The notes beneath the pieces are model-generated. The model saw nothing but the letters and a program-made list of their open reading frames with translations. It had not been told where the DNA came from and searched no databases. Shown here in pieces: positions 1 to 64,000 of a DNA stretch of 64,000 nucleotides. The stretch is taken from positions 14,997 through 78,996 of IMG/VR virus record IMGVR_UViG_3300028844_001691, one strand, 5' to 3'. The stretch comes from a virus. The translations under genes were made by a program, and so were the position numbers. Each line of letters starts with the position of its first letter. Position 1 is the stretch's first letter.

Positions 1-463
1 TTGGACTTTCGTTAGTGAACTTATTGAAGATGATGAGATGGATGAAGAGACATTGGCTAACCTAGTGTCAGGTGCAGTAGGTGAAGGTGTTGGTGTTAAG
101 TTTATGGCTACTATGAAGAACAGTGGTAAACTTCCTAATCCAACTGATGTCTTAAATGGTAAAGTTAAAAAGTTGGATTCAAGTGTTGAAATTAGTGGTA
201 GGTATTCACTTACTGTTTCTATGTGTTACGAACTTCGTGAAGCATACGAAAAAGAAGGTACAAAAGGTATCGAAAAGTTTCATAAACTTGCAGACAACTT
301 CTTTAGGTTTATGATGGATAACTTTGAAACTGAAATGGTTGTACTTGGTGCAAGAGCGGCATTGGTTACATACAAGATCCCATTAAGACCAAAGTATCTT
401 AAGAATTACAAAGAGTTTTATGACAGGTTTGGCAAGTATATTAAAGCCAGTCATAACGCCTAG
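1..463 (+). CDS. MoxR/CobS-like AAA+ ATPase, C-terminal part (5' truncated by window edge)
   Basis: Frame is open from position 2 (WTFVSELIEDDEM..., resembling the end of the PRSW motif of MoxR-type ATPases); lies upstream of a VWA/metallopeptidase gene, the usual partner. Confidence 0.75.
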   Translation, partial: WTFVSELIEDDEMDEETLANLVSGAVGEGVGVKFMATMKNSGKLPNPTDVLNGKVKKLDSSVEISGRYSLTVSMCYELREAYEKEGTKGIEKFHKLADNFFRFMMDNFETEMVVLGARAALVTYKIPLRPKYLKNYKEFYDRFGKYIKASHNA

Positions 464-483
464 TTCTCCTGCTAGGTAACTTA

Positions 484-514
484 GAAAGGGGTGTAAAAAC
501 CCCTTTCATTTTTT
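484..514 (+). terminator. Rho-independent terminator
   Basis: GAAAGGGGT-gtaaaa-ACCCCTTTC 9-bp stem followed by ATTTTTT, just after the ATPase stop. Confidence 0.85.
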
Positions 515-516
515 AA

Positions 517-522
517 TAAATA
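517..522 (+). promoter_or_regulatory. T4-late-like promoter core (TAAATA)
   Basis: TAAATA 6 nt before ATG 529 with no Shine-Dalgarno; the same arrangement recurs in the window. Confidence 0.5.
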
Positions 523-528
523 ATTTAT

Positions 529-771
529 ATGACCGAAAAAGAAATAAAAACACTTCTCACTACAATAAACGATGAAGATTGGATGTTAGTTATATCACCC
601 GATGGTCAATTAAAAACTGTGGTTATGCCTAAAGATAAAAACTCTGTAGCATTTACAATGAAACAGATTCTTGCTATTGCTGAATCTGGTATGGAAGAAG
701 CAGTTTACCAGGAATTTGCTGAAGAATATCCTGCATTAGCTCATAAATTACCTAAAAAAACCATACATTAA
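529..771 (+). CDS. hypothetical protein
   Basis: 80-aa ORF filling the gap between terminator and next promoter. Confidence 0.7.
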   Translation: MTEKEIKTLLTTINDEDWMLVISPDGQLKTVVMPKDKNSVAFTMKQILAIAESGMEEAVYQEFAEEYPALAHKLPKKTIH

Positions 772-774
772 TAG

Positions 775-805
775 TTGACAAATCCTACAAAGATGCTATT
801 ATAAT
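775..805 (+). promoter_or_regulatory. sigma70-type (early) promoter
   Basis: TTGACA 775-780, TGcTATTAT 794-802 / TATAAT 800-805; downstream TAAGTTAAA + GAGG RBS, the same architecture as 26761-26821. Confidence 0.75.
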
Positions 806-832
806 ATAGTAAGTTAAAAAAAGAGGAATTAT

Positions 833-2140
833 ATGTCATTTCAAACAAACAAAACAACTAGTAAAAAGTTCGCTTGTGAAACAGGCTTTGAGACTGATCC
901 ACAATTGGATGCTAAGGTTAGAGAGAAACTAATACAAGCTCGTGTTAGTCTACTTATTAAACACCCTTTCTTTGGTACACTTGCTACAAGGCTTGAACTT
1001 GTAAATGGTGATGATTGGTTGCCAACCGCGGCAACTGACGGCAGACGTTTTTATTACAATACAAAATTTGTTGATGCATTAAGTGTTGGCGAAACTATGT
1101 TCTTGTTTGGACACGAAGTATTACACGTTGTATACGACCATATGGCTCGTTTCACAGACCGTGATAAACAGTTGGCAAATATTGCCGCTGACTATTGTGT
1201 TAATGGTGATTTGATACAAAATACAGTTGGTGATCCTATTACTACTGTAGATATGATACATGATAAAAAATATTATGGTTGGTCATTTGAAGAAGTCTAT
1301 GACGACTTATATGAGAATGCAGACAAAATTGATATTGAAAGCCTACTAGATAAAGTACTTGACGATCATCTAGATGGTGATGGTTCTGAAAGTGGAAAAG
1401 CCACTGAAGGCGAGGGCGACGATAGTTCTAAAGGTAAAAGCAGTGGACGTCCTAAACTTTCAGAAGAAGAACGTAGACAAATTAGAGAAGAAATGAAAGC
1501 GGCTGTAATGGGTGCGGCTCAGAGTGCTGGTTCAGGTAATGTTCCTGCAGGAGTTAAAAGACTTATTGAACAGTGGACACAACCTAAAATGGATTGGAGA
1601 ACATTGCTTCAACAACAAATTGAAAGCACAATTAAAAGTGACTTTACTTTCCAAAAAATTAACAGACGTAGTTGGCATATGGATGCTATACTACCAGGCA
1701 TGAACAATGATGAAAAGATTGATATTTGTGTTGCTTTAGATATGTCAGGTTCTATTAGTAATAAAATGGCACGTGATTTCTTAAGTGAAATAAAAGGTAT
1801 TATGGATTCATATGAAGACTTTAATATTAAAGTATGGTGCTTTGATACTAGTGTTTATGCAGAACAAGATTTTGATCCAAGCAATGGAGAAGAATTAATT
1901 GACTATGTTCCAATTGGTGGAGGTGGTACAGACTTCGAATGTAATTGGGAATATATGAAAGAGAAGGGCATTGAGCCTAAGAAGTTTATTATGTTTACAG
2001 ATGGTTATCCATTTGGTAGTTGGGGCGATGAATTGTATTGTGACACTGTTTTTATTATACACGGTTCTGATCAAATTGTTCCACCGTTTGGAACTTATGC
2101 ATATTATAACCAAATAGAAGATAAAAAGAAAGCGGCATAA
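833..2140 (+). CDS. metallopeptidase (HExxH) + VWA domain protein (DUF2201-like), MoxR partner
   Basis: TAATDG, HEVLH, acidic/Gly-rich linker, MIDAS DMSGS, GGGGTDF and FTDGY motifs. Confidence 0.9.
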   Translation: MSFQTNKTTSKKFACETGFETDPQLDAKVREKLIQARVSLLIKHPFFGTLATRLELVNGDDWLPTAATDGRRFYYNTKFVDALSVGETMFLFGHEVLHVVYDHMARFTDRDKQLANIAADYCVNGDLIQNTVGDPITTVDMIHDKKYYGWSFEEVYDDLYENADKIDIESLLDKVLDDHLDGDGSESGKATEGEGDDSSKGKSSGRPKLSEEERRQIREEMKAAVMGAAQSAGSGNVPAGVKRLIEQWTQPKMDWRTLLQQQIESTIKSDFTFQKINRRSWHMDAILPGMNNDEKIDICVALDMSGSISNKMARDFLSEIKGIMDSYEDFNIKVWCFDTSVYAEQDFDPSNGEELIDYVPIGGGGTDFECNWEYMKEKGIEPKKFIMFTDGYPFGSWGDELYCDTVFIIHGSDQIVPPFGTYAYYNQIEDKKKAA

Positions 2141-2475
2141 TGCGAGAAATTAATCCGTTGAATGTTCTTAATCAAAGAGAAGTTTCTATGATGCCAGAAC
2201 ATTTTACAAAAATTAAACACGAAGTAGATTACTCGTCTGGTAAAACTCACAATGATGTTGTTGATAATATCAAAACTTGGATCTTTAATAATCTAGATGG
2301 CAGGTTTACTGTAACGGATTATGAAAAATCAGATAGCGATAATGTATGGGACGAGTTCGACGACGATGGTCTTAACTCACGTATGTTTGGCGGACTCGAT
2401 TACAAAGTTATGGTTACTATAGGTTTTGAACAACCTGAGGAATCTACATTCTTTTCTTTGGCTTATCAGGGCTAG
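2140..2475 (+). CDS. hypothetical protein
   Basis: 111-aa ORF coupled (TAATG) to the upstream gene. Confidence 0.7.
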   Translation: MREINPLNVLNQREVSMMPEHFTKIKHEVDYSSGKTHNDVVDNIKTWIFNNLDGRFTVTDYEKSDSDNVWDEFDDDGLNSRMFGGLDYKVMVTIGFEQPEESTFFSLAYQG

Positions 2476-2968
2476 ACTTAATCTTTTCTACACTTAAATC
2501 AATGAATGAAGTAATACCATTTTGATTTATAACACAATAAGAAGTAGAATTTAATAGTCTTGTAAAATATTCCTGAGGTATTGAAGTCATAAACAATTCA
2601 GAAAAGAAAACATTTAAATTATGATATTGATTCATTTTGTATTCTTGTGTTTCTGATTTAGGAATACTAAAACCTTTCTCAAGTATGCCTTCCATTATTT
2701 GAGCAAGTGTTAACCATGTATCAGATTGTTCTTTAGCATTGCTCATCCAATCCGCGGATGTTTGACTGCTATCTAATAAGTTTGCCATTGCGGCGTGTTT
2801 ATATTGTAACGTATACAAATAAACGCACCCACCAGCAACATCATAGAAGTATTTTGCTATAGGCTCATTAAATTCTATAGTTTTAGGCGGATTATTTGGT
2901 GTGTATCGTTCTGCTTGTGCCATTAATGGAGTTAGCATAAGGATACATAAAATAACTAATTTTTTCAT
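2444..2968 (-). CDS. hypothetical exported protein
   Basis: N-terminal signal peptide MKKLVILCILMLTPLMAQA; AGGA RBS; TATAAATA upstream on - strand. Confidence 0.7.
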   Translation of the reverse strand: MKKLVILCILMLTPLMAQAERYTPNNPPKTIEFNEPIAKYFYDVAGGCVYLYTLQYKHAAMANLLDSSQTSADWMSNAKEQSDTWLTLAQIMEGILEKGFSIPKSETQEYKMNQYHNLNVFFSELFMTSIPQEYFTRLLNSTSYCVINQNGITSFIDLSVEKIKSSPDKPKKRM

Positions 2969-2986
2969 AGGTTTTTCCTGTGATGA

Positions 2987-3018
2987 TAAATAATAATAGT
3001 AGTATATAACTATTTATA
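2987..3018. promoter_or_regulatory. pair of opposed T4-late-like promoters serving divergent genes
   Basis: TAAATA on + at 2987-2992 and exact TATAAATA on - at 3011-3018, between divergent ORFs. Confidence 0.6.
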
Positions 3019-3032
3019 CAATGGAGGACGTA

Positions 3033-3386
3033 ATGTCAAAAAAACCAAAAACACACCCTGTTGATAAACCAAAAACTGGAATCAACACATCTGGAACAGA
3101 ATCAACTGCACCAGCAACTGCACCTTTACCGGATCAACCTGGTTTAAGTGTAGGTGACCTTAAAAAAATTGTACAAATTGTTCAAATTTGTTCACAACGT
3201 GGAGCCTTTAAAGCAGAAGAAATGAAAACTGTTGGCGAAACTTATACTAATCTTGTAAACTTTTTAGTTGCCACAGGGGCAATTCCAAAAGGTGATGAAC
3301 CTGCACAGACTTCAGACGAAGCACCTGCCGTAGATCCAGCACCAGCACCAACAAGTGATGCAAGTACAGAAGACTCAAAGTCTTAA
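3033..3386 (+). CDS. hypothetical phage protein with low-complexity Pro/Ala/Thr termini
   Basis: GGAGG RBS before ATG 3033; helical core ending RGAFKAEE. Confidence 0.75.
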   Translation: MSKKPKTHPVDKPKTGINTSGTESTAPATAPLPDQPGLSVGDLKKIVQIVQICSQRGAFKAEEMKTVGETYTNLVNFLVATGAIPKGDEPAQTSDEAPAVDPAPAPTSDASTEDSKS

Positions 3387-3403
3387 TTTAAAAGGAGCAA
3401 TCA

Positions 3404-3976
3404 ATGAAACATATTGGTTTACACAAGGACCGCAAGGTCGCAGTAATCTTTAGAACAGTTCCAAATGAAAACCAGAACTGTCTAATTACATATATAGATT
3501 CTTTACCAGAAATTCCTCGTAATGCAATTAACGAATGTTTAGCATCAGCAGATGGACAAAATTCGCCATCATTCTCTGATGCAGTTTATAGATTTAAAAC
3601 TACAATTGGAGATGGCTTACTTAATACTCTTAATGTAGGAAACATGATGGTTAAGGTTCCAACTGCGGAAGTATTTTTAACACCTAACGATAAGTCAAAA
3701 GTACAACTGTCAGAGTTGAATGCAGAAATTGGAGACGATGTTCCACAATCTGAATCACCTTCAACACGTGATGTAAGAATGCCTGCTGATACACAGACAC
3801 CACCTGCAGGAACTCCAGGAGCATTATCCGATGAGCAAATTGCGGCTAGTTTAAGATCTCAAGCGGCAACAATGCAAAAAGAAGCAACCCGTTTGTTAAA
3901 AGAAGCAGAAGAACTACACCCAGCACCAAAACGTGGTAGAGGGCGTCCTTCAAAGACTCCTTCAGCCGTTAATTAA
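3404..3976 (+). CDS. hypothetical protein with C-terminal AT-hook-like motif
   Basis: AGGAG RBS; ends PKRGRGRPSK. Confidence 0.75.
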   Translation: MKHIGLHKDRKVAVIFRTVPNENQNCLITYIDSLPEIPRNAINECLASADGQNSPSFSDAVYRFKTTIGDGLLNTLNVGNMMVKVPTAEVFLTPNDKSKVQLSELNAEIGDDVPQSESPSTRDVRMPADTQTPPAGTPGALSDEQIAASLRSQAATMQKEATRLLKEAEELHPAPKRGRGRPSKTPSAVN

Positions 3977-3987
3977 CGGAGGCGGAG

Positions 3988-4305
3988 TTGACCAATTCAA
4001 CCATTTGGTTATCTCAAATTATACACCACTGGGAGGATTTGTTTGAAGGAGTTGAATATCAGGATATACCTATCCAGTATGTTCAACGAATGGTTATCCA
4101 TCTAAGGAATGGCGAAAACATTGATTTAAACATCAAAGAAGTTGTACAACAACACGGACTTGATTATAAAAAAATGGAAGAAGCCCTAGACGATAAATTA
4201 GCCAAAATTGAAAATAAGATTAAATATGTCGATTGGCATATTGATACATCCAAAGCCGCGGATGTAATTTCCAAAGCAACAAATCAAATCCTAGGAGACC
4301 TATAA
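3988..4305 (+). CDS. hypothetical protein
   Basis: TTG start after GGAGG; abuts thyX. Confidence 0.7.
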   Translation: MTNSTIWLSQIIHHWEDLFEGVEYQDIPIQYVQRMVIHLRNGENIDLNIKEVVQQHGLDYKKMEEALDDKLAKIENKIKYVDWHIDTSKAADVISKATNQILGDL

Positions 4306-4968
4306 ATGAGTAACGTTAAAATCATAAGTTATAGTAAAGCACCTGACAATATCGAATTAGATAATGTGGAGGATCTTATTGCCTTTTGTGCCAGGGTAAG
4401 TAACCCTAGTAATCAAATGAATAAGGAAACTAATTCAAAACTAATTAAGTATTTGATTAAACATAAACACTGGTCACCACTTGAAATGGTTAGTGCTTGT
4501 TTAGAGATTCATACCACACGTGATATTGCACACCAAATTGTAAGGCATAGAAGTTTTGCCTTTCAAGAATTTAGTCAACGTTATGCTAATCCAAACGAAC
4601 AAGCAGAAATGTTTGAATTACGTGACGCAAGGTTACAAGACACAAAGAATAGACAGAATAGTATTGCCACAGAAAATGTAGAACTTATTCATTCATGGAT
4701 TGAAAAGCAACAACAAGTCATCGATAAAGCAAAAGAAGTTTACGATTGGGCTATTGAAAATGATATTGCAAAGGAACAAGCAAGAGTAGTACTTCCGGAA
4801 GGACTTACTAAAACAACTTTGTATATGAATGGTAGTTTACGTTCGTGGGTACACTACATTGAATTGCGTGGTGCTAATGGTACACAACAAGAACATATGG
4901 ACATTGCTCATGCTTGTGCTAAAGTTATCGCAAATATCTTTCCACTTATAGAAGAAATAAATATATAA
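4306..4968 (+). CDS. thyX: FAD-dependent thymidylate synthase
   Basis: ThyX signature RHRSFAFQEFSQRY; HWSPLE; AKEQARVVLP. Confidence 0.97.
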   Translation: MSNVKIISYSKAPDNIELDNVEDLIAFCARVSNPSNQMNKETNSKLIKYLIKHKHWSPLEMVSACLEIHTTRDIAHQIVRHRSFAFQEFSQRYANPNEQAEMFELRDARLQDTKNRQNSIATENVELIHSWIEKQQQVIDKAKEVYDWAIENDIAKEQARVVLPEGLTKTTLYMNGSLRSWVHYIELRGANGTQQEHMDIAHACAKVIANIFPLIEEINI

Positions 4969-4969
4969 T

Positions 4970-5497
4970 ATGAACCAGCAAGAACTTAACAAATATTTTT
5001 CTACAGAATGGCAACCAGAAATGGAAAAGTATGCTTTGTCAGGAATGGATCTTGTACACAAATGTCGTAAAAGAGATTGGGTATTAGATGTTGGCTGTGG
5101 ATATAATCCTTTTAAAGGACACATAAAAAATTTAGTAGCAATAGATCCTGCAAATGATAAAGCAGATGTTGTTACAACTATCGAAGACTTTGAAACAGAT
5201 AGGCTATTTGACGTAGCATTTTGTTTAGGTAGTATTAACTTTGGTGACGAAGCAAAAATTCGTACACAAATTGAAAAACTTATTACACATATGCAACCTT
5301 CATGTAAAATATTTTGGCGTTGTAATCCAGGACGTTTTGACCACGGAAATCTAAATACACATAAAGTTAACTTCTTTAATTGGAGTGAACAGTATCATGA
5401 AACGTTTTGTAAAGACTATGGATTTAAATTAGTAGAACTTGGTACTGAAATACCAGACAACGATAAGGTTAGAATTTATGCAGAGTGGAATAGATAA
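4970..5497 (+). CDS. class I SAM-dependent methyltransferase
   Basis: Motif I VLDVGCG, acidic residue after beta2 (AIDP), FDV motif. Confidence 0.8.
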   Translation: MNQQELNKYFSTEWQPEMEKYALSGMDLVHKCRKRDWVLDVGCGYNPFKGHIKNLVAIDPANDKADVVTTIEDFETDRLFDVAFCLGSINFGDEAKIRTQIEKLITHMQPSCKIFWRCNPGRFDHGNLNTHKVNFFNWSEQYHETFCKDYGFKLVELGTEIPDNDKVRIYAEWNR

Positions 5498-6347
5498 TTA
5501 TCAAGGTGAAGATCTGATAATCATTACAGGTGCTCCTGGTACTAGATGGAGTGCAAGTATACAATCGATTACAAGTCATCCAAGTATTAACTTGTCAGAC
5601 CAAACAGAAGAACGTTCATATGAACGCACTGCATCATACGAAGATGGTAAGAAAGCAGGTATAGGTTGGCATCGTGGAGTATATTTTGGACCATGCCATG
5701 AGTTTGGTGATACGTTTGACGATTTAGAATCCTGGGATAAAAAAAGTTTACTAGAAGAATTTAAAAAAGCATTTAGTGATTGGGACTATGGCATTAAAAT
5801 TGTTAAGAGTCATTGGTTTGCTTATGGATTAGAACATTTACACAAATGTTTTCCTAAGGCTAGAATTATTGCATACTACTTACCAGACGAACTATGTTTA
5901 CAATGGTGGCAAGTTGTAGGTGGATTCGATATAGAATATCCACATTATGATTGGTACAAAAGTCATAAACGTATGCTTGAACAGATTAAAATTGAAAATG
6001 CTTGTTCAATTAAATTTGCCGCTGAAAAGGGTGTACCATTTTTAAGATACAACACTCTTGCTGAAGTACATAAAGCATTAGGAATGGATCCTAGTAAAGT
6101 AAGTTATAAAGATGTATGGGATAGAGATCCTAAAATCCAAACACTAGCAGAACAACTAGGTGATGGTACTTGGGATTTAGATACACAAGAAGGTAGAGAT
6201 GCATATACAAAACATATGCTCGATGACAGAAGTAAAGCCAACATGGCAATGATTTATAACCCAGAGACGACTTATAGCAATCAAATTATTCCACAAAGTC
6301 TAATTGATTCTACAGTCAAAGTTATTAACAAATACGGACGAAATTAA
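5478..6347 (+). CDS. P-loop/sulfotransferase-fold-like protein (paralog of 6723-7442)
   Basis: IIITGAPGTRWS, HRGVYFGP, IVKSH; ATG at 5478. Confidence 0.55.
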   Translation: MQSGIDNYQGEDLIIITGAPGTRWSASIQSITSHPSINLSDQTEERSYERTASYEDGKKAGIGWHRGVYFGPCHEFGDTFDDLESWDKKSLLEEFKKAFSDWDYGIKIVKSHWFAYGLEHLHKCFPKARIIAYYLPDELCLQWWQVVGGFDIEYPHYDWYKSHKRMLEQIKIENACSIKFAAEKGVPFLRYNTLAEVHKALGMDPSKVSYKDVWDRDPKIQTLAEQLGDGTWDLDTQEGRDAYTKHMLDDRSKANMAMIYNPETTYSNQIIPQSLIDSTVKVINKYGRN

Positions 6348-6348
6348 A

Positions 6349-6723
6349 ATGGCTTATAGTAAAAAAGTTTTAGACCATTACGAAAATCCTCGTAATGTAG
6401 GCAAAATGGTTGAAGATAATAATGTTGGAACAGGAATGGTAGGTGCTCCTGCCTGTGGAGATGTTATGCGATTACAAATAAAAGTAAAAGAAGGCGTAAT
6501 CAAAGATGCTTGTTTTAAAACATATGGTTGTGGAAGTGCTATTGCTAGTAGCAGTCTTGTAACTGAAATGGTTAAAGGCATGACATTAGATGAAGCATCA
6601 GCAGTTAAGAATATGGACATTGTGGAAGAACTTGCATTGCCTCCAGTAAAGATTCACTGTAGTGTATTGGCAGAAGATGCCATTAAATCAGCAATAGAAA
6701 ATTATAAAAGTAAGAACGTATAA
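6349..6723 (+). CDS. iscU: Fe-S cluster assembly scaffold IscU
   Basis: MAYSKKVLDHYENPRNVG, GAPACGD, FKTYGCGSAIASSS, LPPVKIHC. Confidence 0.97.
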   Translation: MAYSKKVLDHYENPRNVGKMVEDNNVGTGMVGAPACGDVMRLQIKVKEGVIKDACFKTYGCGSAIASSSLVTEMVKGMTLDEASAVKNMDIVEELALPPVKIHCSVLAEDAIKSAIENYKSKNV

Positions 6724-7442
6724 TGGATGAAAGTAAATTAGTATTTTTCACAGGTGCCCCTGGAAGTAAATGGAGTGCAGTTGCTCATACTATTGCACAA
6801 AGTAACAAGTATTTGTTTGATACTGGTGACTATGCTCCTGATAGACAATATGCTCACAGTGTTGATAAAGATATAGTTGCTCATAACGGAGCATACTTTG
6901 GTCCCGGTTTTCCTTTTGGAGATAGTTTTGACAAAGTTGCAAAACTACCTAAAGATGAAGTTTATAGAGAAATTGAAGACGCATGGATAACACAGAACGG
7001 CGGACTTAAAATTATTAAATGTCATCAGTTTAGTATTGACCTAGCAGATATTCACAGAGAGTTTCCAACAAGTAAAATTATTATTTGTTATAGAAACAAT
7101 GAAGCCTGTGAAGATGGTTGGTTTGGTGCTGGTGGTTTTAACATTCCTTATCCACAATATAAAGAAGCATATACCAATCGAGAAACAATGATTAAAAAGA
7201 TAGCAGAAGAAAATATGCACAACTTGAAGTTCATTAGAGATGAACAACTAGAAATGCACGTTGCTAATCAAGGACACTTTAAAAATTATTGGGGTGTTGA
7301 TATTAACGATAAACTAAATGCTAAATTTGTTAAATTGATTGAAGGTATTCCAATGCATTGGGATAGTAAGTTTTCTGAAACTGTTGCCATAAAGGCAAAA
7401 AATGATGTTCTTATTTCTACATTAGGATTTAAGGAAAGTTAA
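6723..7442 (+). CDS. P-loop/sulfotransferase-fold-like protein (paralog of 5478-6347)
   Basis: FFTGAPGSKWS, HNGAYFGP, IIKCH, W..AGGF.I.YP.Y shared with the paralog. Confidence 0.55.
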   Translation: MDESKLVFFTGAPGSKWSAVAHTIAQSNKYLFDTGDYAPDRQYAHSVDKDIVAHNGAYFGPGFPFGDSFDKVAKLPKDEVYREIEDAWITQNGGLKIIKCHQFSIDLADIHREFPTSKIIICYRNNEACEDGWFGAGGFNIPYPQYKEAYTNRETMIKKIAEENMHNLKFIRDEQLEMHVANQGHFKNYWGVDINDKLNAKFVKLIEGIPMHWDSKFSETVAIKAKNDVLISTLGFKES

Positions 7443-8093
7443 GACTTTATCAAAGTTAGTCTTATTAAAACTTAATTCAAATTTACTACAAACTTTTTTA
7501 AAGTTTTCTTCAGTGAAAAACTTCTCTGGTTCTGTTATGATAATATCATCTTCAGACACAAATCTACTATAATTATCTATAACTCTTTCCAAGTGTTCTA
7601 GCATATGCATATAGTTTCCTTCAAATAAATCATAAAACGTTTTACCTTTTTCTTCAGGGTTAACATAGTACTTGGCACTTGTTTGACAATATCTTGCAAG
7701 TAGTCTAGCCTTGTCTTTTGGTATGATTACTATATGCTTTGCACCTTCAAAGAATGCTTTAGTTTTATCTAAAGGACCATGTAATGCATACATCAAATGC
7801 TTGGGTTGAAACTGCTCAATTGGGCCTTTTAGAGCTTCATATTTGCCCGTATACAGCCCTTGACGTTCTGCCATATCAAGTACAGGGGGAATAGTAAAAC
7901 CGTCTTTAAAGCGTCTATTCCAGTGAAATTTAGTAAAGTTAGCATCAATACCAAATAGTTCTTTTTCAACATAAGGTTGCCAAGGATGTTCTCCATTAGC
8001 AACGTTGTTATACCAAACAACATCATCAGAACTAGCAAGTAATCTACCTACTTGGTGTCCTTTTGCTCCCATTGGTGCACTAATTACTATCAT
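7422..8093 (-). CDS. hypothetical protein, possible P-loop/sulfotransferase-like N-terminus
   Basis: 223-aa ORF starting MIVISAPMGAKGH; ATGA coupling with upstream gene. Confidence 0.6.
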   Translation of the reverse strand: MIVISAPMGAKGHQVGRLLASSDDVVWYNNVANGEHPWQPYVEKELFGIDANFTKFHWNRRFKDGFTIPPVLDMAERQGLYTGKYEALKGPIEQFQPKHLMYALHGPLDKTKAFFEGAKHIVIIPKDKARLLARYCQTSAKYYVNPEEKGKTFYDLFEGNYMHMLEHLERVIDNYSRFVSEDDIIITEPEKFFTEENFKKVCSKFELSFNKTNFDKVLTFLKS

Positions 8094-8812
8094 TTTCTTC
8101 CTTCATAATATAAAATATTATCTTTAGATACTACTTTATCACCTGTTGCAAACCAATCATTATATACGCATATATCTCCCTTAACAATTAGTTCATTCCA
8201 TTCAGATATTTGTACATCACAATAATATCTATCGCCGAGTATTGGCAATGATGCTTCTCCATCCATGCCATGTATGATTTTACTTCTGTATTCTTCTACT
8301 TTATCTATACTATCAAAAACTGTATTAATAGCACAAGGTCCTATTTCTGTCATTCCCCAATTGGACATAAATGTTGCACCTTTGTTTACAAATGCACTTA
8401 TAAGATGCCACGGTACTCTGTCACTACCGCACGTTACCCAAAGTCCTGTTAAGTCTAAGTCTCTCCAGCCTTTAGTTTTTATTATTGCTTTGCCATGGTC
8501 TGGTGTGATATGCGTATGCGTATACTTCGTAACTTCTCTAACAAATCTATAAGCATTAAAATTTTCTATAACAACTTCTGCACCAACACGAATACCAGGT
8601 AAAGTCTGTGCTAACAAACCACCTGCGTGAGTTGTCTTACATATTGTATAAATTTTAGATTTGCTAGTAATCTTTTGACTATCAATAGCAACTTCATCAG
8701 CCGCTTTTAGTTTAGCAGGAGTTTGCTCGATTACTTTTGGAGTTCCTGTTGTGCCACTTGATTGAATACTAGTACCATTGCTGATAATATTTTGAAGTTC
8801 GTCTAGTTGCAT
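8090..8812 (-). CDS. minimal AMP-binding (ANL-family) adenylating enzyme
   Basis: SSGTTGTPK (A3), WGMTE (A5), ATGD (A7), GR hinge at the very C-terminus; only 240 aa. Confidence 0.85.
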   Translation of the reverse strand: MQLDELQNIISNGTSIQSSGTTGTPKVIEQTPAKLKAADEVAIDSQKITSKSKIYTICKTTHAGGLLAQTLPGIRVGAEVVIENFNAYRFVREVTKYTHTHITPDHGKAIIKTKGWRDLDLTGLWVTCGSDRVPWHLISAFVNKGATFMSNWGMTEIGPCAINTVFDSIDKVEEYRSKIIHGMDGEASLPILGDRYYCDVQISEWNELIVKGDICVYNDWFATGDKVVSKDNILYYEGRK

Positions 8813-8816
8813 TTAC

Positions 8817-9143
8817 CTATTCTTTTAACATCTTAGTTTGTTTAACAAACGGAGACTTTGTCTCTTTCTTTTCGTTTATTTTCTTTCTTAAACTATCCCA
8901 AGCAGGGTGTGTAGGAACAAAGTCATATAATTTTTCATCATACTTTAATCTAAGTTCTAATAATTTAAAATCAAATAGCGGTGGGCAAATTGCGTGAAGA
9001 ATACTTGCTATACATAATAACAATAAACTCCATGCTTCTTTTAAACTTACCCATGCGTGTTTGAAATATAGAACAACTGCATTAGTTCCACTATTACCAC
9101 CATGTGCTTCGGCTTGTCTAAGGTGTTTCCAATTAAACCACAT
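8817..9143 (-). CDS. hypothetical membrane protein (DUF6356-like)
   Basis: HL...YFKH...hydrophobic helix...HAICPPLF pattern. Confidence 0.55.
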   Translation of the reverse strand: MWFNWKHLRQAEAHGGNSGTNAVVLYFKHAWVSLKEAWSLLLLCIASILHAICPPLFDFKLLELRLKYDEKLYDFVPTHPAWDSLRKKINEKKETKSPFVKQTKMLKE

Positions 9144-9687
9144 TAGCTCTTACCTCCATGTACATTTCTCTATTAAGTTTCCACACCGATTGTCTAGTAA
9201 AGTATAGTTCCATATCTTTATGATGTTCGACCATTCCTAGTACTTTTAGTCTTTGAAACAAGCGATGTGTCTTGTTCATTTTACCACTAGCATCATTTGT
9301 CATGTTAGTAGTGATATAAATCTCTTTGTCTTCTCCTATAAACTCTAATTGCTTAGGTAATATATGTCTCCATGTTAAAGCATTCATATGATACTTACTT
9401 AAACCAAATCCATAATGTCCAGGTAACTGTACACCTCTAAACATAACTCTCCATGCATTTTCATTTATTTCTGGTAAAGGGTGGCATCCTGCTAGACTTA
9501 ATATATCTCCATAGCCTGCCTCTAACCCACCATAAGAAACACAATGCCATATACCGCCTTGTTGACGTAACCATTCATATTTCATTGCTGAAAAGGTATT
9601 ATTCATATACCCTAGTTCTTCACACTTTTTACAGAAGTTTTGTAGACATAAATCCATTTCAGGAGTTAGTTCTTTAATTTGAAACAT
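9133..9687 (-). CDS. hypothetical protein, possible GNAT-like fold
   Basis: ORF in operon; beta-rich segment LSLAGCH...WRVMFRG; fold call is weak. Confidence 0.5.
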   Translation of the reverse strand: MFQIKELTPEMDLCLQNFCKKCEELGYMNNTFSAMKYEWLRQQGGIWHCVSYGGLEAGYGDILSLAGCHPLPEINENAWRVMFRGVQLPGHYGFGLSKYHMNALTWRHILPKQLEFIGEDKEIYITTNMTNDASGKMNKTHRLFQRLKVLGMVEHHKDMELYFTRQSVWKLNREMYMEVRANVV

Positions 9688-10318
9688 TAAGTAATGTGCC
9701 TTCCTCATAACGTTGTTTCACTGCTTCAAAAGTTTCCCAAGCACATTTAATTCTAAACATTACTCTGAATTCTTTTATCTCATCAACACTATGTAAAACT
9801 TTACCATTTAGTACATTAGGTACAGTATGATCATATTCATATTCGTAATCTAATTCTGTTTCAATATCTCTGTCTGCATCAGTTCCTTTCCAAAACTTTA
9901 TACTATTAAATCCTGTATCAGGAACTAATGGAAAGAATAAGTTCCAATGCATTTCTCTATCAATATGTTTTTTAAATACAAACCCTGGTTCATATGTCAT
10001 AAATGTACAATCGATTGGCTGTGGTGTTTTTTTAATATGTTTAGTGTTCCCGTTTTTATCTTCTTTAATTAAATCTGCCCAATTAATTTGTTTTATGATA
10101 TTTTGTACTGCTGGATATTCAATAAGTTCCTTGCCTTCGTAGTATGGTGCATAAATGGCTCCAAGTCCGTTATCTCCTCTAGGTTGATTACCGAAATTTG
10201 GATTATATAATTTTTTGTAATCGTTCCATGGAACTTTACAATCTTTTAACTTATCGTATAAGTCTAACAAAGGTTGTTTATCGTATTTCATTTCTTTAAT
10301 TGTAAAATGGTGTTGCAT
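9674..10318 (-). CDS. 2OG-Fe(II) oxygenase-like protein
   Basis: HID...LHSV...R facial-triad pattern. Confidence 0.6.
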   Translation of the reverse strand: MQHHFTIKEMKYDKQPLLDLYDKLKDCKVPWNDYKKLYNPNFGNQPRGDNGLGAIYAPYYEGKELIEYPAVQNIIKQINWADLIKEDKNGNTKHIKKTPQPIDCTFMTYEPGFVFKKHIDREMHWNLFFPLVPDTGFNSIKFWKGTDADRDIETELDYEYEYDHTVPNVLNGKVLHSVDEIKEFRVMFRIKCAWETFEAVKQRYEEGTLLNVSN

Positions 10319-10319
10319 T

Positions 10320-10721
10320 CTATAACCTTTCAATCTTGCTCTGTATTACTCCTATAAGATTAGAAAGACCATTACGTCTTTGAGGAGTAACTAGTTGTAT
10401 AAATCCCAGTGGTTGTAAATCTTCAGCAGTTAATTTCATTGCTTCTTCTTTAGTTGACCCAGTAAATATATCACAAATTATTGTTGTGATTCCTTTTGGT
10501 ATTAATGCATCACTATCGTAATATATGTTTATACCATTTTCTTTAAGTCCTACATCAACCCAAATTTTACTTATACAGCCTGGGACTAACCTATCTTCAG
10601 TTCGCAGTTCTTCTGGAAGTGTTGTCGCTCGTCGGGCGAGATCAACTAGATAAGACAGTTTCTCTTGTCCTTCTAAAAGTTGTAAGTCTTCAGCCCATGC
10701 ATTAATCTTTTTTTGTATCAT
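10320..10721 (-). CDS. sufE: Fe-S assembly sulfur acceptor SufE
   Basis: VPGCISKIW, DSDALIPKG, TPQRRNGL. Confidence 0.92.
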   Translation of the reverse strand: MIQKKINAWAEDLQLLEGQEKLSYLVDLARRATTLPEELRTEDRLVPGCISKIWVDVGLKENGINIYYDSDALIPKGITTIICDIFTGSTKEEAMKLTAEDLQPLGFIQLVTPQRRNGLSNLIGVIQSKIERL

Positions 10722-11061
10722 CTACTATTGGTCTTTCGAAAAATTCTTCCTCTTGCCAAGTATCATAAAATGGTGCTTGGGTATAATAAGGATCATTGAA
10801 GTTTGGGTCGTCTACACCTATTACACTTTTTACTTCTTTGATATAGTGTTTAAGCATATTCTCAACACCCATTTTAAGTGTCATTGTACTACTTGCACAT
10901 CCTGAACAACTTCCGCTCATAAGCATAGTTGCTAGTCCAGTTTCCATATCAAAATCTTCTAGTGATACAGTGCCACCATGTTGTGCAACATTAGGTTGAA
11001 TGTTTTGTTCCACTACTTGGTTTATTTCTTTTACTATTTCTTCTTTTGTTCTTTGAGTCAT
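10702..11061 (-). CDS. NifU C-terminal / NfuA-like Fe-S carrier
   Basis: IQPNVAQHGG, GSCSGCASSTMTLKMGVE; GAGG RBS before ATG 11061. Confidence 0.92.
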   Translation of the reverse strand: MTQRTKEEIVKEINQVVEQNIQPNVAQHGGTVSLEDFDMETGLATMLMSGSCSGCASSTMTLKMGVENMLKHYIKEVKSVIGVDDPNFNDPYYTQAPFYDTWQEEEFFERPIVDDTKKD

Positions 11062-11212
11062 TTGCTTTGCCTCTGTTTTTAGATGTATTCTCTTTGTGTG
11101 GCACAGGTTCAGTTGCACCAGTTAGTTTTTTGAGCCTAGTAAATGCATCTTCATCCATGCCTGCGAAAATCCCTCTTGGGTTTCTCGGTTGTTTGTTTTG
11201 TTTGTTTTTCAT
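10991..11212 (-). CDS. small basic hypothetical protein
   Basis: Starts at the upstream stop (TAATG) but overlaps the Nfu gene by about 70 nt. Confidence 0.4.
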   Translation of the reverse strand: MKNKQNKQPRNPRGIFAGMDEDAFTRLKKLTGATEPVPHKENTSKNRGKANDSKNKRRNSKRNKPSSGTKHST

Positions 11213-12315
11213 TACTTCCTTTTTGGAATCTTACTGTCAGCACTGCTGACACAACTTGGGGAAATACAAGGCATAGGTTTATCAAATAATTTAAACCCTG
11301 TCTCTATATTTCCTAGTGGACTGTCACTGCAACTATAACTTCTCTTAATTGATCCATCGGGTTCTCTTATTATAATTCCTTGGAACCCTGCGTTACATTT
11401 CCAGCCTGTAAATTTGTTAAAATTAAACGCATTAAAGCGTTCTGCTTGATCCATGTACCATTTCTTGCCTTTATTATCTTCAAACTCAACTTGAAAATGT
11501 TGTGGTACTATGCCATTATCTAATTTCATTTCTGGTAAAGGCTTCCAGTTTGGCTTAGGTCTACTTACATATTTATTTTTTTGTTCTGTATAAGCACGTT
11601 GTGGCATATCATTATACAACTTTTGCTTCATTTCTTCTGTATAACCGTCTACTACTCTACTTGCCGTTGGATCACTTTGCGGCTTTAGTGTTACGTTAAT
11701 ATTTTGATTATGAAAGAACAATGCATTCTCATAATACTCGTCAAACTTTTCAGGTACCATAACCATATTAATTGTTACTTGTACATCATGTTCTTGACAT
11801 AGTATTAACTTATCTGCAAGGTCCTGCATTTTCTCAGGTGTATCAACGTGTTCAACGTGTAAACTACAAGTAATACTAGCACGGTGAAACTTACTTGCAT
11901 AGTCGCAGTATGTTTGAAACCATTTCTTATTACGACTACAATTACTAGTCATATGTACACTTGTATAATTTGTGTTGTGTGTATCGTCACTTAAATGTTT
12001 AAGTATATCTAAATAGCCAGGATGAAATGTTGGTTCACCTCCACTTAAACTAAAATGAAAACTATTGAAACCATTATCTCTTGCTTGTCTTTTGATCTCA
12101 TCAATAGTTCGTAAACATAATTCAGTTGGGCGATGATCTTTTCTATCACTACGAGCATAGGGCCAGCAATAACTACATTTGTAATTACAGAAGCGTCCTA
12201 GCAACCAACTTACAGTAAATATATCTCTATGAAGTAAAGTACGTTGTCCTACACTGACTATATCGTCATAGGGTATAGCACTAAAATCGTATGCACTTGT
12301 TTTTAAATCACTCAT
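11212..12315 (-). CDS. radical SAM enzyme with C-terminal Twitch/SPASM-like Cys domain
   Basis: CNYKCSYC, SGGEPT, C-terminal CNAG...DG...SC...GNI...C...C. Confidence 0.92.
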   Translation of the reverse strand: MSDLKTSAYDFSAIPYDDIVSVGQRTLLHRDIFTVSWLLGRFCNYKCSYCWPYARSDRKDHRPTELCLRTIDEIKRQARDNGFNSFHFSLSGGEPTFHPGYLDILKHLSDDTHNTNYTSVHMTSNCSRNKKWFQTYCDYASKFHRASITCSLHVEHVDTPEKMQDLADKLILCQEHDVQVTINMVMVPEKFDEYYENALFFHNQNINVTLKPQSDPTASRVVDGYTEEMKQKLYNDMPQRAYTEQKNKYVSRPKPNWKPLPEMKLDNGIVPQHFQVEFEDNKGKKWYMDQAERFNAFNFNKFTGWKCNAGFQGIIIREPDGSIKRSYSCSDSPLGNIETGFKLFDKPMPCISPSCVSSADSKIPKRK

Positions 12316-12457
12316 CTTTTATCTTTATATGTTGATAATCTATATACTGTGAACACCACTCATAAAAATGTTTATCTGTATCAGGCCAACACTCGGCAAA
12401 TACCGGATCTTTTCTGTGTTCTTTAAACTCTGCTCTTACTTCTTTTTCACTCAGCAT
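12308..12457 (-). CDS. 49-aa small protein (not in ORF track)
   Basis: MLSEKEVRAEFKEHRKDPVFAECWPDTDKHFYEWCSQYIDYQHIKIKDE; fills the gap and overlaps both neighbours. Confidence 0.65.
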   Translation of the reverse strand: MLSEKEVRAEFKEHRKDPVFAECWPDTDKHFYEWCSQYIDYQHIKIKDE

Positions 12458-12800
12458 CTAATCTACTTTTCTTTAAATTCTTAACCAATGCACCATAATT
12501 TGTATTATGCATTCTACTTTGTTTTGTTGTTTCATAAAATGGTTTGCTACACATTCTTGTACAAGCCGGCATTGGATTATTTGTAAAAGATTGTTCTATC
12601 ATATAACTTGCTTCACTACGATTAATTTCATCTAATGTTCCACTTGTGATATGAAGTTGTTCTAGTTTATCGCCAACTACTTTTTTTAGTTGTAAAAACT
12701 CAGGTTCGCCTGCTACATGACAACAAGGTACAATATATCCATCTACTCTCATAGCAGGTACTTGGTCATCTCTGTGTTTACACTTTGGAAAAATAGTCAT
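12447..12800 (-). CDS. stand-alone SPASM/Twitch-like Cys-rich protein
   Basis: PKC...DGYIVPCC...ACTRMC, matching the C-termini of the type-A radical SAM paralogs; AAGGAAG before TTGATG. Confidence 0.8.
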   Translation of the reverse strand: MTIFPKCKHRDDQVPAMRVDGYIVPCCHVAGEPEFLQLKKVVGDKLEQLHITSGTLDEINRSEASYMIEQSFTNNPMPACTRMCSKPFYETTKQSRMHNTNYGALVKNLKKSRLDAE

Positions 12801-13503
12801 CAACTTCCTTCTGAATAACAGTCCATTCTTTACTTTTTAATTGCATATGTTTTGGTGTTCTACCATCGCCTATAAATATTCGTAAAGTGTGAACATCTTG
12901 TTCTTGTGCAAATTTACACATATCTAAAGTTTGATGATAGTTGTGTTCAAAAATAATATGTCTTAAATCTATTTCTGCATCACTGTTATGATCCAACAAA
13001 CTTTGTTTTAAAGTTTTCATTCCCTCAATTATAGTATTCCATTTAGAGTTAACTCTGTAAATAGGATTAGTATCTTCTAATCCGTCTATAGCAAATTCAC
13101 ATCTGTCTCTGCCTTTTAGCACACTTCCTAAATGATGCCACCATTCTTTAGTGCGTCCACTTCCGTTTGTATGAATATTAATCCACGGACGTTTTTCTAA
13201 TGTATTCAAATGTTCTAATTGTTTTAGAAACACTCCGCTATATATAGGATCACCTAATACTAAACTAAAAGTTAAACGATGAATTTTATTCTCAGGTCTA
13301 ACCAAATGTTTAAAGTCTTGTAAACTCATGTCTGTTATATCGTACATAATAGAACTTTCACCTGACTTATACTTTGCCATAATTTTTGTTCTAGCACAAC
13401 CCGGACACATACAATTACATCTTGTAGTTGACTCCACTTGCATCCGTGTACCTTGTTCAAGGTAAACTGAATTATTAAGACCTTCGTAACCTTCTTTAAT
13501 CAT
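12778..13503 (-). CDS. radical SAM enzyme (type A, lacking a fused SPASM domain)
   Basis: CNCMCPGCAR, GDP, HTNGS, FAIDGLEDTNPIYR, IFEHN. Confidence 0.9.
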   Translation of the reverse strand: MIKEGYEGLNNSVYLEQGTRMQVESTTRCNCMCPGCARTKIMAKYKSGESSIMYDITDMSLQDFKHLVRPENKIHRLTFSLVLGDPIYSGVFLKQLEHLNTLEKRPWINIHTNGSGRTKEWWHHLGSVLKGRDRCEFAIDGLEDTNPIYRVNSKWNTIIEGMKTLKQSLLDHNSDAEIDLRHIIFEHNYHQTLDMCKFAQEQDVHTLRIFIGDGRTPKHMQLKSKEWTVIQKEVDDYFSKV

Positions 13504-14818
13504 TAAACAAATCTTTATATCTTGGTGCTACATCTAATATATTTTGACCTCTTGCTTTGTCTAAATACTTTGTAAACTTAACAAACGAATCTATTTCATT
13601 AGAATAGTCTTCTGATTTACAATATTGTAACACACTGTCTAGTATTTTGCAAGCCTTTTCTGATTGTAGTTCAGTAAATTCACCTTCATAAATCTTCTTC
13701 CATCCATTATAAAACGTCTCTAAATCTTCCTTTAATTTAGGAGTTAATAATCTAATATTAGCACGTTTAGGTCCGTGTGCTACATGGTGTGTGATCACTG
13801 GTCTCTTTTTTGTACTGTTTATTTTTTTCCAGCCACTGCCGGCAACTTTCCATTGCATAAACTCTGGTAAGTGCCATATGTTATTAACTGTAACAGTAAA
13901 GGCAACCCAAGCCATAATGTTTTTATTCTCTTGACAGAATAAATCCAACTTGTCTAGGTTCTTTTTTGCTTGTTCCCATTTAATTGGATAACGCTGATAT
14001 TCTAAAACTTTACCAAACCCGTCAATACTAGCACCAACTCTAACTTGTTTAAATGACTTCCAATATTCTAAAACTTTGTCTGGTAATGTTGTCATATTAG
14101 TATTGTATTCAAGTATAATGTTTTTAGCAACATCTTTCTTAACACACTTCTCTAAAAACTCATAATGGCGTTCAATCATCATAGGTTCGCCACCTGCCAT
14201 ATAAACGTGTTGTATTTTATCTAAATTCTTTTCTATATTGTTCCAAAAACTAGTAGAGCCATGCCAATTATAATCGTTAGTTTCTAATCTACCTTTAGCA
14301 TTACGATTAAGTTTAACATAACCGTGTGTATCTTGGAATCCTTCTTCTTTATGATAGTCAGTCCATTGTTCATACCAACTATGACTATCTGTTGGTCCAC
14401 ACATACGACACTGCAAATTACATAAGTTACCAAATCTTAAATCATAATAAACAACAGGTGCATCTTCAGTATTAATGCTTCCATCTTCTTTTGTAACTCG
14501 TTGTGCTTCTTTAAAATCAAAATCCCATTCAGATAATTCGTATTGACGTCTACTATTAAGTCCTACTTGTTCTTCTTGTTGACATCTTGTACATTCATCA
14601 CTCCAAACACCGTTAAGCATATTCTTTCTAACAGTTTTCATTAGTTCTGCATTACGAGCCTGTGCCATACTATGCTTACCTGCATTATAAGGACTACCAT
14701 CTTTATGTCTAACAACTCCTTGGTTCTTAGTCACATTGGCTTGACAACAGATTCGAATGTCTCCGTTATTTCTAACTGCTTGGAAGTTCCAAGGTATAGG
14801 GCAAAATGTTTTACTCAT
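13496..14818 (-). CDS. N-terminal Twitch-domain radical SAM enzyme (type B)
   Basis: FCPIPW...CC...CTRC, then DLRFGNLCNLQCRMC, GGEP, YNTN, SIDG, YQRYP. Confidence 0.93.
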   Translation of the reverse strand: MSKTFCPIPWNFQAVRNNGDIRICCQANVTKNQGVVRHKDGSPYNAGKHSMAQARNAELMKTVRKNMLNGVWSDECTRCQQEEQVGLNSRRQYELSEWDFDFKEAQRVTKEDGSINTEDAPVVYYDLRFGNLCNLQCRMCGPTDSHSWYEQWTDYHKEEGFQDTHGYVKLNRNAKGRLETNDYNWHGSTSFWNNIEKNLDKIQHVYMAGGEPMMIERHYEFLEKCVKKDVAKNIILEYNTNMTTLPDKVLEYWKSFKQVRVGASIDGFGKVLEYQRYPIKWEQAKKNLDKLDLFCQENKNIMAWVAFTVTVNNIWHLPEFMQWKVAGSGWKKINSTKKRPVITHHVAHGPKRANIRLLTPKLKEDLETFYNGWKKIYEGEFTELQSEKACKILDSVLQYCKSEDYSNEIDSFVKFTKYLDKARGQNILDVAPRYKDLFND

Positions 14819-16319
14819 TTATTTGTTCCTTAATATCCTTTGCAATATCAGGATATAATTCTTCAAAGTTTTCATCTCTACTTGCATCTAATATTTTTGT
14901 AATACGCATAAATTCAGGCAAAGCATCTGTTGTATCATTTGCATTCATAAAAGCAATCATATTGTCTAATCCTTTGCAGATTTCATTATATAAACTTTCT
15001 CTGCCGTGATCCCATTCTGTAATAATCTTTAAGTCTTTCCCTAAAACTGTTTGCATGGGTGCTTCTGCGTTCCTCATTTTATAATCTTCAGGCTTACTAT
15101 CAATCCAATTACGAAGCCAGCCTTCTTTCCATTGCTTAAAGTGTTCTTCAACTCTTTGTTTAGTTTTTTTAGGGAGAGAAGTTACACTATAATGAACTGG
15201 GTTATGCACTGGGTGGTATGTAAAACAAGGACTTTGCGAGTATCTATTAAACTTATAAAAGTTTTGTTCTAATATCCACTCTATTAAATCTGTTACATTT
15301 AACACATTTAATATTTGCCAAGTAAACGTAAGCCAACAATTTACATTGTTACTGCTTTCAGTATCTAACTTATGAATGTTCTTTGTTACTTGCTCCCACT
15401 TACTCGGATGTCTTATATAGTTATTTATCGGTCCAATAGCGTCTACACTTCCTCCAACATTTACTTGTTTGAAGTGTTTCCATTGATCTAATACACGTTG
15501 TGGAATGCTTGTAAAATTTGTATTGTAATCTAATTCCATGTTATGAGCAGTACCTGAATCAATATACTTTTGTAATAATTCAAAGTTCTGTTGAATAATT
15601 AATGGTTCACCTCCACTTATAAACATTTGCTTTAGTTCAGGTGCATCTTTTTGAAGTATGTCAGCAACATCTACACGCTCGGTCCATTGATAAGGATTGT
15701 CTCCTACAATCTTTGCTCTGCTTCCGTCCATTTCTAAAGCAACTCTGTGACCATAACTTTTAAATCCTGTATAGCCTGTTGTTTTCATCCATTCAGTATA
15801 CCATTGATGACTTTCAGTAGGTCCACACATTCTACATTTTAAGTTACAAGTATTATCCATTCTAATATCTAAATCTAACAAAGGATATTCTTTTGTATCT
15901 ATTGTTCCATCTTCTTTTGTGTTTGCTATTGCATCATCAACATCAAACTCATTCCAATAACGATTCATGTCAACCCAACGTCTACTCTGTGAGCCTGAAT
16001 CATCTTCTTTATTACATCTTGTGCAATGTTCACTTCGTTTACCAGCAATCATATCACGTCTAGTTTCTTTCATAATCTCACTATTACGAGCATCTGCTAA
16101 ACTTGTATCTTCAATACGCATTGTTTTATCGTCGCTATCTTTACAAACACCACGGACTTTTCTATTAGCCGCGGCTTGTACACACATACGATAATCACCG
16201 TTGTTGTTTATTCCTAAACTTAACCATGGAACAGGACAAAAGCCATTACAACCTTTGGCTTTTAATTCTTGTTCGTATTGTTGTGGATTATTATAATTGT
16301 TTCTGTCGAAGTGTTTCAT
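14811..16319 (-). CDS. N-terminal Twitch-domain radical SAM enzyme (type B)
   Basis: FCPVPW, CTRC, CNLKCRMC, SGGEP, YNTN, YIRHP. Confidence 0.93.
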   Translation of the reverse strand: MKHFDRNNYNNPQQYEQELKAKGCNGFCPVPWLSLGINNNGDYRMCVQAAANRKVRGVCKDSDDKTMRIEDTSLADARNSEIMKETRRDMIAGKRSEHCTRCNKEDDSGSQSRRWVDMNRYWNEFDVDDAIANTKEDGTIDTKEYPLLDLDIRMDNTCNLKCRMCGPTESHQWYTEWMKTTGYTGFKSYGHRVALEMDGSRAKIVGDNPYQWTERVDVADILQKDAPELKQMFISGGEPLIIQQNFELLQKYIDSGTAHNMELDYNTNFTSIPQRVLDQWKHFKQVNVGGSVDAIGPINNYIRHPSKWEQVTKNIHKLDTESSNNVNCWLTFTWQILNVLNVTDLIEWILEQNFYKFNRYSQSPCFTYHPVHNPVHYSVTSLPKKTKQRVEEHFKQWKEGWLRNWIDSKPEDYKMRNAEAPMQTVLGKDLKIITEWDHGRESLYNEICKGLDNMIAFMNANDTTDALPEFMRITKILDASRDENFEELYPDIAKDIKEQINE

Positions 16320-17520
16320 ATATTGGACTTAAATCATGGATATTTGTTTTTCTTATTTCATCGAGCCTATCGTTGTAGTCAAAGAATTCAGTTTTTAGAT
16401 TTTGTAACACAGTTTCATTATTTTTAAAAGGGTTACGTTGTGTATAGTATAAAAGTGAATTACAAATATCTGGTAAAATATCTTTGTTTTTTAATTCTTT
16501 AAGTTGTTCTGCTACAACAGTCTTAAATTCTTCAGTAAGGTTTCTAACTGTTATACGTCTAGGAGCAGTAGCATCAATTACATTAAAATCAAGTTGGACA
16601 TTATGTCTCCATTTTAGTTCATCTTGTAAATTTTTTAGTTCAGGTAACCAATCTTGTACTGTAAAACAAAGATACCAACTCCAAACAATATTAACACCCA
16701 TTCCAGAAATGTTTGGAATTAAGTTTGGCATTTTCAATATGTTTTCTCTTATCTTGTCCCAATTAGCATTTGTTCTAACATAGTTATATGTTGGTCCTGT
16801 ACCATCTAAACTTAATTGTATTTTACAATCTTTAAATTGTTTAACTGCTTTAACCCAATTAGGATTTACATTAGTTGCATTTGTTGTATAACGCAAGTGT
16901 AGATTCTTTGCGTAGTCGTTTGTTGTAACCCAGTCAAGTAATTTTTGTATTTGTGGATCGATTGTAGGTTCACCGCCTAATAATTTTAAAAACGATAAGT
17001 TTCTAAATGTGGTATCGTTTGCAATAGCAGGAAGTAAATCAGAATCTGTAACGTCTAAACTATCTTCTGTCCATCTTTTTAAATCTGGGTTGGCTATTGT
17101 TTCTTTTGCGATTAAACTACTATTACTCGGACTACACATTCTACATTTAAGGTTACATAAATTTCCTGGTCTGTAGTCTAACCATTTTAGGTTAAATTCA
17201 TCTGTATGTTCGTTGTACCATTCATGTGCATCTTGTTTTTTACCTAATATGTTTCTATTAAATGTTTTTCTATCAGATTCCATTCCTGCTTCTTGTTGTT
17301 CTTGACAAACTTTACATCCAGGATGCCATTTGCCGTTTTCAATCGATTTTCTAACACTTTTAACTATGTCACTATTAAAGTAATCTTCAGGACTTTCAGC
17401 AGATGTCCATGTATTAAAGACACAACACATTTTATATTTTTTTTGACTTTCTTTATAGTAAGAAGCCTGCCATGGAGCAATACAAAATACGTCGTGGTTA
17501 ACTGGAAATTTTTTAGCCAT
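16291..17520 (-). CDS. N-terminal Twitch-domain radical SAM enzyme (type B)
   Basis: FCIAPW, MCC, CKVC, CNLKCRMC, GGEP, TTNAT, SLDG. Confidence 0.93.
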   Translation of the reverse strand: MAKKFPVNHDVFCIAPWQASYYKESQKKYKMCCVFNTWTSAESPEDYFNSDIVKSVRKSIENGKWHPGCKVCQEQQEAGMESDRKTFNRNILGKKQDAHEWYNEHTDEFNLKWLDYRPGNLCNLKCRMCSPSNSSLIAKETIANPDLKRWTEDSLDVTDSDLLPAIANDTTFRNLSFLKLLGGEPTIDPQIQKLLDWVTTNDYAKNLHLRYTTNATNVNPNWVKAVKQFKDCKIQLSLDGTGPTYNYVRTNANWDKIRENILKMPNLIPNISGMGVNIVWSWYLCFTVQDWLPELKNLQDELKWRHNVQLDFNVIDATAPRRITVRNLTEEFKTVVAEQLKELKNKDILPDICNSLLYYTQRNPFKNNETVLQNLKTEFFDYNDRLDEIRKTNIHDLSPIYETLRQKQL

Positions 17521-18236
17521 TATTTTTTAACTGTCTTAAATATATCTGTTAACGGCGGATAGCCATAAACATTGTCTACATTATTTGGTATATAAGGTAT
17601 TCGTTGTTCTTTTCCTGTTCTAGGATCGTCATAATTGTATTTTACACCTGGATCTTTTCCATATCCAACACCCATAATAATTACAAATCTCATTGCACGT
17701 TCGTCTTCATCTAGTTTAAATACTTTTGATGCATATTCGTAATCACTACAAATGTTTTGACATATACCTGTTTGTATTCCTCTGTTTGCTAGAGCATACA
17801 TAAGTGTTACTGCCGCAATACCTACTTCAATGTTTTCAGTTTGTGTTTGTGCAACATCACTATGTTTTTTACCAGTTCCTTTACCGTCTAAATAAGCACG
17901 TGAAGTAGACTTGTCAAACATTCCTTCTCTGTCTGCAACCCATCTACTACAAAAGCCTATTAGCCAAGGTGCCAACACTTGTGGATTACCTCTGTCATTT
18001 TCTAATTCATCAGGCCCCCATTCGCCATTACGTTGACAAATAGTCATAATGTTTTTTCTTATTTCTGGATCATCATTACGCAACAGTTTTACTTGATATG
18101 GAAATTGTCTATTTTTTGAAGGTATGTGTTCTAATACTTCAGCAAATACATCATATAATTCTTCTTCAGTTGGTATTTTATCTTCTCTCCACGCAAAAGT
18201 TGTATGTCTTGCGTTAATTAAATCAAGCCATTCCAT
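17520..18236 (-). CDS. nitroreductase-family protein
   Basis: INARHTTFAW, IPSKNRQFPY, ALANRGIQTG, MGVGY. Confidence 0.7.
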   Translation of the reverse strand: MEWLDLINARHTTFAWREDKIPTEEELYDVFAEVLEHIPSKNRQFPYQVKLLRNDDPEIRKNIMTICQRNGEWGPDELENDRGNPQVLAPWLIGFCSRWVADREGMFDKSTSRAYLDGKGTGKKHSDVAQTQTENIEVGIAAVTLMYALANRGIQTGICQNICSDYEYASKVFKLDEDERAMRFVIIMGVGYGKDPGVKYNYDDPRTGKEQRIPYIPNNVDNVYGYPPLTDIFKTVKK

Positions 18237-19497
18237 TTATGTATCTCCTTAATTCAGGAACTAGTTCCAGTACATTTGTATTTCTAATCTTATCTAATGC
18301 GTTAGTATGTCTAACGTATCTAGACTTTTCTTTTTCTGTGTCTAACTCTTGTGTTAATTCGGTTTCTAAAGTAACTAAAGATGATAACACAGGATCGTTG
18401 TCTTTATAACGTTCCTTTAATGTATTTAACTTATTACTGATAAGTTTTTTATGGTCATTATCTAACCAACCTACACACAAGTACATAGGATCAACTAAAG
18501 GTAACAAACTTATGCCTTTGAACTTGTCTCCGCCATATGTTTTACCTAATTCATATAATTCAGGGAACCATTTGTCTATACTAAATGCATTTGTCACTTG
18601 CATAACACAATTAATACCTTGCCATTCTAAATTCTTTATTTTAAATATATCTTTAAAGTTTTCCACACACTTATCGTAGTTTGAATTTGTTCTTAAGTAA
18701 TTGTTTAACAACCCTGTACCATCAAAACTTGTGTTAATAGTTAATTTATTAAACTGTTCTAACAACGGCTGTAGTTTAATTGGATTGACTGTTCCGTTAG
18801 TAAGTAAGTGTAAATTAATACCTTTTGCATAACCCGAGTCGGCTACACGTTGTAACATTTTAATAACACGTTTGTCTACAAGTGTTTCACCTCCAGACAT
18901 CTTTAACCATTTAACATTTTCTAAATCAAAGTTACTTACAATATCAAAGTCATCACTTTCCCAATCGATAGCATTAACTGTTTCCATTTGTTTTTTACTT
19001 GTTGTGATAGTGTCCCAATACCATTCTTTGCCTTGTATCTCTGGATTGGCTAAAACTTCTTTTTCAATTTTATCACTCCAAACAGTATTACAACTTCTAC
19101 ATTTTAAATTACATAGTTTACCAGGACGTAAGTCTATGTCTAAAGGTTTATTGTGTTTATTACCTGTTACTGTATTCAATTCTAGTTCTTCAAAGTCTAA
19201 TTTATTCTCATAACGTTTGAGTAATTGTATTCTTTGACTTTGTTCTGTGTTGCCTTTTGCTTCGTGTTCTTTACAATACCAACAAGCCTTAGGAAATTCC
19301 TCTTTCATAAAAGACTCTCTAGTCTCTTGCATAAATTCTCCGTTCCAAAAGTCTTGAAATGTTTCTTGTAAAGGTTTTGTGCCATCAAATCTGCCAACAA
19401 TATCACTCATACAACAAAGTTTGTGTGCTCTGTTGTTTGCATTGATATACCCATGTACGAAAGGTGCTGGGCAAAAATTCTTTTTATTTTTAAGCAT
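18223..19497 (-). CDS. N-terminal Twitch-domain radical SAM enzyme (type B)
   Basis: FCPAPF, LCC, CWYC, CNLKCRSC, SGGET, LTNGT; likely start ATG 19497. Confidence 0.92.
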   Translation of the reverse strand: MLKNKKNFCPAPFVHGYINANNRAHKLCCMSDIVGRFDGTKPLQETFQDFWNGEFMQETRESFMKEEFPKACWYCKEHEAKGNTEQSQRIQLLKRYENKLDFEELELNTVTGNKHNKPLDIDLRPGKLCNLKCRSCNTVWSDKIEKEVLANPEIQGKEWYWDTITTSKKQMETVNAIDWESDDFDIVSNFDLENVKWLKMSGGETLVDKRVIKMLQRVADSGYAKGINLHLLTNGTVNPIKLQPLLEQFNKLTINTSFDGTGLLNNYLRTNSNYDKCVENFKDIFKIKNLEWQGINCVMQVTNAFSIDKWFPELYELGKTYGGDKFKGISLLPLVDPMYLCVGWLDNDHKKLISNKLNTLKERYKDNDPVLSSLVTLETELTQELDTEKEKSRYVRHTNALDKIRNTNVLELVPELRRYINGMA

Positions 19498-20563
19498 CAA
19501 TTGATCCGCATTTAGAAATACATCTACTAATTCTTGGGTTTTCAGATGCATCTGTTCTGTTGTTAAAACTTTCAGTTAAATCACGTTGGAAATATTGATG
19601 GTTTAATATTTCTGTAATACTATGTTCATCTAAACTGTTCCAGTTACTAGTGTATTTATTGGTATAGTACTCATATTCTTTATATATTTTAGTGCCAGGT
19701 TGTTGATAGTTATAGTATCCAGGTAAATGACAGCATTGATATATTCTTCCACTGTGTTCAACTTGAAATCCGTAATTCTTTTCTCTACGGAACCTACAGT
19801 GTATTGTACTTTCATTTGCAAAGTCTTTTACACTTGCTAATTCTTTTTTGGCTTGTTCAACAATGTCTTTGCTAATTGTACTATTAACATTTTTACTTGT
19901 TGCAGTAACTCCTTTATCTAAGTCTTGCAATCCCATTGCTTCTCTGATAATGCTATGTCTTACTCTAGTGTTTTTATATATAAACGCACTGAAGCCCATT
20001 TCTTTACTCATGCGTTTAGCATCTTCCAATTGATGATCATTATAATCAAAACCAATCCATTTCCATTCAGCATTGCCACCATTATTAATAAAGGCTGTAG
20101 CATTTTCAAAAACTTTGTTTAAGTCTACTCTTACTCTATATCTTTGATGCATTTCTGGATCTATACCATCTATACCAAATGTTATACAACTTGTTTTATG
20201 AAACTTATTCATTAAAGTACCCAAGTCTTTCCAAAACTCCGGAGTCTTATACCCACCATTGCTATCAATATATAATTTAATTTTAGACGCATCTTGTGTT
20301 TTAGCAATATACTCTAACATCTCTAAACTTTGCGGATGATACATACTGTCGCCATAGTTGCCATCAATATTAATTTTAGTTAAGTTGGGCCATTTAACAC
20401 CAAACAAGTTTTGCATATGTTCTAATGTTAACTGTCTACTTCCGTGTGGAGTTATGCCACTATTAACAAAATGTTGTGTTCTGGCACAAGCAGGACATCT
20501 AGCATTACAAGCCGATGTAAACTCTATCATCATATAATTTGTTTTATCTATTTGGTAAGCCAT
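19490..20563 (-). CDS. radical SAM enzyme with C-terminal SPASM-like domain (type A)
   Basis: CNARCPACAR, GNYGD, FGIDG, C-terminal QCCH...RCISKC. Confidence 0.92.
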   Translation of the reverse strand: MAYQIDKTNYMMIEFTSACNARCPACARTQHFVNSGITPHGSRQLTLEHMQNLFGVKWPNLTKINIDGNYGDSMYHPQSLEMLEYIAKTQDASKIKLYIDSNGGYKTPEFWKDLGTLMNKFHKTSCITFGIDGIDPEMHQRYRVRVDLNKVFENATAFINNGGNAEWKWIGFDYNDHQLEDAKRMSKEMGFSAFIYKNTRVRHSIIREAMGLQDLDKGVTATSKNVNSTISKDIVEQAKKELASVKDFANESTIHCRFRREKNYGFQVEHSGRIYQCCHLPGYYNYQQPGTKIYKEYEYYTNKYTSNWNSLDEHSITEILNHQYFQRDLTESFNNRTDASENPRISRCISKCGSIDA

Positions 20564-21228
20564 ACTACTGTATCTGTTTTTCCTGTTAAAATTTTATTTA
20601 ATTTTTCCCCTATCATTTCATGTTCTTGTATAGTAAAATGATTAGGAATATCTGCTGTAGTTCTTTTGTCTGGGTTAGGTTCGTGTGCTGTTGTTAATTT
20701 AAAAAAGTTAGGTTTTACAGTAATCCCATTAGTAAAATAAAAATCATCAACACTAGATGCAAAAGTCCAATCAAAACAAAAGAAATTAATAAATTTAATA
20801 TGATTCATTTTTTTGTATAAGTGTAAGTCCACATAAAATAACAAGTCTAGTGCTTTTTCACATTCTCTTTTTTCATTAAGTATATCATGTTTAATTGCAT
20901 TAGCAACAGCAAGACGTTTATCTTTGTGTACAGGTTTTGTTGTTTTAAAAAATTGTTCATCACAACTCATAGGCTCATAAGGCTTCCAGTCTCTAGCATA
21001 CTCAGGAGCATAAATTCTAAAAGGATGACTCCACCCTACAATACAATATTCAATATCATTATAGTGAGGCGATTTACATAAATCTTTTACTTGTTGCAAC
21101 TGTCTCCAAAACCCTGTAGCACCTATGGCTTGATTTACAACTGTATAATCTTCTGGTATACCTTGTTCTAGCCAATTATTAGGCTCAGCACTAAAGAAAC
21201 TATCACCAATTACATAACAATATTTCAT
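20548..21228 (-). CDS. SGNH/GDSL-like protein
   Basis: N-terminal IGDSF, block II G, C-terminal NH. Confidence 0.7.
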   Translation of the reverse strand: MKYCYVIGDSFFSAEPNNWLEQGIPEDYTVVNQAIGATGFWRQLQQVKDLCKSPHYNDIEYCIVGWSHPFRIYAPEYARDWKPYEPMSCDEQFFKTTKPVHKDKRLAVANAIKHDILNEKRECEKALDLLFYVDLHLYKKMNHIKFINFFCFDWTFASSVDDFYFTNGITVKPNFFKLTTAHEPNPDKRTTADIPNHFTIQEHEMIGEKLNKILTGKTDTVVWLTK

Positions 21229-22215
21229 TTATTTTATCTCCGGTAATTCATTCTTTTTTAATGCTTTAAGGGCCTGTCTAATTCCAACTTTATAATAACG
21301 TTCATCAATTAAAAAGTCTTTGTGCCATTCTTCTTCACCATCAGCCATTGCAATATGCATACAAGGACTGGGCATAATATTTAATTTACGACATAATTGT
21401 ACTTGTAGATCTCTATAATTCTTTACTTGCCAGTCACTAGGTATATGTTTCATAATATGAATACCTACTTGAGCCGCTCCTAATACTAAATGATTATAAT
21501 TATTCTGTTGTCTAATCGGTAAATTGTCTTCGTAATTACTGTAACGCACACCACTTCTGATATTACCTGTTCCAGTTCCTTTAGTTAAACTAAAACAAAC
21601 TTCAGTAATCGCAGGATGTGTTAAATCAATATGTTGATCCATACAAGTACCATACCAAGCACAATCAATTAATACAGGAACCTTTAATCTCCAACAATCA
21701 TCTAATATAGCACGATATCCCAAAGGAGTTCCGCCATTGCCACAAAATGGAAAACTAATTACTACCCAATCGTTTTCTTTAATTGGATTATCACTGTCTA
21801 ATTGACTTAATTCAATATTATCTTGTTCTACACTATCTAAATATTGATAATTGGTAACAACTCTTTTATGATACGCATATTCGCCACGCAACATTCTTAA
21901 ATTTCTATCTTTATATCTATAATATGCTTCATCAAATGCTTGAGTAGTTCCATTAATTAAATCACGATGCTTGAATTGATCTAAACCATGTACAGTATTA
22001 AATTCATTTTCGTGTATCCATTCATGTATACGTTCTTTATATTCATTTGCAACTTCAAAGTATCCAGGTTTATCTAGCCACTCATACCACGGAGCATCTC
22101 TTAATGTAGTTTGAAAGAAGTAATCATAAATTGCATTATGCTTCTTACTGCTAATTAAATCTTTTTCAATTAATTCTTTTGCAAACTCATTAGTTCTGGA
22201 AATGTATCCTGCCAT
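21229..22215 (-). CDS. PLP-dependent fold-type-I enzyme (aminotransferase-like)
   Basis: NGTTQAFD, VLIDCAWYG, FSLTKG (PLP lysine), RSG. Confidence 0.75.
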   Translation of the reverse strand: MAGYISRTNEFAKELIEKDLISSKKHNAIYDYFFQTTLRDAPWYEWLDKPGYFEVANEYKERIHEWIHENEFNTVHGLDQFKHRDLINGTTQAFDEAYYRYKDRNLRMLRGEYAYHKRVVTNYQYLDSVEQDNIELSQLDSDNPIKENDWVVISFPFCGNGGTPLGYRAILDDCWRLKVPVLIDCAWYGTCMDQHIDLTHPAITEVCFSLTKGTGTGNIRSGVRYSNYEDNLPIRQQNNYNHLVLGAAQVGIHIMKHIPSDWQVKNYRDLQVQLCRKLNIMPSPCMHIAMADGEEEWHKDFLIDERYYKVGIRQALKALKKNELPEIK

Positions 22216-23474
22216 GAAGTTCCTCTTATTTTATCCATTTTATTTAAATATTCAATTAATAATGGAATATTTGTTGCTGGTTTATCTAATGCATTTATTA
22301 ATGCATCAAACTTTTTATATTTGTCTGTTACTTGCGTACCTAATTCCATGCGTAATTGAATTATATCCTGTGACGCTTTATCTTTAATTTCTTTATTTAA
22401 ATTATTAATACCTAATATACTAGGAGACCATAGGAAATGCATACCTATAGTTCCACCAAATCTTTTTATATTTAATTTTTTAAATCCCTGATCCATTTTC
22501 CAACGCACAAATTCAGGTATGTGACTAACATTTAATGCATTAACTGTACAGTCAATATCCACTGTTGTATTATCAGGCATATCATCCCAATACTTTAATA
22601 CATTTAATTGATGTTGCCAAGTACCTGGATAACGTATATATTCATAACGTTGTTGTATACCGTCCATGCTTAAATGAATTAAACAATGTTTAAATTTTTT
22701 ATATAATTCTTTTAATTCAGGATCTGTTGTTTGTCCGTTAGTATTAAATCTTAATTCAATATCTTTTGCATAGTTTTTATCTACACAATACTTTAAAAAC
22801 TCTTTAAATTCTTTATTAATAGTTGGCTCACCGCCAATAATATAGATATGTTTTAAATTATGTAGTTGCTCGTATATGTCATTCCAATATGTTTTATTAT
22901 TTTTCCACCAATTATATCCGCCTAATTCATTTCTATTCCAATATACTTCATTTTTTAATTCATTACTTGCACTGCTAATTAATTTATTATAATCAGGTAT
23001 CCATTGTGTACTGTCTGCAGGGTTACACATAACACAAGCAAGGTCACATTTATTACCTAATTTCATATCTACATAGTGTATACCATAACTCATTGCACCC
23101 GAGTTGTCAACACCTTTTAATACTGCTGGCACGTCTATACGTTCTTCCCACTCTTCATTTTCCCACAGTCGTTTGCTTCTATAACCTAATGCTTCTTCTT
23201 TATAGCAACTTAAACAAGCTCTTGGAGTTTTATTACTTAACATATCCGTTCTAATGGCTCGCATATAGTCAGTATTCCAATAATCCTCTGCTCTATCCTG
23301 CTCTAAATTAACAATAGTACCATCATTTTTGCGATTAACACCCGGTTGTCTATTTTTTTCCGTGCTACTGCTGTTGGCATGACAGCATATCTGCATATTA
23401 CCGTCAGTTCTAGTACTTAAATGAATAAAAGGCAGTATGCAAAAGCCTTTTAATTGTTTATGATTCGTCGTCAT
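22170..23474 (-). CDS. N-terminal Twitch-domain radical SAM enzyme (type B)
   Basis: FCILPF, ICC, CLSC, CDLACVMC, GGEP, NTNG, YIRYP; close paralog of 28733-30148. Confidence 0.93.
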   Translation of the reverse strand: MTTNHKQLKGFCILPFIHLSTRTDGNMQICCHANSSSTEKNRQPGVNRKNDGTIVNLEQDRAEDYWNTDYMRAIRTDMLSNKTPRACLSCYKEEALGYRSKRLWENEEWEERIDVPAVLKGVDNSGAMSYGIHYVDMKLGNKCDLACVMCNPADSTQWIPDYNKLISSASNELKNEVYWNRNELGGYNWWKNNKTYWNDIYEQLHNLKHIYIIGGEPTINKEFKEFLKYCVDKNYAKDIELRFNTNGQTTDPELKELYKKFKHCLIHLSMDGIQQRYEYIRYPGTWQHQLNVLKYWDDMPDNTTVDIDCTVNALNVSHIPEFVRWKMDQGFKKLNIKRFGGTIGMHFLWSPSILGINNLNKEIKDKASQDIIQLRMELGTQVTDKYKKFDALINALDKPATNIPLLIEYLNKMDKIRGTSWQDTFPELMSLQKN

Positions 23475-25035
23475 CTAATGTTTCAATATCCAATACTGAT
23501 TGATCTAATCCTTGTACACTTTTATGACTGCCAGGCCCAATACCTGTGCCACCTTGATGCTTGTAACGTCCTGTTTTTTGATCTTTAGGAGCATCAACTA
23601 GTTGTCCATCTTTAGTAATACCTGTGTCGTGTATTTCACTTAAATCTTTATATTCACCTGTTTTTAAATTCTGTTCATTACGGCGCATTGCTTCAAATAT
23701 ACCATCTCCTAGTTCAGTATGACACATTTGTTTACATTTAGCAGGTTGCATTTCACTACTGTGTTTCCAGTCTTCTTCCAGCAAATATTCATAAAAAGGA
23801 TGTTCTAGTATGCTTCTAACAGGGTTATCATCATCTGCAAAGTTATATAAACTGTTCCATTGATCATCTATACCATACTTTTTATAACTAGGAAGAGGCC
23901 AATGATCTGATTTATTTTCATAAAATTCAATTCCACCTAACCAATTACAGGGCCATACTTTACCTGTAGCATCAACGTATATACGTGGATCACCTATGTT
24001 TTGACATATAATGTTTTGTTTAGTACTCCAAAAGTTCTTAGCAGTTTCAGTATGCTTTAAATGAATACCTTTAATCTTTTCTCTATAAGGATGACGATGT
24101 TCAGGTTTAATGCTTACATTCACAGGCGAAAGTTCGGTGCCACCTTGTTTTGCGGCTCGGCTCGAAGAGACGCCAGAAGTGTCGGTAAGCTCAAATTTTA
24201 TAGTAGTGTCTTTTCGCATTAGTTCCTGCTTAGAACTACGGTCTTTAAGCATTTCAAACTCAGCATCTTCTGCCAACTTCTCTGCTTCACGTTTGCTCAT
24301 GCGTATAGGGTTATATCTAAAACTGACCTTTTCAATAAACTCACTAAAGCCCAAGTCCTTTGCATATGCTTTGGCCTCGTCTAATTGGTGTTCATTGTGA
24401 TTCATCATAATCCATTGCCAACGTGCTCTGCCTCCTGCATTAATAAATGCAGTTACATTTTCTACAATACGATCCCATTTTGCACCCACACGATACAAAT
24501 GGTTGGTATCAGCCAGTCCGTCAATGCTAAAGGTAACTCTACCGCCGTAGTAATTCTTTATATTGTCACGGCTTCCACCTTCGCCATTGATTATTGTGGC
24601 TAGTTCTGCCCACCATTCTGGACTTCTTGATGCTCCATTACTTGATATGCTTACGTTCTTTGTACCGTGTTCTCTAAAGTAACGCAGTATGTCTAGTGTT
24701 TCAGGGTGTGCTGTGGGATCACCATAATTACCGCAACTTAAAAAATAGTGTAGTTGTGCCACAAATTCGGGTGGGAAAAACCTTTTGATATCAGCAAGAC
24801 TAATTAACTTTTTACCTGCCTTCTCTAGTTCTGGATTAAATGTACGTCCACAACCTCCACAGTATAAGAAACAAGTGTTGTTGAATTCCAATTCTAAACG
24901 TTTAACACGTTCATATTGAAACATGGTGTAGCCAGCACTGTCTTTCCATTTGTTCGCTTTACGCTCTGTCAATAGTTGCGGATTTAAAGGTGTTTGAGGA
25001 TCTTTATTAAACTGTGATTTATCGTAGTTGCTCAT
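23458..25035 (-). CDS. radical SAM enzyme with C-terminal SPASM-like domain (type A, with insertions)
   Basis: CFLYCGGC, GNYGDP, FSIDGLADTNHLYR, VWPC...KCKQMC. Confidence 0.92.
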   Translation of the reverse strand: MSNYDKSQFNKDPQTPLNPQLLTERKANKWKDSAGYTMFQYERVKRLELEFNNTCFLYCGGCGRTFNPELEKAGKKLISLADIKRFFPPEFVAQLHYFLSCGNYGDPTAHPETLDILRYFREHGTKNVSISSNGASRSPEWWAELATIINGEGGSRDNIKNYYGGRVTFSIDGLADTNHLYRVGAKWDRIVENVTAFINAGGRARWQWIMMNHNEHQLDEAKAYAKDLGFSEFIEKVSFRYNPIRMSKREAEKLAEDAEFEMLKDRSSKQELMRKDTTIKFELTDTSGVSSSRAAKQGGTELSPVNVSIKPEHRHPYREKIKGIHLKHTETAKNFWSTKQNIICQNIGDPRIYVDATGKVWPCNWLGGIEFYENKSDHWPLPSYKKYGIDDQWNSLYNFADDDNPVRSILEHPFYEYLLEEDWKHSSEMQPAKCKQMCHTELGDGIFEAMRRNEQNLKTGEYKDLSEIHDTGITKDGQLVDAPKDQKTGRYKHQGGTGIGPGSHKSVQGLDQSVLDIETLDDDES

Positions 25036-25082
25036 ATAAACTCTTTATAATTGATTAGCATAGTATTACTCTATACAACACT

Positions 25083-25097
25083 GTTATTTACTCTAGT
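25083..25097 (-). repeat. 15-bp inverted-repeat copy containing a late-promoter core (partner at 27281-27295)
   Basis: Reverse complement is ACTAGAGTAAATAAC, identical to + strand 27281-27295. Confidence 0.8.
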
Positions 25098-25123
25098 GTC
25101 ACGTTAGAACCCTAGTAGGCGGA

Positions 25124-25143
25124 TAAATGAATTAATTCATTTA
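25124..25143. repeat. perfect 20-bp palindrome, possible operator
   Basis: TAAATGAATTAATTCATTTA is self-complementary; AAATGAATTAA recurs at 25260-25270. Confidence 0.75.
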
Positions 25144-25188
25144 ATAGTATACACTGTGGGGAAGTTCAACAACTGTTGTGTGTTGCAT
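25141..25188 (-). CDS. putative 15-aa peptide MQHTTVVELPHSVYY
   Basis: ATG 5 nt downstream of an exact TATAAATA (25194-25201). Confidence 0.3.
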   Translation of the reverse strand: MQHTTVVELPHSVYY

Positions 25189-25193
25189 ACAGT

Positions 25194-25246
25194 TATTTAT
25201 ACTTTCCTTATACTGCTATTATACACAAAGAATGACTATAATGCAA
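25194..25246 (-). promoter_or_regulatory. tandem sigma70-type and T4-late-type promoters
   Basis: TTGCAT(25246-25241)-N17-TATAAT(25223-25218), followed by TATAAATA (25201-25194). Confidence 0.65.
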
Positions 25247-25252
25247 GTAAAT

Positions 25253-25354
25253 TCAATTAAAATGAATTAAATTACAAGTGAATCCGGGGTCAAATATTTT
25301 TCTTAATGGTCGGTTGCCGTCGCTCCGGTAAGCCTTTTTGTCGTGCTCGTACAC
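25253..25354 (-). CDS. putative 33-aa peptide MYEHDKKAYRSDGNRPLRKIFDPGFTCNLIHFN
   Basis: GTG start 5 nt after AGGAG, immediately downstream of the radical SAM stop at 25369. Confidence 0.35.
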   Translation of the reverse strand: MYEHDKKAYRSDGNRPLRKIFDPGFTCNLIHFN

Positions 25355-25368
25355 TGTGTCTCCTACCT

Positions 25369-26577
25369 TTAAGACACCTTGCGTATAGATTCAGTTATAA
25401 AGTCCCGTGTAAGGGGCTCTAAATAGTCTTTATAGTGTTGTTTACGGTGCTCATCCAATACTTGTATGCTCTTGACCATTATCTTTAATTGTGCCACCGT
25501 AGGAGGACTATAGTTCGCTAATAATGATTTAATTGAATTAATTAATATGTTACTGTTTGAGCAGTATTCAATATCCTTTAATGCTGTTTCTAGTATATGC
25601 TCGGGTACCATCTTTAAACTGTTGTAGTTATCGTCTGGGTGTAGTATGTTATTCATATATAACTTGTTTGCTCCCAGTCTACTCTGTAGTCTACCAAGGT
25701 TCTCTATATTAAATAACTGTGGTACACAACAGAAATCATAACTTATATCATACTTGCCACGTGTTACACTCTCTAACAGTCTTATTCTATCATTAAAATT
25801 GTCCCACCTATAGGGATATCTTATGTATTCATATGTAGTACCTGTACCATCTACACTTATATTCAAATGTACTTTGTTAAATTCATCAAATAACTCCATG
25901 AATTTAGGGGAGAATTTGGTAGCATTAGTTGTTAACTGTAGACGAATGTCTCGTGCATAGCCTTTGTCTACTATGTAGTGTAGTATATCTAACACTTCTC
26001 GTTGTACTAGAGGTTCTCCGCCTGTGAATTTAAGCACACTCACACCTTGTTCTAGTATAGTGTATACATCTTGTTGTAGTTCTTCTTTCATACTAACCAG
26101 TGTTCTGTCATTTAAATGTGCATAGTTACTTGGCGGAAGTATTTTTTTGTTTATTAGAGCATCTCTTTCCTCGGCGATTAAGTTACTGTCACTGGGACTG
26201 CACATACGACAGCGGAGGTTACACTGATTTGTTAACTTTAAATCTAAATATTGTATTCTAGGTTTGTCTTCGACTATACTATCAAACTTGTTCTGCATAC
26301 TAGTTCTTACACTAGTACCGGCGGCTTCTTCTGTACGCCAACAACGTCTACACATTGCATTCTTGACACCGTTATTGAGATCACTTCTCAATTGATTCAT
26401 CTCTGCACCGTGAAACCATGACGTCAAATCGTAGTCACTGTTGCGAATGTTTGTGGGATTATCCCGGCCCTCTGCATTACAACAGGGTTTGAATGTTCCT
26501 ATTGCACTGCTATGACTGTGTACCCAGGGTAATGGGCACCATGTTGTACTATCTTTATTTGGTTTCATATCACTCAT
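25369..26577 (-). CDS. N-terminal Twitch-domain radical SAM enzyme (type B)
   Basis: WCPLPW, PCC, CRRC, CNLRCRMC, TGGEP, TTNAT, YIRYP. Confidence 0.93.
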   Translation of the reverse strand: MSDMKPNKDSTTWCPLPWVHSHSSAIGTFKPCCNAEGRDNPTNIRNSDYDLTSWFHGAEMNQLRSDLNNGVKNAMCRRCWRTEEAAGTSVRTSMQNKFDSIVEDKPRIQYLDLKLTNQCNLRCRMCSPSDSNLIAEERDALINKKILPPSNYAHLNDRTLVSMKEELQQDVYTILEQGVSVLKFTGGEPLVQREVLDILHYIVDKGYARDIRLQLTTNATKFSPKFMELFDEFNKVHLNISVDGTGTTYEYIRYPYRWDNFNDRIRLLESVTRGKYDISYDFCCVPQLFNIENLGRLQSRLGANKLYMNNILHPDDNYNSLKMVPEHILETALKDIEYCSNSNILINSIKSLLANYSPPTVAQLKIMVKSIQVLDEHRKQHYKDYLEPLTRDFITESIRKVS

Positions 26578-26593
26578 ACGATTGCTTATTATT

Positions 26594-26621
26594 AGTATAC
26601 ACTCTTTTGGGCCTTTGTCAA
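26594..26621 (-). promoter_or_regulatory. sigma70-type promoter for 25369-26577
   Basis: TTGACA-N16-TATACT on - strand, 16 nt upstream of the ATG. Confidence 0.7.
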
Positions 26622-26649
26622 CCTATTATCCGTGTTATTATTGGAGAAA

Positions 26650-26788
26650 AACCGGTTGACAACCTGGTGTAAATGTGTTATAATATATGTATTATAATAA
26701 CTATTCTAGATCCATGATTGAATCTCCTAGTAATACTGTATTTATTGTGCAATAAACCGGTTGACAGATACTGTATATGTGCTATTAT
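26650..26788 (+). promoter_or_regulatory. two tandem sigma70-type early promoters
   Basis: AACCGGTTGACA duplicated (26650-26661, 26755-26766); TTGACA-N17-TATAAT (26679-26684) and TTGACA-N16-TATTAT (26783-26788). Confidence 0.8.
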
Positions 26789-26821
26789 ATATGTATAAGT
26801 TAAACAAAACAGGAGATACAT

Positions 26822-27073
26822 ATGTCATTTGAAACCTACAGTATATTAAAAGTAAGACAAGCCTTTGATAATGCAGATAAACCTGACCCAGATATGCATT
26901 GGAGTCATGGTACACTATGGGTAGATACCAATAGTGAAGAGGATATGGATCTAGTAGCGACTACACTAGAGAATGATGTATTAAGTTCAGACTACAAAGT
27001 AGATATGAACTGTCTTAAAGCAACAGAGACTGAGCCTTGGGATCAATGGGCAGTTGATATAGTACAAGCATAG
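26822..27073 (+). CDS. small acidic hypothetical (early) protein
   Basis: AGGAG RBS; directly downstream of the tandem promoters. Confidence 0.8.
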   Translation: MSFETYSILKVRQAFDNADKPDPDMHWSHGTLWVDTNSEEDMDLVATTLENDVLSSDYKVDMNCLKATETEPWDQWAVDIVQA

Positions 27074-27280
27074 TATACCCACAGTATGAGCTAATAGGGG
27101 GGTTATACGAACTGTATACACTATATCCTAATATAACTTGAATTCAAAAAAACTTTCTGAAATCTGACCCCAGGGGGCTACGTTTTGGCCCCACCTTGAT
27201 TCCTTACCCTGGCGCAATCAAATCGGCTATCAATTTTTTTGAGGTTTTAGCAACACCTTTTCACACCTTTAAATCCGTCT

Positions 27281-27295
27281 ACTAGAGTAAATAAC
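27281..27295 (+). repeat. 15-bp inverted-repeat copy / late promoter
   Basis: ACTAGAGTAAATAAC; TAAATA lies 5 nt before ATG 27299. Confidence 0.8.
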
Positions 27296-27298
27296 TAT

Positions 27299-27556
27299 AT
27301 GTACACTCACATATCAATACTAACAAGTAAAAGCAATCGTGTATACAACACTGCTGAACAGTGGCACAATGAACACGGTCCTTGTGGCGTATTCAATACT
27401 AGTGTAATCAAAGGTAGTATTGTGTGCGATGGTACTAGCAGTGTTACTCGTACACTAGTATATGACAATCATTCAATGCGTACACAACACAGTGAATCAA
27501 AGCGAAGTGTCGATAAGTCATTTACACAACAACTCATACAAGAGATATTAAGTTAA
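27299..27556 (+). CDS. hypothetical protein (probably leaderless late gene)
   Basis: 85-aa ORF; TAAATA-N5-ATG. Confidence 0.65.
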   Translation: MYTHISILTSKSNRVYNTAEQWHNEHGPCGVFNTSVIKGSIVCDGTSSVTRTLVYDNHSMRTQHSESKRSVDKSFTQQLIQEILS

Positions 27557-27585
27557 TCATCAACTACGGCATAAGTACTAAACAA

Positions 27586-27756
27586 ATGGCGCAATATACA
27601 AAACGCAATTTGAATACTAGTAGCGAATATACTTCATATCAAAAGAACAATCCTTTAACAAAATACGTTGAACGAGTTTGTGGAATTAACTGTACTAGTA
27701 GAGCTCCAACTAAACAAAATCAAAAACTTCGTCGTAAGAAATACCAGGGCAAATAA
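27586..27756 (+). CDS. putative 56-aa basic protein (not in ORF track)
   Basis: MAQYTKRNLNTSSEYTSYQKNNPLTKYVERVCGINCTSRAPTKQNQKLRRKKYQGK; TAAGTA at 27572-27577. Confidence 0.45.
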   Translation: MAQYTKRNLNTSSEYTSYQKNNPLTKYVERVCGINCTSRAPTKQNQKLRRKKYQGK

Positions 27757-27765
27757 AAATTTTTG

Positions 27766-27939
27766 CTATATATTTTTTGTGGGTTTTTGTGCGGGGTTTT
27801 TCTTTCCCATTACAGTATTTAGGTTATACTTAAAGGGCAGACCATTGTTACTGTCCATTAATGCTATTAAACAACATAGTGGCAGGGCAAACATCCATAA
27901 CAGGAATACAATAGGAGCGGTGAACACACGTTTGAACAT
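27766..27939 (-). CDS. putative 57-aa membrane peptide (not in ORF track)
   Basis: MFKRVFTAPIVFLLWMFALPLCCLIALMDSNN...; TAAGTA-N5-ATG; one hydrophobic helix. Confidence 0.45.
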   Translation of the reverse strand: MFKRVFTAPIVFLLWMFALPLCCLIALMDSNNGLPFKYNLNTVMGKKNPAQKPTKNI

Positions 27940-28045
27940 ACTAGTACTTATTGTAAAAAATGGCTTTACCGACGCCTTCGTCAGGCAGACCAGCAGTTAT
28001 TCGCGGAGCCAACGAAATTCGTCTGGGTTATTACGACGTCTAGTA

Positions 28046-28693
28046 TCATGTGCCTTTGCGTCCTATGTGAAATACTCTTTTAACATTGGGCAGTCTCGGT
28101 ACACTTACACTAGTGTCTCTAGGTTGGTTATGAGGTAAATCTTCTCTTGCGTGTCCAATCCCTACCATAACTCCACTTATTTTAACTCCATGGAAACCAG
28201 TTATCATGTTAATGCTAGTATCAAAGTCACCGTTTGATTTATCAATTAATAGTTGTTGCATTACATCATTATCATAGCATTGAGTAGCACCTGCACTATA
28301 TCCTAGATCCACTGCCGCAGTAATAGTCCAAGCAACTGCTAGTCCATAACTAAAACTCACGTTTCTATTTATTGTGGATTTATTTTTTATATCATCACTT
28401 TCGATATAACGGTTGTTGTTTATGTGATTGCGAACATATTGTTCATCATGTGCAAACCATACAAGCATAGGAGCATTTAGTTGTCCTTGGTCATTGCTGA
28501 TTTGTTTACTTACATTGAACATAGCAGAGATCAGTTTTGGATCTATAGTATAGTAAACATCATACCATGGAATGTTTTGTTTAGTTAATGTACTACGAAC
28601 TCGTTCAGCAATCGCCTGTGCTTGTTCTTGAGTAATAGGTCGAGTTTGATCCCAGTTGCGTTGAGTTTTTGTTATAGTGTTCCAGTCAATCAT
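28046..28693 (-). CDS. nitroreductase-like protein
   Basis: TQRNWD, TKQNIPWY, QLNAPML, AVDLGYSAG, VGIG; TAAATA-N5-ATG. Confidence 0.7.
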   Translation of the reverse strand: MIDWNTITKTQRNWDQTRPITQEQAQAIAERVRSTLTKQNIPWYDVYYTIDPKLISAMFNVSKQISNDQGQLNAPMLVWFAHDEQYVRNHINNNRYIESDDIKNKSTINRNVSFSYGLAVAWTITAAVDLGYSAGATQCYDNDVMQQLLIDKSNGDFDTSINMITGFHGVKISGVMVGIGHAREDLPHNQPRDTSVSVPRLPNVKRVFHIGRKGT

Positions 28694-28732
28694 AGCAATA
28701 TTTAAATGCTCCCGTATGGTATTAATAAGATA

Positions 28733-30148
28733 CTATTTTAAATCGTCAAAGATATGAGTCATGTGTGGAAATGCTTGTGCAAAGTTTTGACCACGATGTT
28801 GTTCTAGTTTCTCAACCCATTCCTTCATCTCAGGTAATCGTTCACTCCAGTCTTCTGCATTCATAAAATTAACTATGTTTTCAAAACGTTTGACTCCATA
28901 TGTACTTGCTAACCAAGTGTCATAGTCTACGCCTGCTTGTTCAACTCCTGTAAACAACTTCCAGTTTGCTTTCATCCAAGGAATAAACTCTTCAGTATAC
29001 TTGCGTGTTACTTCTCGTTTAAAGTCCAGTGGTAATACTTTAACGTTTAGTTGTGGTGGCCAATAAGCAAAGTGCATATTAATACCGCCAGCACCCAGAG
29101 GCCATATGTTGATCTTTTTAAAGTTTTGTTCTAGTTTCCATTTAACAAACTCTGGAAGATAGTATATGTTCAATGCCATGATAGTAGTAGCAGTTGTTAC
29201 TTCTACATTAGGTCCTGTGTTGTCTAACAAATGAAACTGTTTCACTTGATGTTCCCAAACACTAGGGTAACGTATGTAATCATTTTGTATACCGTGTGCG
29301 TCTATGCTATAGTGAAACCTTACACGTTTAAACTTGTCCCATAGATCAAACAGTCGTTGTGGTAATTCAACTCCGTTACTGTTGTAACGCAATTCAATTT
29401 TGTGTGCGTATCCTCTGCGTACAACTTCTTCTAACAGTGTGTAGTGTTCTTCGATAACAGTACTTTCACCGCCTGCAAAGTATAACTGATACATATGTGG
29501 AATTTGTTCATACAACTCTTCCCAAAATTTTGGATTCTTCATGTGCCAATTGTATGTAGCACCATCTACTTGTCCTTTTTGATCCCACTGCATACTGTTC
29601 TTTAGTTTAGCATTCTCCAGTGTCGGATACATCTTCTTCCAGTCTTTAACCCAACCACTGCTATCATGAGGACTACACATAACACAACCCAGTTGGCATT
29701 TACTTCCCATGCGTAAATCAATGTACCTTATCTTAGGTGGAACACTGCCATCTTCCTGTGTTTCTCTTACTAGTTCGTCTAGGTCAAATCTGTTTCCCCA
29801 ATACTCTGTCTCCCACATACGTTTGCTGGCGTGACCGGCATCTTCTTCTTTGTAACACTTTAAACAACTGGCAGGCTTTTCACCTTTAAGCATTTGCAGT
29901 CTTACACTTCGCATATAACTATTGTTCCATGCGTCTTTTAAACCTGTGGTGTTAAAGTTAGCAGGCTTACCATCGTCGTTCTTTAGTACGCCAACTTCAC
30001 CGCCACCTACTTTTTTACTACTGTCTGCATCTTGTACTGCACTTGCATTGGCTGTACAACATACTCTCATATGTCCGTTAGGTCTACTGGATAAGTGCAT
30101 CCACGGTAAAGCACAAAATGTTTCTGAAGGGAGTTTCTTATTAGGCAT
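28733..30148 (-). CDS. N-terminal Twitch-domain radical SAM enzyme (type B)
   Basis: FCALPW, VCC, CLKC, CQLGCVMC, AGGES, YNSNG, YIRYP. Confidence 0.93.
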   Translation of the reverse strand: MPNKKLPSETFCALPWMHLSSRPNGHMRVCCTANASAVQDADSSKKVGGGEVGVLKNDDGKPANFNTTGLKDAWNNSYMRSVRLQMLKGEKPASCLKCYKEEDAGHASKRMWETEYWGNRFDLDELVRETQEDGSVPPKIRYIDLRMGSKCQLGCVMCSPHDSSGWVKDWKKMYPTLENAKLKNSMQWDQKGQVDGATYNWHMKNPKFWEELYEQIPHMYQLYFAGGESTVIEEHYTLLEEVVRRGYAHKIELRYNSNGVELPQRLFDLWDKFKRVRFHYSIDAHGIQNDYIRYPSVWEHQVKQFHLLDNTGPNVEVTTATTIMALNIYYLPEFVKWKLEQNFKKINIWPLGAGGINMHFAYWPPQLNVKVLPLDFKREVTRKYTEEFIPWMKANWKLFTGVEQAGVDYDTWLASTYGVKRFENIVNFMNAEDWSERLPEMKEWVEKLEQHRGQNFAQAFPHMTHIFDDLK

Positions 30149-31352
30149 TAATTTTCCTGTCTTGTGTATTTAGTTGTAGTTCGGGTATGTAGTTTTGTAT
30201 ATTGATTCCACGCACATGATCCATGTGTGAGCAATACTCAATTAATTTTGTTCTTGTTTCTTGATTAGTTCCTTGGTCAGCACTTTGTTGATAAAAACGT
30301 TTTATGTTTTCTAGTTTACTTGTTATATGTTCTGGCAGTTCTCTTAACACCATGTTTAATCTAAACAAGCCTAGTTCCAATTGACTTCTTGTTAATCCAT
30401 TTACTCGTAACTGTCTAGGTTGATGTAAAGGTTCAACATGAAAGTCGAAACTTGGAAACTCTTTGTGCATCTTTAATAATGCATTTGGAAAGTCTAAATA
30501 GTTTAAACTCATTATACACATTATTAGACTGCTGTCAACACTTTTATTTTCTTGTGCATATGTATGAAACTTTTTTAAGTTAGGTAGTATACTATTCCAT
30601 TGTGCAGGATAACGTATGTAATCATTTACAGTTCCCCATCCTTCTATACTATGTCCTATGCTAACTCTATTAACACGTTGCAGATAGTTGTCAAATTTAG
30701 TAATATCAAATGTGTTGTTAATGTTTAATACCAATTGACTGTTTGGACTTTCACCTTCTGCTACTTCTTTAAGTATTTGTTCTAGTTCGGGCATAACACT
30801 AGTCTCACCGCCATTAATTTTATAACGCCATACACGTTTGTATATGTCTTGAAACTTGTAACTGTTGTCTGGATACCAACCACCAATTACGATTGGTCCT
30901 TTATAGTCTCTGTGCTTTTTACTTTCTAATGCAAACTGACTACTGCGATTGTTATTACACATAACACATTTACTATTACAAAAGTTACTAGGCTTTACAT
31001 CTAAATAATTAACTTCGTCGATGTCACCATGTGTAGTTTCTTTTCCTGTAAATGCAGTACCAAACTTTTTTTCGTACTTGGCAATTTCACTTAAACGTTT
31101 ACTAGTAAATCCTTGGCGTTCTCTTTTGTAACATATGCGTTCACAATGTTCATTACTTTCACCATCGAGCATTTGTTGTCTTAATCTTTTGAACTGTGGC
31201 TTGTTGTATGCTTCACTTAAACTTTCTTGTACTCCCATGGGACTATCGAATTTGGTTATCTCACAACATGGACTTAAACTTCCATTAGTGTTAACGCAAA
31301 TATGTTTCCATAACAGTGGACAACGTTTGTGATCTTTATGGGTAGTTTGCAT
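30141..31352 (-). CDS. N-terminal Twitch-domain radical SAM enzyme (type B)
   Basis: CPLLW, PCC, CERIC, CNSKCVMC, NGGET, YIRYP. Confidence 0.92.
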   Translation of the reverse strand: MQTTHKDHKRCPLLWKHICVNTNGSLSPCCEITKFDSPMGVQESLSEAYNKPQFKRLRQQMLDGESNEHCERICYKRERQGFTSKRLSEIAKYEKKFGTAFTGKETTHGDIDEVNYLDVKPSNFCNSKCVMCNNNRSSQFALESKKHRDYKGPIVIGGWYPDNSYKFQDIYKRVWRYKINGGETSVMPELEQILKEVAEGESPNSQLVLNINNTFDITKFDNYLQRVNRVSIGHSIEGWGTVNDYIRYPAQWNSILPNLKKFHTYAQENKSVDSSLIMCIMSLNYLDFPNALLKMHKEFPSFDFHVEPLHQPRQLRVNGLTRSQLELGLFRLNMVLRELPEHITSKLENIKRFYQQSADQGTNQETRTKLIEYCSHMDHVRGINIQNYIPELQLNTQDRKINA

Positions 31353-32244
31353 AATCCCTTTTCGCCATATATGTAATTCGTAATCCGGCTTTAGTTTTGA
31401 ATTGAGGTTTAGTACCTAATGTACTACTGTGTATTTGTGCAGTGTCAAAAACGTGTAAGTCTCCAGGAGTCCAGTCGTAACTATGTTCAACTGACAATCC
31501 ATGATACCTGTCAATAGTACTTGGTGCTTTATCTAATTCATAACGCAAGAAGTCATCATACAACATTCTAGTCTTTTCTCTGTCAATGGTTGTTGGTCCA
31601 TCTAATGTATATACATTTTTAATTTGTGTATAATCTGTGTAACTGTTGTAATGTGTTGTGCTAATAAACGGTCCATAGTCAAGTGTGCAACCTGTGTCAA
31701 CTACTCGTTGATCATAGTATATCATTTTACATTTACTCTTACCTGGATTAATATACAAAGGTATTAACATACTTTTATATGTTATTAGGTCACTGTCCCA
31801 ATGATCATCAGGTGCTGGCATATCAGTGTGTACACCGTATTGATGTGGAGTATGAAAGAAGTTACCGCCTGATGTGAAAACTTTATCCCAATCCCAACTA
31901 GTATCTTTTAATACATCTTCAGTCCATGGTCTAATAAAATCTTTTACTAACTGTCTAAAGTTACCACTAAAGAATAAGTTTCCAGTTTTACTTACTCTCC
32001 ACGAACCAGTATCTCTAAACATAAACTCGCAAAGTGTTTTAATTTTATCTTCGTCAAATACATTTTGATGTACTACACTTTCTTCCATATAGTTTTCAAT
32101 GTATTGTTTTTTAAAACCGTCATTGAATATCATACCTGCTTTGTCTTCTGATCCTGATTTGTCTTCTGATTCTGAACGCACACCTTGTTTAACATATTTA
32201 AATGTACCCAACTCCATCTCTGCATTATTCTTTTCATCTATCAT
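31336..32244 (-). CDS. 2OG-Fe(II) oxygenase-like protein
   Basis: HTD...WTPGDLHVFD...IHSS...K pattern. Confidence 0.6.
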   Translation of the reverse strand: MIDEKNNAEMELGTFKYVKQGVRSESEDKSGSEDKAGMIFNDGFKKQYIENYMEESVVHQNVFDEDKIKTLCEFMFRDTGSWRVSKTGNLFFSGNFRQLVKDFIRPWTEDVLKDTSWDWDKVFTSGGNFFHTPHQYGVHTDMPAPDDHWDSDLITYKSMLIPLYINPGKSKCKMIYYDQRVVDTGCTLDYGPFISTTHYNSYTDYTQIKNVYTLDGPTTIDREKTRMLYDDFLRYELDKAPSTIDRYHGLSVEHSYDWTPGDLHVFDTAQIHSSTLGTKPQFKTKAGLRITYMAKRDYANYP

Positions 32245-33326
32245 TTAAATTGTTCTCCAAATGGATCAAACTCTGATCCGCATTTCATTGAGCAAACTTT
32301 AAGTTTACCATCATTGCAACTTGGCTTATTCCAACTGTTAGCAATGTCTTCGAATATTCCTGTAGCAAACACTTTGTCCAATCCGTGCCTGGCATCAACT
32401 TTATCTTTGCCACCTGCACGTTCAATGAAGTCCCATATAGGTTCTTCTTTCTTTGGATCTTTATGCCACCATTTGTACATACGTCCGGCTGTCCAGCAAC
32501 AAGGAAGTGCAAGTCCTTCAGCACTAATATAGAGACTTTTAGTAGTTGCATTAGAAACTTTACATTTTATTTGAGCCGTATCGTAATACGAATCCATACT
32601 ACCGTGTCTTTTGACTAGTTCGTCTTGTTGTTGTAATGCTTTGTTTAAGTATTTATTATCTGGTTTTTTAAGTTTAGTACTGTCCTGTCCTTTGCGATTC
32701 TTTGCTTGGTGCGTTTCTTTCTTATCAGTAGTTGCAGTTACAAATCGTCCTGTCTTTTTACTAACAAAACTTTCAAAGCCAATACTCTCTGCTAAGGCCC
32801 GTGCTTCGTCTACTTGATGTTGGTTGTGTTCAAATATTAAAAAGTCCCAACGTGCTTTACCGCCTGCATTAACAAAACTTCTCATACTGCGTTCAACTAT
32901 ACTCCAGTTAACACCTTGTCTATATAAATGGTTTGTATCTTCTAATCCGTCTACACTGAAGATAACGTGACCGTTCTTTCCAAATACATTTGCTAGTTCA
33001 ATCCACCATTCTTCTTTTTGTGCACCTGCGTTGGTATTCATACTTAACCAAATGTCTGGATTGTGTTCTCTAAAGTAACGGAACACTTCTAATGTATCGG
33101 TAGCAACAATAGGATCACCTAAGTTACCACACATAAACATCGACTTTAATTGTTTAACAAAGTCGACGTTAAATATCTTTTTGCAATCTTCTAATGTAAG
33201 TTCATCTAAATTAATATGTGGATTAATTCCTTCTCCATTCATATTTCTATCACACATAGGACAAGCCGCTTGACACTTCTGTGTAATTTCTAAATGGATT
33301 GTGTCGATGTCTGTTATATTATACAT
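32241..33326 (-). CDS. radical SAM enzyme with C-terminal SPASM-like domain (type A)
   Basis: CQAACPMCDR, GNLGDP, FSVDGLEDTNHLYR, PCCW...VCSMKCG. Confidence 0.93.
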   Translation of the reverse strand: MYNITDIDTIHLEITQKCQAACPMCDRNMNGEGINPHINLDELTLEDCKKIFNVDFVKQLKSMFMCGNLGDPIVATDTLEVFRYFREHNPDIWLSMNTNAGAQKEEWWIELANVFGKNGHVIFSVDGLEDTNHLYRQGVNWSIVERSMRSFVNAGGKARWDFLIFEHNQHQVDEARALAESIGFESFVSKKTGRFVTATTDKKETHQAKNRKGQDSTKLKKPDNKYLNKALQQQDELVKRHGSMDSYYDTAQIKCKVSNATTKSLYISAEGLALPCCWTAGRMYKWWHKDPKKEEPIWDFIERAGGKDKVDARHGLDKVFATGIFEDIANSWNKPSCNDGKLKVCSMKCGSEFDPFGEQFK

Positions 33327-33729
33327 TACTAATTCTGTTTCTTAAATCCGTTGTACTAAATCTGTGATCTCTTTTATTAAAGTAAAGTTCAATGTCTCTG
33401 CGTTTACAAGTATCTTTTCCTGTAAAGTCTTTATCTCTATACTCTTCTCCAAGTATTCTAACATTGATGTTTAACGTTTGCAGAATATCTTCTAAGTCTT
33501 GTTCTGTTTGATATGGAATAACTTCATCTACATATTCAACTGCTTTTAGTTGTAAGTATCTTTCAAACATTGTTTGTACTGGTTTGTTTTTTGTATCTGG
33601 TCTATCGATAGTTGGATCACTATGGAATCCTAATATTAAATAATCACATTGATTTTTAGCATCACGAAGCATAGCAACGTGCCCGGCGTGTAATAAATCA
33701 AACGTACTAAATGTTATTCCTACTTTCAT
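33319..33729 (-). CDS. cytidylyltransferase (TagD/glycerol-3-phosphate CT-like)
   Basis: TFDLLHAGH (HxGH), KPVQ...ER, FSTT; start MKVGITF at 33729. Confidence 0.9.
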   Translation of the reverse strand: MKVGITFSTFDLLHAGHVAMLRDAKNQCDYLILGFHSDPTIDRPDTKNKPVQTMFERYLQLKAVEYVDEVIPYQTEQDLEDILQTLNINVRILGEEYRDKDFTGKDTCKRRDIELYFNKRDHRFSTTDLRNRISNV

Positions 33730-33890
33730 AATATCGATTTCCTTCTGCATTCTTCATATACTCTCCAAGTCCACCATGTACTAATCACTATAGGTAAACC
33801 TGACCAACTACCATGCATCCACATCATTATTCCTGTGTGCAATAATTTACTGTGCCAGTAAATACTCAAGTAGTCGTACCATTTAAACAT
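33726..33890 (-). CDS. 54-aa Trp-rich small protein (not in ORF track)
   Basis: MFKWYDYLSIYWHSKLLHTGIMMWMHGSWSGLPIVISTWWTWRVYEECRRKSIL; TAATG and ATGA coupling on both sides. Confidence 0.7.
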   Translation of the reverse strand: MFKWYDYLSIYWHSKLLHTGIMMWMHGSWSGLPIVISTWWTWRVYEECRRKSIL

Positions 33891-34231
33891 TAATGGTTTC
33901 TCTTTCCGTCAAACACACATACAAAATAACATCCGTCGTTACCTGCATGGACTCTGTGAAAGTGTCCGTCTTCAATTAATATAACATCTCCCGGAGCAAC
34001 AGTGTGTTCTGTCTTTACTCCGTTAGTGTTTATTAGTTCCATTGTTCCAGAACCACTTATAAAATTGTATACTTCTTCTTGTCCTACATGAGCATGACCC
34101 GTAGTACTTTTATTGGGTTTTAAATCTGTACTGCTAACAACAAGATTGTTTAGTGTCTTGTTATCTTTAAGTAAGTAAGTGTCATTGTCTTTAATTACTT
34201 CGCCACCTATGTCTGTTACATTTAATTTCAT
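33890..34231 (-). CDS. cupin domain protein
   Basis: HAH...EEVY...GSG...PGD...FHRV. Confidence 0.85.
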   Translation of the reverse strand: MKLNVTDIGGEVIKDNDTYLLKDNKTLNNLVVSSTDLKPNKSTTGHAHVGQEEVYNFISGSGTMELINTNGVKTEHTVAPGDVILIEDGHFHRVHAGNDGCYFVCVFDGKRNH

Positions 34232-34968
34232 TGCTTAACCTTATCATTATATTCAACTGCACTTCTAAGAATACTAAAGTCTAATCCTTGTTGATGAGCA
34301 GTTTTAATTATTGCAGTTGTATCTTTAGGAAAGCAATGTCCACCAAATCCTCTATCGGCTGTTACTTTACTGTGTCCTATTCCGATACGCTCGTCATCTG
34401 TAACAAACTTTCTCACTACTTCAAAGTTAATACCCAGTGCTTGACAAAGATCAAACACTTGATTAAAATAACTAACTTTGGTTGCAAGGAAACTGTTACG
34501 CATATATTTTGTTACAATTAATTCTTGTACTGTTCCTGTTTTAAATTGTAAGTCTGGCTTTAGTGGATAAAACAGGTTAATCCAAAAAATAGAATTCTCA
34601 TCACTTATATACATTGTCTTTTGTGATGCAAAGTCTTGTACTGCCGTTTCAGCTCTTAGAAACTCTGGACTAAATGATATTTGTTTATTAGGATACTGAT
34701 CCTTAATTACTTGCCACCCTTCTATACTAATCGTGCTTTTAATTAATACAGGAACATCTGGCGAATCACTTAATACATCTAATACATTGTTAACATTACA
34801 ACTACCATCTCTGTGTTCTGGTGTGCTAACACAAATAATTAAAGCATCACAATCATTGATTGTATTTTTGTTTACTGCTGGGTCTACTATATGAGTTGAA
34901 TGATTATGTTTTAAAAACATATCCATTGCCTTACCTACATATCCATATCCTGCTATTGTTATTTTCAT
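34228..34968 (-). CDS. UDP-glucose/GDP-mannose dehydrogenase family, short form lacking the C-terminal domain
   Basis: GYGYVG, IKST, SPEFL, GFGGHCFPKD. Confidence 0.9.
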   Translation of the reverse strand: MKITIAGYGYVGKAMDMFLKHNHSTHIVDPAVNKNTINDCDALIICVSTPEHRDGSCNVNNVLDVLSDSPDVPVLIKSTISIEGWQVIKDQYPNKQISFSPEFLRAETAVQDFASQKTMYISDENSIFWINLFYPLKPDLQFKTGTVQELIVTKYMRNSFLATKVSYFNQVFDLCQALGINFEVVRKFVTDDERIGIGHSKVTADRGFGGHCFPKDTTAIIKTAHQQGLDFSILRSAVEYNDKVKQ

Positions 34969-35192
34969 TTTGCTATCCAATATATCCAAACCAACATAGG
35001 TATAATAATAAAGAACTGTGGAAGGAAGTTAAGTATAAGAGCCTTCTCTTTCCATTTATAGCCTACATATATCCAGCCACTTGCTCCTATCATTTGTAGT
35101 ATACTGTTCCAAGGTGTAATACCTGCAACATGAAACACCATTGCTAATAAGATAAAACAAGCACTTGTATATTTTATTATTCTAACTAACAT
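34965..35192 (-). CDS. small membrane protein
   Basis: Three hydrophobic segments; W.YVG..W motif; resembles 55391-55633. Confidence 0.7.
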   Translation of the reverse strand: MLVRIIKYTSACFILLAMVFHVAGITPWNSILQMIGASGWIYVGYKWKEKALILNFLPQFFIIIPMLVWIYWIAK

Positions 35193-35404
35193 ATTAATTT
35201 AACTTCTACTCCTGGACCAACTTTACTAGGCAAGTCTCCGTGTTGTTCTACATACCAATTGATAACTGCTTTATACCAGTTATGACTATTATGGTGTGCT
35301 TGTTTATTGAACTGATGAATGTTAACACTTGTTGCATCCATAGTTGCCAATGCCCTTGCACTTTCTAATTGCAGTTCTCTAATCGATAAACTATCTAATT
35401 CCAT
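35186..35404 (-). CDS. hypothetical protein
   Basis: Short ORF coupled within the operon; C-terminal GDLPSKVGPG. Confidence 0.65.
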   Translation of the reverse strand: MELDSLSIRELQLESARALATMDATSVNIHQFNKQAHHNSHNWYKAVINWYVEQHGDLPSKVGPGVEVKLIC

Positions 35405-36573
35405 ATTTCTTCTGCCCACGGATACATATCTAAAAATTTAGTATTACATTTATAATCCCAAATGTCAAGTGCATAATGTTTGAAAGTTTTTTTATCTTGT
35501 TCTGACATTGGTTTATATTCGTGTATACTTTTTTCTATAAAACTCTCCCAATTATATTTTTCAGATTTACTTCTTCTATACATTAAAAAATCTTTTTTAA
35601 TAGCATTCAATTTTTTTATAGTATGTTCTCTTTTATATATAGGTATATGTCTAAAATTTTGAAAAGACGGAGTTAGGATTTCATTAAATGCTATATACAT
35701 TCGTTGATCAAATTGTTCAAATTGTAATGTCCATTCTAAAAACTTATCTATAGTAAGAGTATTTAAAATACCAACACATGGAACAAGTGTTACTATTAGA
35801 TTTCTTGTTTTATAGTTAAGTAATGTTTTAAAGTTCTTTTCTATAGTTTCCCATTTTGCAGGATATCGCTGATATTCAAATTCTTCTCCTACACCATCTA
35901 TACTACAGTTTATAACTACACGTTCAAATTTTTGTAGTTTTTCTATTACTTTAGGTTTAATGGCTGTAACATTTGTTATAAAATCAAGATGTATATTAGT
36001 TTTATTTTCGTTTATTAATCCGTCTATAAATTTTTCTACCTCAGGCATTATAAATGGTTCACCACCTGCAAAACGTATATGTTTTAAGTTTGGACTTTTT
36101 AAAACTAAATTAAGCATATGTTCTACAGGATACGAATCGGGAACAGAGTGTCTTGAAATTGTATCTATACCTTTTTCTTTTTCTAATTCTAATCCATAAT
36201 TAATCCATTGATCACTATTGTAAGTCCCACACATCTTACACTTCAAATTGCATTTGTTTGTTAAACGTAAATCTAAAAAAGATACAGTAGTATCAGACGG
36301 TTTCGAATGTTTTTGCCTTTTACTAATATTTCCAATATCTTCATAGTACCAACAAGTTTTACAAGCAGGGTGTCTTATTCCGTTGTTAAGTGCATCTCTA
36401 ATTTCAGATAACGAAGAGTTAGATTTATAAAATTGTTCTATATTGTCAATAGTACTCCAGTCAAGAGAACTAAAAAACTTTCTATCTTGTATACAACATT
36501 GAGAGACTTTTCCGTCTATAGAACAAAAAAGTCCGTTGTTTGCAAGTGAGCAATATGTATTATCTAATTCCAA
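35395..36573 (-). CDS. N-terminal Twitch-domain radical SAM enzyme (type B)
   Basis: YCSLA, QCC, CKTC, CNLKCKMC, AGGEP, ITN, YQRYP. Confidence 0.92.
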   Translation of the reverse strand: MELDNTYCSLANNGLFCSIDGKVSQCCIQDRKFFSSLDWSTIDNIEQFYKSNSSLSEIRDALNNGIRHPACKTCWYYEDIGNISKRQKHSKPSDTTVSFLDLRLTNKCNLKCKMCGTYNSDQWINYGLELEKEKGIDTISRHSVPDSYPVEHMLNLVLKSPNLKHIRFAGGEPFIMPEVEKFIDGLINENKTNIHLDFITNVTAIKPKVIEKLQKFERVVINCSIDGVGEEFEYQRYPAKWETIEKNFKTLLNYKTRNLIVTLVPCVGILNTLTIDKFLEWTLQFEQFDQRMYIAFNEILTPSFQNFRHIPIYKREHTIKKLNAIKKDFLMYRRSKSEKYNWESFIEKSIHEYKPMSEQDKKTFKHYALDIWDYKCNTKFLDMYPWAEEIWN

Positions 36574-37426
36574 TTCTCATATACCTTGTGTATTTGCCTA
36601 AGTCTAATTCACCTTCGTATAAAACTGTAGACATTGGCGTTTGTTCTGCAAACTCTTTTACACTGTTAACGCAATTAACGTGTTCAGGTAATTCACTGTA
36701 ATTATTATTTTGCAATACAAGTAACTTGTCTTTAGGCATTTTTGCATACCACTCACTAAAGTTTTCTATATGCTCACAACTAGTATTAATAATAGTATCA
36801 GGCTCTTCTGTTACAGCATGACTCATTCTATCGTTTGCAGTACTCCAGCAACTCCAAGTATGTCCACTGTAGTCGATGTTATGCATATCTTCTGTAATTG
36901 CTTTAAACTGCCATCCTTGTTGTACCCAATGTGCATTTACTGAGTCTGCAATTTTTTCGCATTCAGGATTAATATCAAAACTTCTAATATTATAAATTTT
37001 CAATCTGTGAGGCCACTGTCTAGGTGAGCCGGCTCTGTCCGCCAACGTTTTGCCATAACCAGTTTTTAAGTTGTCATCTCCTTGGTAAGCCTTTCTTGTT
37101 CCTCTGTGTGTTAACATAGATGCTAGTATACCATACCAACCGCCTAATATAAAAACGTTTCCTAAAAGCAATCCTGCTTTTGATCCATATACAACAGGTA
37201 AGTCATCACTTCTATCTTTAACCCATAGTTCATTATTAATATCAGTTAGTACTTGTACAATCCATTGTTTGCTTTTTAATTGTCCAATACTCATAGCATC
37301 GTTAAAGTCGACATCCATATTATTCATTGTATTACTAATATCTTTGAATAAAGGATCGCTTGTTAACATATACATACGAGCAAATAAATCTTTATCGTCT
37401 TTTACTTTTAATTGTTCTTTACTCAT
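36560..37426 (-). CDS. class I SAM-dependent methyltransferase-like protein
   Basis: VFILGGWYG, SFDINP, IINTSCEH. Confidence 0.65.
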   Translation of the reverse strand: MSKEQLKVKDDKDLFARMYMLTSDPLFKDISNTMNNMDVDFNDAMSIGQLKSKQWIVQVLTDINNELWVKDRSDDLPVVYGSKAGLLLGNVFILGGWYGILASMLTHRGTRKAYQGDDNLKTGYGKTLADRAGSPRQWPHRLKIYNIRSFDINPECEKIADSVNAHWVQQGWQFKAITEDMHNIDYSGHTWSCWSTANDRMSHAVTEEPDTIINTSCEHIENFSEWYAKMPKDKLLVLQNNNYSELPEHVNCVNSVKEFAEQTPMSTVLYEGELDLGKYTRYMRIGIR

Positions 37427-38085
37427 TTTTTAAACCTTTCTTTTAACCAGTTCCAATTATTAATATTTGTATAATCTTGTTCGTACTTGCCGTACTCTGC
37501 ACCTGCTATTGCACCTGCAATACTATAATCTCCAAAGTCTCCGTTGCCAACTGTGGTCCATACTTTTAATCTAGCATCATCTTCTTCGTTCTTTTGTCCA
37601 GGTATAATCTTACTAGTGAGTTTAGTACATTCTCTAAATGCCGCTTTCCAAGTATTAAAAGGATCAGTATCATAATGCACTGTACTTCCTATTACTGGAT
37701 ACGGAACAAACTTTGTACTAATTGCAGTTGTAAAGTCTACAACTGTTTCAACGTCAACGTCTAAGACTTTTTGTGTAGGGAATAGTTTTATTCCACTGTA
37801 TCCATATACCAAGTCATTAACACTGTTACGAGCTCGGTATACATATACTGCATCCTTGCCGTACTTGTCTGGCTTCATAGATGGGTCAAAGTCTTCTGCT
37901 ATTAAGTTGTCGCCTTCTATAACATAATACATTTCAGTACGAGCCATTTTTGCACAGGCTTGATGTGCATTTGGTAAGCCTTGTACTCCATGACTACGCC
38001 TTGCCCATGGAAACTTTTTCTTTACAATGTCCCAATGCTTATCAGCATTAGGCTCTTCATAACTCATAAAAATAATATCAAACAT
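37423..38085 (-). CDS. putative glycosyltransferase (GT-A-like; paralog of 56229-57164)
   Basis: SYEEPN, AH, EGD (DxD-like), YGYSGIKLFP, AFRE. Confidence 0.55.
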   Translation of the reverse strand: MFDIIFMSYEEPNADKHWDIVKKKFPWARRSHGVQGLPNAHQACAKMARTEMYYVIEGDNLIAEDFDPSMKPDKYGKDAVYVYRARNSVNDLVYGYSGIKLFPTQKVLDVDVETVVDFTTAISTKFVPYPVIGSTVHYDTDPFNTWKAAFRECTKLTSKIIPGQKNEEDDARLKVWTTVGNGDFGDYSIAGAIAGAEYGKYEQDYTNINNWNWLKERFKK

Positions 38086-39272
38086 TATTCGTCACCCTCA
38101 AAGTTTTTTTGTCTTTCTTCTTTTACTGCAATATTAGTAGATATCGTTGGCGCTATTACTTCACCAGTTCTAAAATCTTCTAATGTCCGCATATTGGTAG
38201 CGGGCCAGGCTACTCGTTTACTACAAGTAGTTGAACATATTCTATAACGATCCTTAGGACCTAAGCCATGTTGTTTGGCTTCCCAACTATCTACTAAATC
38301 TTCTTTAAAGAATGGATGCTCCATTACTTCGTCCCAAGTGTGCTCATATAAGTTGTTAAAGTTTTTATCGTAGTTTAAGTCGATATGATCTCTTTGTTCG
38401 TCATTACGCATATACTTTGCACTAGTAAAATAACAACAAGGCCATAGTCTACCATCATAACTTAAATGATATTGTTTTAATTCTGTTCTCCAACGACAGT
38501 CAATTGGATCATTTGGTACTTCAGTACTATCAAGTACTTGATGATATCTTCTAATTTTTTTCATATCGCCTTTGTTCTTTAGTAAGTATTCATCTAAATT
38601 ATTTAACAAAGGACTTTTATTTTCTCTTACTTTAAATTTAGTAAATCCCATAGACTTTGCTAAAACTCTTGCTTCTAATAGTTGATGTTTGTTCCACGGA
38701 AACTCTAGCATTTGCCAACTAGCTCTGCCACCTGCATCAATAAATGCTTGTGCGTTTTCCATAATCTTATCCCAACGACAATTTTTACGATACAAATGAT
38801 TAGTATCTTCTAATCCGTCTATACTAAAGTGAACAGTATGGTCGCCTGGACCTCTGCCACGTGATAATAAAACTTCAGCAAACTCTTTTAAGTACTTAGG
38901 TGTACGCATACTTCCATTAGTGTGCATACCAATATAGATATCTGGTCTAATTGAAAGTAAGTGATCAGTTATGCCTATTAAGTCTTTATGTCCTAACGGA
39001 TCATCGATTGTACCAGTGTACTGTACTTCTTTAATATTAGTAGCACCAGTCATAATATTTGTTATTAATTCTTTAGTTGCATACTTAGGCTTTCCTAATC
39101 CGGGTCTATTCTTCATAGGCAAGTTTTCGATGTTAACATTAACACCTTCTGTTTGAAGCCTTTTCAATTCGTTAAAGTCAATAGTGTTACGTTGACAACT
39201 ACTGCATAATGCATTACATACATTACTCAGTTCAAACTGAATGCCGACTGGGTTTGGTAAGTATGCACCCAT
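38085..39272 (-). CDS. radical SAM enzyme with C-terminal SPASM-like domain (type A)
   Basis: CNALCSSCQR, HTNGS, FSIDGLEDTNHLYR, LWPCC...ICSTTC. Confidence 0.92.
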   Translation of the reverse strand: MGAYLPNPVGIQFELSNVCNALCSSCQRNTIDFNELKRLQTEGVNVNIENLPMKNRPGLGKPKYATKELITNIMTGATNIKEVQYTGTIDDPLGHKDLIGITDHLLSIRPDIYIGMHTNGSMRTPKYLKEFAEVLLSRGRGPGDHTVHFSIDGLEDTNHLYRKNCRWDKIMENAQAFIDAGGRASWQMLEFPWNKHQLLEARVLAKSMGFTKFKVRENKSPLLNNLDEYLLKNKGDMKKIRRYHQVLDSTEVPNDPIDCRWRTELKQYHLSYDGRLWPCCYFTSAKYMRNDEQRDHIDLNYDKNFNNLYEHTWDEVMEHPFFKEDLVDSWEAKQHGLGPKDRYRICSTTCSKRVAWPATNMRTLEDFRTGEVIAPTISTNIAVKEERQKNFEGDE

Positions 39273-40786
39273 TAACTACACACCTTTACACCATATGCTT
39301 GTTCAAATCTATCTGCATCTGCTCTATCATTAACCATAGGCTCGCCTCTAATATTTAAACTTGTATTAAGTAAGATAGGACAACCTGTTAGTACATACCA
39401 TTTTTCTAATAGTTCTCTAACTCCACTAGGAAAATATTCGTCTACTGTTTGTACACGACTTGTTCCATCAACGTGTATGATTGCAGGAAACTCGTCTGGC
39501 TTCTTACACTTTGCAACCACTTGCATATAAGGACTTGTTTGCATTTGTGGAGGCATTTCAAAATATTCATGAACGTGTTCTGCTAATATCATAGGAGCAA
39601 ATGGTCTAAACTTTTGTCTGCGTTTAATCTCATTTACTTTGTCTTTGATTTCTGCTCCTCGAGGATCTGCTAATAAACTTCTATTACCTAATGCACGTGG
39701 ACCAAACTCTGCTTTACCACTTGCAACTCCTACAATCTTATTCTTTTGTAGTTCATCAATTAAAGCATCTGTTGGATATGCACCTGGGATAGGTGTTCCT
39801 AAGAATGGAGTCTCCCAATTAAGTTTACTACCATAAGCCAATGCCGCGGCACCTAAGGCACTGCCACAGTCTCCTGGGTTAGGCATAATCCAAATGTCAT
39901 CAAAGAAATTACCAAGTCCTCTATTGTATAAACAGTTAAGAGCAACTCCTCCCATGTAAACTAAATTACGGCTTTTATTAAAACCTCTAGCTCTTGCCAT
40001 TACGTTATCAATAAGTTGTTCTACAACTGCTTGAGCACTTGCGGCGATATCATATTCGTTAACATCTTTTAAAAAATCTTTGTCTACACCAATGTGTAAG
40101 TTATCTTTAAATCTACCATCAGAGTCGTCGTGTAATAGTGCATCATAAATTTCTTTTTCGTGTGTAGGTTTACCCCAACCAGCCATACCCATCATAATAT
40201 ATTCTTCGTCTAATGGACGTAAGCCAAGTCGATGCGTTAATGCACTATAGTATAAACCAATACTGTGTGGATACTTCTGACTCCACAACTTTTTATATAC
40301 TGCATTCATCTTCTCATCGTATTCGGCGTGCCATATACTAATAGTTTCCCATTCGCCAATAGCATCGATAACAACAACAGTTGCATCATTAAATGGACTA
40401 GTCTGAAATCCAGCCGCCGCATGAGTGTGATGATGTCTATAAGTATGAAGCATCGAGTCAGGCAAATAGTTCTTGTTATCAAATGTGAATTGTTTATTAA
40501 GAGCACCTCTGGTAGTCCATGTACTACTGCGATCGCCAAACATTCCTTGTCCAGCATATAGTTCTCTAGTCTTTTTTAACCAAGGTGTTTCGTAAAATCC
40601 AATAGCATCAAACTTTCCATATCCTTCTTGATATGATAATGCTTGTTTAATTATTGGTTCACACAAATCTTTGTCATGTTTTTTCTTACTGTATCTTTCA
40701 CTATGTCCAGCAAAAACAATTTCGCCATCTTCAACAACAGCCAAACCTGCATCGTGAAATCCTGCACTTACTCCTAGTGTTAACAT
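39272..40786 (-). CDS. O-carbamoyltransferase (NodU/CmcH/TobZ family)
   Basis: FHDAG, HHHTHAAA, DAIGE, GGVALN, EFGPRALGNRS, FRPFAP, HVDGTSRVQ, LNTSLN; start at 40786. Confidence 0.95.
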   Translation of the reverse strand: MLTLGVSAGFHDAGLAVVEDGEIVFAGHSERYSKKKHDKDLCEPIIKQALSYQEGYGKFDAIGFYETPWLKKTRELYAGQGMFGDRSSTWTTRGALNKQFTFDNKNYLPDSMLHTYRHHHTHAAAGFQTSPFNDATVVVIDAIGEWETISIWHAEYDEKMNAVYKKLWSQKYPHSIGLYYSALTHRLGLRPLDEEYIMMGMAGWGKPTHEKEIYDALLHDDSDGRFKDNLHIGVDKDFLKDVNEYDIAASAQAVVEQLIDNVMARARGFNKSRNLVYMGGVALNCLYNRGLGNFFDDIWIMPNPGDCGSALGAAALAYGSKLNWETPFLGTPIPGAYPTDALIDELQKNKIVGVASGKAEFGPRALGNRSLLADPRGAEIKDKVNEIKRRQKFRPFAPMILAEHVHEYFEMPPQMQTSPYMQVVAKCKKPDEFPAIIHVDGTSRVQTVDEYFPSGVRELLEKWYVLTGCPILLNTSLNIRGEPMVNDRADADRFEQAYGVKVCS

Positions 40787-41790
40787 TAAGCTCGTCTCTC
40801 CAAGTCTAACGTGGCACAATGATGACCTCCACCTAGTGTACGACTATGTGTTAGTTGTACAGGTATAACTTCAAACTTTGCACGTTCTAATTTTTTAATT
40901 AATTTTGGTTGTCTAGGATCTACAATAACTGTTTTAGGATCTACACTTAAAACATTCATACCAATCCAATTACTTGCATAAGGATAATTATGAAACTCCA
41001 TATCCTCTACACTGTCTACCCAAATACGTTTATGCTTCTTTAAAAATTTCGGTAATTGTGAAGGTTTAACTCTTTGTTTGTTAATTAACAATGTCGATTC
41101 ATTCAACGCACATATTGTACTGTCGATGTGTGCATAAGCATAAACATCTTCCCATATGTGAACTGTATACTCAGACCCGAGTACTGTACTTAACCAAGCC
41201 GCTCCAGCCGAATTACCTGTTTGACTTTTTAAGTATAACAAGTCATTGCCAAAACGTAAAACGTTTGCGGCATCAAATATAGGAGTCTTTTCTGTAAGTT
41301 TACCATTTTCAAATACTTCGTGTACTGGTAATGCATGACGTGGAGCACTAATCCATTTAACACCAGACTTCATTGCTTCGTGTCTAATATCTCTATATGC
41401 TTCTGTTTCGTGAAACCTACTATGAAACAATACAGGAGTTTCAATTACTGTATTGCCTACTACAAGTATAACATCTCTTGGACAATAATTATAAAACCCA
41501 TCTGCAAAGTATCTATATCCATGTACTGTTTGTTGAAAGTCTAATTGTCTTGGACGTAAAACTTCGACGCCTAAATCTGTTAATACTTTTTCAAATTGTC
41601 GTAGTTCATGGTCTGTTAAATCTAATATGTCTTTACTAATTGGTCCAACTGGTTGTGCAGATTCAGTCCACTTGCTATGTTTAGCAACTTCATTAAAGAC
41701 ATCATCATACTTTGGAAATCTTGCACCGTGAACATCTCCTAATACAACTCTTTTTAATGGATCCCATTCATTGTGCGATTCAATAATCAT
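40786..41790 (-). CDS. amidinotransferase (glycine / inosamine-phosphate amidinotransferase family)
   Basis: NEWDPL, YCPRD, FDAAN, HIDST, GGGHHCATLD with catalytic Cys. Confidence 0.93.
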   Translation of the reverse strand: MIIESHNEWDPLKRVVLGDVHGARFPKYDDVFNEVAKHSKWTESAQPVGPISKDILDLTDHELRQFEKVLTDLGVEVLRPRQLDFQQTVHGYRYFADGFYNYCPRDVILVVGNTVIETPVLFHSRFHETEAYRDIRHEAMKSGVKWISAPRHALPVHEVFENGKLTEKTPIFDAANVLRFGNDLLYLKSQTGNSAGAAWLSTVLGSEYTVHIWEDVYAYAHIDSTICALNESTLLINKQRVKPSQLPKFLKKHKRIWVDSVEDMEFHNYPYASNWIGMNVLSVDPKTVIVDPRQPKLIKKLERAKFEVIPVQLTHSRTLGGGHHCATLDLERRA

Positions 41791-42485
41791 TTCGTGTTTC
41801 CTATTTTAAAACATTTTGTAATACTTGGATACTTCACGTGTTGTGGCATTTTTTCTTTATACTGATCCAACTTAACTATACCAACTGCCGATTGTTCTGG
41901 CGACAGATAGTAATGATATCCAATTTCTTCATATTGCTCTTTATCCCAAGGAGACACTTTTAGGTCTCTACCATCGTACCTAGAGCGAATAATCCAATCA
42001 TATGCTTCTCTATTATCTAATAGTATAGCACCGCCTTTGCCAATTGTCAATGGTTTTCCATTGCCAAAGCTCAAGCATTTGAACGTTTCTGCTTCATACA
42101 TATTACGTTGTAATCTTCTAGCACTGTCAAATATAGGTAATTGTCCTAATTTATATTCGCCAATCCATTTATCTTCATTGATATTAAAAGATAAATCTAA
42201 ACGTTTAAGCATCATAGGAATACTTAAATATGTTTGATCAGGTATATCAATATGTGGAACACGATTTGGGTGTTTTCTTTTATACCACCTTATACATAAT
42301 TCGATTGCGTGTGTGCAACAATCAGTTGTTATCACATATGGTGCTCCAGTATAATCAGCAAGACGTTTTTCAAATTCGCTTATAACATCATACGGATCAT
42401 TCCAACTAACACCATAATCTTTTAACATCTCTAGGATGTCAAGATTAATAATGTCCTGTAATTTGTAAGGTGTATCTTGGTTCAT
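41787..42485 (-). CDS. DegT/DnrJ/EryC1/StrS aminotransferase, short form
   Basis: FEKRLADY, DCCTHA, DSA, SFGNGKPL...GGAI. Confidence 0.85.
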   Translation of the reverse strand: MNQDTPYKLQDIINLDILEMLKDYGVSWNDPYDVISEFEKRLADYTGAPYVITTDCCTHAIELCIRWYKRKHPNRVPHIDIPDQTYLSIPMMLKRLDLSFNINEDKWIGEYKLGQLPIFDSARRLQRNMYEAETFKCLSFGNGKPLTIGKGGAILLDNREAYDWIIRSRYDGRDLKVSPWDKEQYEEIGYHYYLSPEQSAVGIVKLDQYKEKMPQHVKYPSITKCFKIGNTK

Positions 42486-42969
42486 AACCTATATTGCCTG
42501 CACTGTGTGGAACTCTTCCACGCCAAAGCACGGCTCCTCCTTTGTGCCAATTCATACTATATTGGTCTACTTCAAACATATGTCCTTGTTTTTTATCTTC
42601 TAAAAATACTAAACAACGTAACACATCATCACTACTTTCGATATGAAAGAGTTCTTTATATTTGTTATAGTGATCTGCGTGTGGTGGTAGTATGTCACCT
42701 GTTGTCATTTTATAGAATGTATAACCACAGTCTTTCCATTCTAAAATTTTTCCAATGTCTTTTGCCCATTGCGGAATTGCTGACTGATCATTAAACATCA
42801 TACCAGTAAAGTTATCATGTGTATGTCCAGCAGTTCTCCATTTTGCTAATTGCTCTAAGTCTCCGTAGGCAACTCGTTTATAATCAAAACTTTCAAAGTC
42901 TTTTGTTTCCCATACAGGATCAAGTTCCAGTGTATGATATTCTAAAGGACTAATCTCTTGTGTTGCCAT
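42445..42969 (-). CDS. 2OG-Fe(II) oxygenase-like protein
   Basis: LPPHAD...PHSAGN...RYTLQITG. Confidence 0.7.
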   Translation of the reverse strand: MATQEISPLEYHTLELDPVWETKDFESFDYKRVAYGDLEQLAKWRTAGHTHDNFTGMMFNDQSAIPQWAKDIGKILEWKDCGYTFYKMTTGDILPPHADHYNKYKELFHIESSDDVLRCLVFLEDKKQGHMFEVDQYSMNWHKGGAVLWRGRVPHSAGNIGYEPRYTLQITGHY

Positions 42970-44098
42970 AATGTATTACTTTCACTTTTGGATCTTTGGC
43001 TGTGTATGTACGCCATGGATCGAAAACTATTGTTGCACTGTCGACATTAAAGTTATGGTCAGTTGGGTGAGTTATAACCATAACTTCAACTGCATGGTCG
43101 AAACCATTAACAATCATTCCACCCAACTTTCCAATATAGTGTTGAACTAGTAATGCATAAGATCCATCAGTGTATGCTACTCCTGGCTTATATGTATCAC
43201 TCGTAAAGCAAATTTGCTTTCCATGTTTTAATATTTCTTTTGCCATACGTTCGGCTTGTACTTCTCTACTTTTGGCAATCGCGTCGAACAAGTCATATCC
43301 TAAGTCTAATCGTTCCGCTAAATGTCTTAGGGCAATATTATCTCTAGGGTGACAAGGTCCACCGTCGCCCATGCCTGCTTTCATATAAGCGGCACTGGTT
43401 ATTCGGTATCCTGCATTACTTAAACTATTTGTTACAACATCAACATTCATATTCCCAACACTTTGGGCAACGTCTTGAATCATATTAACTAGACTTAACC
43501 TTGCACTAATAAATGTGTTGTAAAATATTTTTGTTGCTTCTGCTTCTTCCCATGTACCAATATTATAATGCGGATCATTCTCCATTACTGTTTTGTAAAA
43601 TTTTACTAATGCTTTTGCATCAGTGTCGTTTGGTTTGTTGCCTCCAATGATAACCATATCTGGATTTACCATATCCCAAGCAACTGTACCCATAGCAATT
43701 AAGTATGGGTTATAAATTAATCTTGCTTTATCTAATAAGCCTGCGAATTCTCTTCTTGTTGTTCCTGGAAGTACTGTACTAATCAAAACAACAATAGTAT
43801 CTTCTGTTGCGTATTTGTTAATTTCTTTTAAACATTCTTTAACAGGATCTAAACCAAAGTCTTTGTTTGGTAAATGTGTTATAGGAGTTTCTCCACCATA
43901 GTCTTTATGGTGTGGAGTTTGTACTGCAACAAAGACAAAGTCCTGTCCTACTACTGCTTCTTTTGGTGTCTTAGACACTCGTACAAGCCCACTAAAGCGT
44001 TCTTCTTTGTCATACCCTGTAACTGTATGTCCTTTTTTAACTAGCATCTCAGAACTAATCATTCCAAGTTTTCCTAAACCAAACCAGCCTATTTTCAT
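42950..44098 (-). CDS. UDP-glucose/GDP-mannose dehydrogenase family
   Basis: GLGKLG, AVQTP, STVLPGT, GDGGPCHPRD, YKPG. Confidence 0.9.
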   Translation of the reverse strand: MKIGWFGLGKLGMISSEMLVKKGHTVTGYDKEERFSGLVRVSKTPKEAVVGQDFVFVAVQTPHHKDYGGETPITHLPNKDFGLDPVKECLKEINKYATEDTIVVLISTVLPGTTRREFAGLLDKARLIYNPYLIAMGTVAWDMVNPDMVIIGGNKPNDTDAKALVKFYKTVMENDPHYNIGTWEEAEATKIFYNTFISARLSLVNMIQDVAQSVGNMNVDVVTNSLSNAGYRITSAAYMKAGMGDGGPCHPRDNIALRHLAERLDLGYDLFDAIAKSREVQAERMAKEILKHGKQICFTSDTYKPGVAYTDGSYALLVQHYIGKLGGMIVNGFDHAVEVMVITHPTDHNFNVDSATIVFDPWRTYTAKDPKVKVIHYGNTRD

Positions 44099-45300
44099 AA
44101 TTCTAATACCTTTGTGATATGTTTTCTAATCTCACCTGTTCTAATTAAGTTGCGATTGTGTATAAGGATTGGTCTCATATGTTTCTTTATTGTTTCTAAT
44201 TCTTTATATGATTGATTACTAATGTCGATAATAATATCAAATACTTTATCCATTCTTTTAATAGGATCAACTTCCTCATCGTAACTTTCATCCCAAAACT
44301 CGTGGAATGTTTTTGCTCCCCAATGCTTTAACAAGTCTAAACTATGTACACCTGCTAACAATAATACAGGTGAACCTTGCTTCATAGGGTTTAATGTTTT
44401 TTCACTTATTTGTCCCCAGGGGTATTCGTAATTTGTTTCACATACCAGACTAGCAAACGAGTTCCAATAAGTATCTTCTAACGGATCAGAAGTAGTAATA
44501 TTATTTATGGCTCCTACTTGTGGGCTCATATAATCTTTCATGCTTACTACTTGACATTCAGTATCTTCTTTTGTTAACGGTAAATGAGTCATAAGGTCTT
44601 TACAACCTTTGCTATAAGATTCAAAATGTTTACTGTTGTTTAATGGAAATTTTAAAAGTACATCATCTGTTTTATGATAATGCGTAATAACACTGTCCTT
44701 TGGCATTGTGTTATATAAGAAACTAACAGCCGCGTGTCTATGCTGATCCCAGCGATATGTAAAACAGTTTATTTTATGATTAATTTCTTCTGGTAGACCA
44801 TTGCTAGGTTCTCTGTTATAATGACAAGCACCTAAACTAAAAGTGTCTAATGGGTAAATTGCCCAGTCGGAATACTTTGTGTTTTGTAATTGCTCTAACA
44901 TACGATACTCATTTGTAAATATTTTAAACTTACAGTTGTGTTTATTACACCAGTTTTGTATCATATCGAATTCATTGATGCTACAATCTTCTTGTATTAA
45001 CCCGTCTGGGCAACTATACCTGGAGTGATTTTGCCATACTGATAATACTTCGTACAAAAAGAAATATACTGTCGTATGGTCTACAAAGTTAATACTTGAA
45101 TCTGACCAAGATTCGAACCATTCACACGGACCGTCAAATATAAAATAAGGGGTTTTGATTTCTAAACTTTGGAGTGATTCTGCTGTTTTTCGAAATCTTC
45201 CACGTGTGTCACTAAATTTAGTGATGGTTGACGTTGCATCAACTACAGAGTGGTTTATTGCTTTGTTAATATTATTTATGTAAATTGAGTTAAATTGCAT
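44095..45300 (-). CDS. putative glycosyltransferase-like protein
   Basis: C-terminal LVCET...ISEKTLNP...G.KTF...DESYD, reminiscent of GT10-like donor-binding motifs. Confidence 0.5.
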   Translation of the reverse strand: MQFNSIYINNINKAINHSVVDATSTITKFSDTRGRFRKTAESLQSLEIKTPYFIFDGPCEWFESWSDSSINFVDHTTVYFFLYEVLSVWQNHSRYSCPDGLIQEDCSINEFDMIQNWCNKHNCKFKIFTNEYRMLEQLQNTKYSDWAIYPLDTFSLGACHYNREPSNGLPEEINHKINCFTYRWDQHRHAAVSFLYNTMPKDSVITHYHKTDDVLLKFPLNNSKHFESYSKGCKDLMTHLPLTKEDTECQVVSMKDYMSPQVGAINNITTSDPLEDTYWNSFASLVCETNYEYPWGQISEKTLNPMKQGSPVLLLAGVHSLDLLKHWGAKTFHEFWDESYDEEVDPIKRMDKVFDIIIDISNQSYKELETIKKHMRPILIHNRNLIRTGEIRKHITKVLEL

Positions 45301-46648
45301 CGAACCAAGCCATATATTCGGGAAAAACTTCGCTAAAAATGGTACTTCTACGTTTATCGAGCTCTTTAGTATATACTTTAAAGTTCTGCTTATGATTATT
45401 ACTATCTACTGTTTGTTGACTTCTCCAGTATTCAATAATACGTTCTAGTTTAGCAGTTTCACTATTATGCATTAACTCTACAATTTCCATCTGTTTCATA
45501 TACTCAACTGTATTAGTCATGTATTCTTCAAATGTTTTATCTAGTATTTTAACATCCATCATCTCAGGATATCTTAAAAAAGGTATGTCAATGTACATAC
45601 AATCTCTACCGTATTGTTTTCTTATTTCAACTAAATCTTTTAGGAAGTCTTTGAATGATGTTACACTTAATGCATTGTAGGTACACATGAATGTAACTAC
45701 AAACCTGTCTTCATTTTTAAATTCTTCTAATACACGTTTTACATTTTTTATAAACTTGTTATAATCTAAACCATTTCTAATATACTCTGCTTTATTACCA
45801 AATGCTTCTGCACTTGTGTAAACTTCTAGTTTACGAACTTTGCCACTTGCTAATACTTTCTTTGCTTGATTAATAAACTTATCGAATAGTTTGTCCTCAA
45901 CACAAAAGTTACTATTAATACCTAACAGTAAATCTTTATTTGGTTTATCTGTTTCAATGATCCAGTCCATCATTTTAAATGTGTTCTTGTTCATAAGTGG
46001 CTCGCCACCTGTAACACGGAACGTATGCAATGCTGGATACAACTCAGGCCACCATTCCCAAAATGCTTCTACATATGGATTGTGTTCTCTTTCTGGTATA
46101 GGCATTCTGCCTCTACGTTCTGTCCATGTTATGTCGTTGTAATTATCTGAAGTGCTAAAGCCTCCATGTTGTTTTACTTCTTGCATCCACGCACTACTAA
46201 TAGCAGGACTACAATACATACATTTAAAATTACAAGCATAACCAAAACTTACTTCTACATAACTTGGTTGAAAGTTTGTACTCCAATCATTATTTTTAAT
46301 TGTATCAAAGTGTTTGTTACTCCAACTAAATGCACTCTTTAAATGTCTGTCACTTAAAGCATTTGGATCTGCATCTTCAACTCTCCAACAGTAGTCACAT
46401 TCTTTAGGTCTACCACCTTCAAGCATTTCTTTACGTTGTTGTTTTTTATATATAGAGTTGTGTAATGAACTAGGGTCTAGTTTAATTTCGTCAACTGGTA
46501 CTTGGTGTACCGGTGGGTGATGACAACTATGTGCAGTTCCATTTTGTAAGTTAAGTGTAAGTTGTGTCCACTTTGCTAAACAGAATCCAGGACCTACTGC
46601 ATTCAGTTTGGCTTTCATTTCATGCGGATCTGTTCCGGTAAAACTCAT
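45290..46648 (-). CDS. N-terminal Twitch-domain radical SAM enzyme (type B)
   Basis: FCLAKW, SCHHP, CDYC, CNFKCMYC, TGGEPL, YIRNG. Confidence 0.93.
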   Translation of the reverse strand: MSFTGTDPHEMKAKLNAVGPGFCLAKWTQLTLNLQNGTAHSCHHPPVHQVPVDEIKLDPSSLHNSIYKKQQRKEMLEGGRPKECDYCWRVEDADPNALSDRHLKSAFSWSNKHFDTIKNNDWSTNFQPSYVEVSFGYACNFKCMYCSPAISSAWMQEVKQHGGFSTSDNYNDITWTERRGRMPIPEREHNPYVEAFWEWWPELYPALHTFRVTGGEPLMNKNTFKMMDWIIETDKPNKDLLLGINSNFCVEDKLFDKFINQAKKVLASGKVRKLEVYTSAEAFGNKAEYIRNGLDYNKFIKNVKRVLEEFKNEDRFVVTFMCTYNALSVTSFKDFLKDLVEIRKQYGRDCMYIDIPFLRYPEMMDVKILDKTFEEYMTNTVEYMKQMEIVELMHNSETAKLERIIEYWRSQQTVDSNNHKQNFKVYTKELDKRRSTIFSEVFPEYMAWFDAI

Positions 46649-47352
46649 TACGAATAATCTTCTTTAAGTATATCCCAAGTATCATAAGGCCCTTTGACTT
46701 GATGCCATTTATCTCCAGGGTTTGTCATTTTGTCTGCTAATGGTTTATCGTTTCCATTAATGTGAATTCTGTCTCCAAAGAATATCATTGGTGTTCCAAT
46801 AATATCATATACTTGTGCTTTGTTCTTTCCTTTTAGATGAATATCTATACTAGTGTTACCACCTAGTTCTGCTTCAAAGCCTGGGAAAGTTTCGTTAAAC
46901 ATTTCACAAATACTAACACGTTCATTATTTACTTTGTCCCATTCATAATAATCATCACGTTGTTGCCCTACGGCATTTCTTCCTACAGTACTAAAGTTTA
47001 TTAACCCTGTACGTTTTTCAATATGAAGTCCATACTTGTGTTTATATTTACTGAAGTCTACTTGTTGTTCTAACCATGTGTCCATATCTTCTGGAGCATT
47101 AAGGTTACTACTCGAAACTTCAATACCATTACGCCATACACTGTTACCTGCACATTGAAATACCATTGTACAGTTGTCTACGATCTCGTGTCCTATTTGT
47201 TCTATTGTTTTAGGTCTATCACTACCTGTAACAATAAAGACACTTTTGTTTTTCATCCAGTTTAAGAACCAGAGTCTAAAGTCAACAGGAATTACTTGCC
47301 TACTTTCAGACAAGGTTCCATCTACGTCAAATACATAATTTACACGGTCCAA
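46648..47352 (-). CDS. HAD-IIB phosphomannomutase-like enzyme
   Basis: FDVDGTL, VTGSD, RTGLINFS..GR, GG.TSIDI, FGDR...GND. Confidence 0.88.
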   Translation of the reverse strand: MDRVNYVFDVDGTLSESRQVIPVDFRLWFLNWMKNKSVFIVTGSDRPKTIEQIGHEIVDNCTMVFQCAGNSVWRNGIEVSSSNLNAPEDMDTWLEQQVDFSKYKHKYGLHIEKRTGLINFSTVGRNAVGQQRDDYYEWDKVNNERVSICEMFNETFPGFEAELGGNTSIDIHLKGKNKAQVYDIIGTPMIFFGDRIHINGNDKPLADKMTNPGDKWHQVKGPYDTWDILKEDYS

Positions 47353-47501
47353 CTTTTCAACTGCTCCTTTGTTGGTTTCATTGGTTCAAGTTTTTCTATC
47401 TTACCACCCTTCTCTAAAAACTTTTTCATTCGTTCATCTAGTTTTCTTTGAAGTTCAGCAGGTTCTGGTTTTGTATAATCTTTTTGTTTATTATCTATCA
47501 T
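47340..47501 (-). CDS. 53-aa SutA-like RNA-polymerase-binding mini-protein (not in ORF track)
   Basis: MIDNKQKDYTKPEPAELQRKLDERMKKFLEKGGKIEKLEPMKPTKEQLKSWTV; ATGA coupling; FLxxGGKI motif. Confidence 0.65.
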   Translation of the reverse strand: MIDNKQKDYTKPEPAELQRKLDERMKKFLEKGGKIEKLEPMKPTKEQLKSWTV

Positions 47502-48634
47502 TGTGTTACACTGTCTATTGCTTTTCTTAATTTTAATGCTCCGGCTTTCATACCGTCTGGGTGTTCGTGAATTGCTCCACCAACATTTGCCATATAGTCA
47601 ACACCAAAGCGTCTTGTTATTTCTGGAATAAGTTCTGCTGTCATGCCACAACTTAAAGCAGGCACTACATTGTTTCCACTTAACATATGCATTGTGCTTC
47701 GAAGTTCATTTTCATCATCACTTAAATATCCGCCCCACATACCTGTATGGATTGTATCCACTCCACAGATACTTGCTAACTTACATAACACATACCAACT
47801 AATACGATATGCATTCTTTGTACTGCTTATTACTTTGTCGCCTGACTTCTGATAATGTATATACAAAGGTAAGTTTAATTTGTTAATACTCTTATAAGAT
47901 CCGTGCCCACTCCAGAAGTTAACGTGTACTCCATTACCTCCGCCATCTGCAACCATTTTGGCTCTATCTAGCAAGTACAAAGGATCACTATTAATACAAT
48001 AGCAATACACAACGTTTGTTCCTGCTAACACCCGCTGTATGACGTCTATGCGAGTCTTAAGGGGTAAACAAGCCGGGTTTGCCATTATCTCATCTTCTTT
48101 GATAAAGTCAACTCCGCCTTCTACAAATGCAGTAACAATTTCGACTAATGCTTGTTCTGTTAGTCCTGTCTTGGGTTTAACAATACTACCTAGCAATGGC
48201 TTGTTGTAATTGCCTGTAAGTTTTCTAAATCCTGATAATCCGTAACGTGGTGCAACTGCATCACATAATGAAAAATCGATATCTAAATCTAATAGTTCAC
48301 ATCTGTGAATATAATCGATGTCCATTTGTCCACCCATTAACACACAAAGTAATTGTGCTATTCCATCAGTTTCCCAGTCAATAATTCTATAGGGCCAAGC
48401 AATTTTAACTATGCCTGTGTTCTTTCCTATAAAGTCTGCTGGCTTTCCAATAATCTTTGCTGAGTATTGTTCAATCAACTCTGGTGTTTCATATTCATTT
48501 CTTACACTAGGGTTACCTACACTTTGCCCGACTGCTAATCCAAATGCCGCCTTGTTTAAGTCGTTACCTTCTAGTTTGTATGTTACTGTAAAGTATTCCT
48601 TGGGATCTACTTCACTCACGTATATATCAAGCAT
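47498..48634 (-). CDS. RuBisCO-like protein (form IV)
   Basis: GSIVKPKTGL, GGVDFIKEDE, DTIHTG, PALSCG, GGAIHEHPDG; loop-6 Lys absent. Confidence 0.93.
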   Translation of the reverse strand: MLDIYVSEVDPKEYFTVTYKLEGNDLNKAAFGLAVGQSVGNPSVRNEYETPELIEQYSAKIIGKPADFIGKNTGIVKIAWPYRIIDWETDGIAQLLCVLMGGQMDIDYIHRCELLDLDIDFSLCDAVAPRYGLSGFRKLTGNYNKPLLGSIVKPKTGLTEQALVEIVTAFVEGGVDFIKEDEIMANPACLPLKTRIDVIQRVLAGTNVVYCYCINSDPLYLLDRAKMVADGGGNGVHVNFWSGHGSYKSINKLNLPLYIHYQKSGDKVISSTKNAYRISWYVLCKLASICGVDTIHTGMWGGYLSDDENELRSTMHMLSGNNVVPALSCGMTAELIPEITRRFGVDYMANVGGAIHEHPDGMKAGALKLRKAIDSVTQ

Positions 48635-48651
48635 AATGTATTGTACCTTCT

Positions 48652-48981
48652 TTATTCTTTAATGTCAAACATATATTTGTCATCTGTGTCACAAATATCT
48701 CTAACTACTGTTAATTCTACATCGGTTAAGTATTCAACTTGACTAACTTCATATGGGTATAATATAAAAATGTCGCCTTCGCTAAATATTTCTCCGTTAA
48801 TTTTTACTTTTCCTTTTCGCATACAGTTGATCTCTGTACCTTTTTTATGAAAGTGATCCTGATGGAATTCACCTTTTTTGTGTCTGTGAATACCAACTTC
48901 AAAGTTTGCCTTAAAAGCCGTAGGTTCAAAGTTACCTACAAACCATCCACCTTTCATATCATCTAATTTAAATTTCTTCAT
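48652..48981 (-). CDS. cupin-like protein
   Basis: GGWFVGNFEP, HFHK..TE...GDIF. Confidence 0.75.
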   Translation of the reverse strand: MKKFKLDDMKGGWFVGNFEPTAFKANFEVGIHRHKKGEFHQDHFHKKGTEINCMRKGKVKINGEIFSEGDIFILYPYEVSQVEYLTDVELTVVRDICDTDDKYMFDIKE

Positions 48982-49262
48982 TTATGTTCCTCTAACAAGT
49001 TATATTCATATAACTCTTTTGGTGTATTAACTATAAGCATATCAGGATCGTGTACATCCATAAACTTAACTTCGTTAACGTAAACTTTACACATATCAGT
49101 TAGTTCAGGATAGTCTAATATTAATTCATTATCTAATATTACAGTATCAAAGTTTCCTACTTCAAGTGTTCTTTGTAAAACACTTCTGCCATTACAGGCA
49201 ACAACTGCGATTGGGTAATCCCAACCTATCCACTTATCGTTTGATACAGATAGTTTGCCCAT
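48978..49262 (-). CDS. hypothetical protein
   Basis: ORF in operon; start position uncertain. Confidence 0.5.
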   Translation of the reverse strand: MGKLSVSNDKWIGWDYPIAVVACNGRSVLQRTLEVGNFDTVILDNELILDYPELTDMCKVYVNEVKFMDVHDPDMLIVNTPKELYEYNLLEEHK

Positions 49263-49921
49263 CCTTTATGTCCTTCATCTAATGTGTGTCCACCTGTGCC
49301 ACAGGGCCAGCCTTGACTTTTTGTCATGTCAATAAAACTTGGCATAATGTAATTAACATCTTTAAGCCATTCGCTGTCTGGTTCGTCAAGTGCAAACGTT
49401 TGTATTAATTTTACTTTTAAACTTTTTGCAATTTGTTGTAAGTTCCACATACGTTCAAACTGCATTTGTTTTCTACTTTCAGTTCCTAGTGTTGTTGTAT
49501 ACGGTTTGTGCATTTTATTAATTGTATTAACTAACATAGGATCTAAATTCATTTCATCGTTGCCTGGTATATGTCCTGGTATGTTATAACATACATTATG
49601 ATAAGGTATATACTTTGCACCTTGCCAATCCACTGGTAACTCATCACGTTCAAACGTTGTCCAACAAACAACAACAAGCAATTCTGCACCTGGATGTTTA
49701 TTACACCATTCACGCATAAAACGTATTGTGCGTCTTGCTATTCTGCTCCCACTTGTTCCACGCATTGCTTCATTTACAACCGCTGGTATACTTAACTTAT
49801 CTGCAAGTAGTTTGGGCCAACTGTTACGCAATCTGTATGTAGGTGTGTCATCATTATAAGGTAATCCTAATTCATCACCTTCGGTCCAACTATCACCATT
49901 TGCATACAAACATTTAATCAT
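49226..49921 (-). CDS. SGNH/GDSL-like protein
   Basis: YANGDSWT, NEA..G.S, C-terminal GH...GH. Confidence 0.75.
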   Translation of the reverse strand: MIKCLYANGDSWTEGDELGLPYNDDTPTYRLRNSWPKLLADKLSIPAVVNEAMRGTSGSRIARRTIRFMREWCNKHPGAELLVVVCWTTFERDELPVDWQGAKYIPYHNVCYNIPGHIPGNDEMNLDPMLVNTINKMHKPYTTTLGTESRKQMQFERMWNLQQIAKSLKVKLIQTFALDEPDSEWLKDVNYIMPSFIDMTKSQGWPCGTGGHTLDEGHKGWANYLYQTISG

Positions 49922-50640
49922 CCACGCCACCATTTGTTATGATAGTTAGATAAATCTTCTGGAGTACCAACCGGGCTAAAGTTCTTTGCTTCTACCTCAT
50001 ATGGTTTAACAATATTATTTTTAAGTGTGTAATTATACACTGGTGCTAGATAAAATTCGTTATTGTGTCTATCATTGTTTTCAATCATTTGTTCAGCACC
50101 TTCAACAAATAAACTTCCTTTGCTCCAATGGTATAAACCAACAGTAGCCATATTACTAATTGCAACTTTCTCTGCCGCTTCTGTTATGTGCCCGTCGTCA
50201 TTAATCTTAACAAAACTATGTTTATTATGATTATGTGGGTAGGTCATTACCCAACTCACGTGGGGCTCAAGTTTACATTTTTCTAAAAACATTTCGCTAT
50301 CCCAATGTAACACTTGATCACTGTTAATACTAATTAAAGGTTCGTCGTTGTTTATAAATTCTTTTGCTTTTAATAAACTACAAGCGGCACCATCTGTAAG
50401 ATGATCTAGTGCAACAATATTAACATTGTCTGCAAAACTTTCTAAATGTTCTTTAAGCCATGGATAATCAACAAGATGTTCTTGTTGAACTACGAATGTA
50501 TAGTTACCAGCAATACCTAAACTATCAACAGCACTTTGTATCATTGTGGTGCCACCAACTCTTACTAGAGGTTTAGGAACAGTATATCCTGCATCTTTGA
50601 ATCTACTGCCGGCTCCTGCCATTCCAATTATAATATTCAT
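49918..50640 (-). CDS. sugar-phosphate nucleotidyltransferase
   Basis: MAGAGSRF..AGY..PKPL, TDGAA, NSD, AEK, EFY, GTPED. Confidence 0.9.
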   Translation of the reverse strand: MNIIIGMAGAGSRFKDAGYTVPKPLVRVGGTTMIQSAVDSLGIAGNYTFVVQQEHLVDYPWLKEHLESFADNVNIVALDHLTDGAACSLLKAKEFINNDEPLISINSDQVLHWDSEMFLEKCKLEPHVSWVMTYPHNHNKHSFVKINDDGHITEAAEKVAISNMATVGLYHWSKGSLFVEGAEQMIENNDRHNNEFYLAPVYNYTLKNNIVKPYEVEAKNFSPVGTPEDLSNYHNKWWRG

Positions 50641-50647
50641 CGATTTC

Positions 50648-50770
50648 CTACTTATATATGTATGGGTCTTTTTTCTTAATCTCTTTTAATTTTTTTCTGT
50701 AAGCACGTTCAAGTTTAATTCGATAAACTATGTCACCAAACCAACGTTTAATTTTTTTTAGTATATACAT
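50648..50770 (-). CDS. 40-aa basic small protein (not in ORF track)
   Basis: MYILKKIKRWFGDIVYRIKLERAYRKKLKEIKKKDPYIYK fills the intergenic gap. Confidence 0.6.
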   Translation of the reverse strand: MYILKKIKRWFGDIVYRIKLERAYRKKLKEIKKKDPYIYK

Positions 50771-50789
50771 TTTATGAGTTCCATATTGT

Positions 50790-51509
50790 TTACTGTTGCA
50801 AGTGAGCAACAATAGTTTTTGCTAATTTTTTATGTCCTAATTCATTAGGGTGTCTTCCGGGAGCCCTTACGTCTTCAAGGTGTTCGTATTCCATTAATTG
50901 TCTATTGAAACTAATGGGATATGGGGATATTGCATCTAACCATTTTTCATTTGCTTCGGGTCTACCTAGTACAAATTCTGGATTGTCTAAAGCATATGTT
51001 TGTAATAATCTAACTCCTAAATTATCACAGGCTTGCTTCAACAACCATTGTAAGTTAAAGAACTTATAACTATTTACCTTACTACTGTTCAGCATAGTAC
51101 GATTCATGTGATAATCTAACATTAATTTATCAGTTACATTTGGTTTAGAATTCATAAGCATACTTGTATATTCAATATCTAATGATTCCCAATCGGTATA
51201 TCCGTTATTGTGTTCTCTTTTAACTGCAACTGGAAGTTCAAATCTTTCATATGTAGTCCATGCAACAATTACTAAAAGTTCCTCTGGGTTACCTTTATAG
51301 TTTCTAATATAGTCTATAGTCTTTCGAAATATTCTATCATTACTTCCGCCACCTTGTGCTTCGTTAACTAGTTGTGGTATTTTTAATTCTTGTGCAACGT
51401 GCCAGGGCCAAGTATTATAAAACTTGTATGTAAGATGATCTGTATTATCATCTTTTAACTCTTGTCCAAAAGTCCAACTATCACCGTTTGCATATAAAGT
51501 TTTAATCAT
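50790..51509 (-). CDS. SGNH/GDSL-like protein
   Basis: YANGDSWTFG, GGSNDRIFR, HPNELGH. Confidence 0.8.
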   Translation of the reverse strand: MIKTLYANGDSWTFGQELKDDNTDHLTYKFYNTWPWHVAQELKIPQLVNEAQGGGSNDRIFRKTIDYIRNYKGNPEELLVIVAWTTYERFELPVAVKREHNNGYTDWESLDIEYTSMLMNSKPNVTDKLMLDYHMNRTMLNSSKVNSYKFFNLQWLLKQACDNLGVRLLQTYALDNPEFVLGRPEANEKWLDAISPYPISFNRQLMEYEHLEDVRAPGRHPNELGHKKLAKTIVAHLQQ

Positions 51510-52269
51510 CTAATAACCTCTTACACATTTTTGCTATATTATTTTGAAACTCGGGTCCACTATGCATATGATCTCTAGCAAGTAAAGTTAAGTCATTTTT
51601 TATATCAGAATAATGTAATGGAAATTCTAAATTTTGTAAATGGTCAAAAGGGCACCAAGTTATATTTAAAACAGGAACACCTAAAGACTGCCATACATTA
51701 TTAAAACCTAAGTACCAAGCAATATTATTCATATGTATTTCACCATCTGATGTTATATAATACTTCCACCAATCATCTTCTTTGCCGTTAGAAACATCTA
51801 AACTAATTTTATCGTTATTATAAGTTCCCCAACTTTTTCTATTTGCTTCGGGCCATTGTACTATAACTTGTTTTGGTAATGGTAGTTTATGCTGTTTCCA
51901 TAATAAACTATTATAGTAAATTACATCTAACCCTGTTCCGGATTTGCCTGCATTATAATAATCCATCTTTAGTAGTTTAGCAAGTTTATAAGGCCACGTT
52001 TGGTAGTCATGTAAGCCTGTACCTTCTGTGAAACTACATCCAAACGTTAATATAAAATCTTTATCTAATTGATCAACTTCTTTTGATCTATAACCAAAAC
52101 TATTGAATTCATATTTAATACTAACTTCGGACCAACGCCAATTTTGTAATTTTTTTAAATTATTACTGTAAAACTCTTTACTATCACTACTGTACCATTC
52201 TAAGGATTTACTAGCAACACTAGTATCTAACATTTGTGGATAACTAGGGTGATAACTTAATGAGGCCAT
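51502..52269 (-). CDS. SGNH/GDSL-like protein
   Basis: FNSFGYRS, FGCSFTEG, ARDHMHSG (DxxH). Confidence 0.75.
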   Translation of the reverse strand: MASLSYHPSYPQMLDTSVASKSLEWYSSDSKEFYSNNLKKLQNWRWSEVSIKYEFNSFGYRSKEVDQLDKDFILTFGCSFTEGTGLHDYQTWPYKLAKLLKMDYYNAGKSGTGLDVIYYNSLLWKQHKLPLPKQVIVQWPEANRKSWGTYNNDKISLDVSNGKEDDWWKYYITSDGEIHMNNIAWYLGFNNVWQSLGVPVLNITWCPFDHLQNLEFPLHYSDIKNDLTLLARDHMHSGPEFQNNIAKMCKRLLDD

Positions 52270-53045
52270 TGTGCATCTACTTTAGGTTTAATAATTTCAA
52301 ACACTTGCCTATGTCCTTCGTAGTCACAATGTCCTGTGTTCCTTTTGTCAGGATACTCTCTACTAAAATAACCCCAATCAACATTTGCATAATTTACTTC
52401 AGGTAGCAGTCTTTCAAAGTCTGGCTGGTGTCCCATAAAAACGTGTGGTATATTATTTGTTTTCATTAGCAAGTGTGCTGATGTTAAAATACCAATGTCA
52501 TACTCATTTTTAATATCAAATGAGAAAAAGTCTGCTACCCAATTCTGTAATACTCTTAAACGTGCATCTGGCTCGTGTCTTTCAAACTGTGCCCAATGTG
52601 CCTTAACATCTCTATCAAAGAAACTATCTAAATTTTGTAGTGTTTCACTTTGCATACTATTATCAGTTGTAACTGGAATAGGTCTTCGAAACTCTGCTGG
52701 TGTGTATTTGTCATACGGCGGATAGTCTTCATAATTTAAATGTTCAATTGTTGGTTCTGTTCCCATAGGTTTATCTTGTCCAGGTTTAAACCAAACAGTT
52801 CTTGCCGCATTTGTCATACTAATAATAACGAAAGGTTTGTAATTACCTACTGTCATTCTTTCAACTGCGTGTTTTACTTGCAACCAAATAGTGAAGTTAC
52901 AACATCCACTTCTACCAATTACTTTTTGTTCTACACCTTTGTATTCGGCAGTAAGTCCACCAAAACTTTTCTCAAAACAATCATGGTCAGGTAATCCACT
53001 ACCATTACTAAAACTATCACCGCACGTTATAATTAAATTTCGCAT
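52257..53045 (-). CDS. SGNH/GDSL-like protein
   Basis: CGDSFS, GCCN, GHCDYEGH. Confidence 0.75.
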   Translation of the reverse strand: MRNLIITCGDSFSNGSGLPDHDCFEKSFGGLTAEYKGVEQKVIGRSGCCNFTIWLQVKHAVERMTVGNYKPFVIISMTNAARTVWFKPGQDKPMGTEPTIEHLNYEDYPPYDKYTPAEFRRPIPVTTDNSMQSETLQNLDSFFDRDVKAHWAQFERHEPDARLRVLQNWVADFFSFDIKNEYDIGILTSAHLLMKTNNIPHVFMGHQPDFERLLPEVNYANVDWGYFSREYPDKRNTGHCDYEGHRQVFEIIKPKVDAQWPH

Positions 53046-53905
53046 ATGTTATTCTCTCTAATATATCTATTAAGTTCTCTTGCCCAAAGCATATGTCCAT
53101 ATTTGTTTGGGTGCATACCTGATATAACTTTTGTATTATACTCAGTTTCATCTTGACTTGTAATATATCCATGAAAACTATGTGGTGCTTCTGTTTTACC
53201 GTAGAATCTTTTGCTGTCTACTTGTTCCCATAACCAACCATCGTTTTGTCCGTTATAATGAAAGTTCCAACGTGGGTCAGCATTGCCTACAGTCATCTTT
53301 TCTGTTTCACTATTAACATAATTCTTATCTTGCCATTGTGCTATTTGTGTTTCATCTACATTATAAAATGCTTGAAAGAACAAGTAGTTAATCTTATGTA
53401 CTTTAAAAAAGTTTTCTAATTGTAGTACTTGTTGTACATATCGATTAACATACTCTTCTTTATTCCATAAGTACATTCTGTAGTTATCAAAGAAGGGTTG
53501 CATACCTCTTTGCATATACGGATGGTTAGTTTGATTGGGCCATATAGTAGTCCAGCCAGAGCCGTTACGTTCGTCTACAGGATCCTTATAGTAAAAGTCC
53601 TTACGTTCAGGACTAGTTAAGCCAACTATGACAAACAAATTGTTTTCACAGTCTATATCAGGCTTAATATAATTTTCAGTAATCCAACTTAATGTTGTTC
53701 TTACAATTCTATCATTACTTGCGGCAGGATAAGATATGTTTGTTAAGTCATCTGCTTTAATCATATCCTTTAACATAGTGGGCCAAATTTTAGGAATGCG
53801 ATATGCATTGTTCTCTGGATCCCAATCACTTACAGTGTCTGGTAAAGCAGGATCTCTAATCTCACTGCCAAATGTCCAACTATCTCCTGTTGTTAATAAG
53901 TGCAT
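53033..53905 (-). CDS. SGNH/GDSL-like protein
   Basis: TGDSWTFG, ASNDRIVR, HPNKYGH. Confidence 0.8.
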   Translation of the reverse strand: MHLLTTGDSWTFGSEIRDPALPDTVSDWDPENNAYRIPKIWPTMLKDMIKADDLTNISYPAASNDRIVRTTLSWITENYIKPDIDCENNLFVIVGLTSPERKDFYYKDPVDERNGSGWTTIWPNQTNHPYMQRGMQPFFDNYRMYLWNKEEYVNRYVQQVLQLENFFKVHKINYLFFQAFYNVDETQIAQWQDKNYVNSETEKMTVGNADPRWNFHYNGQNDGWLWEQVDSKRFYGKTEAPHSFHGYITSQDETEYNTKVISGMHPNKYGHMLWARELNRYIRENNICEI

Positions 53906-54654
53906 TAATAAGCCGCCTTTATCTCTTCAAATTGTGTACTTGGATCTAAATCTTCTACACTAGTTCTCCAAAGTGTTTCCATTAATTGTGGAACAATTTG
54001 TATCATTTTAATATTTCTTTTTTGTGCTTGTTGATATATTAATGTTCCAGGACTTAACATACTATCTCCTGGATCTGTAGTATAACCACCTTGTAGTTTT
54101 AATGCTAATGGATAAGTTTCCCAATTATAATAACGATATGAATCACAAGCAATATCCATACTAGGACTATCACCCCAGAATATAATATCACTTAATCCGT
54201 GTTTACCAAAGTCGTTTGGTACTAAACCTCTGTTACCAATACTATAGTATATACTTCTTTCTTCAATAGGTCTCGGACCAAATGTTTTTCCATCTGGTGT
54301 TAGCATATCATATCTGCATTTAATTACTTTATCATATCTAAAATTATTCTTTACTTCAACTTCACGTTTCATAAAGTTTGATTTTTGTATACTGTAAAGC
54401 ATATTACCAAACGGGCCTGCATGATTAATTGAAGTTTGATAATCTAGTTTAATTAAATTATGTACACTATCATTAATAGTTTCTTCTAATATTTTGTAGT
54501 CATCTAATTTATGTAACTTGTCACCTGAGGTTGTCCAAGTATGACAATAAATGTCTGCTGGTGTATCTCTAAAGTAATCCATTAAACGTGGCATAGCAAC
54601 TTTAAAAGTTCTAAGTTCACCACTAAAACATATTGCAGTATTAGAGTGTTTCAT
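53905..54654 (-). CDS. putative glycosyltransferase (AxCxSGxxR family)
   Basis: AICFSGELR, HTW, YD.VI..RYD. Confidence 0.55.
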   Translation of the reverse strand: MKHSNTAICFSGELRTFKVAMPRLMDYFRDTPADIYCHTWTTSGDKLHKLDDYKILEETINDSVHNLIKLDYQTSINHAGPFGNMLYSIQKSNFMKREVEVKNNFRYDKVIKCRYDMLTPDGKTFGPRPIEERSIYYSIGNRGLVPNDFGKHGLSDIIFWGDSPSMDIACDSYRYYNWETYPLALKLQGGYTTDPGDSMLSPGTLIYQQAQKRNIKMIQIVPQLMETLWRTSVEDLDPSTQFEEIKAAY

Positions 54655-55378
54655 AATCGCCTCCTCCTGTCATATGTTCTTGTTTAGGTCTTACTAGTTT
54701 AATTGGGGGATATATTTGTTCTAAGTTTAAGTTACATTCTTTTAAGTAATACATAAAAACGTGTTCAGGTCCATAATGTAATTTCTCTGGCATTTCAAAA
54801 AACTCTATTGGGTGTCTATGAAAGTGACTATAAAAATCACAAGCAATATCATAAACATCTGTTGGTCCTTGCCAATACAAATCTCCACAACGACTTCTGT
54901 GATTGCCTTCTTCAAATCCTAAATGTATAACTTGTAACGTATCTTTCTTAGGTTCAGGTACTTGCCAATCTTCGTCAAACATAGTGTCCCAACGTAATCT
55001 AACAACTAAATCAAAGTTACTATTGTTCTCTATTTCAAATTTCTTTTTTAAATGTGATGCTACCATTACACCATAAAACTGACTTTGGTAATTAACATCA
55101 TGTAATGCTTGGTCTAAACCTGGTGTGAATTCAATTTGTTTTTGTGATACTATTTCTAGTCCAGGTAATTCTCTACGAAGTTCTTGTATCTCAGTATTAG
55201 GAACTTCTTCTATGTCATCGATACCTTTAGTTACTTTAACAAAGTTTGGTGCACTACGAGTATTCCATGTATGTCCAAAGTAATGTACTTCGTGTTCTTT
55301 AAATATATCTTTCCAAGTTGGTAAACATTTACGCCAACTCTGTCTTAATTGTCCACTTAAACAAATTGCTATTTTCAT
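54641..55378 (-). CDS. putative glycosyltransferase (AxCxSGxxR family), paralog of 53905-54654
   Basis: AICLSGQLR, HTW, FDLVVRLRWD. Confidence 0.55.
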   Translation of the reverse strand: MKIAICLSGQLRQSWRKCLPTWKDIFKEHEVHYFGHTWNTRSAPNFVKVTKGIDDIEEVPNTEIQELRRELPGLEIVSQKQIEFTPGLDQALHDVNYQSQFYGVMVASHLKKKFEIENNSNFDLVVRLRWDTMFDEDWQVPEPKKDTLQVIHLGFEEGNHRSRCGDLYWQGPTDVYDIACDFYSHFHRHPIEFFEMPEKLHYGPEHVFMYYLKECNLNLEQIYPPIKLVRPKQEHMTGGGDYETL

Positions 55379-55390
55379 AATGTTATCCTT

Positions 55391-55633
55391 TTAAAACCAG
55401 TTCCAAACTCCACGTATTGCTAAACACAGATACATAAGTTCCATTAGTGCTCTGGGTATATCTTTATCTTTGTAACCCATGTATACCCAAATACTACAAC
55501 TGAATAATGCAACTGTCCACCCTAGCCATTGTAGTTCTTCGTTACCACTTGATAATATAAATGCACTTATCATTGCTAGGATAAAACCTAGCCACCTAAA
55601 TCCATCCAGTTTTTCGTAAAAGCGAATTTTCAT
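55391..55633 (-). CDS. small membrane protein
   Basis: Three hydrophobic helices. Confidence 0.7.
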   Translation of the reverse strand: MKIRFYEKLDGFRWLGFILAMISAFILSSGNEELQWLGWTVALFSCSIWVYMGYKDKDIPRALMELMYLCLAIRGVWNWF

Positions 55634-56051
55634 AATTGCTTACCCAATCAGAGCAAATACCAAAGCAACCCTCAGGGACGGTATCTTTCTCATTTTGCAA
55701 ACATATAACACTTTTAGATGTTACTTGTTTGTAAGGGTATGTCCAAATATACCCTTTACTTGTTAATGTTCTTTCATCTTGTTCATGCCAAAAGCAATGT
55801 ATGTAATTAAATAACATAAATTCTAATGCTTCTAAATTTTTTGCATGATTCCAAAATGCATTGTTGCTTATAAAATTTTGTGTAACAGGGTATGTAGGTT
55901 TATCGTGTCCTAGCCATAACCGTTCATTAACAAACCACACATCGACTTCGCAGTCAAAACCTTTGTCAACTGCGTTAAGTAAATACTCAGGATCATTTTC
56001 CCTCTCAGGTTTAGGACCTGCTGTATTTCCTCTATGTGCGATTAGTTTCAT
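55596..56051 (-). CDS. glycerophosphodiester phosphodiesterase-like (PLC-like) protein, minimal
   Basis: IAHRGN, EN, EVDV, LGHD, GICSD. Confidence 0.8.
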   Translation of the reverse strand: MKLIAHRGNTAGPKPERENDPEYLLNAVDKGFDCEVDVWFVNERLWLGHDKPTYPVTQNFISNNAFWNHAKNLEALEFMLFNYIHCFWHEQDERTLTSKGYIWTYPYKQVTSKSVICLQNEKDTVPEGCFGICSDWVSNYENSLLRKTGWI

Positions 56052-56229
56052 CTTCTTTTCTTATACTCCAAGTTTTATTGTCAAGTTCTTCCCAAATAAG
56101 ATTATCACCTACGTCCCATCCTACTTGATCTAAACACCCAGGAGGAAATTCTAAAAACAGTTCTTTTGTTTTGCCATTCTCTTGTATTTCTACTGTCCAA
56201 CTGTTTGTTCCTGTTTGTTTATATTTCAT
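56032..56229 (-). CDS. AbrB/MazE-like DNA-binding protein
   Basis: LEFP...LDQVGWDVGDNLIW swapped-hairpin pattern. Confidence 0.7.
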   Translation of the reverse strand: MKYKQTGTNSWTVEIQENGKTKELFLEFPPGCLDQVGWDVGDNLIWEELDNKTWSIRKEDETNRT

Positions 56230-57164
56230 TATTTCTTCCTATCTGCTTCTTGCTCTGTAATCATTACACCATAACGTTTTGGATTTTGGTATACACTTTT
56301 AAACCATATACTACCTTGTGCATCTAAATCTGCAACTCTGTAATGAAGTTCATCTCTTAATCTATCACCATAGTGTTGCAATTTTTTCAAACGATCTTTA
56401 GGATTTGAATATACTTTTGTTTTCTCTCGTACAAAAGGTTGCATAAAACTATAGTCGGCAATTTGTGTATGATCCCATCCATCTAGATTTATTTTCGCAA
56501 CTGCTTCTCTGGCTCCTAATATTGCCCAATCACCATTTGGAACATCCATACCAACACTACACCAAATACTAAGGCGTTGCATATTTTTAATATGATTCTG
56601 TGTTAAGAATTTATTTTTAGGAGGAAGTATACCTTTATCTAAACTCATTTTAACACCTTCTCTAAAGCCGCCTCTGTATGCTTGTTCTGGTGTTGCGTTA
56701 ATAACGACATCACTAAATGTATCTGCCATTTGGAAGTATGTGTGCATCCAACAAAAGTCTACACTATGAGCACCATCTTCACTTTGGTCATTCTCATGAC
56801 TATTCATATTCTCAATAACGTGTTTGGGCCATAGTTTAAGTCCGCCATTACCGTATGCTAAACTATTAACAATGTTATGTCCACACCAACTAAAGATATA
56901 ATCGCCTTGTTCTTCTTCGTCAATCTCAATAGTTTGTTTAAAAAAATCTTTATGTACAACATTGTCTCCGTCTACTGTAACTAATCTTCTTTTAGTTGCA
57001 ATCCTGCCTGCTTCATTGTGTGCCGCGTCGAACCCAGTAAAGCCGTCGACACGTTTAGCCCATGGACACTTGCTTAACAAGTCTGCCCAATTCTTTTCTT
57101 TGTTTGGTTCATCGTAACTAATGTAAACTACATCAAAGTCACTAATTGGATAAGTCTGTTTCAT
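56229..57164 (-). CDS. putative glycosyltransferase (GT-A-like; paralog of 37423-38085)
   Basis: SYDEPN, AAH, VDGD (DxD), YGNGGLKLWP, GFREGVK. Confidence 0.6.
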   Translation of the reverse strand: MKQTYPISDFDVVYISYDEPNKEKNWADLLSKCPWAKRVDGFTGFDAAHNEAGRIATKRRLVTVDGDNVVHKDFFKQTIEIDEEEQGDYIFSWCGHNIVNSLAYGNGGLKLWPKHVIENMNSHENDQSEDGAHSVDFCWMHTYFQMADTFSDVVINATPEQAYRGGFREGVKMSLDKGILPPKNKFLTQNHIKNMQRLSIWCSVGMDVPNGDWAILGAREAVAKINLDGWDHTQIADYSFMQPFVREKTKVYSNPKDRLKKLQHYGDRLRDELHYRVADLDAQGSIWFKSVYQNPKRYGVMITEQEADRKK

Positions 57165-57741
57165 TTTCTATTTCCTTATAAGCCATAAACACATTTACAT
57201 CATCTTCTGTAAGTATTTCACAACTATTGATTTTTTTATATTCCTTAATATGATATTCTAATTCTTGCTTATGTTGTACATTTATTTCAGCAAGTGATAG
57301 CATATAATTTCCTTTTGGTACTACCCACATTTTTCTTTTAGAAGGTAAACTACTTCTTACATTAATTTTTAATTTTCTTGTTTCTTTATTAAAAAGTAAT
57401 GTTACAAGTCTTTCAGGATTCCATAAAGACGGATCTAATTTATGTAACATTGAATTGTTTCGAACAGCATTGCTACTAATGTCAACAATCTTTACAGGGT
57501 CTGAATCTTTATCAATAATGTAATTGTTTAAATTAACATCTTGCATTTTTAAAAATTCTTCTTTAGTAATGTTTGTTACTAGATCATCTTTAAATTCTTC
57601 TTGTTGATTTGCCGACATTGATAATATTTTACCAAATATATCGTAATAAAGAAAAAACTGTTGTTCTTCTTTATCTCTTTTTAGAGAACCAAAATGTTCT
57701 TGCATCATTTGATTAAATTCTAAATCGCTAAATTCTGACAT
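57142..57741 (-). CDS. hypothetical protein
   Basis: 199-aa ORF in operon. Confidence 0.7.
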   Translation of the reverse strand: MSEFSDLEFNQMMQEHFGSLKRDKEEQQFFLYYDIFGKILSMSANQQEEFKDDLVTNITKEEFLKMQDVNLNNYIIDKDSDPVKIVDISSNAVRNNSMLHKLDPSLWNPERLVTLLFNKETRKLKINVRSSLPSKRKMWVVPKGNYMLSLAEINVQHKQELEYHIKEYKKINSCEILTEDDVNVFMAYKEIENETDLSN

Positions 57742-58604
57742 TATACTCCTGCTTGTTTCTCTAAAGTTTTAATTAATTCATCTGTACACCATGACTTAAC
57801 ACAATAATGTACTGGCTTTGTTTGATAGTAGTTATTAATCCACAAGCCTTCTTCATTATATTGTCCGTCTAAATAATCTGTCCAGTCTGTATCACTAACT
57901 GTATAATCTAATAATCCTTGACATTTACTTTTCATATGTACAAAACTAAAAGATTGTGGAGGTGTTACTTTATTTTCCCAACCCAATAATCTAATTGCCA
58001 TTCCATAAACTTCATCAGTATAAGCAACGTCATTAGTATTAATTCTCATAAACTCGTTTGAATACTTTTCCCAATCCCTATAGATATCTTCTACTTGTAA
58101 ATAAAACAATAATGCTTCTTTACTTTTTCTAAAGTACGTTAATGCACTGTAGGCATTATAAAATTGATTTTCAGAAAATCCTCGTCTGTAATAAGTATCA
58201 TCACCAACTACATCTCTAAACGTGTGTATTTTATTACAAACTCCAATTGGAAAATTTCTGGCTTTCATTATTTCCCAATAGTAGTTTACGTCTGTTGTAA
58301 AAAGCATATCAGCATCGAGTTTAATAGTTTCGTCATATGGTGTCATATGATAAACTTTCCACTCATTTTGTAACTTCCAGTTATGCATTATTGCTTCGTC
58401 TGTCCAGGGGATAATTTTAACATCAAAGACGTCTAAATAATGCTTGGGTAATTTTTCTAAATCTTCTTCAGTCATACCCACTGTTAAATCACTTGGCCCT
58501 TTTGTTTGACTTGCTTTCAAACTCAATGCTAGTGCATATGCCATTCGGGGATAGTCCCCAAATTTCTTACTGTATTGTGCAAATGTAAAATATCCTTTGC
58601 TCAT
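57741..58604 (-). CDS. putative glycosyltransferase (GT8-like)
   Basis: ALALSLK, TPYDETIKLDAD (DxD), C-terminal HM/HY. Confidence 0.7.
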   Translation of the reverse strand: MSKGYFTFAQYSKKFGDYPRMAYALALSLKASQTKGPSDLTVGMTEEDLEKLPKHYLDVFDVKIIPWTDEAIMHNWKLQNEWKVYHMTPYDETIKLDADMLFTTDVNYYWEIMKARNFPIGVCNKIHTFRDVVGDDTYYRRGFSENQFYNAYSALTYFRKSKEALLFYLQVEDIYRDWEKYSNEFMRINTNDVAYTDEVYGMAIRLLGWENKVTPPQSFSFVHMKSKCQGLLDYTVSDTDWTDYLDGQYNEEGLWINNYYQTKPVHYCVKSWCTDELIKTLEKQAGV

Positions 58605-59434
58605 GAATAAATCTCCATAAACTTATCATAATGTTTTTCTAAAGATTGTTTGTTGAGCATATGTACGTTTGTGTCTTTAAGTAATACAGGAATAGTTTCT
58701 GTTTCTAAAATTATACTTCCTTTTTTAACATCTAATATATTTTCCATTCCAAAACTATTAATTTGTCTAATGGGTAAAGGTTTAATATAATCATCTCTAA
58801 AACCTCCAATTATATGACTTGCAATCGCGGCTGTTATATCATTACGAAAGTATTGATAAGGAATTCTAAATGTCTTTTTATAAAAGTCATAATGTTCTCT
58901 TACATACTTTGCAATGTCAAACCATTCTTTAGTTTCTTCACACTTGCGAAAGTACATAACTGTGAACCAGTGTACTTTGCTAAATCCGTCTTGTACAACA
59001 AGTTCATAAACGTGTTGTTGATGTTTGGCAGGAATTCTTGTATGTGTATTCATAAGCATGGGTTCTTTGTTTCCCCATACAGTGTTTAACACATCATTTT
59101 GTATTAAGTAATCACTATCAATTAATATTGTCTCATCGAACGGAGACAAATCATATGCAGTAAGTCTGTCAAGATTATGCCATTGTACAGGAGTAAATTT
59201 TCCATCCACGTACATTGGTCTTAAATTTATTTCTTCTACTTTTGCTTTCCAATCAATAATGACATCAAATAATGATAAATCTTCTTCGCATTCATCTAAA
59301 GGTGTTACTATTGCAACGGGTACATTTAGATAGTGCTTGGCAAGTACTGCCGACACTTTTGCTTGTTTTATATAATTAAAGTCTTTATTGTTTTTTGCAA
59401 AGAGAAGAATACCTTTATTCTTCGTTGAAGTCAT
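58601..59434 (-). CDS. putative glycosyltransferase (GT8-like), paralog of 57741-58604
   Basis: SPFDETILIDSD (DxD), YFRK, RND, HMLNK. Confidence 0.7.
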   Translation of the reverse strand: MTSTKNKGILLFAKNNKDFNYIKQAKVSAVLAKHYLNVPVAIVTPLDECEEDLSLFDVIIDWKAKVEEINLRPMYVDGKFTPVQWHNLDRLTAYDLSPFDETILIDSDYLIQNDVLNTVWGNKEPMLMNTHTRIPAKHQQHVYELVVQDGFSKVHWFTVMYFRKCEETKEWFDIAKYVREHYDFYKKTFRIPYQYFRNDITAAIASHIIGGFRDDYIKPLPIRQINSFGMENILDVKKGSIILETETIPVLLKDTNVHMLNKQSLEKHYDKFMEIYS

Positions 59435-59774
59435 ATTGAACTAACTCTTCGATTGTCCTTGCTTGCCTTAATCGTCTTATCTCTGCTAGTGCATTGTTCT
59501 GCTCTTGAGCATACTTCTTCATGCAACTATCTTTGAATTCTTTTACATTTGTAATTTCGGTTGGATTTCCGTTGATGTCGTCTATAACAGCGGAGTCATA
59601 TTCGCAACGGTGTAAATGATCTAAGTGGTTTAAAAGTTCACTGTTGATATAAAAAAGTCCGCCAAGATGACCAACCGTGAGCTTCTCTTTGATTAATTCT
59701 TTAAGAAGGTTTAATTGATTTTGTTGAACTGCTATATATTTTGATTTGTCAAAAATCGTTTCTAAGTCTTGCAT
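59415..59774 (-). CDS. hypothetical protein
   Basis: 119-aa ORF; AGGA RBS; first gene downstream of the 59818-59846 promoter. Confidence 0.7.
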   Translation of the reverse strand: MQDLETIFDKSKYIAVQQNQLNLLKELIKEKLTVGHLGGLFYINSELLNHLDHLHRCEYDSAVIDDINGNPTEITNVKEFKDSCMKKYAQEQNNALAEIRRLRQARTIEELVQYDFNEE

Positions 59775-59787
59775 TTTTTTTCCTATT

Positions 59788-59822
59788 AAAATAGTAGAGT
59801 AATTGTCTTACTCTACTATTTT
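59788..59822. repeat. perfect 15-bp-stem inverted repeat (terminator or operator)
   Basis: AAAATAGTAGAGTAA-ttgtc-TTACTCTACTATTTT. Confidence 0.85.
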
Positions 59823-59846
59823 ATATGATAGGGGGATAAATGTCAA
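59818..59846 (-). promoter_or_regulatory. sigma70-type promoter at the head of the modification island
   Basis: TTGACA(59846-59841)-N17-TAAAAT(59823-59818). Confidence 0.7.
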
Positions 59847-59862
59847 TCTAAATATTTAATAT

Positions 59863-60780
59863 TTAGAATCCAGATACTTGTGTGTTTGATGGTGTAGCAG
59901 GAGCATATACTGTACTCTTTCTAAACCCAACACTTACGGCTGTTCCAGTTGCTACGGTATCCGCAGTACTTGGAGCAATCGCTGTAGATTGGTCAACTAA
60001 ACTAATGTTAAAGTAAATTCTATGATTAGTTTCGTCAATCTTTGCTTGAACTGTCATATCGTTGGCACCGTATGCACCACCACCAATGTTAGTACCAGTG
60101 AAAATGTTTTGGTAAGTACCAGACAATGATGTGTAACCAAATGCGGCTAAAGTACCACTACTACCTGTTCTTGTAGTTGCAGTTTTGCCTAATTTTAGTG
60201 TACCAACTTTATTGTTAAAAATGTCTCTCCAGTCATTATCTTGTGCTGTTGAACCACTTGCGTGTTGGAAAGTTAAGTGGATTTCGCCACCTGTGTTAAA
60301 GAAACCATCTAAAGCCGCCTGTGAAGCGAACTGTGAATAAATTTCTGCATCAATAGTTTCACTACCGCCTGTACCCCATGTACTGCCTCTTGAAGAAACA
60401 GCCGAGCCAGCCACTGTAGTTTGTTGTGCGGCATCAACGTTATTAGCATTTGTACTAATATCTGATACTGCTGATGATAAGTTTAATGTACCTGAACCCG
60501 ATGTTGAACCATCTAATGCTTCAATCGTGTCACTTGTACTTGGGTTACTACCAATGTTAATTGTAGTACCTTGGTGTGTTGCGGCATTTGTTACCGCTGT
60601 CATTAATGTCGCCCATGAACTTGCACTAACAGTTGCCGAAGCAGATACTGTTGATAGTGAAGTCTGACCGTAGCCTGAGCCACTTCTATAAGAAGCACTG
60701 TTACCAATTACGGTATTAACAGTACTTACGAACGAGTTGTAGTCTGCGGCTAAAATTGTATTGCCTGAACTATATGTCAT
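59863..60780 (-). CDS. Ser/Thr/Gly-rich virion structural protein (tail/baseplate-associated)
   Basis: MTYSSGNTILAADYN, GYGQ, FFNTGG; composition and position among tail genes. Confidence 0.7.
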   Translation of the reverse strand: MTYSSGNTILAADYNSFVSTVNTVIGNSASYRSGSGYGQTSLSTVSASATVSASSWATLMTAVTNAATHQGTTINIGSNPSTSDTIEALDGSTSGSGTLNLSSAVSDISTNANNVDAAQQTTVAGSAVSSRGSTWGTGGSETIDAEIYSQFASQAALDGFFNTGGEIHLTFQHASGSTAQDNDWRDIFNNKVGTLKLGKTATTRTGSSGTLAAFGYTSLSGTYQNIFTGTNIGGGAYGANDMTVQAKIDETNHRIYFNISLVDQSTAIAPSTADTVATGTAVSVGFRKSTVYAPATPSNTQVSGF

Positions 60781-60810
60781 TTATATTCCCCTATATTCGA
60801 ATAGTTGTTT

Positions 60811-62283
60811 TTAGTTTACTTTAACGAAGCACATTACTGAACCTTCGTCTTCTGTATATTTATTTTCTAATGCTCTACCAATAGTATTGAAAGCATTAAT
60901 TTCACTTGAAGAACCTGCTCTTGCAACTCCGTTACCTGCACTAATTAAACGATCGCCTTTGTTCACAGTACCGACTACCATTACCGGAACACGACCTTGA
61001 ATAGCAACTGCTGGATGAGTTTCCTCACTACCTGCTCCTGCATTCATTAAATATGCTGGTCTAGTTGAGATAACGCCAAAAACTTTACTTGAAGCCTCTT
61101 CGTTAACTCTTGTAATTTCTTCTACTCCGCCTAGTGCTACTACTGTACCTGGAGCATAAGTGTTGTCAGAAGCAAAACGCTCTGCCAAGTCAGCATATTG
61201 AGCCGATGTACTTTCTCCATGAAATGTAGTTGCGTGTATTTGAGCATACTTGGTTCCACTGGAACCTAAGTTTCTTGTATTGTTTGCATCTGGTAATAAA
61301 TTACCTGCTAATGCAACACTACCGTCACTTGCTAATGTACCGGACGAACCTAATACACCATCAACATATGCTTTAGTGGCTACACCTAATGTTTGTGTAG
61401 GTGCACCTAACACTAATACTTCACCCGTTGCGCCATCGATAGTTAATGCACTTTTTGGAGTACCACCATCGTTAACACCGAGAATTAAATCTCCGTCTGA
61501 TGTATTATTTTTAATTGTAACATCATTAGTTGCGATTGTCAATGTTAAATCATTATCAGCACCAACTGTTACACCACCATCGTTAAGAACACCTAGTGTT
61601 CCACTTGTTGTGTCGTTAGCATCTGAACGCAAATAACTTGTTGCGGCTTGTCCACCTAATGAATCTGAATCAGTGGCTGTGCCGTTTAATTTGTTGTTTG
61701 TAACACCAGTACTTAAATTGTACCCTGGTGCAATACTTGAAAATCCTGTTATAGTTGGACTTGGTGTAAATGCTGTATCTTTACTTACGATTGCAACAAT
61801 TACATCTGAAATCATTATTTTTACAATAACGTGTGCTGTTCCACCACCATCATTTACTGATTCAACTACTGGTCCACTTTGTCCAGCACCTGAACTAAAT
61901 GCAGGTCCTACTAGTGTCCATGTTGCACCATTATAAACTTTTAATTGAGTATTAGCGGTATCCCACCATAAATCTCCTACTACACCTGACGCTGGCTGTG
62001 AGGCACTTGCAGTTGAACTTGAAACAGTTTTAAAAGTACTACCTGTGTAAACTTTTAATAAATTGTTTGTAGAATCCCACCAAAGTTGACCTGCCAACGG
62101 TGAACTAGGAGCAGTTGTGTTTGAGAAGTTCTCTAGCAGTTTGACAAAGTTTTCGTTTAATGCATCGCCGTAACCACTATAATTTTTTCCAATAAGCGTT
62201 AAGTCAGCAGTTGAGCTGTCAATAGTACCGTCTGCCACGTTGGCTAGTACTGTTCCGCTTGTTTTATTAATTGTATAGGCCAT
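60811..62283 (-). CDS. tail fibre/baseplate protein with C-terminal intramolecular-chaperone-like domain
   Basis: LIGKNYSGYG...NENFVKLLENF, GQLWWD/GDLWWD repeats, ATKAYVD, AQYADLAE...GRVPV...KGD.L. Confidence 0.8.
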   Translation of the reverse strand: MAYTINKTSGTVLANVADGTIDSSTADLTLIGKNYSGYGDALNENFVKLLENFSNTTAPSSPLAGQLWWDSTNNLLKVYTGSTFKTVSSSTASASQPASGVVGDLWWDTANTQLKVYNGATWTLVGPAFSSGAGQSGPVVESVNDGGGTAHVIVKIMISDVIVAIVSKDTAFTPSPTITGFSSIAPGYNLSTGVTNNKLNGTATDSDSLGGQAATSYLRSDANDTTSGTLGVLNDGGVTVGADNDLTLTIATNDVTIKNNTSDGDLILGVNDGGTPKSALTIDGATGEVLVLGAPTQTLGVATKAYVDGVLGSSGTLASDGSVALAGNLLPDANNTRNLGSSGTKYAQIHATTFHGESTSAQYADLAERFASDNTYAPGTVVALGGVEEITRVNEEASSKVFGVISTRPAYLMNAGAGSEETHPAVAIQGRVPVMVVGTVNKGDRLISAGNGVARAGSSSEINAFNTIGRALENKYTEDEGSVMCFVKVN

Positions 62284-62306
62284 TTTATCTTTGCTCCAAT
62301 TTATTG

Positions 62307-62313
62307 TATTTAT
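62307..62313 (-). promoter_or_regulatory. T4-late-like promoter core
   Basis: ATAAATA on - strand, upstream of the GGAG RBS of 60811-62283. Confidence 0.55.
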
Positions 62314-62336
62314 TCAATTTTTAATATATCCATGTA

Positions 62337-63005
62337 TTAACTAATAGTACTTAGGTTGGTTAAAGTCTGAATTCTAACCGTATAATCTATTTGGATTAAG
62401 CGGTTTAATGACTTTTGTACTGGGTGAAACACTACATGAGTCAGTAATTTACCTGTTCCCACTGTTCCATTCCACGATTTAAGTCCTAATTCGTCAAATA
62501 CATATGTGCTTTCGAAGTTACTTGCGTTGTCGAAAGCGGCTTGTCCACTAGGTTCACCATAATCTAGTAGGCAACTTACAACGATATCAGTGTAAACCAA
62601 ACTACTTGTATGGCTCACTTGAATTTTGTTTCTTACTGGATCTGTGTTTAAACTGCTTGTATCGTCCACTACTTTATAGTAAGTTGGGTTATACAAGTTT
62701 GCACTTTGTCCAGTATTGTTAGCAGGCAAATATGTAATAACTCCAGTTGGGTCAACACTTGTACCACCATTACCAAAGTGCATTTCGTGAACAAAACCGT
62801 TTGTTTTATTTGCTAAACTCATTGCTAATGCTTCACTCATATTTTCATAGTGAATTGCATTACGTTTGTTTACAAATACTTCGCCGTTTTCAGGATCAAA
62901 GATTTTAATGTGTCCTTGAACTTGTACGCCGCCATTCTCATCTGGTTTTTTCATTTGTTTACTCTCGTTTTCTTTTTCGTTTTTAATTTCTGTTTCTTTT
63001 GTCAT
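62337..63005 (-). CDS. virion structural protein (tail collar/baseplate-like)
   Basis: FGNGG, FDELGL, HPVQKSLNRLIQIDYT; located between fibre genes. Confidence 0.65.
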   Translation of the reverse strand: MTKETEIKNEKENESKQMKKPDENGGVQVQGHIKIFDPENGEVFVNKRNAIHYENMSEALAMSLANKTNGFVHEMHFGNGGTSVDPTGVITYLPANNTGQSANLYNPTYYKVVDDTSSLNTDPVRNKIQVSHTSSLVYTDIVVSCLLDYGEPSGQAAFDNASNFESTYVFDELGLKSWNGTVGTGKLLTHVVFHPVQKSLNRLIQIDYTVRIQTLTNLSTIS

Positions 63006-63006
63006 A

Positions 63007-64000
63007 TTATAACTTCAACATAATTTCTACTAACTTGTCACCATTGTCAGTATTTGTTTCTAATGCAATACCAACTATTGGTCCTGAGCCGTTCATACTT
63101 GCTTTACCGTCTGCAATAGCAAGTGCCGGAGCACCTTTAGTAATTGGACCAGACACTATACAAGGTACACGACCTACTAGTGCTATTGGTTGTCCATCTG
63201 CATCTTTGTTCATTAAGTATGCAGGTGCAGTTGAAATAACTCCAGCAATATAATCATCGCCAGGTTGATATTTTCTAACTTCTTCAGTACCACCAACTAC
63301 AACAACTGTACCTGGTAATAATTCAGCATTTGGTTTATATACCTCAGCCAAGTCAGCATATTGAGCCTGTGTAGCAGTTCCGCTAAAAATACCTGCCGCT
63401 AATGTATCTGTACTTGGATTATATGTTAAATTAGTATCAACATACAAATCTTCATCTCCAGATGTAGCATCAGCAAATGTTAAATAATGTGTCGCGTTTG
63501 TAGTACTGCTTTGTATATTTATCTTGTCTGCATTTACGGCATCTGTAGCATTGGCTACTGTGCCACTAACATTAATAGTTATTGTGTTATCTGTTGTAGC
63601 AGTGGTAATATTTGTTCCACCTGCAAATACTAATGTATCAGTACCAACAGTAACGTTATCTGTAGTTGAACCATCACTAACTGTTAGTGTAGTACTTAAA
63701 CCTGAAACTTGTGCGTCAACATACGCCTTAGTAGAGGCATCTTGTGCCGCTGTTGGATCAGCCATTGCTGTAATTTTATTACTGCCCATTGCTAATGCAC
63801 CAGCCATTGTTCCACCTGCTAGTGCAAGTTTAGTAGTGTCTGCTGTTGTTAATGTGTTTAGTTGTGTTTGGATAGCACTTGTTACACCATCTAAATATCC
63901 AATTTCTGTATAAGTTAATGTTGATGGTATTCCGTCTAATACATTTAATTCTGTTGCTGTTGCTGTAATACCAAGTCCGCCTAATGTTGCACTTGTTGGA
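63007..64000 (-). CDS. tail fibre protein, C-terminal part (5' truncated by window edge)
   Basis: Frame is open to the window end (TATELNVLDG...EIGYLDGVTSAIQTQL), DPTAAQDASTKAYVD, AQYADLAE...GRVPC chaperone-like tail. Confidence 0.85.
   Translation of the reverse strand, partial: PTSATLGGLGITATATELNVLDGIPSTLTYTEIGYLDGVTSAIQTQLNTLTTADTTKLALAGGTMAGALAMGSNKITAMADPTAAQDASTKAYVDAQVSGLSTTLTVSDGSTTDNVTVGTDTLVFAGGTNITTATTDNTITINVSGTVANATDAVNADKINIQSSTTNATHYLTFADATSGDEDLYVDTNLTYNPSTDTLAAGIFSGTATQAQYADLAEVYKPNAELLPGTVVVVGGTEEVRKYQPGDDYIAGVISTAPAYLMNKDADGQPIALVGRVPCIVSGPITKGAPALAIADGKASMNGSGPIVGIALETNTDNGDKLVEIMLKL

Follow-up and report, generated by a model that had tools for sequence, protein, structure and literature searches.

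Genes at the locus

The window analyzed here is the 64,000-nt stretch spanning positions 14,997 to 78,996 of the IMG/VR record IMGVR_UViG_3300028844_001691. At 47498-48634 its minus strand carries an intact open reading frame with an ATG start, which is preceded about 12 nt upstream by a Shine-Dalgarno-like GAAGG motif and encodes a homologue of the RuBisCO large chain (hereafter the RLP, for RuBisCO-like protein). The protein matches PF00016 (E 1.3e-33) with 116.9 bits, above the Pfam gathering score of 30.1. This gene and the neighbors considered below are as follows.

46648-47352, minus strand: PMM-type HAD-IIB protein, 234 aa (PF03332, E 3e-20), directly downstream of the RLP gene
47498-48634, minus strand: RLP (P0001), 378 aa, K295/D298 subtype of the phage/'Form IV-like' clade (PF00016, AF2 fold)
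48652-48981, minus strand: metal-type cupin, 109 aa (G-E...H-x-H...E), directly upstream, 18 nt from the RLP start
48978-49262, minus strand: 94-aa open reading frame, no family match
49226-49933, minus strand: DUF6071 protein, 235 aa (PF19547, E 4.7e-10)
49918-50640, minus strand: sugar-phosphate nucleotidyltransferase, 240 aa (PF00483, E 1e-12)
53905-54654, minus strand: second c3 paralogue, 249 aa, in the same BLAST cluster as 54641-55378 (21% identical in alignment A4)
54641-55378, minus strand: c3 protein, 245 aa (N-terminal AxCxSGxxR), putative GT-A-fold glycosyltransferase
55596-56051, minus strand: truncated GDPD-like protein, 151 aa (HRG...EN...ExD...GHD...HxK, alignment A3)

The RLP gene is under strong purifying selection, with dN/dS values of 0.05-0.09 relative to homologues at 84-99% identity. 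The record is viral and derives from a giant marine T4-like phage, because a 96%-identical relative sits on a 306-kb contig that encodes a T4 Gp23 capsid protein (2e-99) and a terminase. Promoter-like sites are not enriched in the window (19, versus 18.4 in shuffled sequence), and an 11/12 promoter match immediately 5' of the RLP gene was rejected as promoter evidence since such sites occur at the shuffled level. A search of the 64,000 nt for tRNA genes was negative. Note that the RLP gene is matched by RNA-library contigs from three studies, in some cases at 0-1 differences; DNA carry-over is possible, and these matches are not counted as proof of transcription.

Profile comparisons place the nucleotidyltransferase nearest to sugar-1-phosphate guanylyl/uridylyl transferases: its NCBIfam matches are sugar-1-phosphate nucleotidyltransferases, all under cut-off, and its profile retrieves from the PDB 4evw (1e-35) ahead of GDP-mannose pyrophosphorylases and HddC. 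Neither Pfam nor NCBIfam assigns an above-threshold family to the cupin, the GDPD-like protein or c3. The cupin, in which H43, H45 and E50 are invariant (alignment A2), has sub-threshold Pfam matches to generic cupin families only, none to the ARD family, and its profile matches, in the PDB, quercetinase (1e-6) and small M6P-isomerase/Cupin_2 proteins (4e-4). A profile search of the PDB with the GDPD-like protein matched its N-terminal 50 residues to GDPD 7e0v (E 0.002), and the AF2 model of the c3 protein at 54641-55378 (pLDDT 80) has as its best Foldseek hits the GT6 enzymes BoGT6a/GTA/GTB (E 6e-9, TM about 0.5). The GT-A transferases lie in a glycan island of about 52 kb, which also contains several radical SAM genes.

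Fold and phylogenetic placement of the RLP

Structure prediction, which the sequence-only reading had proposed as a check, yielded a RuBisCO fold, with an N-domain and a TIM-barrel (AF2 pLDDT 85) and a TM-score of 0.86 to 2d69/2cwx. The latter are form III RuBisCOs of Pyrococcus horikoshii, and form III enzymes (Thermococcus kodakarensis being another example) also provide the best sequence match (E 4e-32). The RLP shares K175, K177, K201, D203, E204, H327, S379, G403 and G404 (spinach numbering) with form III RuBisCO, but it is only 27% identical to it and lacks the carboxylation-specific residues and the C-terminal tail. The RuBisCO fold and about 25% identity (TM 0.80) are likewise shared with the MtnW/YkrW enolases of Geobacillus kaustophilus (2oem) and Bacillus subtilis (2zvi).

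Scores against the NCBIfam models of forms I, II and III are 149 for a cut-off of 497 (TIGR03326, the form III model), 145 for 438 (NF003252) and 86 for 489 (NF010002); those against the MtnW models are 101 for 514 (TIGR03332) and 125 for 409 (NF007095), and that against the OiaX model is 116 for 700 (NF042437). In a tree whose outgroups were labelled only through NCBIfam scores, the RLP family is monophyletic and forms one separate clade (SH-aLRT 100) without a supported sister, and the MtnW-like outgroup P0247 falls outside it. As its scores fall far short of all the curated cut-offs and its clade is separate, the RLP lies outside form I/II/III, MtnW and OiaX alike. The sequence-only reading was thus right to set it apart from MtnW-type methionine-salvage proteins.

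Jaffe, Castelle, Dupont & Banfield 2019 (Mol Biol Evol; PMC6389311) describe, on myovirus-type IMG/VR contigs from diverse environments, highly divergent and deep-branching 'Form IV-like' RLPs without key RuBisCO residues, with which a Beckwithbacteria homologue groups and whose function is given as unknown. The present family was found on 193 IMG/VR contigs, has a T4 capsid in a close relative, forms a clade of its own and includes a Beckwithbacteria locus (L089) at 48% identity that carries the same cassette. The family fits their description, and the clade cannot be presented as a new discovery since phage 'Form IV-like' RLPs were published in 2019. That account does not appear to mention the nucleotidyltransferase linkage, the fusion, the cupin and GDPD-like partners or the SAR11, DPANN and actinomycete carriers (PMC6389311). 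A literature search on phage RLP function, an RLP-nucleotidyltransferase link, pelagiphage RuBisCO and IV-GOS retrieved nothing beyond Jaffe et al. 2019; new branches of RuBisCO homologues were noted in the GOS paper.

The viral origin suggested by the sequence-only reading is supported, but the family is not restricted to viruses: 43 cellular genomes carry it, among them SAR11, DPANN, Patescibacteria, Nonomuraea and Azospirillum. A tblastn search with the RLP had no match among 50,697 deposited phage genomes, so that the family seems to be absent from the cultured phages of that set, from which very close records may be missing.

The active site is conserved in a modified form

Active-site residues were mapped onto the spinach numbering by HMMER alignment to the P. 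horikoshii form III enzyme 2cwx and by a 127-sequence MAFFT alignment. The RLP keeps (i) the catalytic lysines K175 (K153 in the RLP) and K177 (K155); (ii) the metal-site residues K201 (K179), D203 (D181) and E204 (E182), within a KEDE motif that results from replacement of D202 by E180; (iii) H327 (H296), S379 (S328), G381 (G330) and G403/G404 (G352/G353). Conversely, H294, R295 and K334 are replaced by Q262, K263 and Y303, respectively, and further substitutions affect E60 (G36), T65 (N41), W66 (P42), N123 (G102), H298 (D266) and G380 (C329). Besides the K295/D298 subtype seen here, the family has an S295/A298 subtype. The C-terminal tail, or latch, is absent: 29 residues follow G404, versus a median of 53 in bona-fide-like sequences, and the alignment to 2cwx stops 34 residues before the chain end. 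Every residue that the sequence-only reading had listed by eye as kept (K175/K177, K201/D203/E204, H327, S379, G403/G404) or as replaced (H294, R295, K334) was correctly assigned.

Across 122 family sequences this pattern is conserved at a level of 95% or more, and it is uncommon (<25%) among 89 outgroup sequences; together with the low dN/dS, these figures indicate that it does not result from chance. No variation is seen across the 122 sequences, down to 33% identity, at the metal ligands, the two lysines, H327 or the phosphate cradle, nor at the new polar residues on the catalytic face of the barrel. Among 11 bona-fide-like sequences, E60 is present in all, T65, W66, H294, R295, H298 and K334 in 10 and N123 in nine, the exceptions being P0269 and P0188. 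The RLP is predicted to be unable to carboxylate, because E60, T65, W66, N123, H294 and K334 are all replaced and the latch is missing, which bears out the earlier view that it does not fix CO2. The accompanying argument that loss of K334 marks form IV proteins was imprecise, as many non-carboxylating outgroup RLPs retain this lysine.

The RLP is linked, and sometimes fused, to a nucleotidyltransferase

In 118 of 122 loci a family-specific nucleotidyltransferase is encoded within 6 kb of the RLP gene, and gene order around the RLP varies across phages, Alphaproteobacteria, Verrucomicrobia, Actinomycetota, Patescibacteria and DPANN archaea. Moreover, P0125 is a natural RLP-nucleotidyltransferase fusion that displays the active-site signature of the family; its 90% cluster comprises 128 members from several sources, and its locus is a tight operon in which the fusion gene is followed by cupin, GDPD-like and second nucleotidyltransferase genes. 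Several lineages possess two nucleotidyltransferase paralogues, a hint of chemistry beyond a single sugar activation.

The other partners are less constant. The cupin gene lies within 6 kb in 75 of the 122 loci, the GDPD-like gene is found near the RLP in 85, usually adjoining it (it lies 7 kb upstream in the present window), and c3 is found in 52. The arrangement in which two open reading frames (48978-49933 here) separate the cupin and nucleotidyltransferase genes recurs in loci L003 and L006. The PMM-type HAD gene is specific to the present lineage, with only 10 of 122 loci having one nearby; its place directly after the RLP gene in the window does not fit the idea of an RLP that substitutes for a phosphomannomutase. 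Recurrent neighbors also include NDP-sugar 4,6-dehydratase/epimerase (4,6-dehydratase-like genes near 31 loci), CmcI and FkbM methyltransferases, GT2 and WavE; no substrate-making gene is conserved in the cassette. Altogether, the nucleotidyltransferase linkage, the fusions and the presence of GT-A transferases, NDP-sugar dehydratases and methyltransferases support the tie to sugar activation and glycan genes put forward in the sequence-only reading, which had nevertheless overstated the case for a sugar-phosphate substrate, as an NDP-sugar or another phospho-ketone may also be the substrate.

A possible role in nucleotide-sugar synthesis

We consider it probable, from the residue pattern and the gene linkage, that the RLP is a working, non-carboxylating enzyme, namely an enolizing isomerase or epimerase feeding an NDP-sugar pathway. 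The retained residues would provide the parts needed for the first step of RuBisCO catalysis, i.e. an Mg2+ site built on a carbamylated lysine (K201, D203, E204), the acid/base lysines K175 and K177, H327, and a backbone cradle (S379, G381, G403, G404) for a phosphate near the carbonyl. The substitutions E60G, T65N, W66P, N123G, H294Q and K334Y and the absence of the latch would abolish CO2 addition, hydration and cleavage, while R295K and H298D would remove the positive site for a second phosphate. The RLP may thus bind a mono-phosphorylated keto sugar and abstract a proton from the position adjoining the carbonyl, which would yield a metal-stabilized enediolate; return of a proton elsewhere, or from the other face, would make the enzyme an isomerase, epimerase or tautomerase. 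New acid/base and binding functions may fall to family-specific residues, with Y303 (position 334), H237, N215/D217 and C329 among the candidates. The product would be handed to the co-inherited nucleotidyltransferase to form an unusual NDP-activated sugar, a donor for the GT-A transferases of the phage's glycan island.

Such chemistry has precedents. RuBisCO itself misprotonates its enediolate, giving xylulose bisphosphate, and, to our knowledge, all characterized RLPs (MtnW, Rhodospirillum rubrum DeepYkr, OiaX/OiaC) use the RuBisCO core to enolize phospho-ketones. MtnW/YkrW, the 2,3-diketo-5-methylthiopentyl-1-phosphate enolase, resembles the RLP in its carbamylated-lysine/Mg2+ core, K175-equivalent base, mono-phosphate keto substrate and lack of carboxylation; the RLP differs in keeping K177, in having Q294, Y334 and C380 and in adjoining a nucleotidyltransferase, with cupin, GDPD-like and GT-A partners, instead of mtn genes (mtnA/B/K/X/D). 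DeepYkr is a 5-methylthio-ribulose-1-phosphate 1,3-isomerase, and the chemistry proposed for the RLP, in which a ketose 1-phosphate is enolized and a different carbon then receives the proton, is similar; the genomic context differs, and the sequence relation was compared only via the MtnW-like outgroup clade. OiaX/OiaC, reportedly described by Carter and colleagues in 2018 as apiose-pathway RLPs, are said to be a 3-oxo-isoapionate-4-phosphate decarboxylase and a transcarboxylase-hydrolase. They act on sugar-derived phospho-keto acids, so that the RuBisCO fold serves sugar metabolism beyond methionine salvage. These enzymes are catabolic whereas the RLP is proposed to be biosynthetic, and they are set apart by the signature of the OiaX-like outgroup P0220 (K334 with F335, S-S-G), which the RLP does not share.

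Several points speak against the enolizing-isomerase reading. GT-A transferases need an anomeric NDP-sugar, and the retained cradle corresponds in RuBisCO to a phosphate next to the carbonyl; a ketose 1-phosphate is no obvious nucleotidyltransferase substrate, the scarcity of PMM-type mutase genes (10/122 loci) is a further difficulty, and this reading gives neither the cupin nor the GDPD-like protein a role. If the RLP acted after activation, on an NDP-sugar perhaps oxidized by a 4,6-dehydratase to an NDP-4-keto sugar, with the β-phosphate in the cradle, it would be an epimerase or keto-isomerase; the fusion would fit such a role, and so would the missing latch and the smaller partner-subunit lid residues over the phosphate site (T65N, W66P, N123G, E60G), as these changes might make the pocket accessible to a nucleotide. 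Dehydratase-like genes accompany some loci as noted, but three quarters of the loci have none, and we know of no RuBisCO or RLP that binds a nucleotide-linked substrate, which makes this order of steps unlikely. The near-constant adjacency and the fusion would also be expected of a non-catalytic scaffold or regulatory subunit of the nucleotidyltransferase, by analogy with the inactive paralogues that regulate some GDP-mannose pyrophosphorylases, and the RLP has indeed lost many classical catalytic residues; the invariance of the metal ligands, lysines, H327, cradle and new polar residues in 122 sequences is, however, what catalysis predicts, and we give a scaffold little credence.

Just as improbable, in our view, is a role in salvaging SAM by-products, in which an MtnW-like enolase or DeepYkr-like isomerase would act on methylthio- or 5-deoxy-ribulose-1-phosphate to recycle radical SAM waste, the HAD protein being the phosphatase and the cupin an analogue of acireductone dioxygenase. 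The RLP-HAD-cupin adjacency in the window does resemble MtnW-MtnX-MtnD, radical SAM genes are present in the island and a cradle near the carbonyl suits ketose 1-phosphates, but both MtnW models score far under cut-off, the clade is apart from the MtnW-like outgroup, the conserved partner is a nucleotidyltransferase and not MtnA/B/K, the HAD gene is rare, radical SAM genes of cluster c8 occur in only 15 of 81 viral loci and the cupin lacks an ARD-family match. As for a true RuBisCO used for CO2 fixation or AMP/nucleotide salvage during infection, the form III sequence and fold matches, the conservation of K175, K177 and K201 and the public annotation all point that way, but the eight substitutions K334Y, H294Q, E60G, N123G, T65N, W66P, R295K and H298D, the lack of the C-terminal tail, the form III model score and the absence of phosphoribulokinase and ribose-1,5-bisphosphate isomerase from the recurrent neighbor clusters leave this idea close to refuted.

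Extending the enolizing-isomerase reading to a whole pathway, we tentatively propose, at somewhat less than even chances, that the RLP is the committed enzyme of an undescribed nucleotide-sugar pathway. A common ketose phosphate would be converted into a rare sugar phosphate, then activated by the dedicated nucleotidyltransferase (fused in some lineages) into a donor that would decorate the surfaces of SAR11, DPANN and Patescibacteria and, in the case of large marine phages, those of their virions or hosts. If so, a biosynthetic reaction would be added to RuBisCO-fold chemistry, the superfamily would gain its first biosynthetic, glycan-building function, and abundant ocean bacteria and their giant phages would have a surface sugar in common.

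Public pipelines name these genes 'ribulose-bisphosphate carboxylase large chain', so that an inventory of viral auxiliary metabolic genes might list them under carbon fixation, an assignment that the active site rules out. The linkage and the fusion turn a published orphan clade of the RuBisCO superfamily into a testable functional proposal, and testing is practical since the cassette is present in the cultured bacteria Nonomuraea rosea JCM 17326, Azospirillum oleiclasticum RWY-5-1-1 and a Pelagibacter strain.

The RLP gene and its predicted fold

The RuBisCO-like protein (RLP) is encoded by an open frame on the minus strand (47498–48634, 378 aa) that begins with ATG and is preceded by a GAAGG motif about 12 nt 5' of the start. 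Its product matches the RuBisCO large-chain catalytic domain (PF00016) with an E-value of 1.3e-33 (116.9 bits, cut-off 30.1). The structure predicted with AlphaFold2 from a 16-sequence family alignment is a confident one (pLDDT 85, pTM 0.83), which superposes on the Pyrococcus horikoshii form III RuBisCO with a TM-score of 0.86 and on MtnW enolases with a TM-score of 0.80. The dN/dS ratio is 0.05–0.09 relative to homologues at 99, 96, 92 and 84% identity, so the gene is maintained by selection. RNA-library contigs from three studies match it, a match that alone is no proof of transcription.

Active-site residues

We mapped the catalytic positions (spinach numbering) by HMMER alignment to 2cwx, the P. 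horikoshii enzyme, and in a 127-sequence alignment including 89 non-family RuBisCO/RLP representatives. All the assignments of the sequence-only reading hold: (i) K175 and K177 (KPK), K201-E-D-E, H327, S379 and G403/G404 are kept; (ii) H294, R295 and K334 are replaced by Q262, K263 and Y303, respectively. Further replacements, which that reading had not listed, are E60 by G36, T65 by N41, W66 by P42, N123 by G102, H298 by D266 and G380 by C329. Only 29 residues follow G404 (bona-fide-like sequences: median 53), so that the RLP lacks the C-terminal tail closing loop 6. The positions of this pattern are at least 95% invariant over 122 family sequences and the pattern is rare in the outgroup; as judged from the alignments, it is a family signature. 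Also invariant in the family are new polar residues on the catalytic face of the barrel (R45, D105, N215, D217, H237 and Y247).

Positions 295 and 298 co-vary within the family, with K...D in 84 loci (window included) and S...A in 33 loci, which suggests from sequence that the pocket they belong to recognises the far end of the substrate and that the family has substrate subtypes. The S295/A298 subtype was seen on viral contigs only (33 viral loci among L007–L081). Note that a CmcI-like methyltransferase gene is commoner near S295/A298 RLPs (18/33 loci) than near K295/D298 RLPs (9/84).

Placement of the family

Searching 5.8 billion proteins by word index yielded 2328 homologues, with more than 100 clusters of about 375–382 aa showing 52–57% identity. 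The exhaustive HMMER search, which covered 1.8 billion representatives, displays a sharp break between the family, extending down to 33% identity (E ≤ 1e-48), and generic RuBisCOs and RLPs of about 30% identity (E about 1e-32). In the IQ-TREE phylogeny (LG+G4, 125 rows), the family is monophyletic (SH-aLRT 100), without a supported sister because the outgroup backbone supports are just 8–75. It lies outside the three outgroup clades labelled via NCBIfam, namely form III/I-like (represented by P0167), OiaX-like (P0220) and MtnW-like (P0247). The RLP scores far below the curated NCBIfam cut-offs for form III (149 vs 497), form I (145 vs 438), MtnW (125 vs 409 and 101 vs 514), OiaX (116 vs 700) and form II (86 vs 489). 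The phylogeny that the sequence-only reading had proposed as a check sets the family apart, and the tree and the MtnW scores speak, in line with its view, against methionine salvage.

About 80 "Form IV-like" RuBisCO-related proteins have been described on myovirus-type IMG/VR contigs, grouping with two Beckwithbacteria sequences, their function being left open (Jaffe et al. 2019, PMC6389311). Our family fits this published description, and a Beckwithbacteria locus carries a member with 48% identity. By this description, the RLP is a further member of the already published, functionally orphan clade.

Among the other proteins retrieved, P0209, an outgroup RLP of 583 aa from the HMMER search, bears an N-terminal TIR_2 domain (E 3e-13) and could be a defence-type protein. 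P0154 and P0162 (726 and 742 aa) join IF-2B-family domains of the ribose-1,5-bisphosphate isomerase type to RuBisCOs whose catalytic set is complete, which would place two archaeal AMP pathway steps on one polypeptide.

Conserved neighbours

Genes of the window along the minus strand, from the GDPD-like protein to the PMM-type HAD, followed by the same-strand run downstream of the RLP gene
55596–56051, minus: GDPD-like protein
54641–55378 and 53905–54654, minus: two paralogues of c3, a neighbour-ORF cluster
53033–53905 and 50790–51509, minus: two DUF6071 proteins, among further genes between c3 and the nucleotidyltransferase
49918–50640, minus: nucleotidyltransferase
49226–49933, minus: third DUF6071 protein, between nucleotidyltransferase and cupin
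48978–49262, minus: 94-aa ORF, no family, between nucleotidyltransferase and cupin
48652–48981, minus: cupin
47498–48634, minus: RLP
46648–47352, minus: PMM-type HAD
45290–46648, 38085–39272 and 35395–36573, minus: radical SAM genes, with others further upstream
42950–44098 and 34228–34989, same strand: two UDP-glucose/GDP-mannose dehydrogenase-like genes
41787–42485, same strand: DegT aminotransferase fragment
39272–40819, same strand: carbamoyltransferase

The three DUF6071 paralogues are interleaved with the cassette genes, and one of them also gives a weak hit to GDSL lipases.

The ORFs of 81 viral loci were clustered, and viral and cellular loci were then searched with partner profiles, counting genes within 6 kb of the RLP in 122 loci. 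A sugar-phosphate nucleotidyltransferase is present in 118/122, mostly adjoining the RLP on a side that varies by lineage. The other partners are a truncated GDPD-like protein of about 150 aa with GDPD catalytic motifs (85/122), a metal-type cupin of about 108 aa (75/122), the c3 family of about 245 aa, whose AlphaFold2 model has a GT-A fold nearest to GT6 glycosyltransferases (52/122), an NDP-sugar 4,6-dehydratase/epimerase-like protein (31/122) and, in the window's lineage only, the PMM-type HAD (10/122). Recurrent neighbours further include CmcI- and FkbM-type methyltransferases, GT2 and WavE. By profile comparison, the nucleotidyltransferase is closest to 4evw, an uncharacterised NDP-sugar pyrophosphorylase structure (E 1e-35), then to GDP-mannose pyrophosphorylases and the heptose-1-P guanylyltransferase HddC.

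The RLP and the nucleotidyltransferase are also joined in P0125, a 667-aa fusion whose RLP part has the full family signature and whose 90% cluster comprises 128 members drawn from several sources, Tara Oceans among them. Its translationally coupled operon reads fusion, cupin, GDPD-like protein, second nucleotidyltransferase.

Note that the GDPD-like family (alignment A3) keeps all the GDPD catalytic motifs (HRG, EN, ExD, GHD and HxK) in a protein about 60% as long as usual; the version adjoining the fusion protein has 206 aa (L128:10330–10947). The family-specific nucleotidyltransferase is doubled around the RLP in many SAR11, DPANN and fusion-lineage loci (L087, L094–L107, L128–L136), possibly a sign of two nucleotidyl transfers or of a heteromeric enzyme.

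Proposed function and alternatives

Catalysis by RuBisCO and by every characterised RLP involves removing a proton from the carbon beside a carbonyl, the enediolate being stabilised by Mg2+. The RLP keeps the residues of this enolisation apparatus and the backbone cradle for the carbonyl-adjacent phosphate; it has lost those for CO2 addition, hydration and C–C cleavage, as well as the positive pocket for the distal phosphate, owing to the R295K and H298D replacements. This combination leads us to regard it as a putative enolising isomerase, epimerase or tautomerase, the substrate of which would be a mono-phosphorylated keto sugar. Epimerase chemistry has a precedent on this scaffold, as misprotonation of the enediolate by RuBisCO gives xylulose bisphosphate. 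The product would pass to the nucleotidyltransferase, either at once or when the cupin and a mutase have acted on it, and the resulting NDP-sugar would serve the GT-A transferases as donor. We think it probable that the RLP enolises a keto-sugar phosphate and feeds an NDP-sugar pathway. The sequence-only reading had proposed a biosynthetic role on a sugar phosphate for a glycan pathway, which is supported in part: linkage to sugar-activation genes is shown by the nucleotidyltransferase in 118 loci and by the fusion, whereas the substrate, like the reaction and the order of steps, is what we infer. Through this consistent coupling, a functionally orphan clade gains a testable biosynthetic proposal.

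That a dehydratase occurs in just a quarter of the loci speaks against the RLP acting after activation, on an NDP-keto sugar; the loss of lid residues and of the latch could make the pocket accessible to such a substrate, yet we find this unlikely. The RLP–HAD–cupin trio of the window and the radical SAM genes of the island would suit a salvage enzyme for SAM by-products, a role made quite improbable by the MtnW scores, by the tree, by the nucleotidyltransferase being the universal partner, and by how seldom HAD and radical SAM genes accompany the rest of the family. Just as improbable is a non-catalytic partner of the nucleotidyltransferase, because the catalytic residues are invariant. As the sequence-only reading had anticipated in setting CO2 fixation aside, a true carboxylase is essentially excluded: carboxylation residues and C-terminal tail are lost and the form I, II and III scores fall below cut-offs.

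Viral and cellular carriers

The IMG/VR record of the window (78,996 bp, CheckV 22% complete) contains, in the window's flanks, ThyX, a phrog_1314/DUF2201 protein and tail-fibre-like proteins, and the 15 kb beyond the window match phage protease, exonuclease and QueE-like families. The same gene order surrounds a 96%-identical RLP on a contig of 306,714 bp (87% complete by CheckV), where genes for a T4 Gp23 major capsid protein (E 2e-99) and for a large terminase are also present; the lineage is therefore one of jumbo T4-like myophages. Marine metagenomes from many studies also contain the stretch. The ThyX thymidylate synthase and a NifU/IscU-like gene (4306–4968 and 6347–6716, plus strand) are located near the window start. 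Marine myophages (Methylophilales phage Melnitz) and uncultured phage records give the closest matches at the DNA level.

The family is not restricted to viruses: it occurs in 43 of about 185,000 species genomes, including Woese- and Nanoarchaeota and Patescibacteria. Other carriers are SAR11 (a complete Pelagibacter chromosome and many single-cell genomes), a Verrucomicrobia chromosome, Nonomuraea rosea and Azospirillum oleiclasticum. In N. rosea JCM 17326 (locus L116, 6800–14624), the cassette comprises the GDPD-like protein, RLP, cupin, nucleotidyltransferase, GT2, an AdoHcy-hydrolase-like NAD protein and a dNK-like kinase; a phage-integrase-family gene lies about 1.2 kb away, so this cassette may be on a mobile element.
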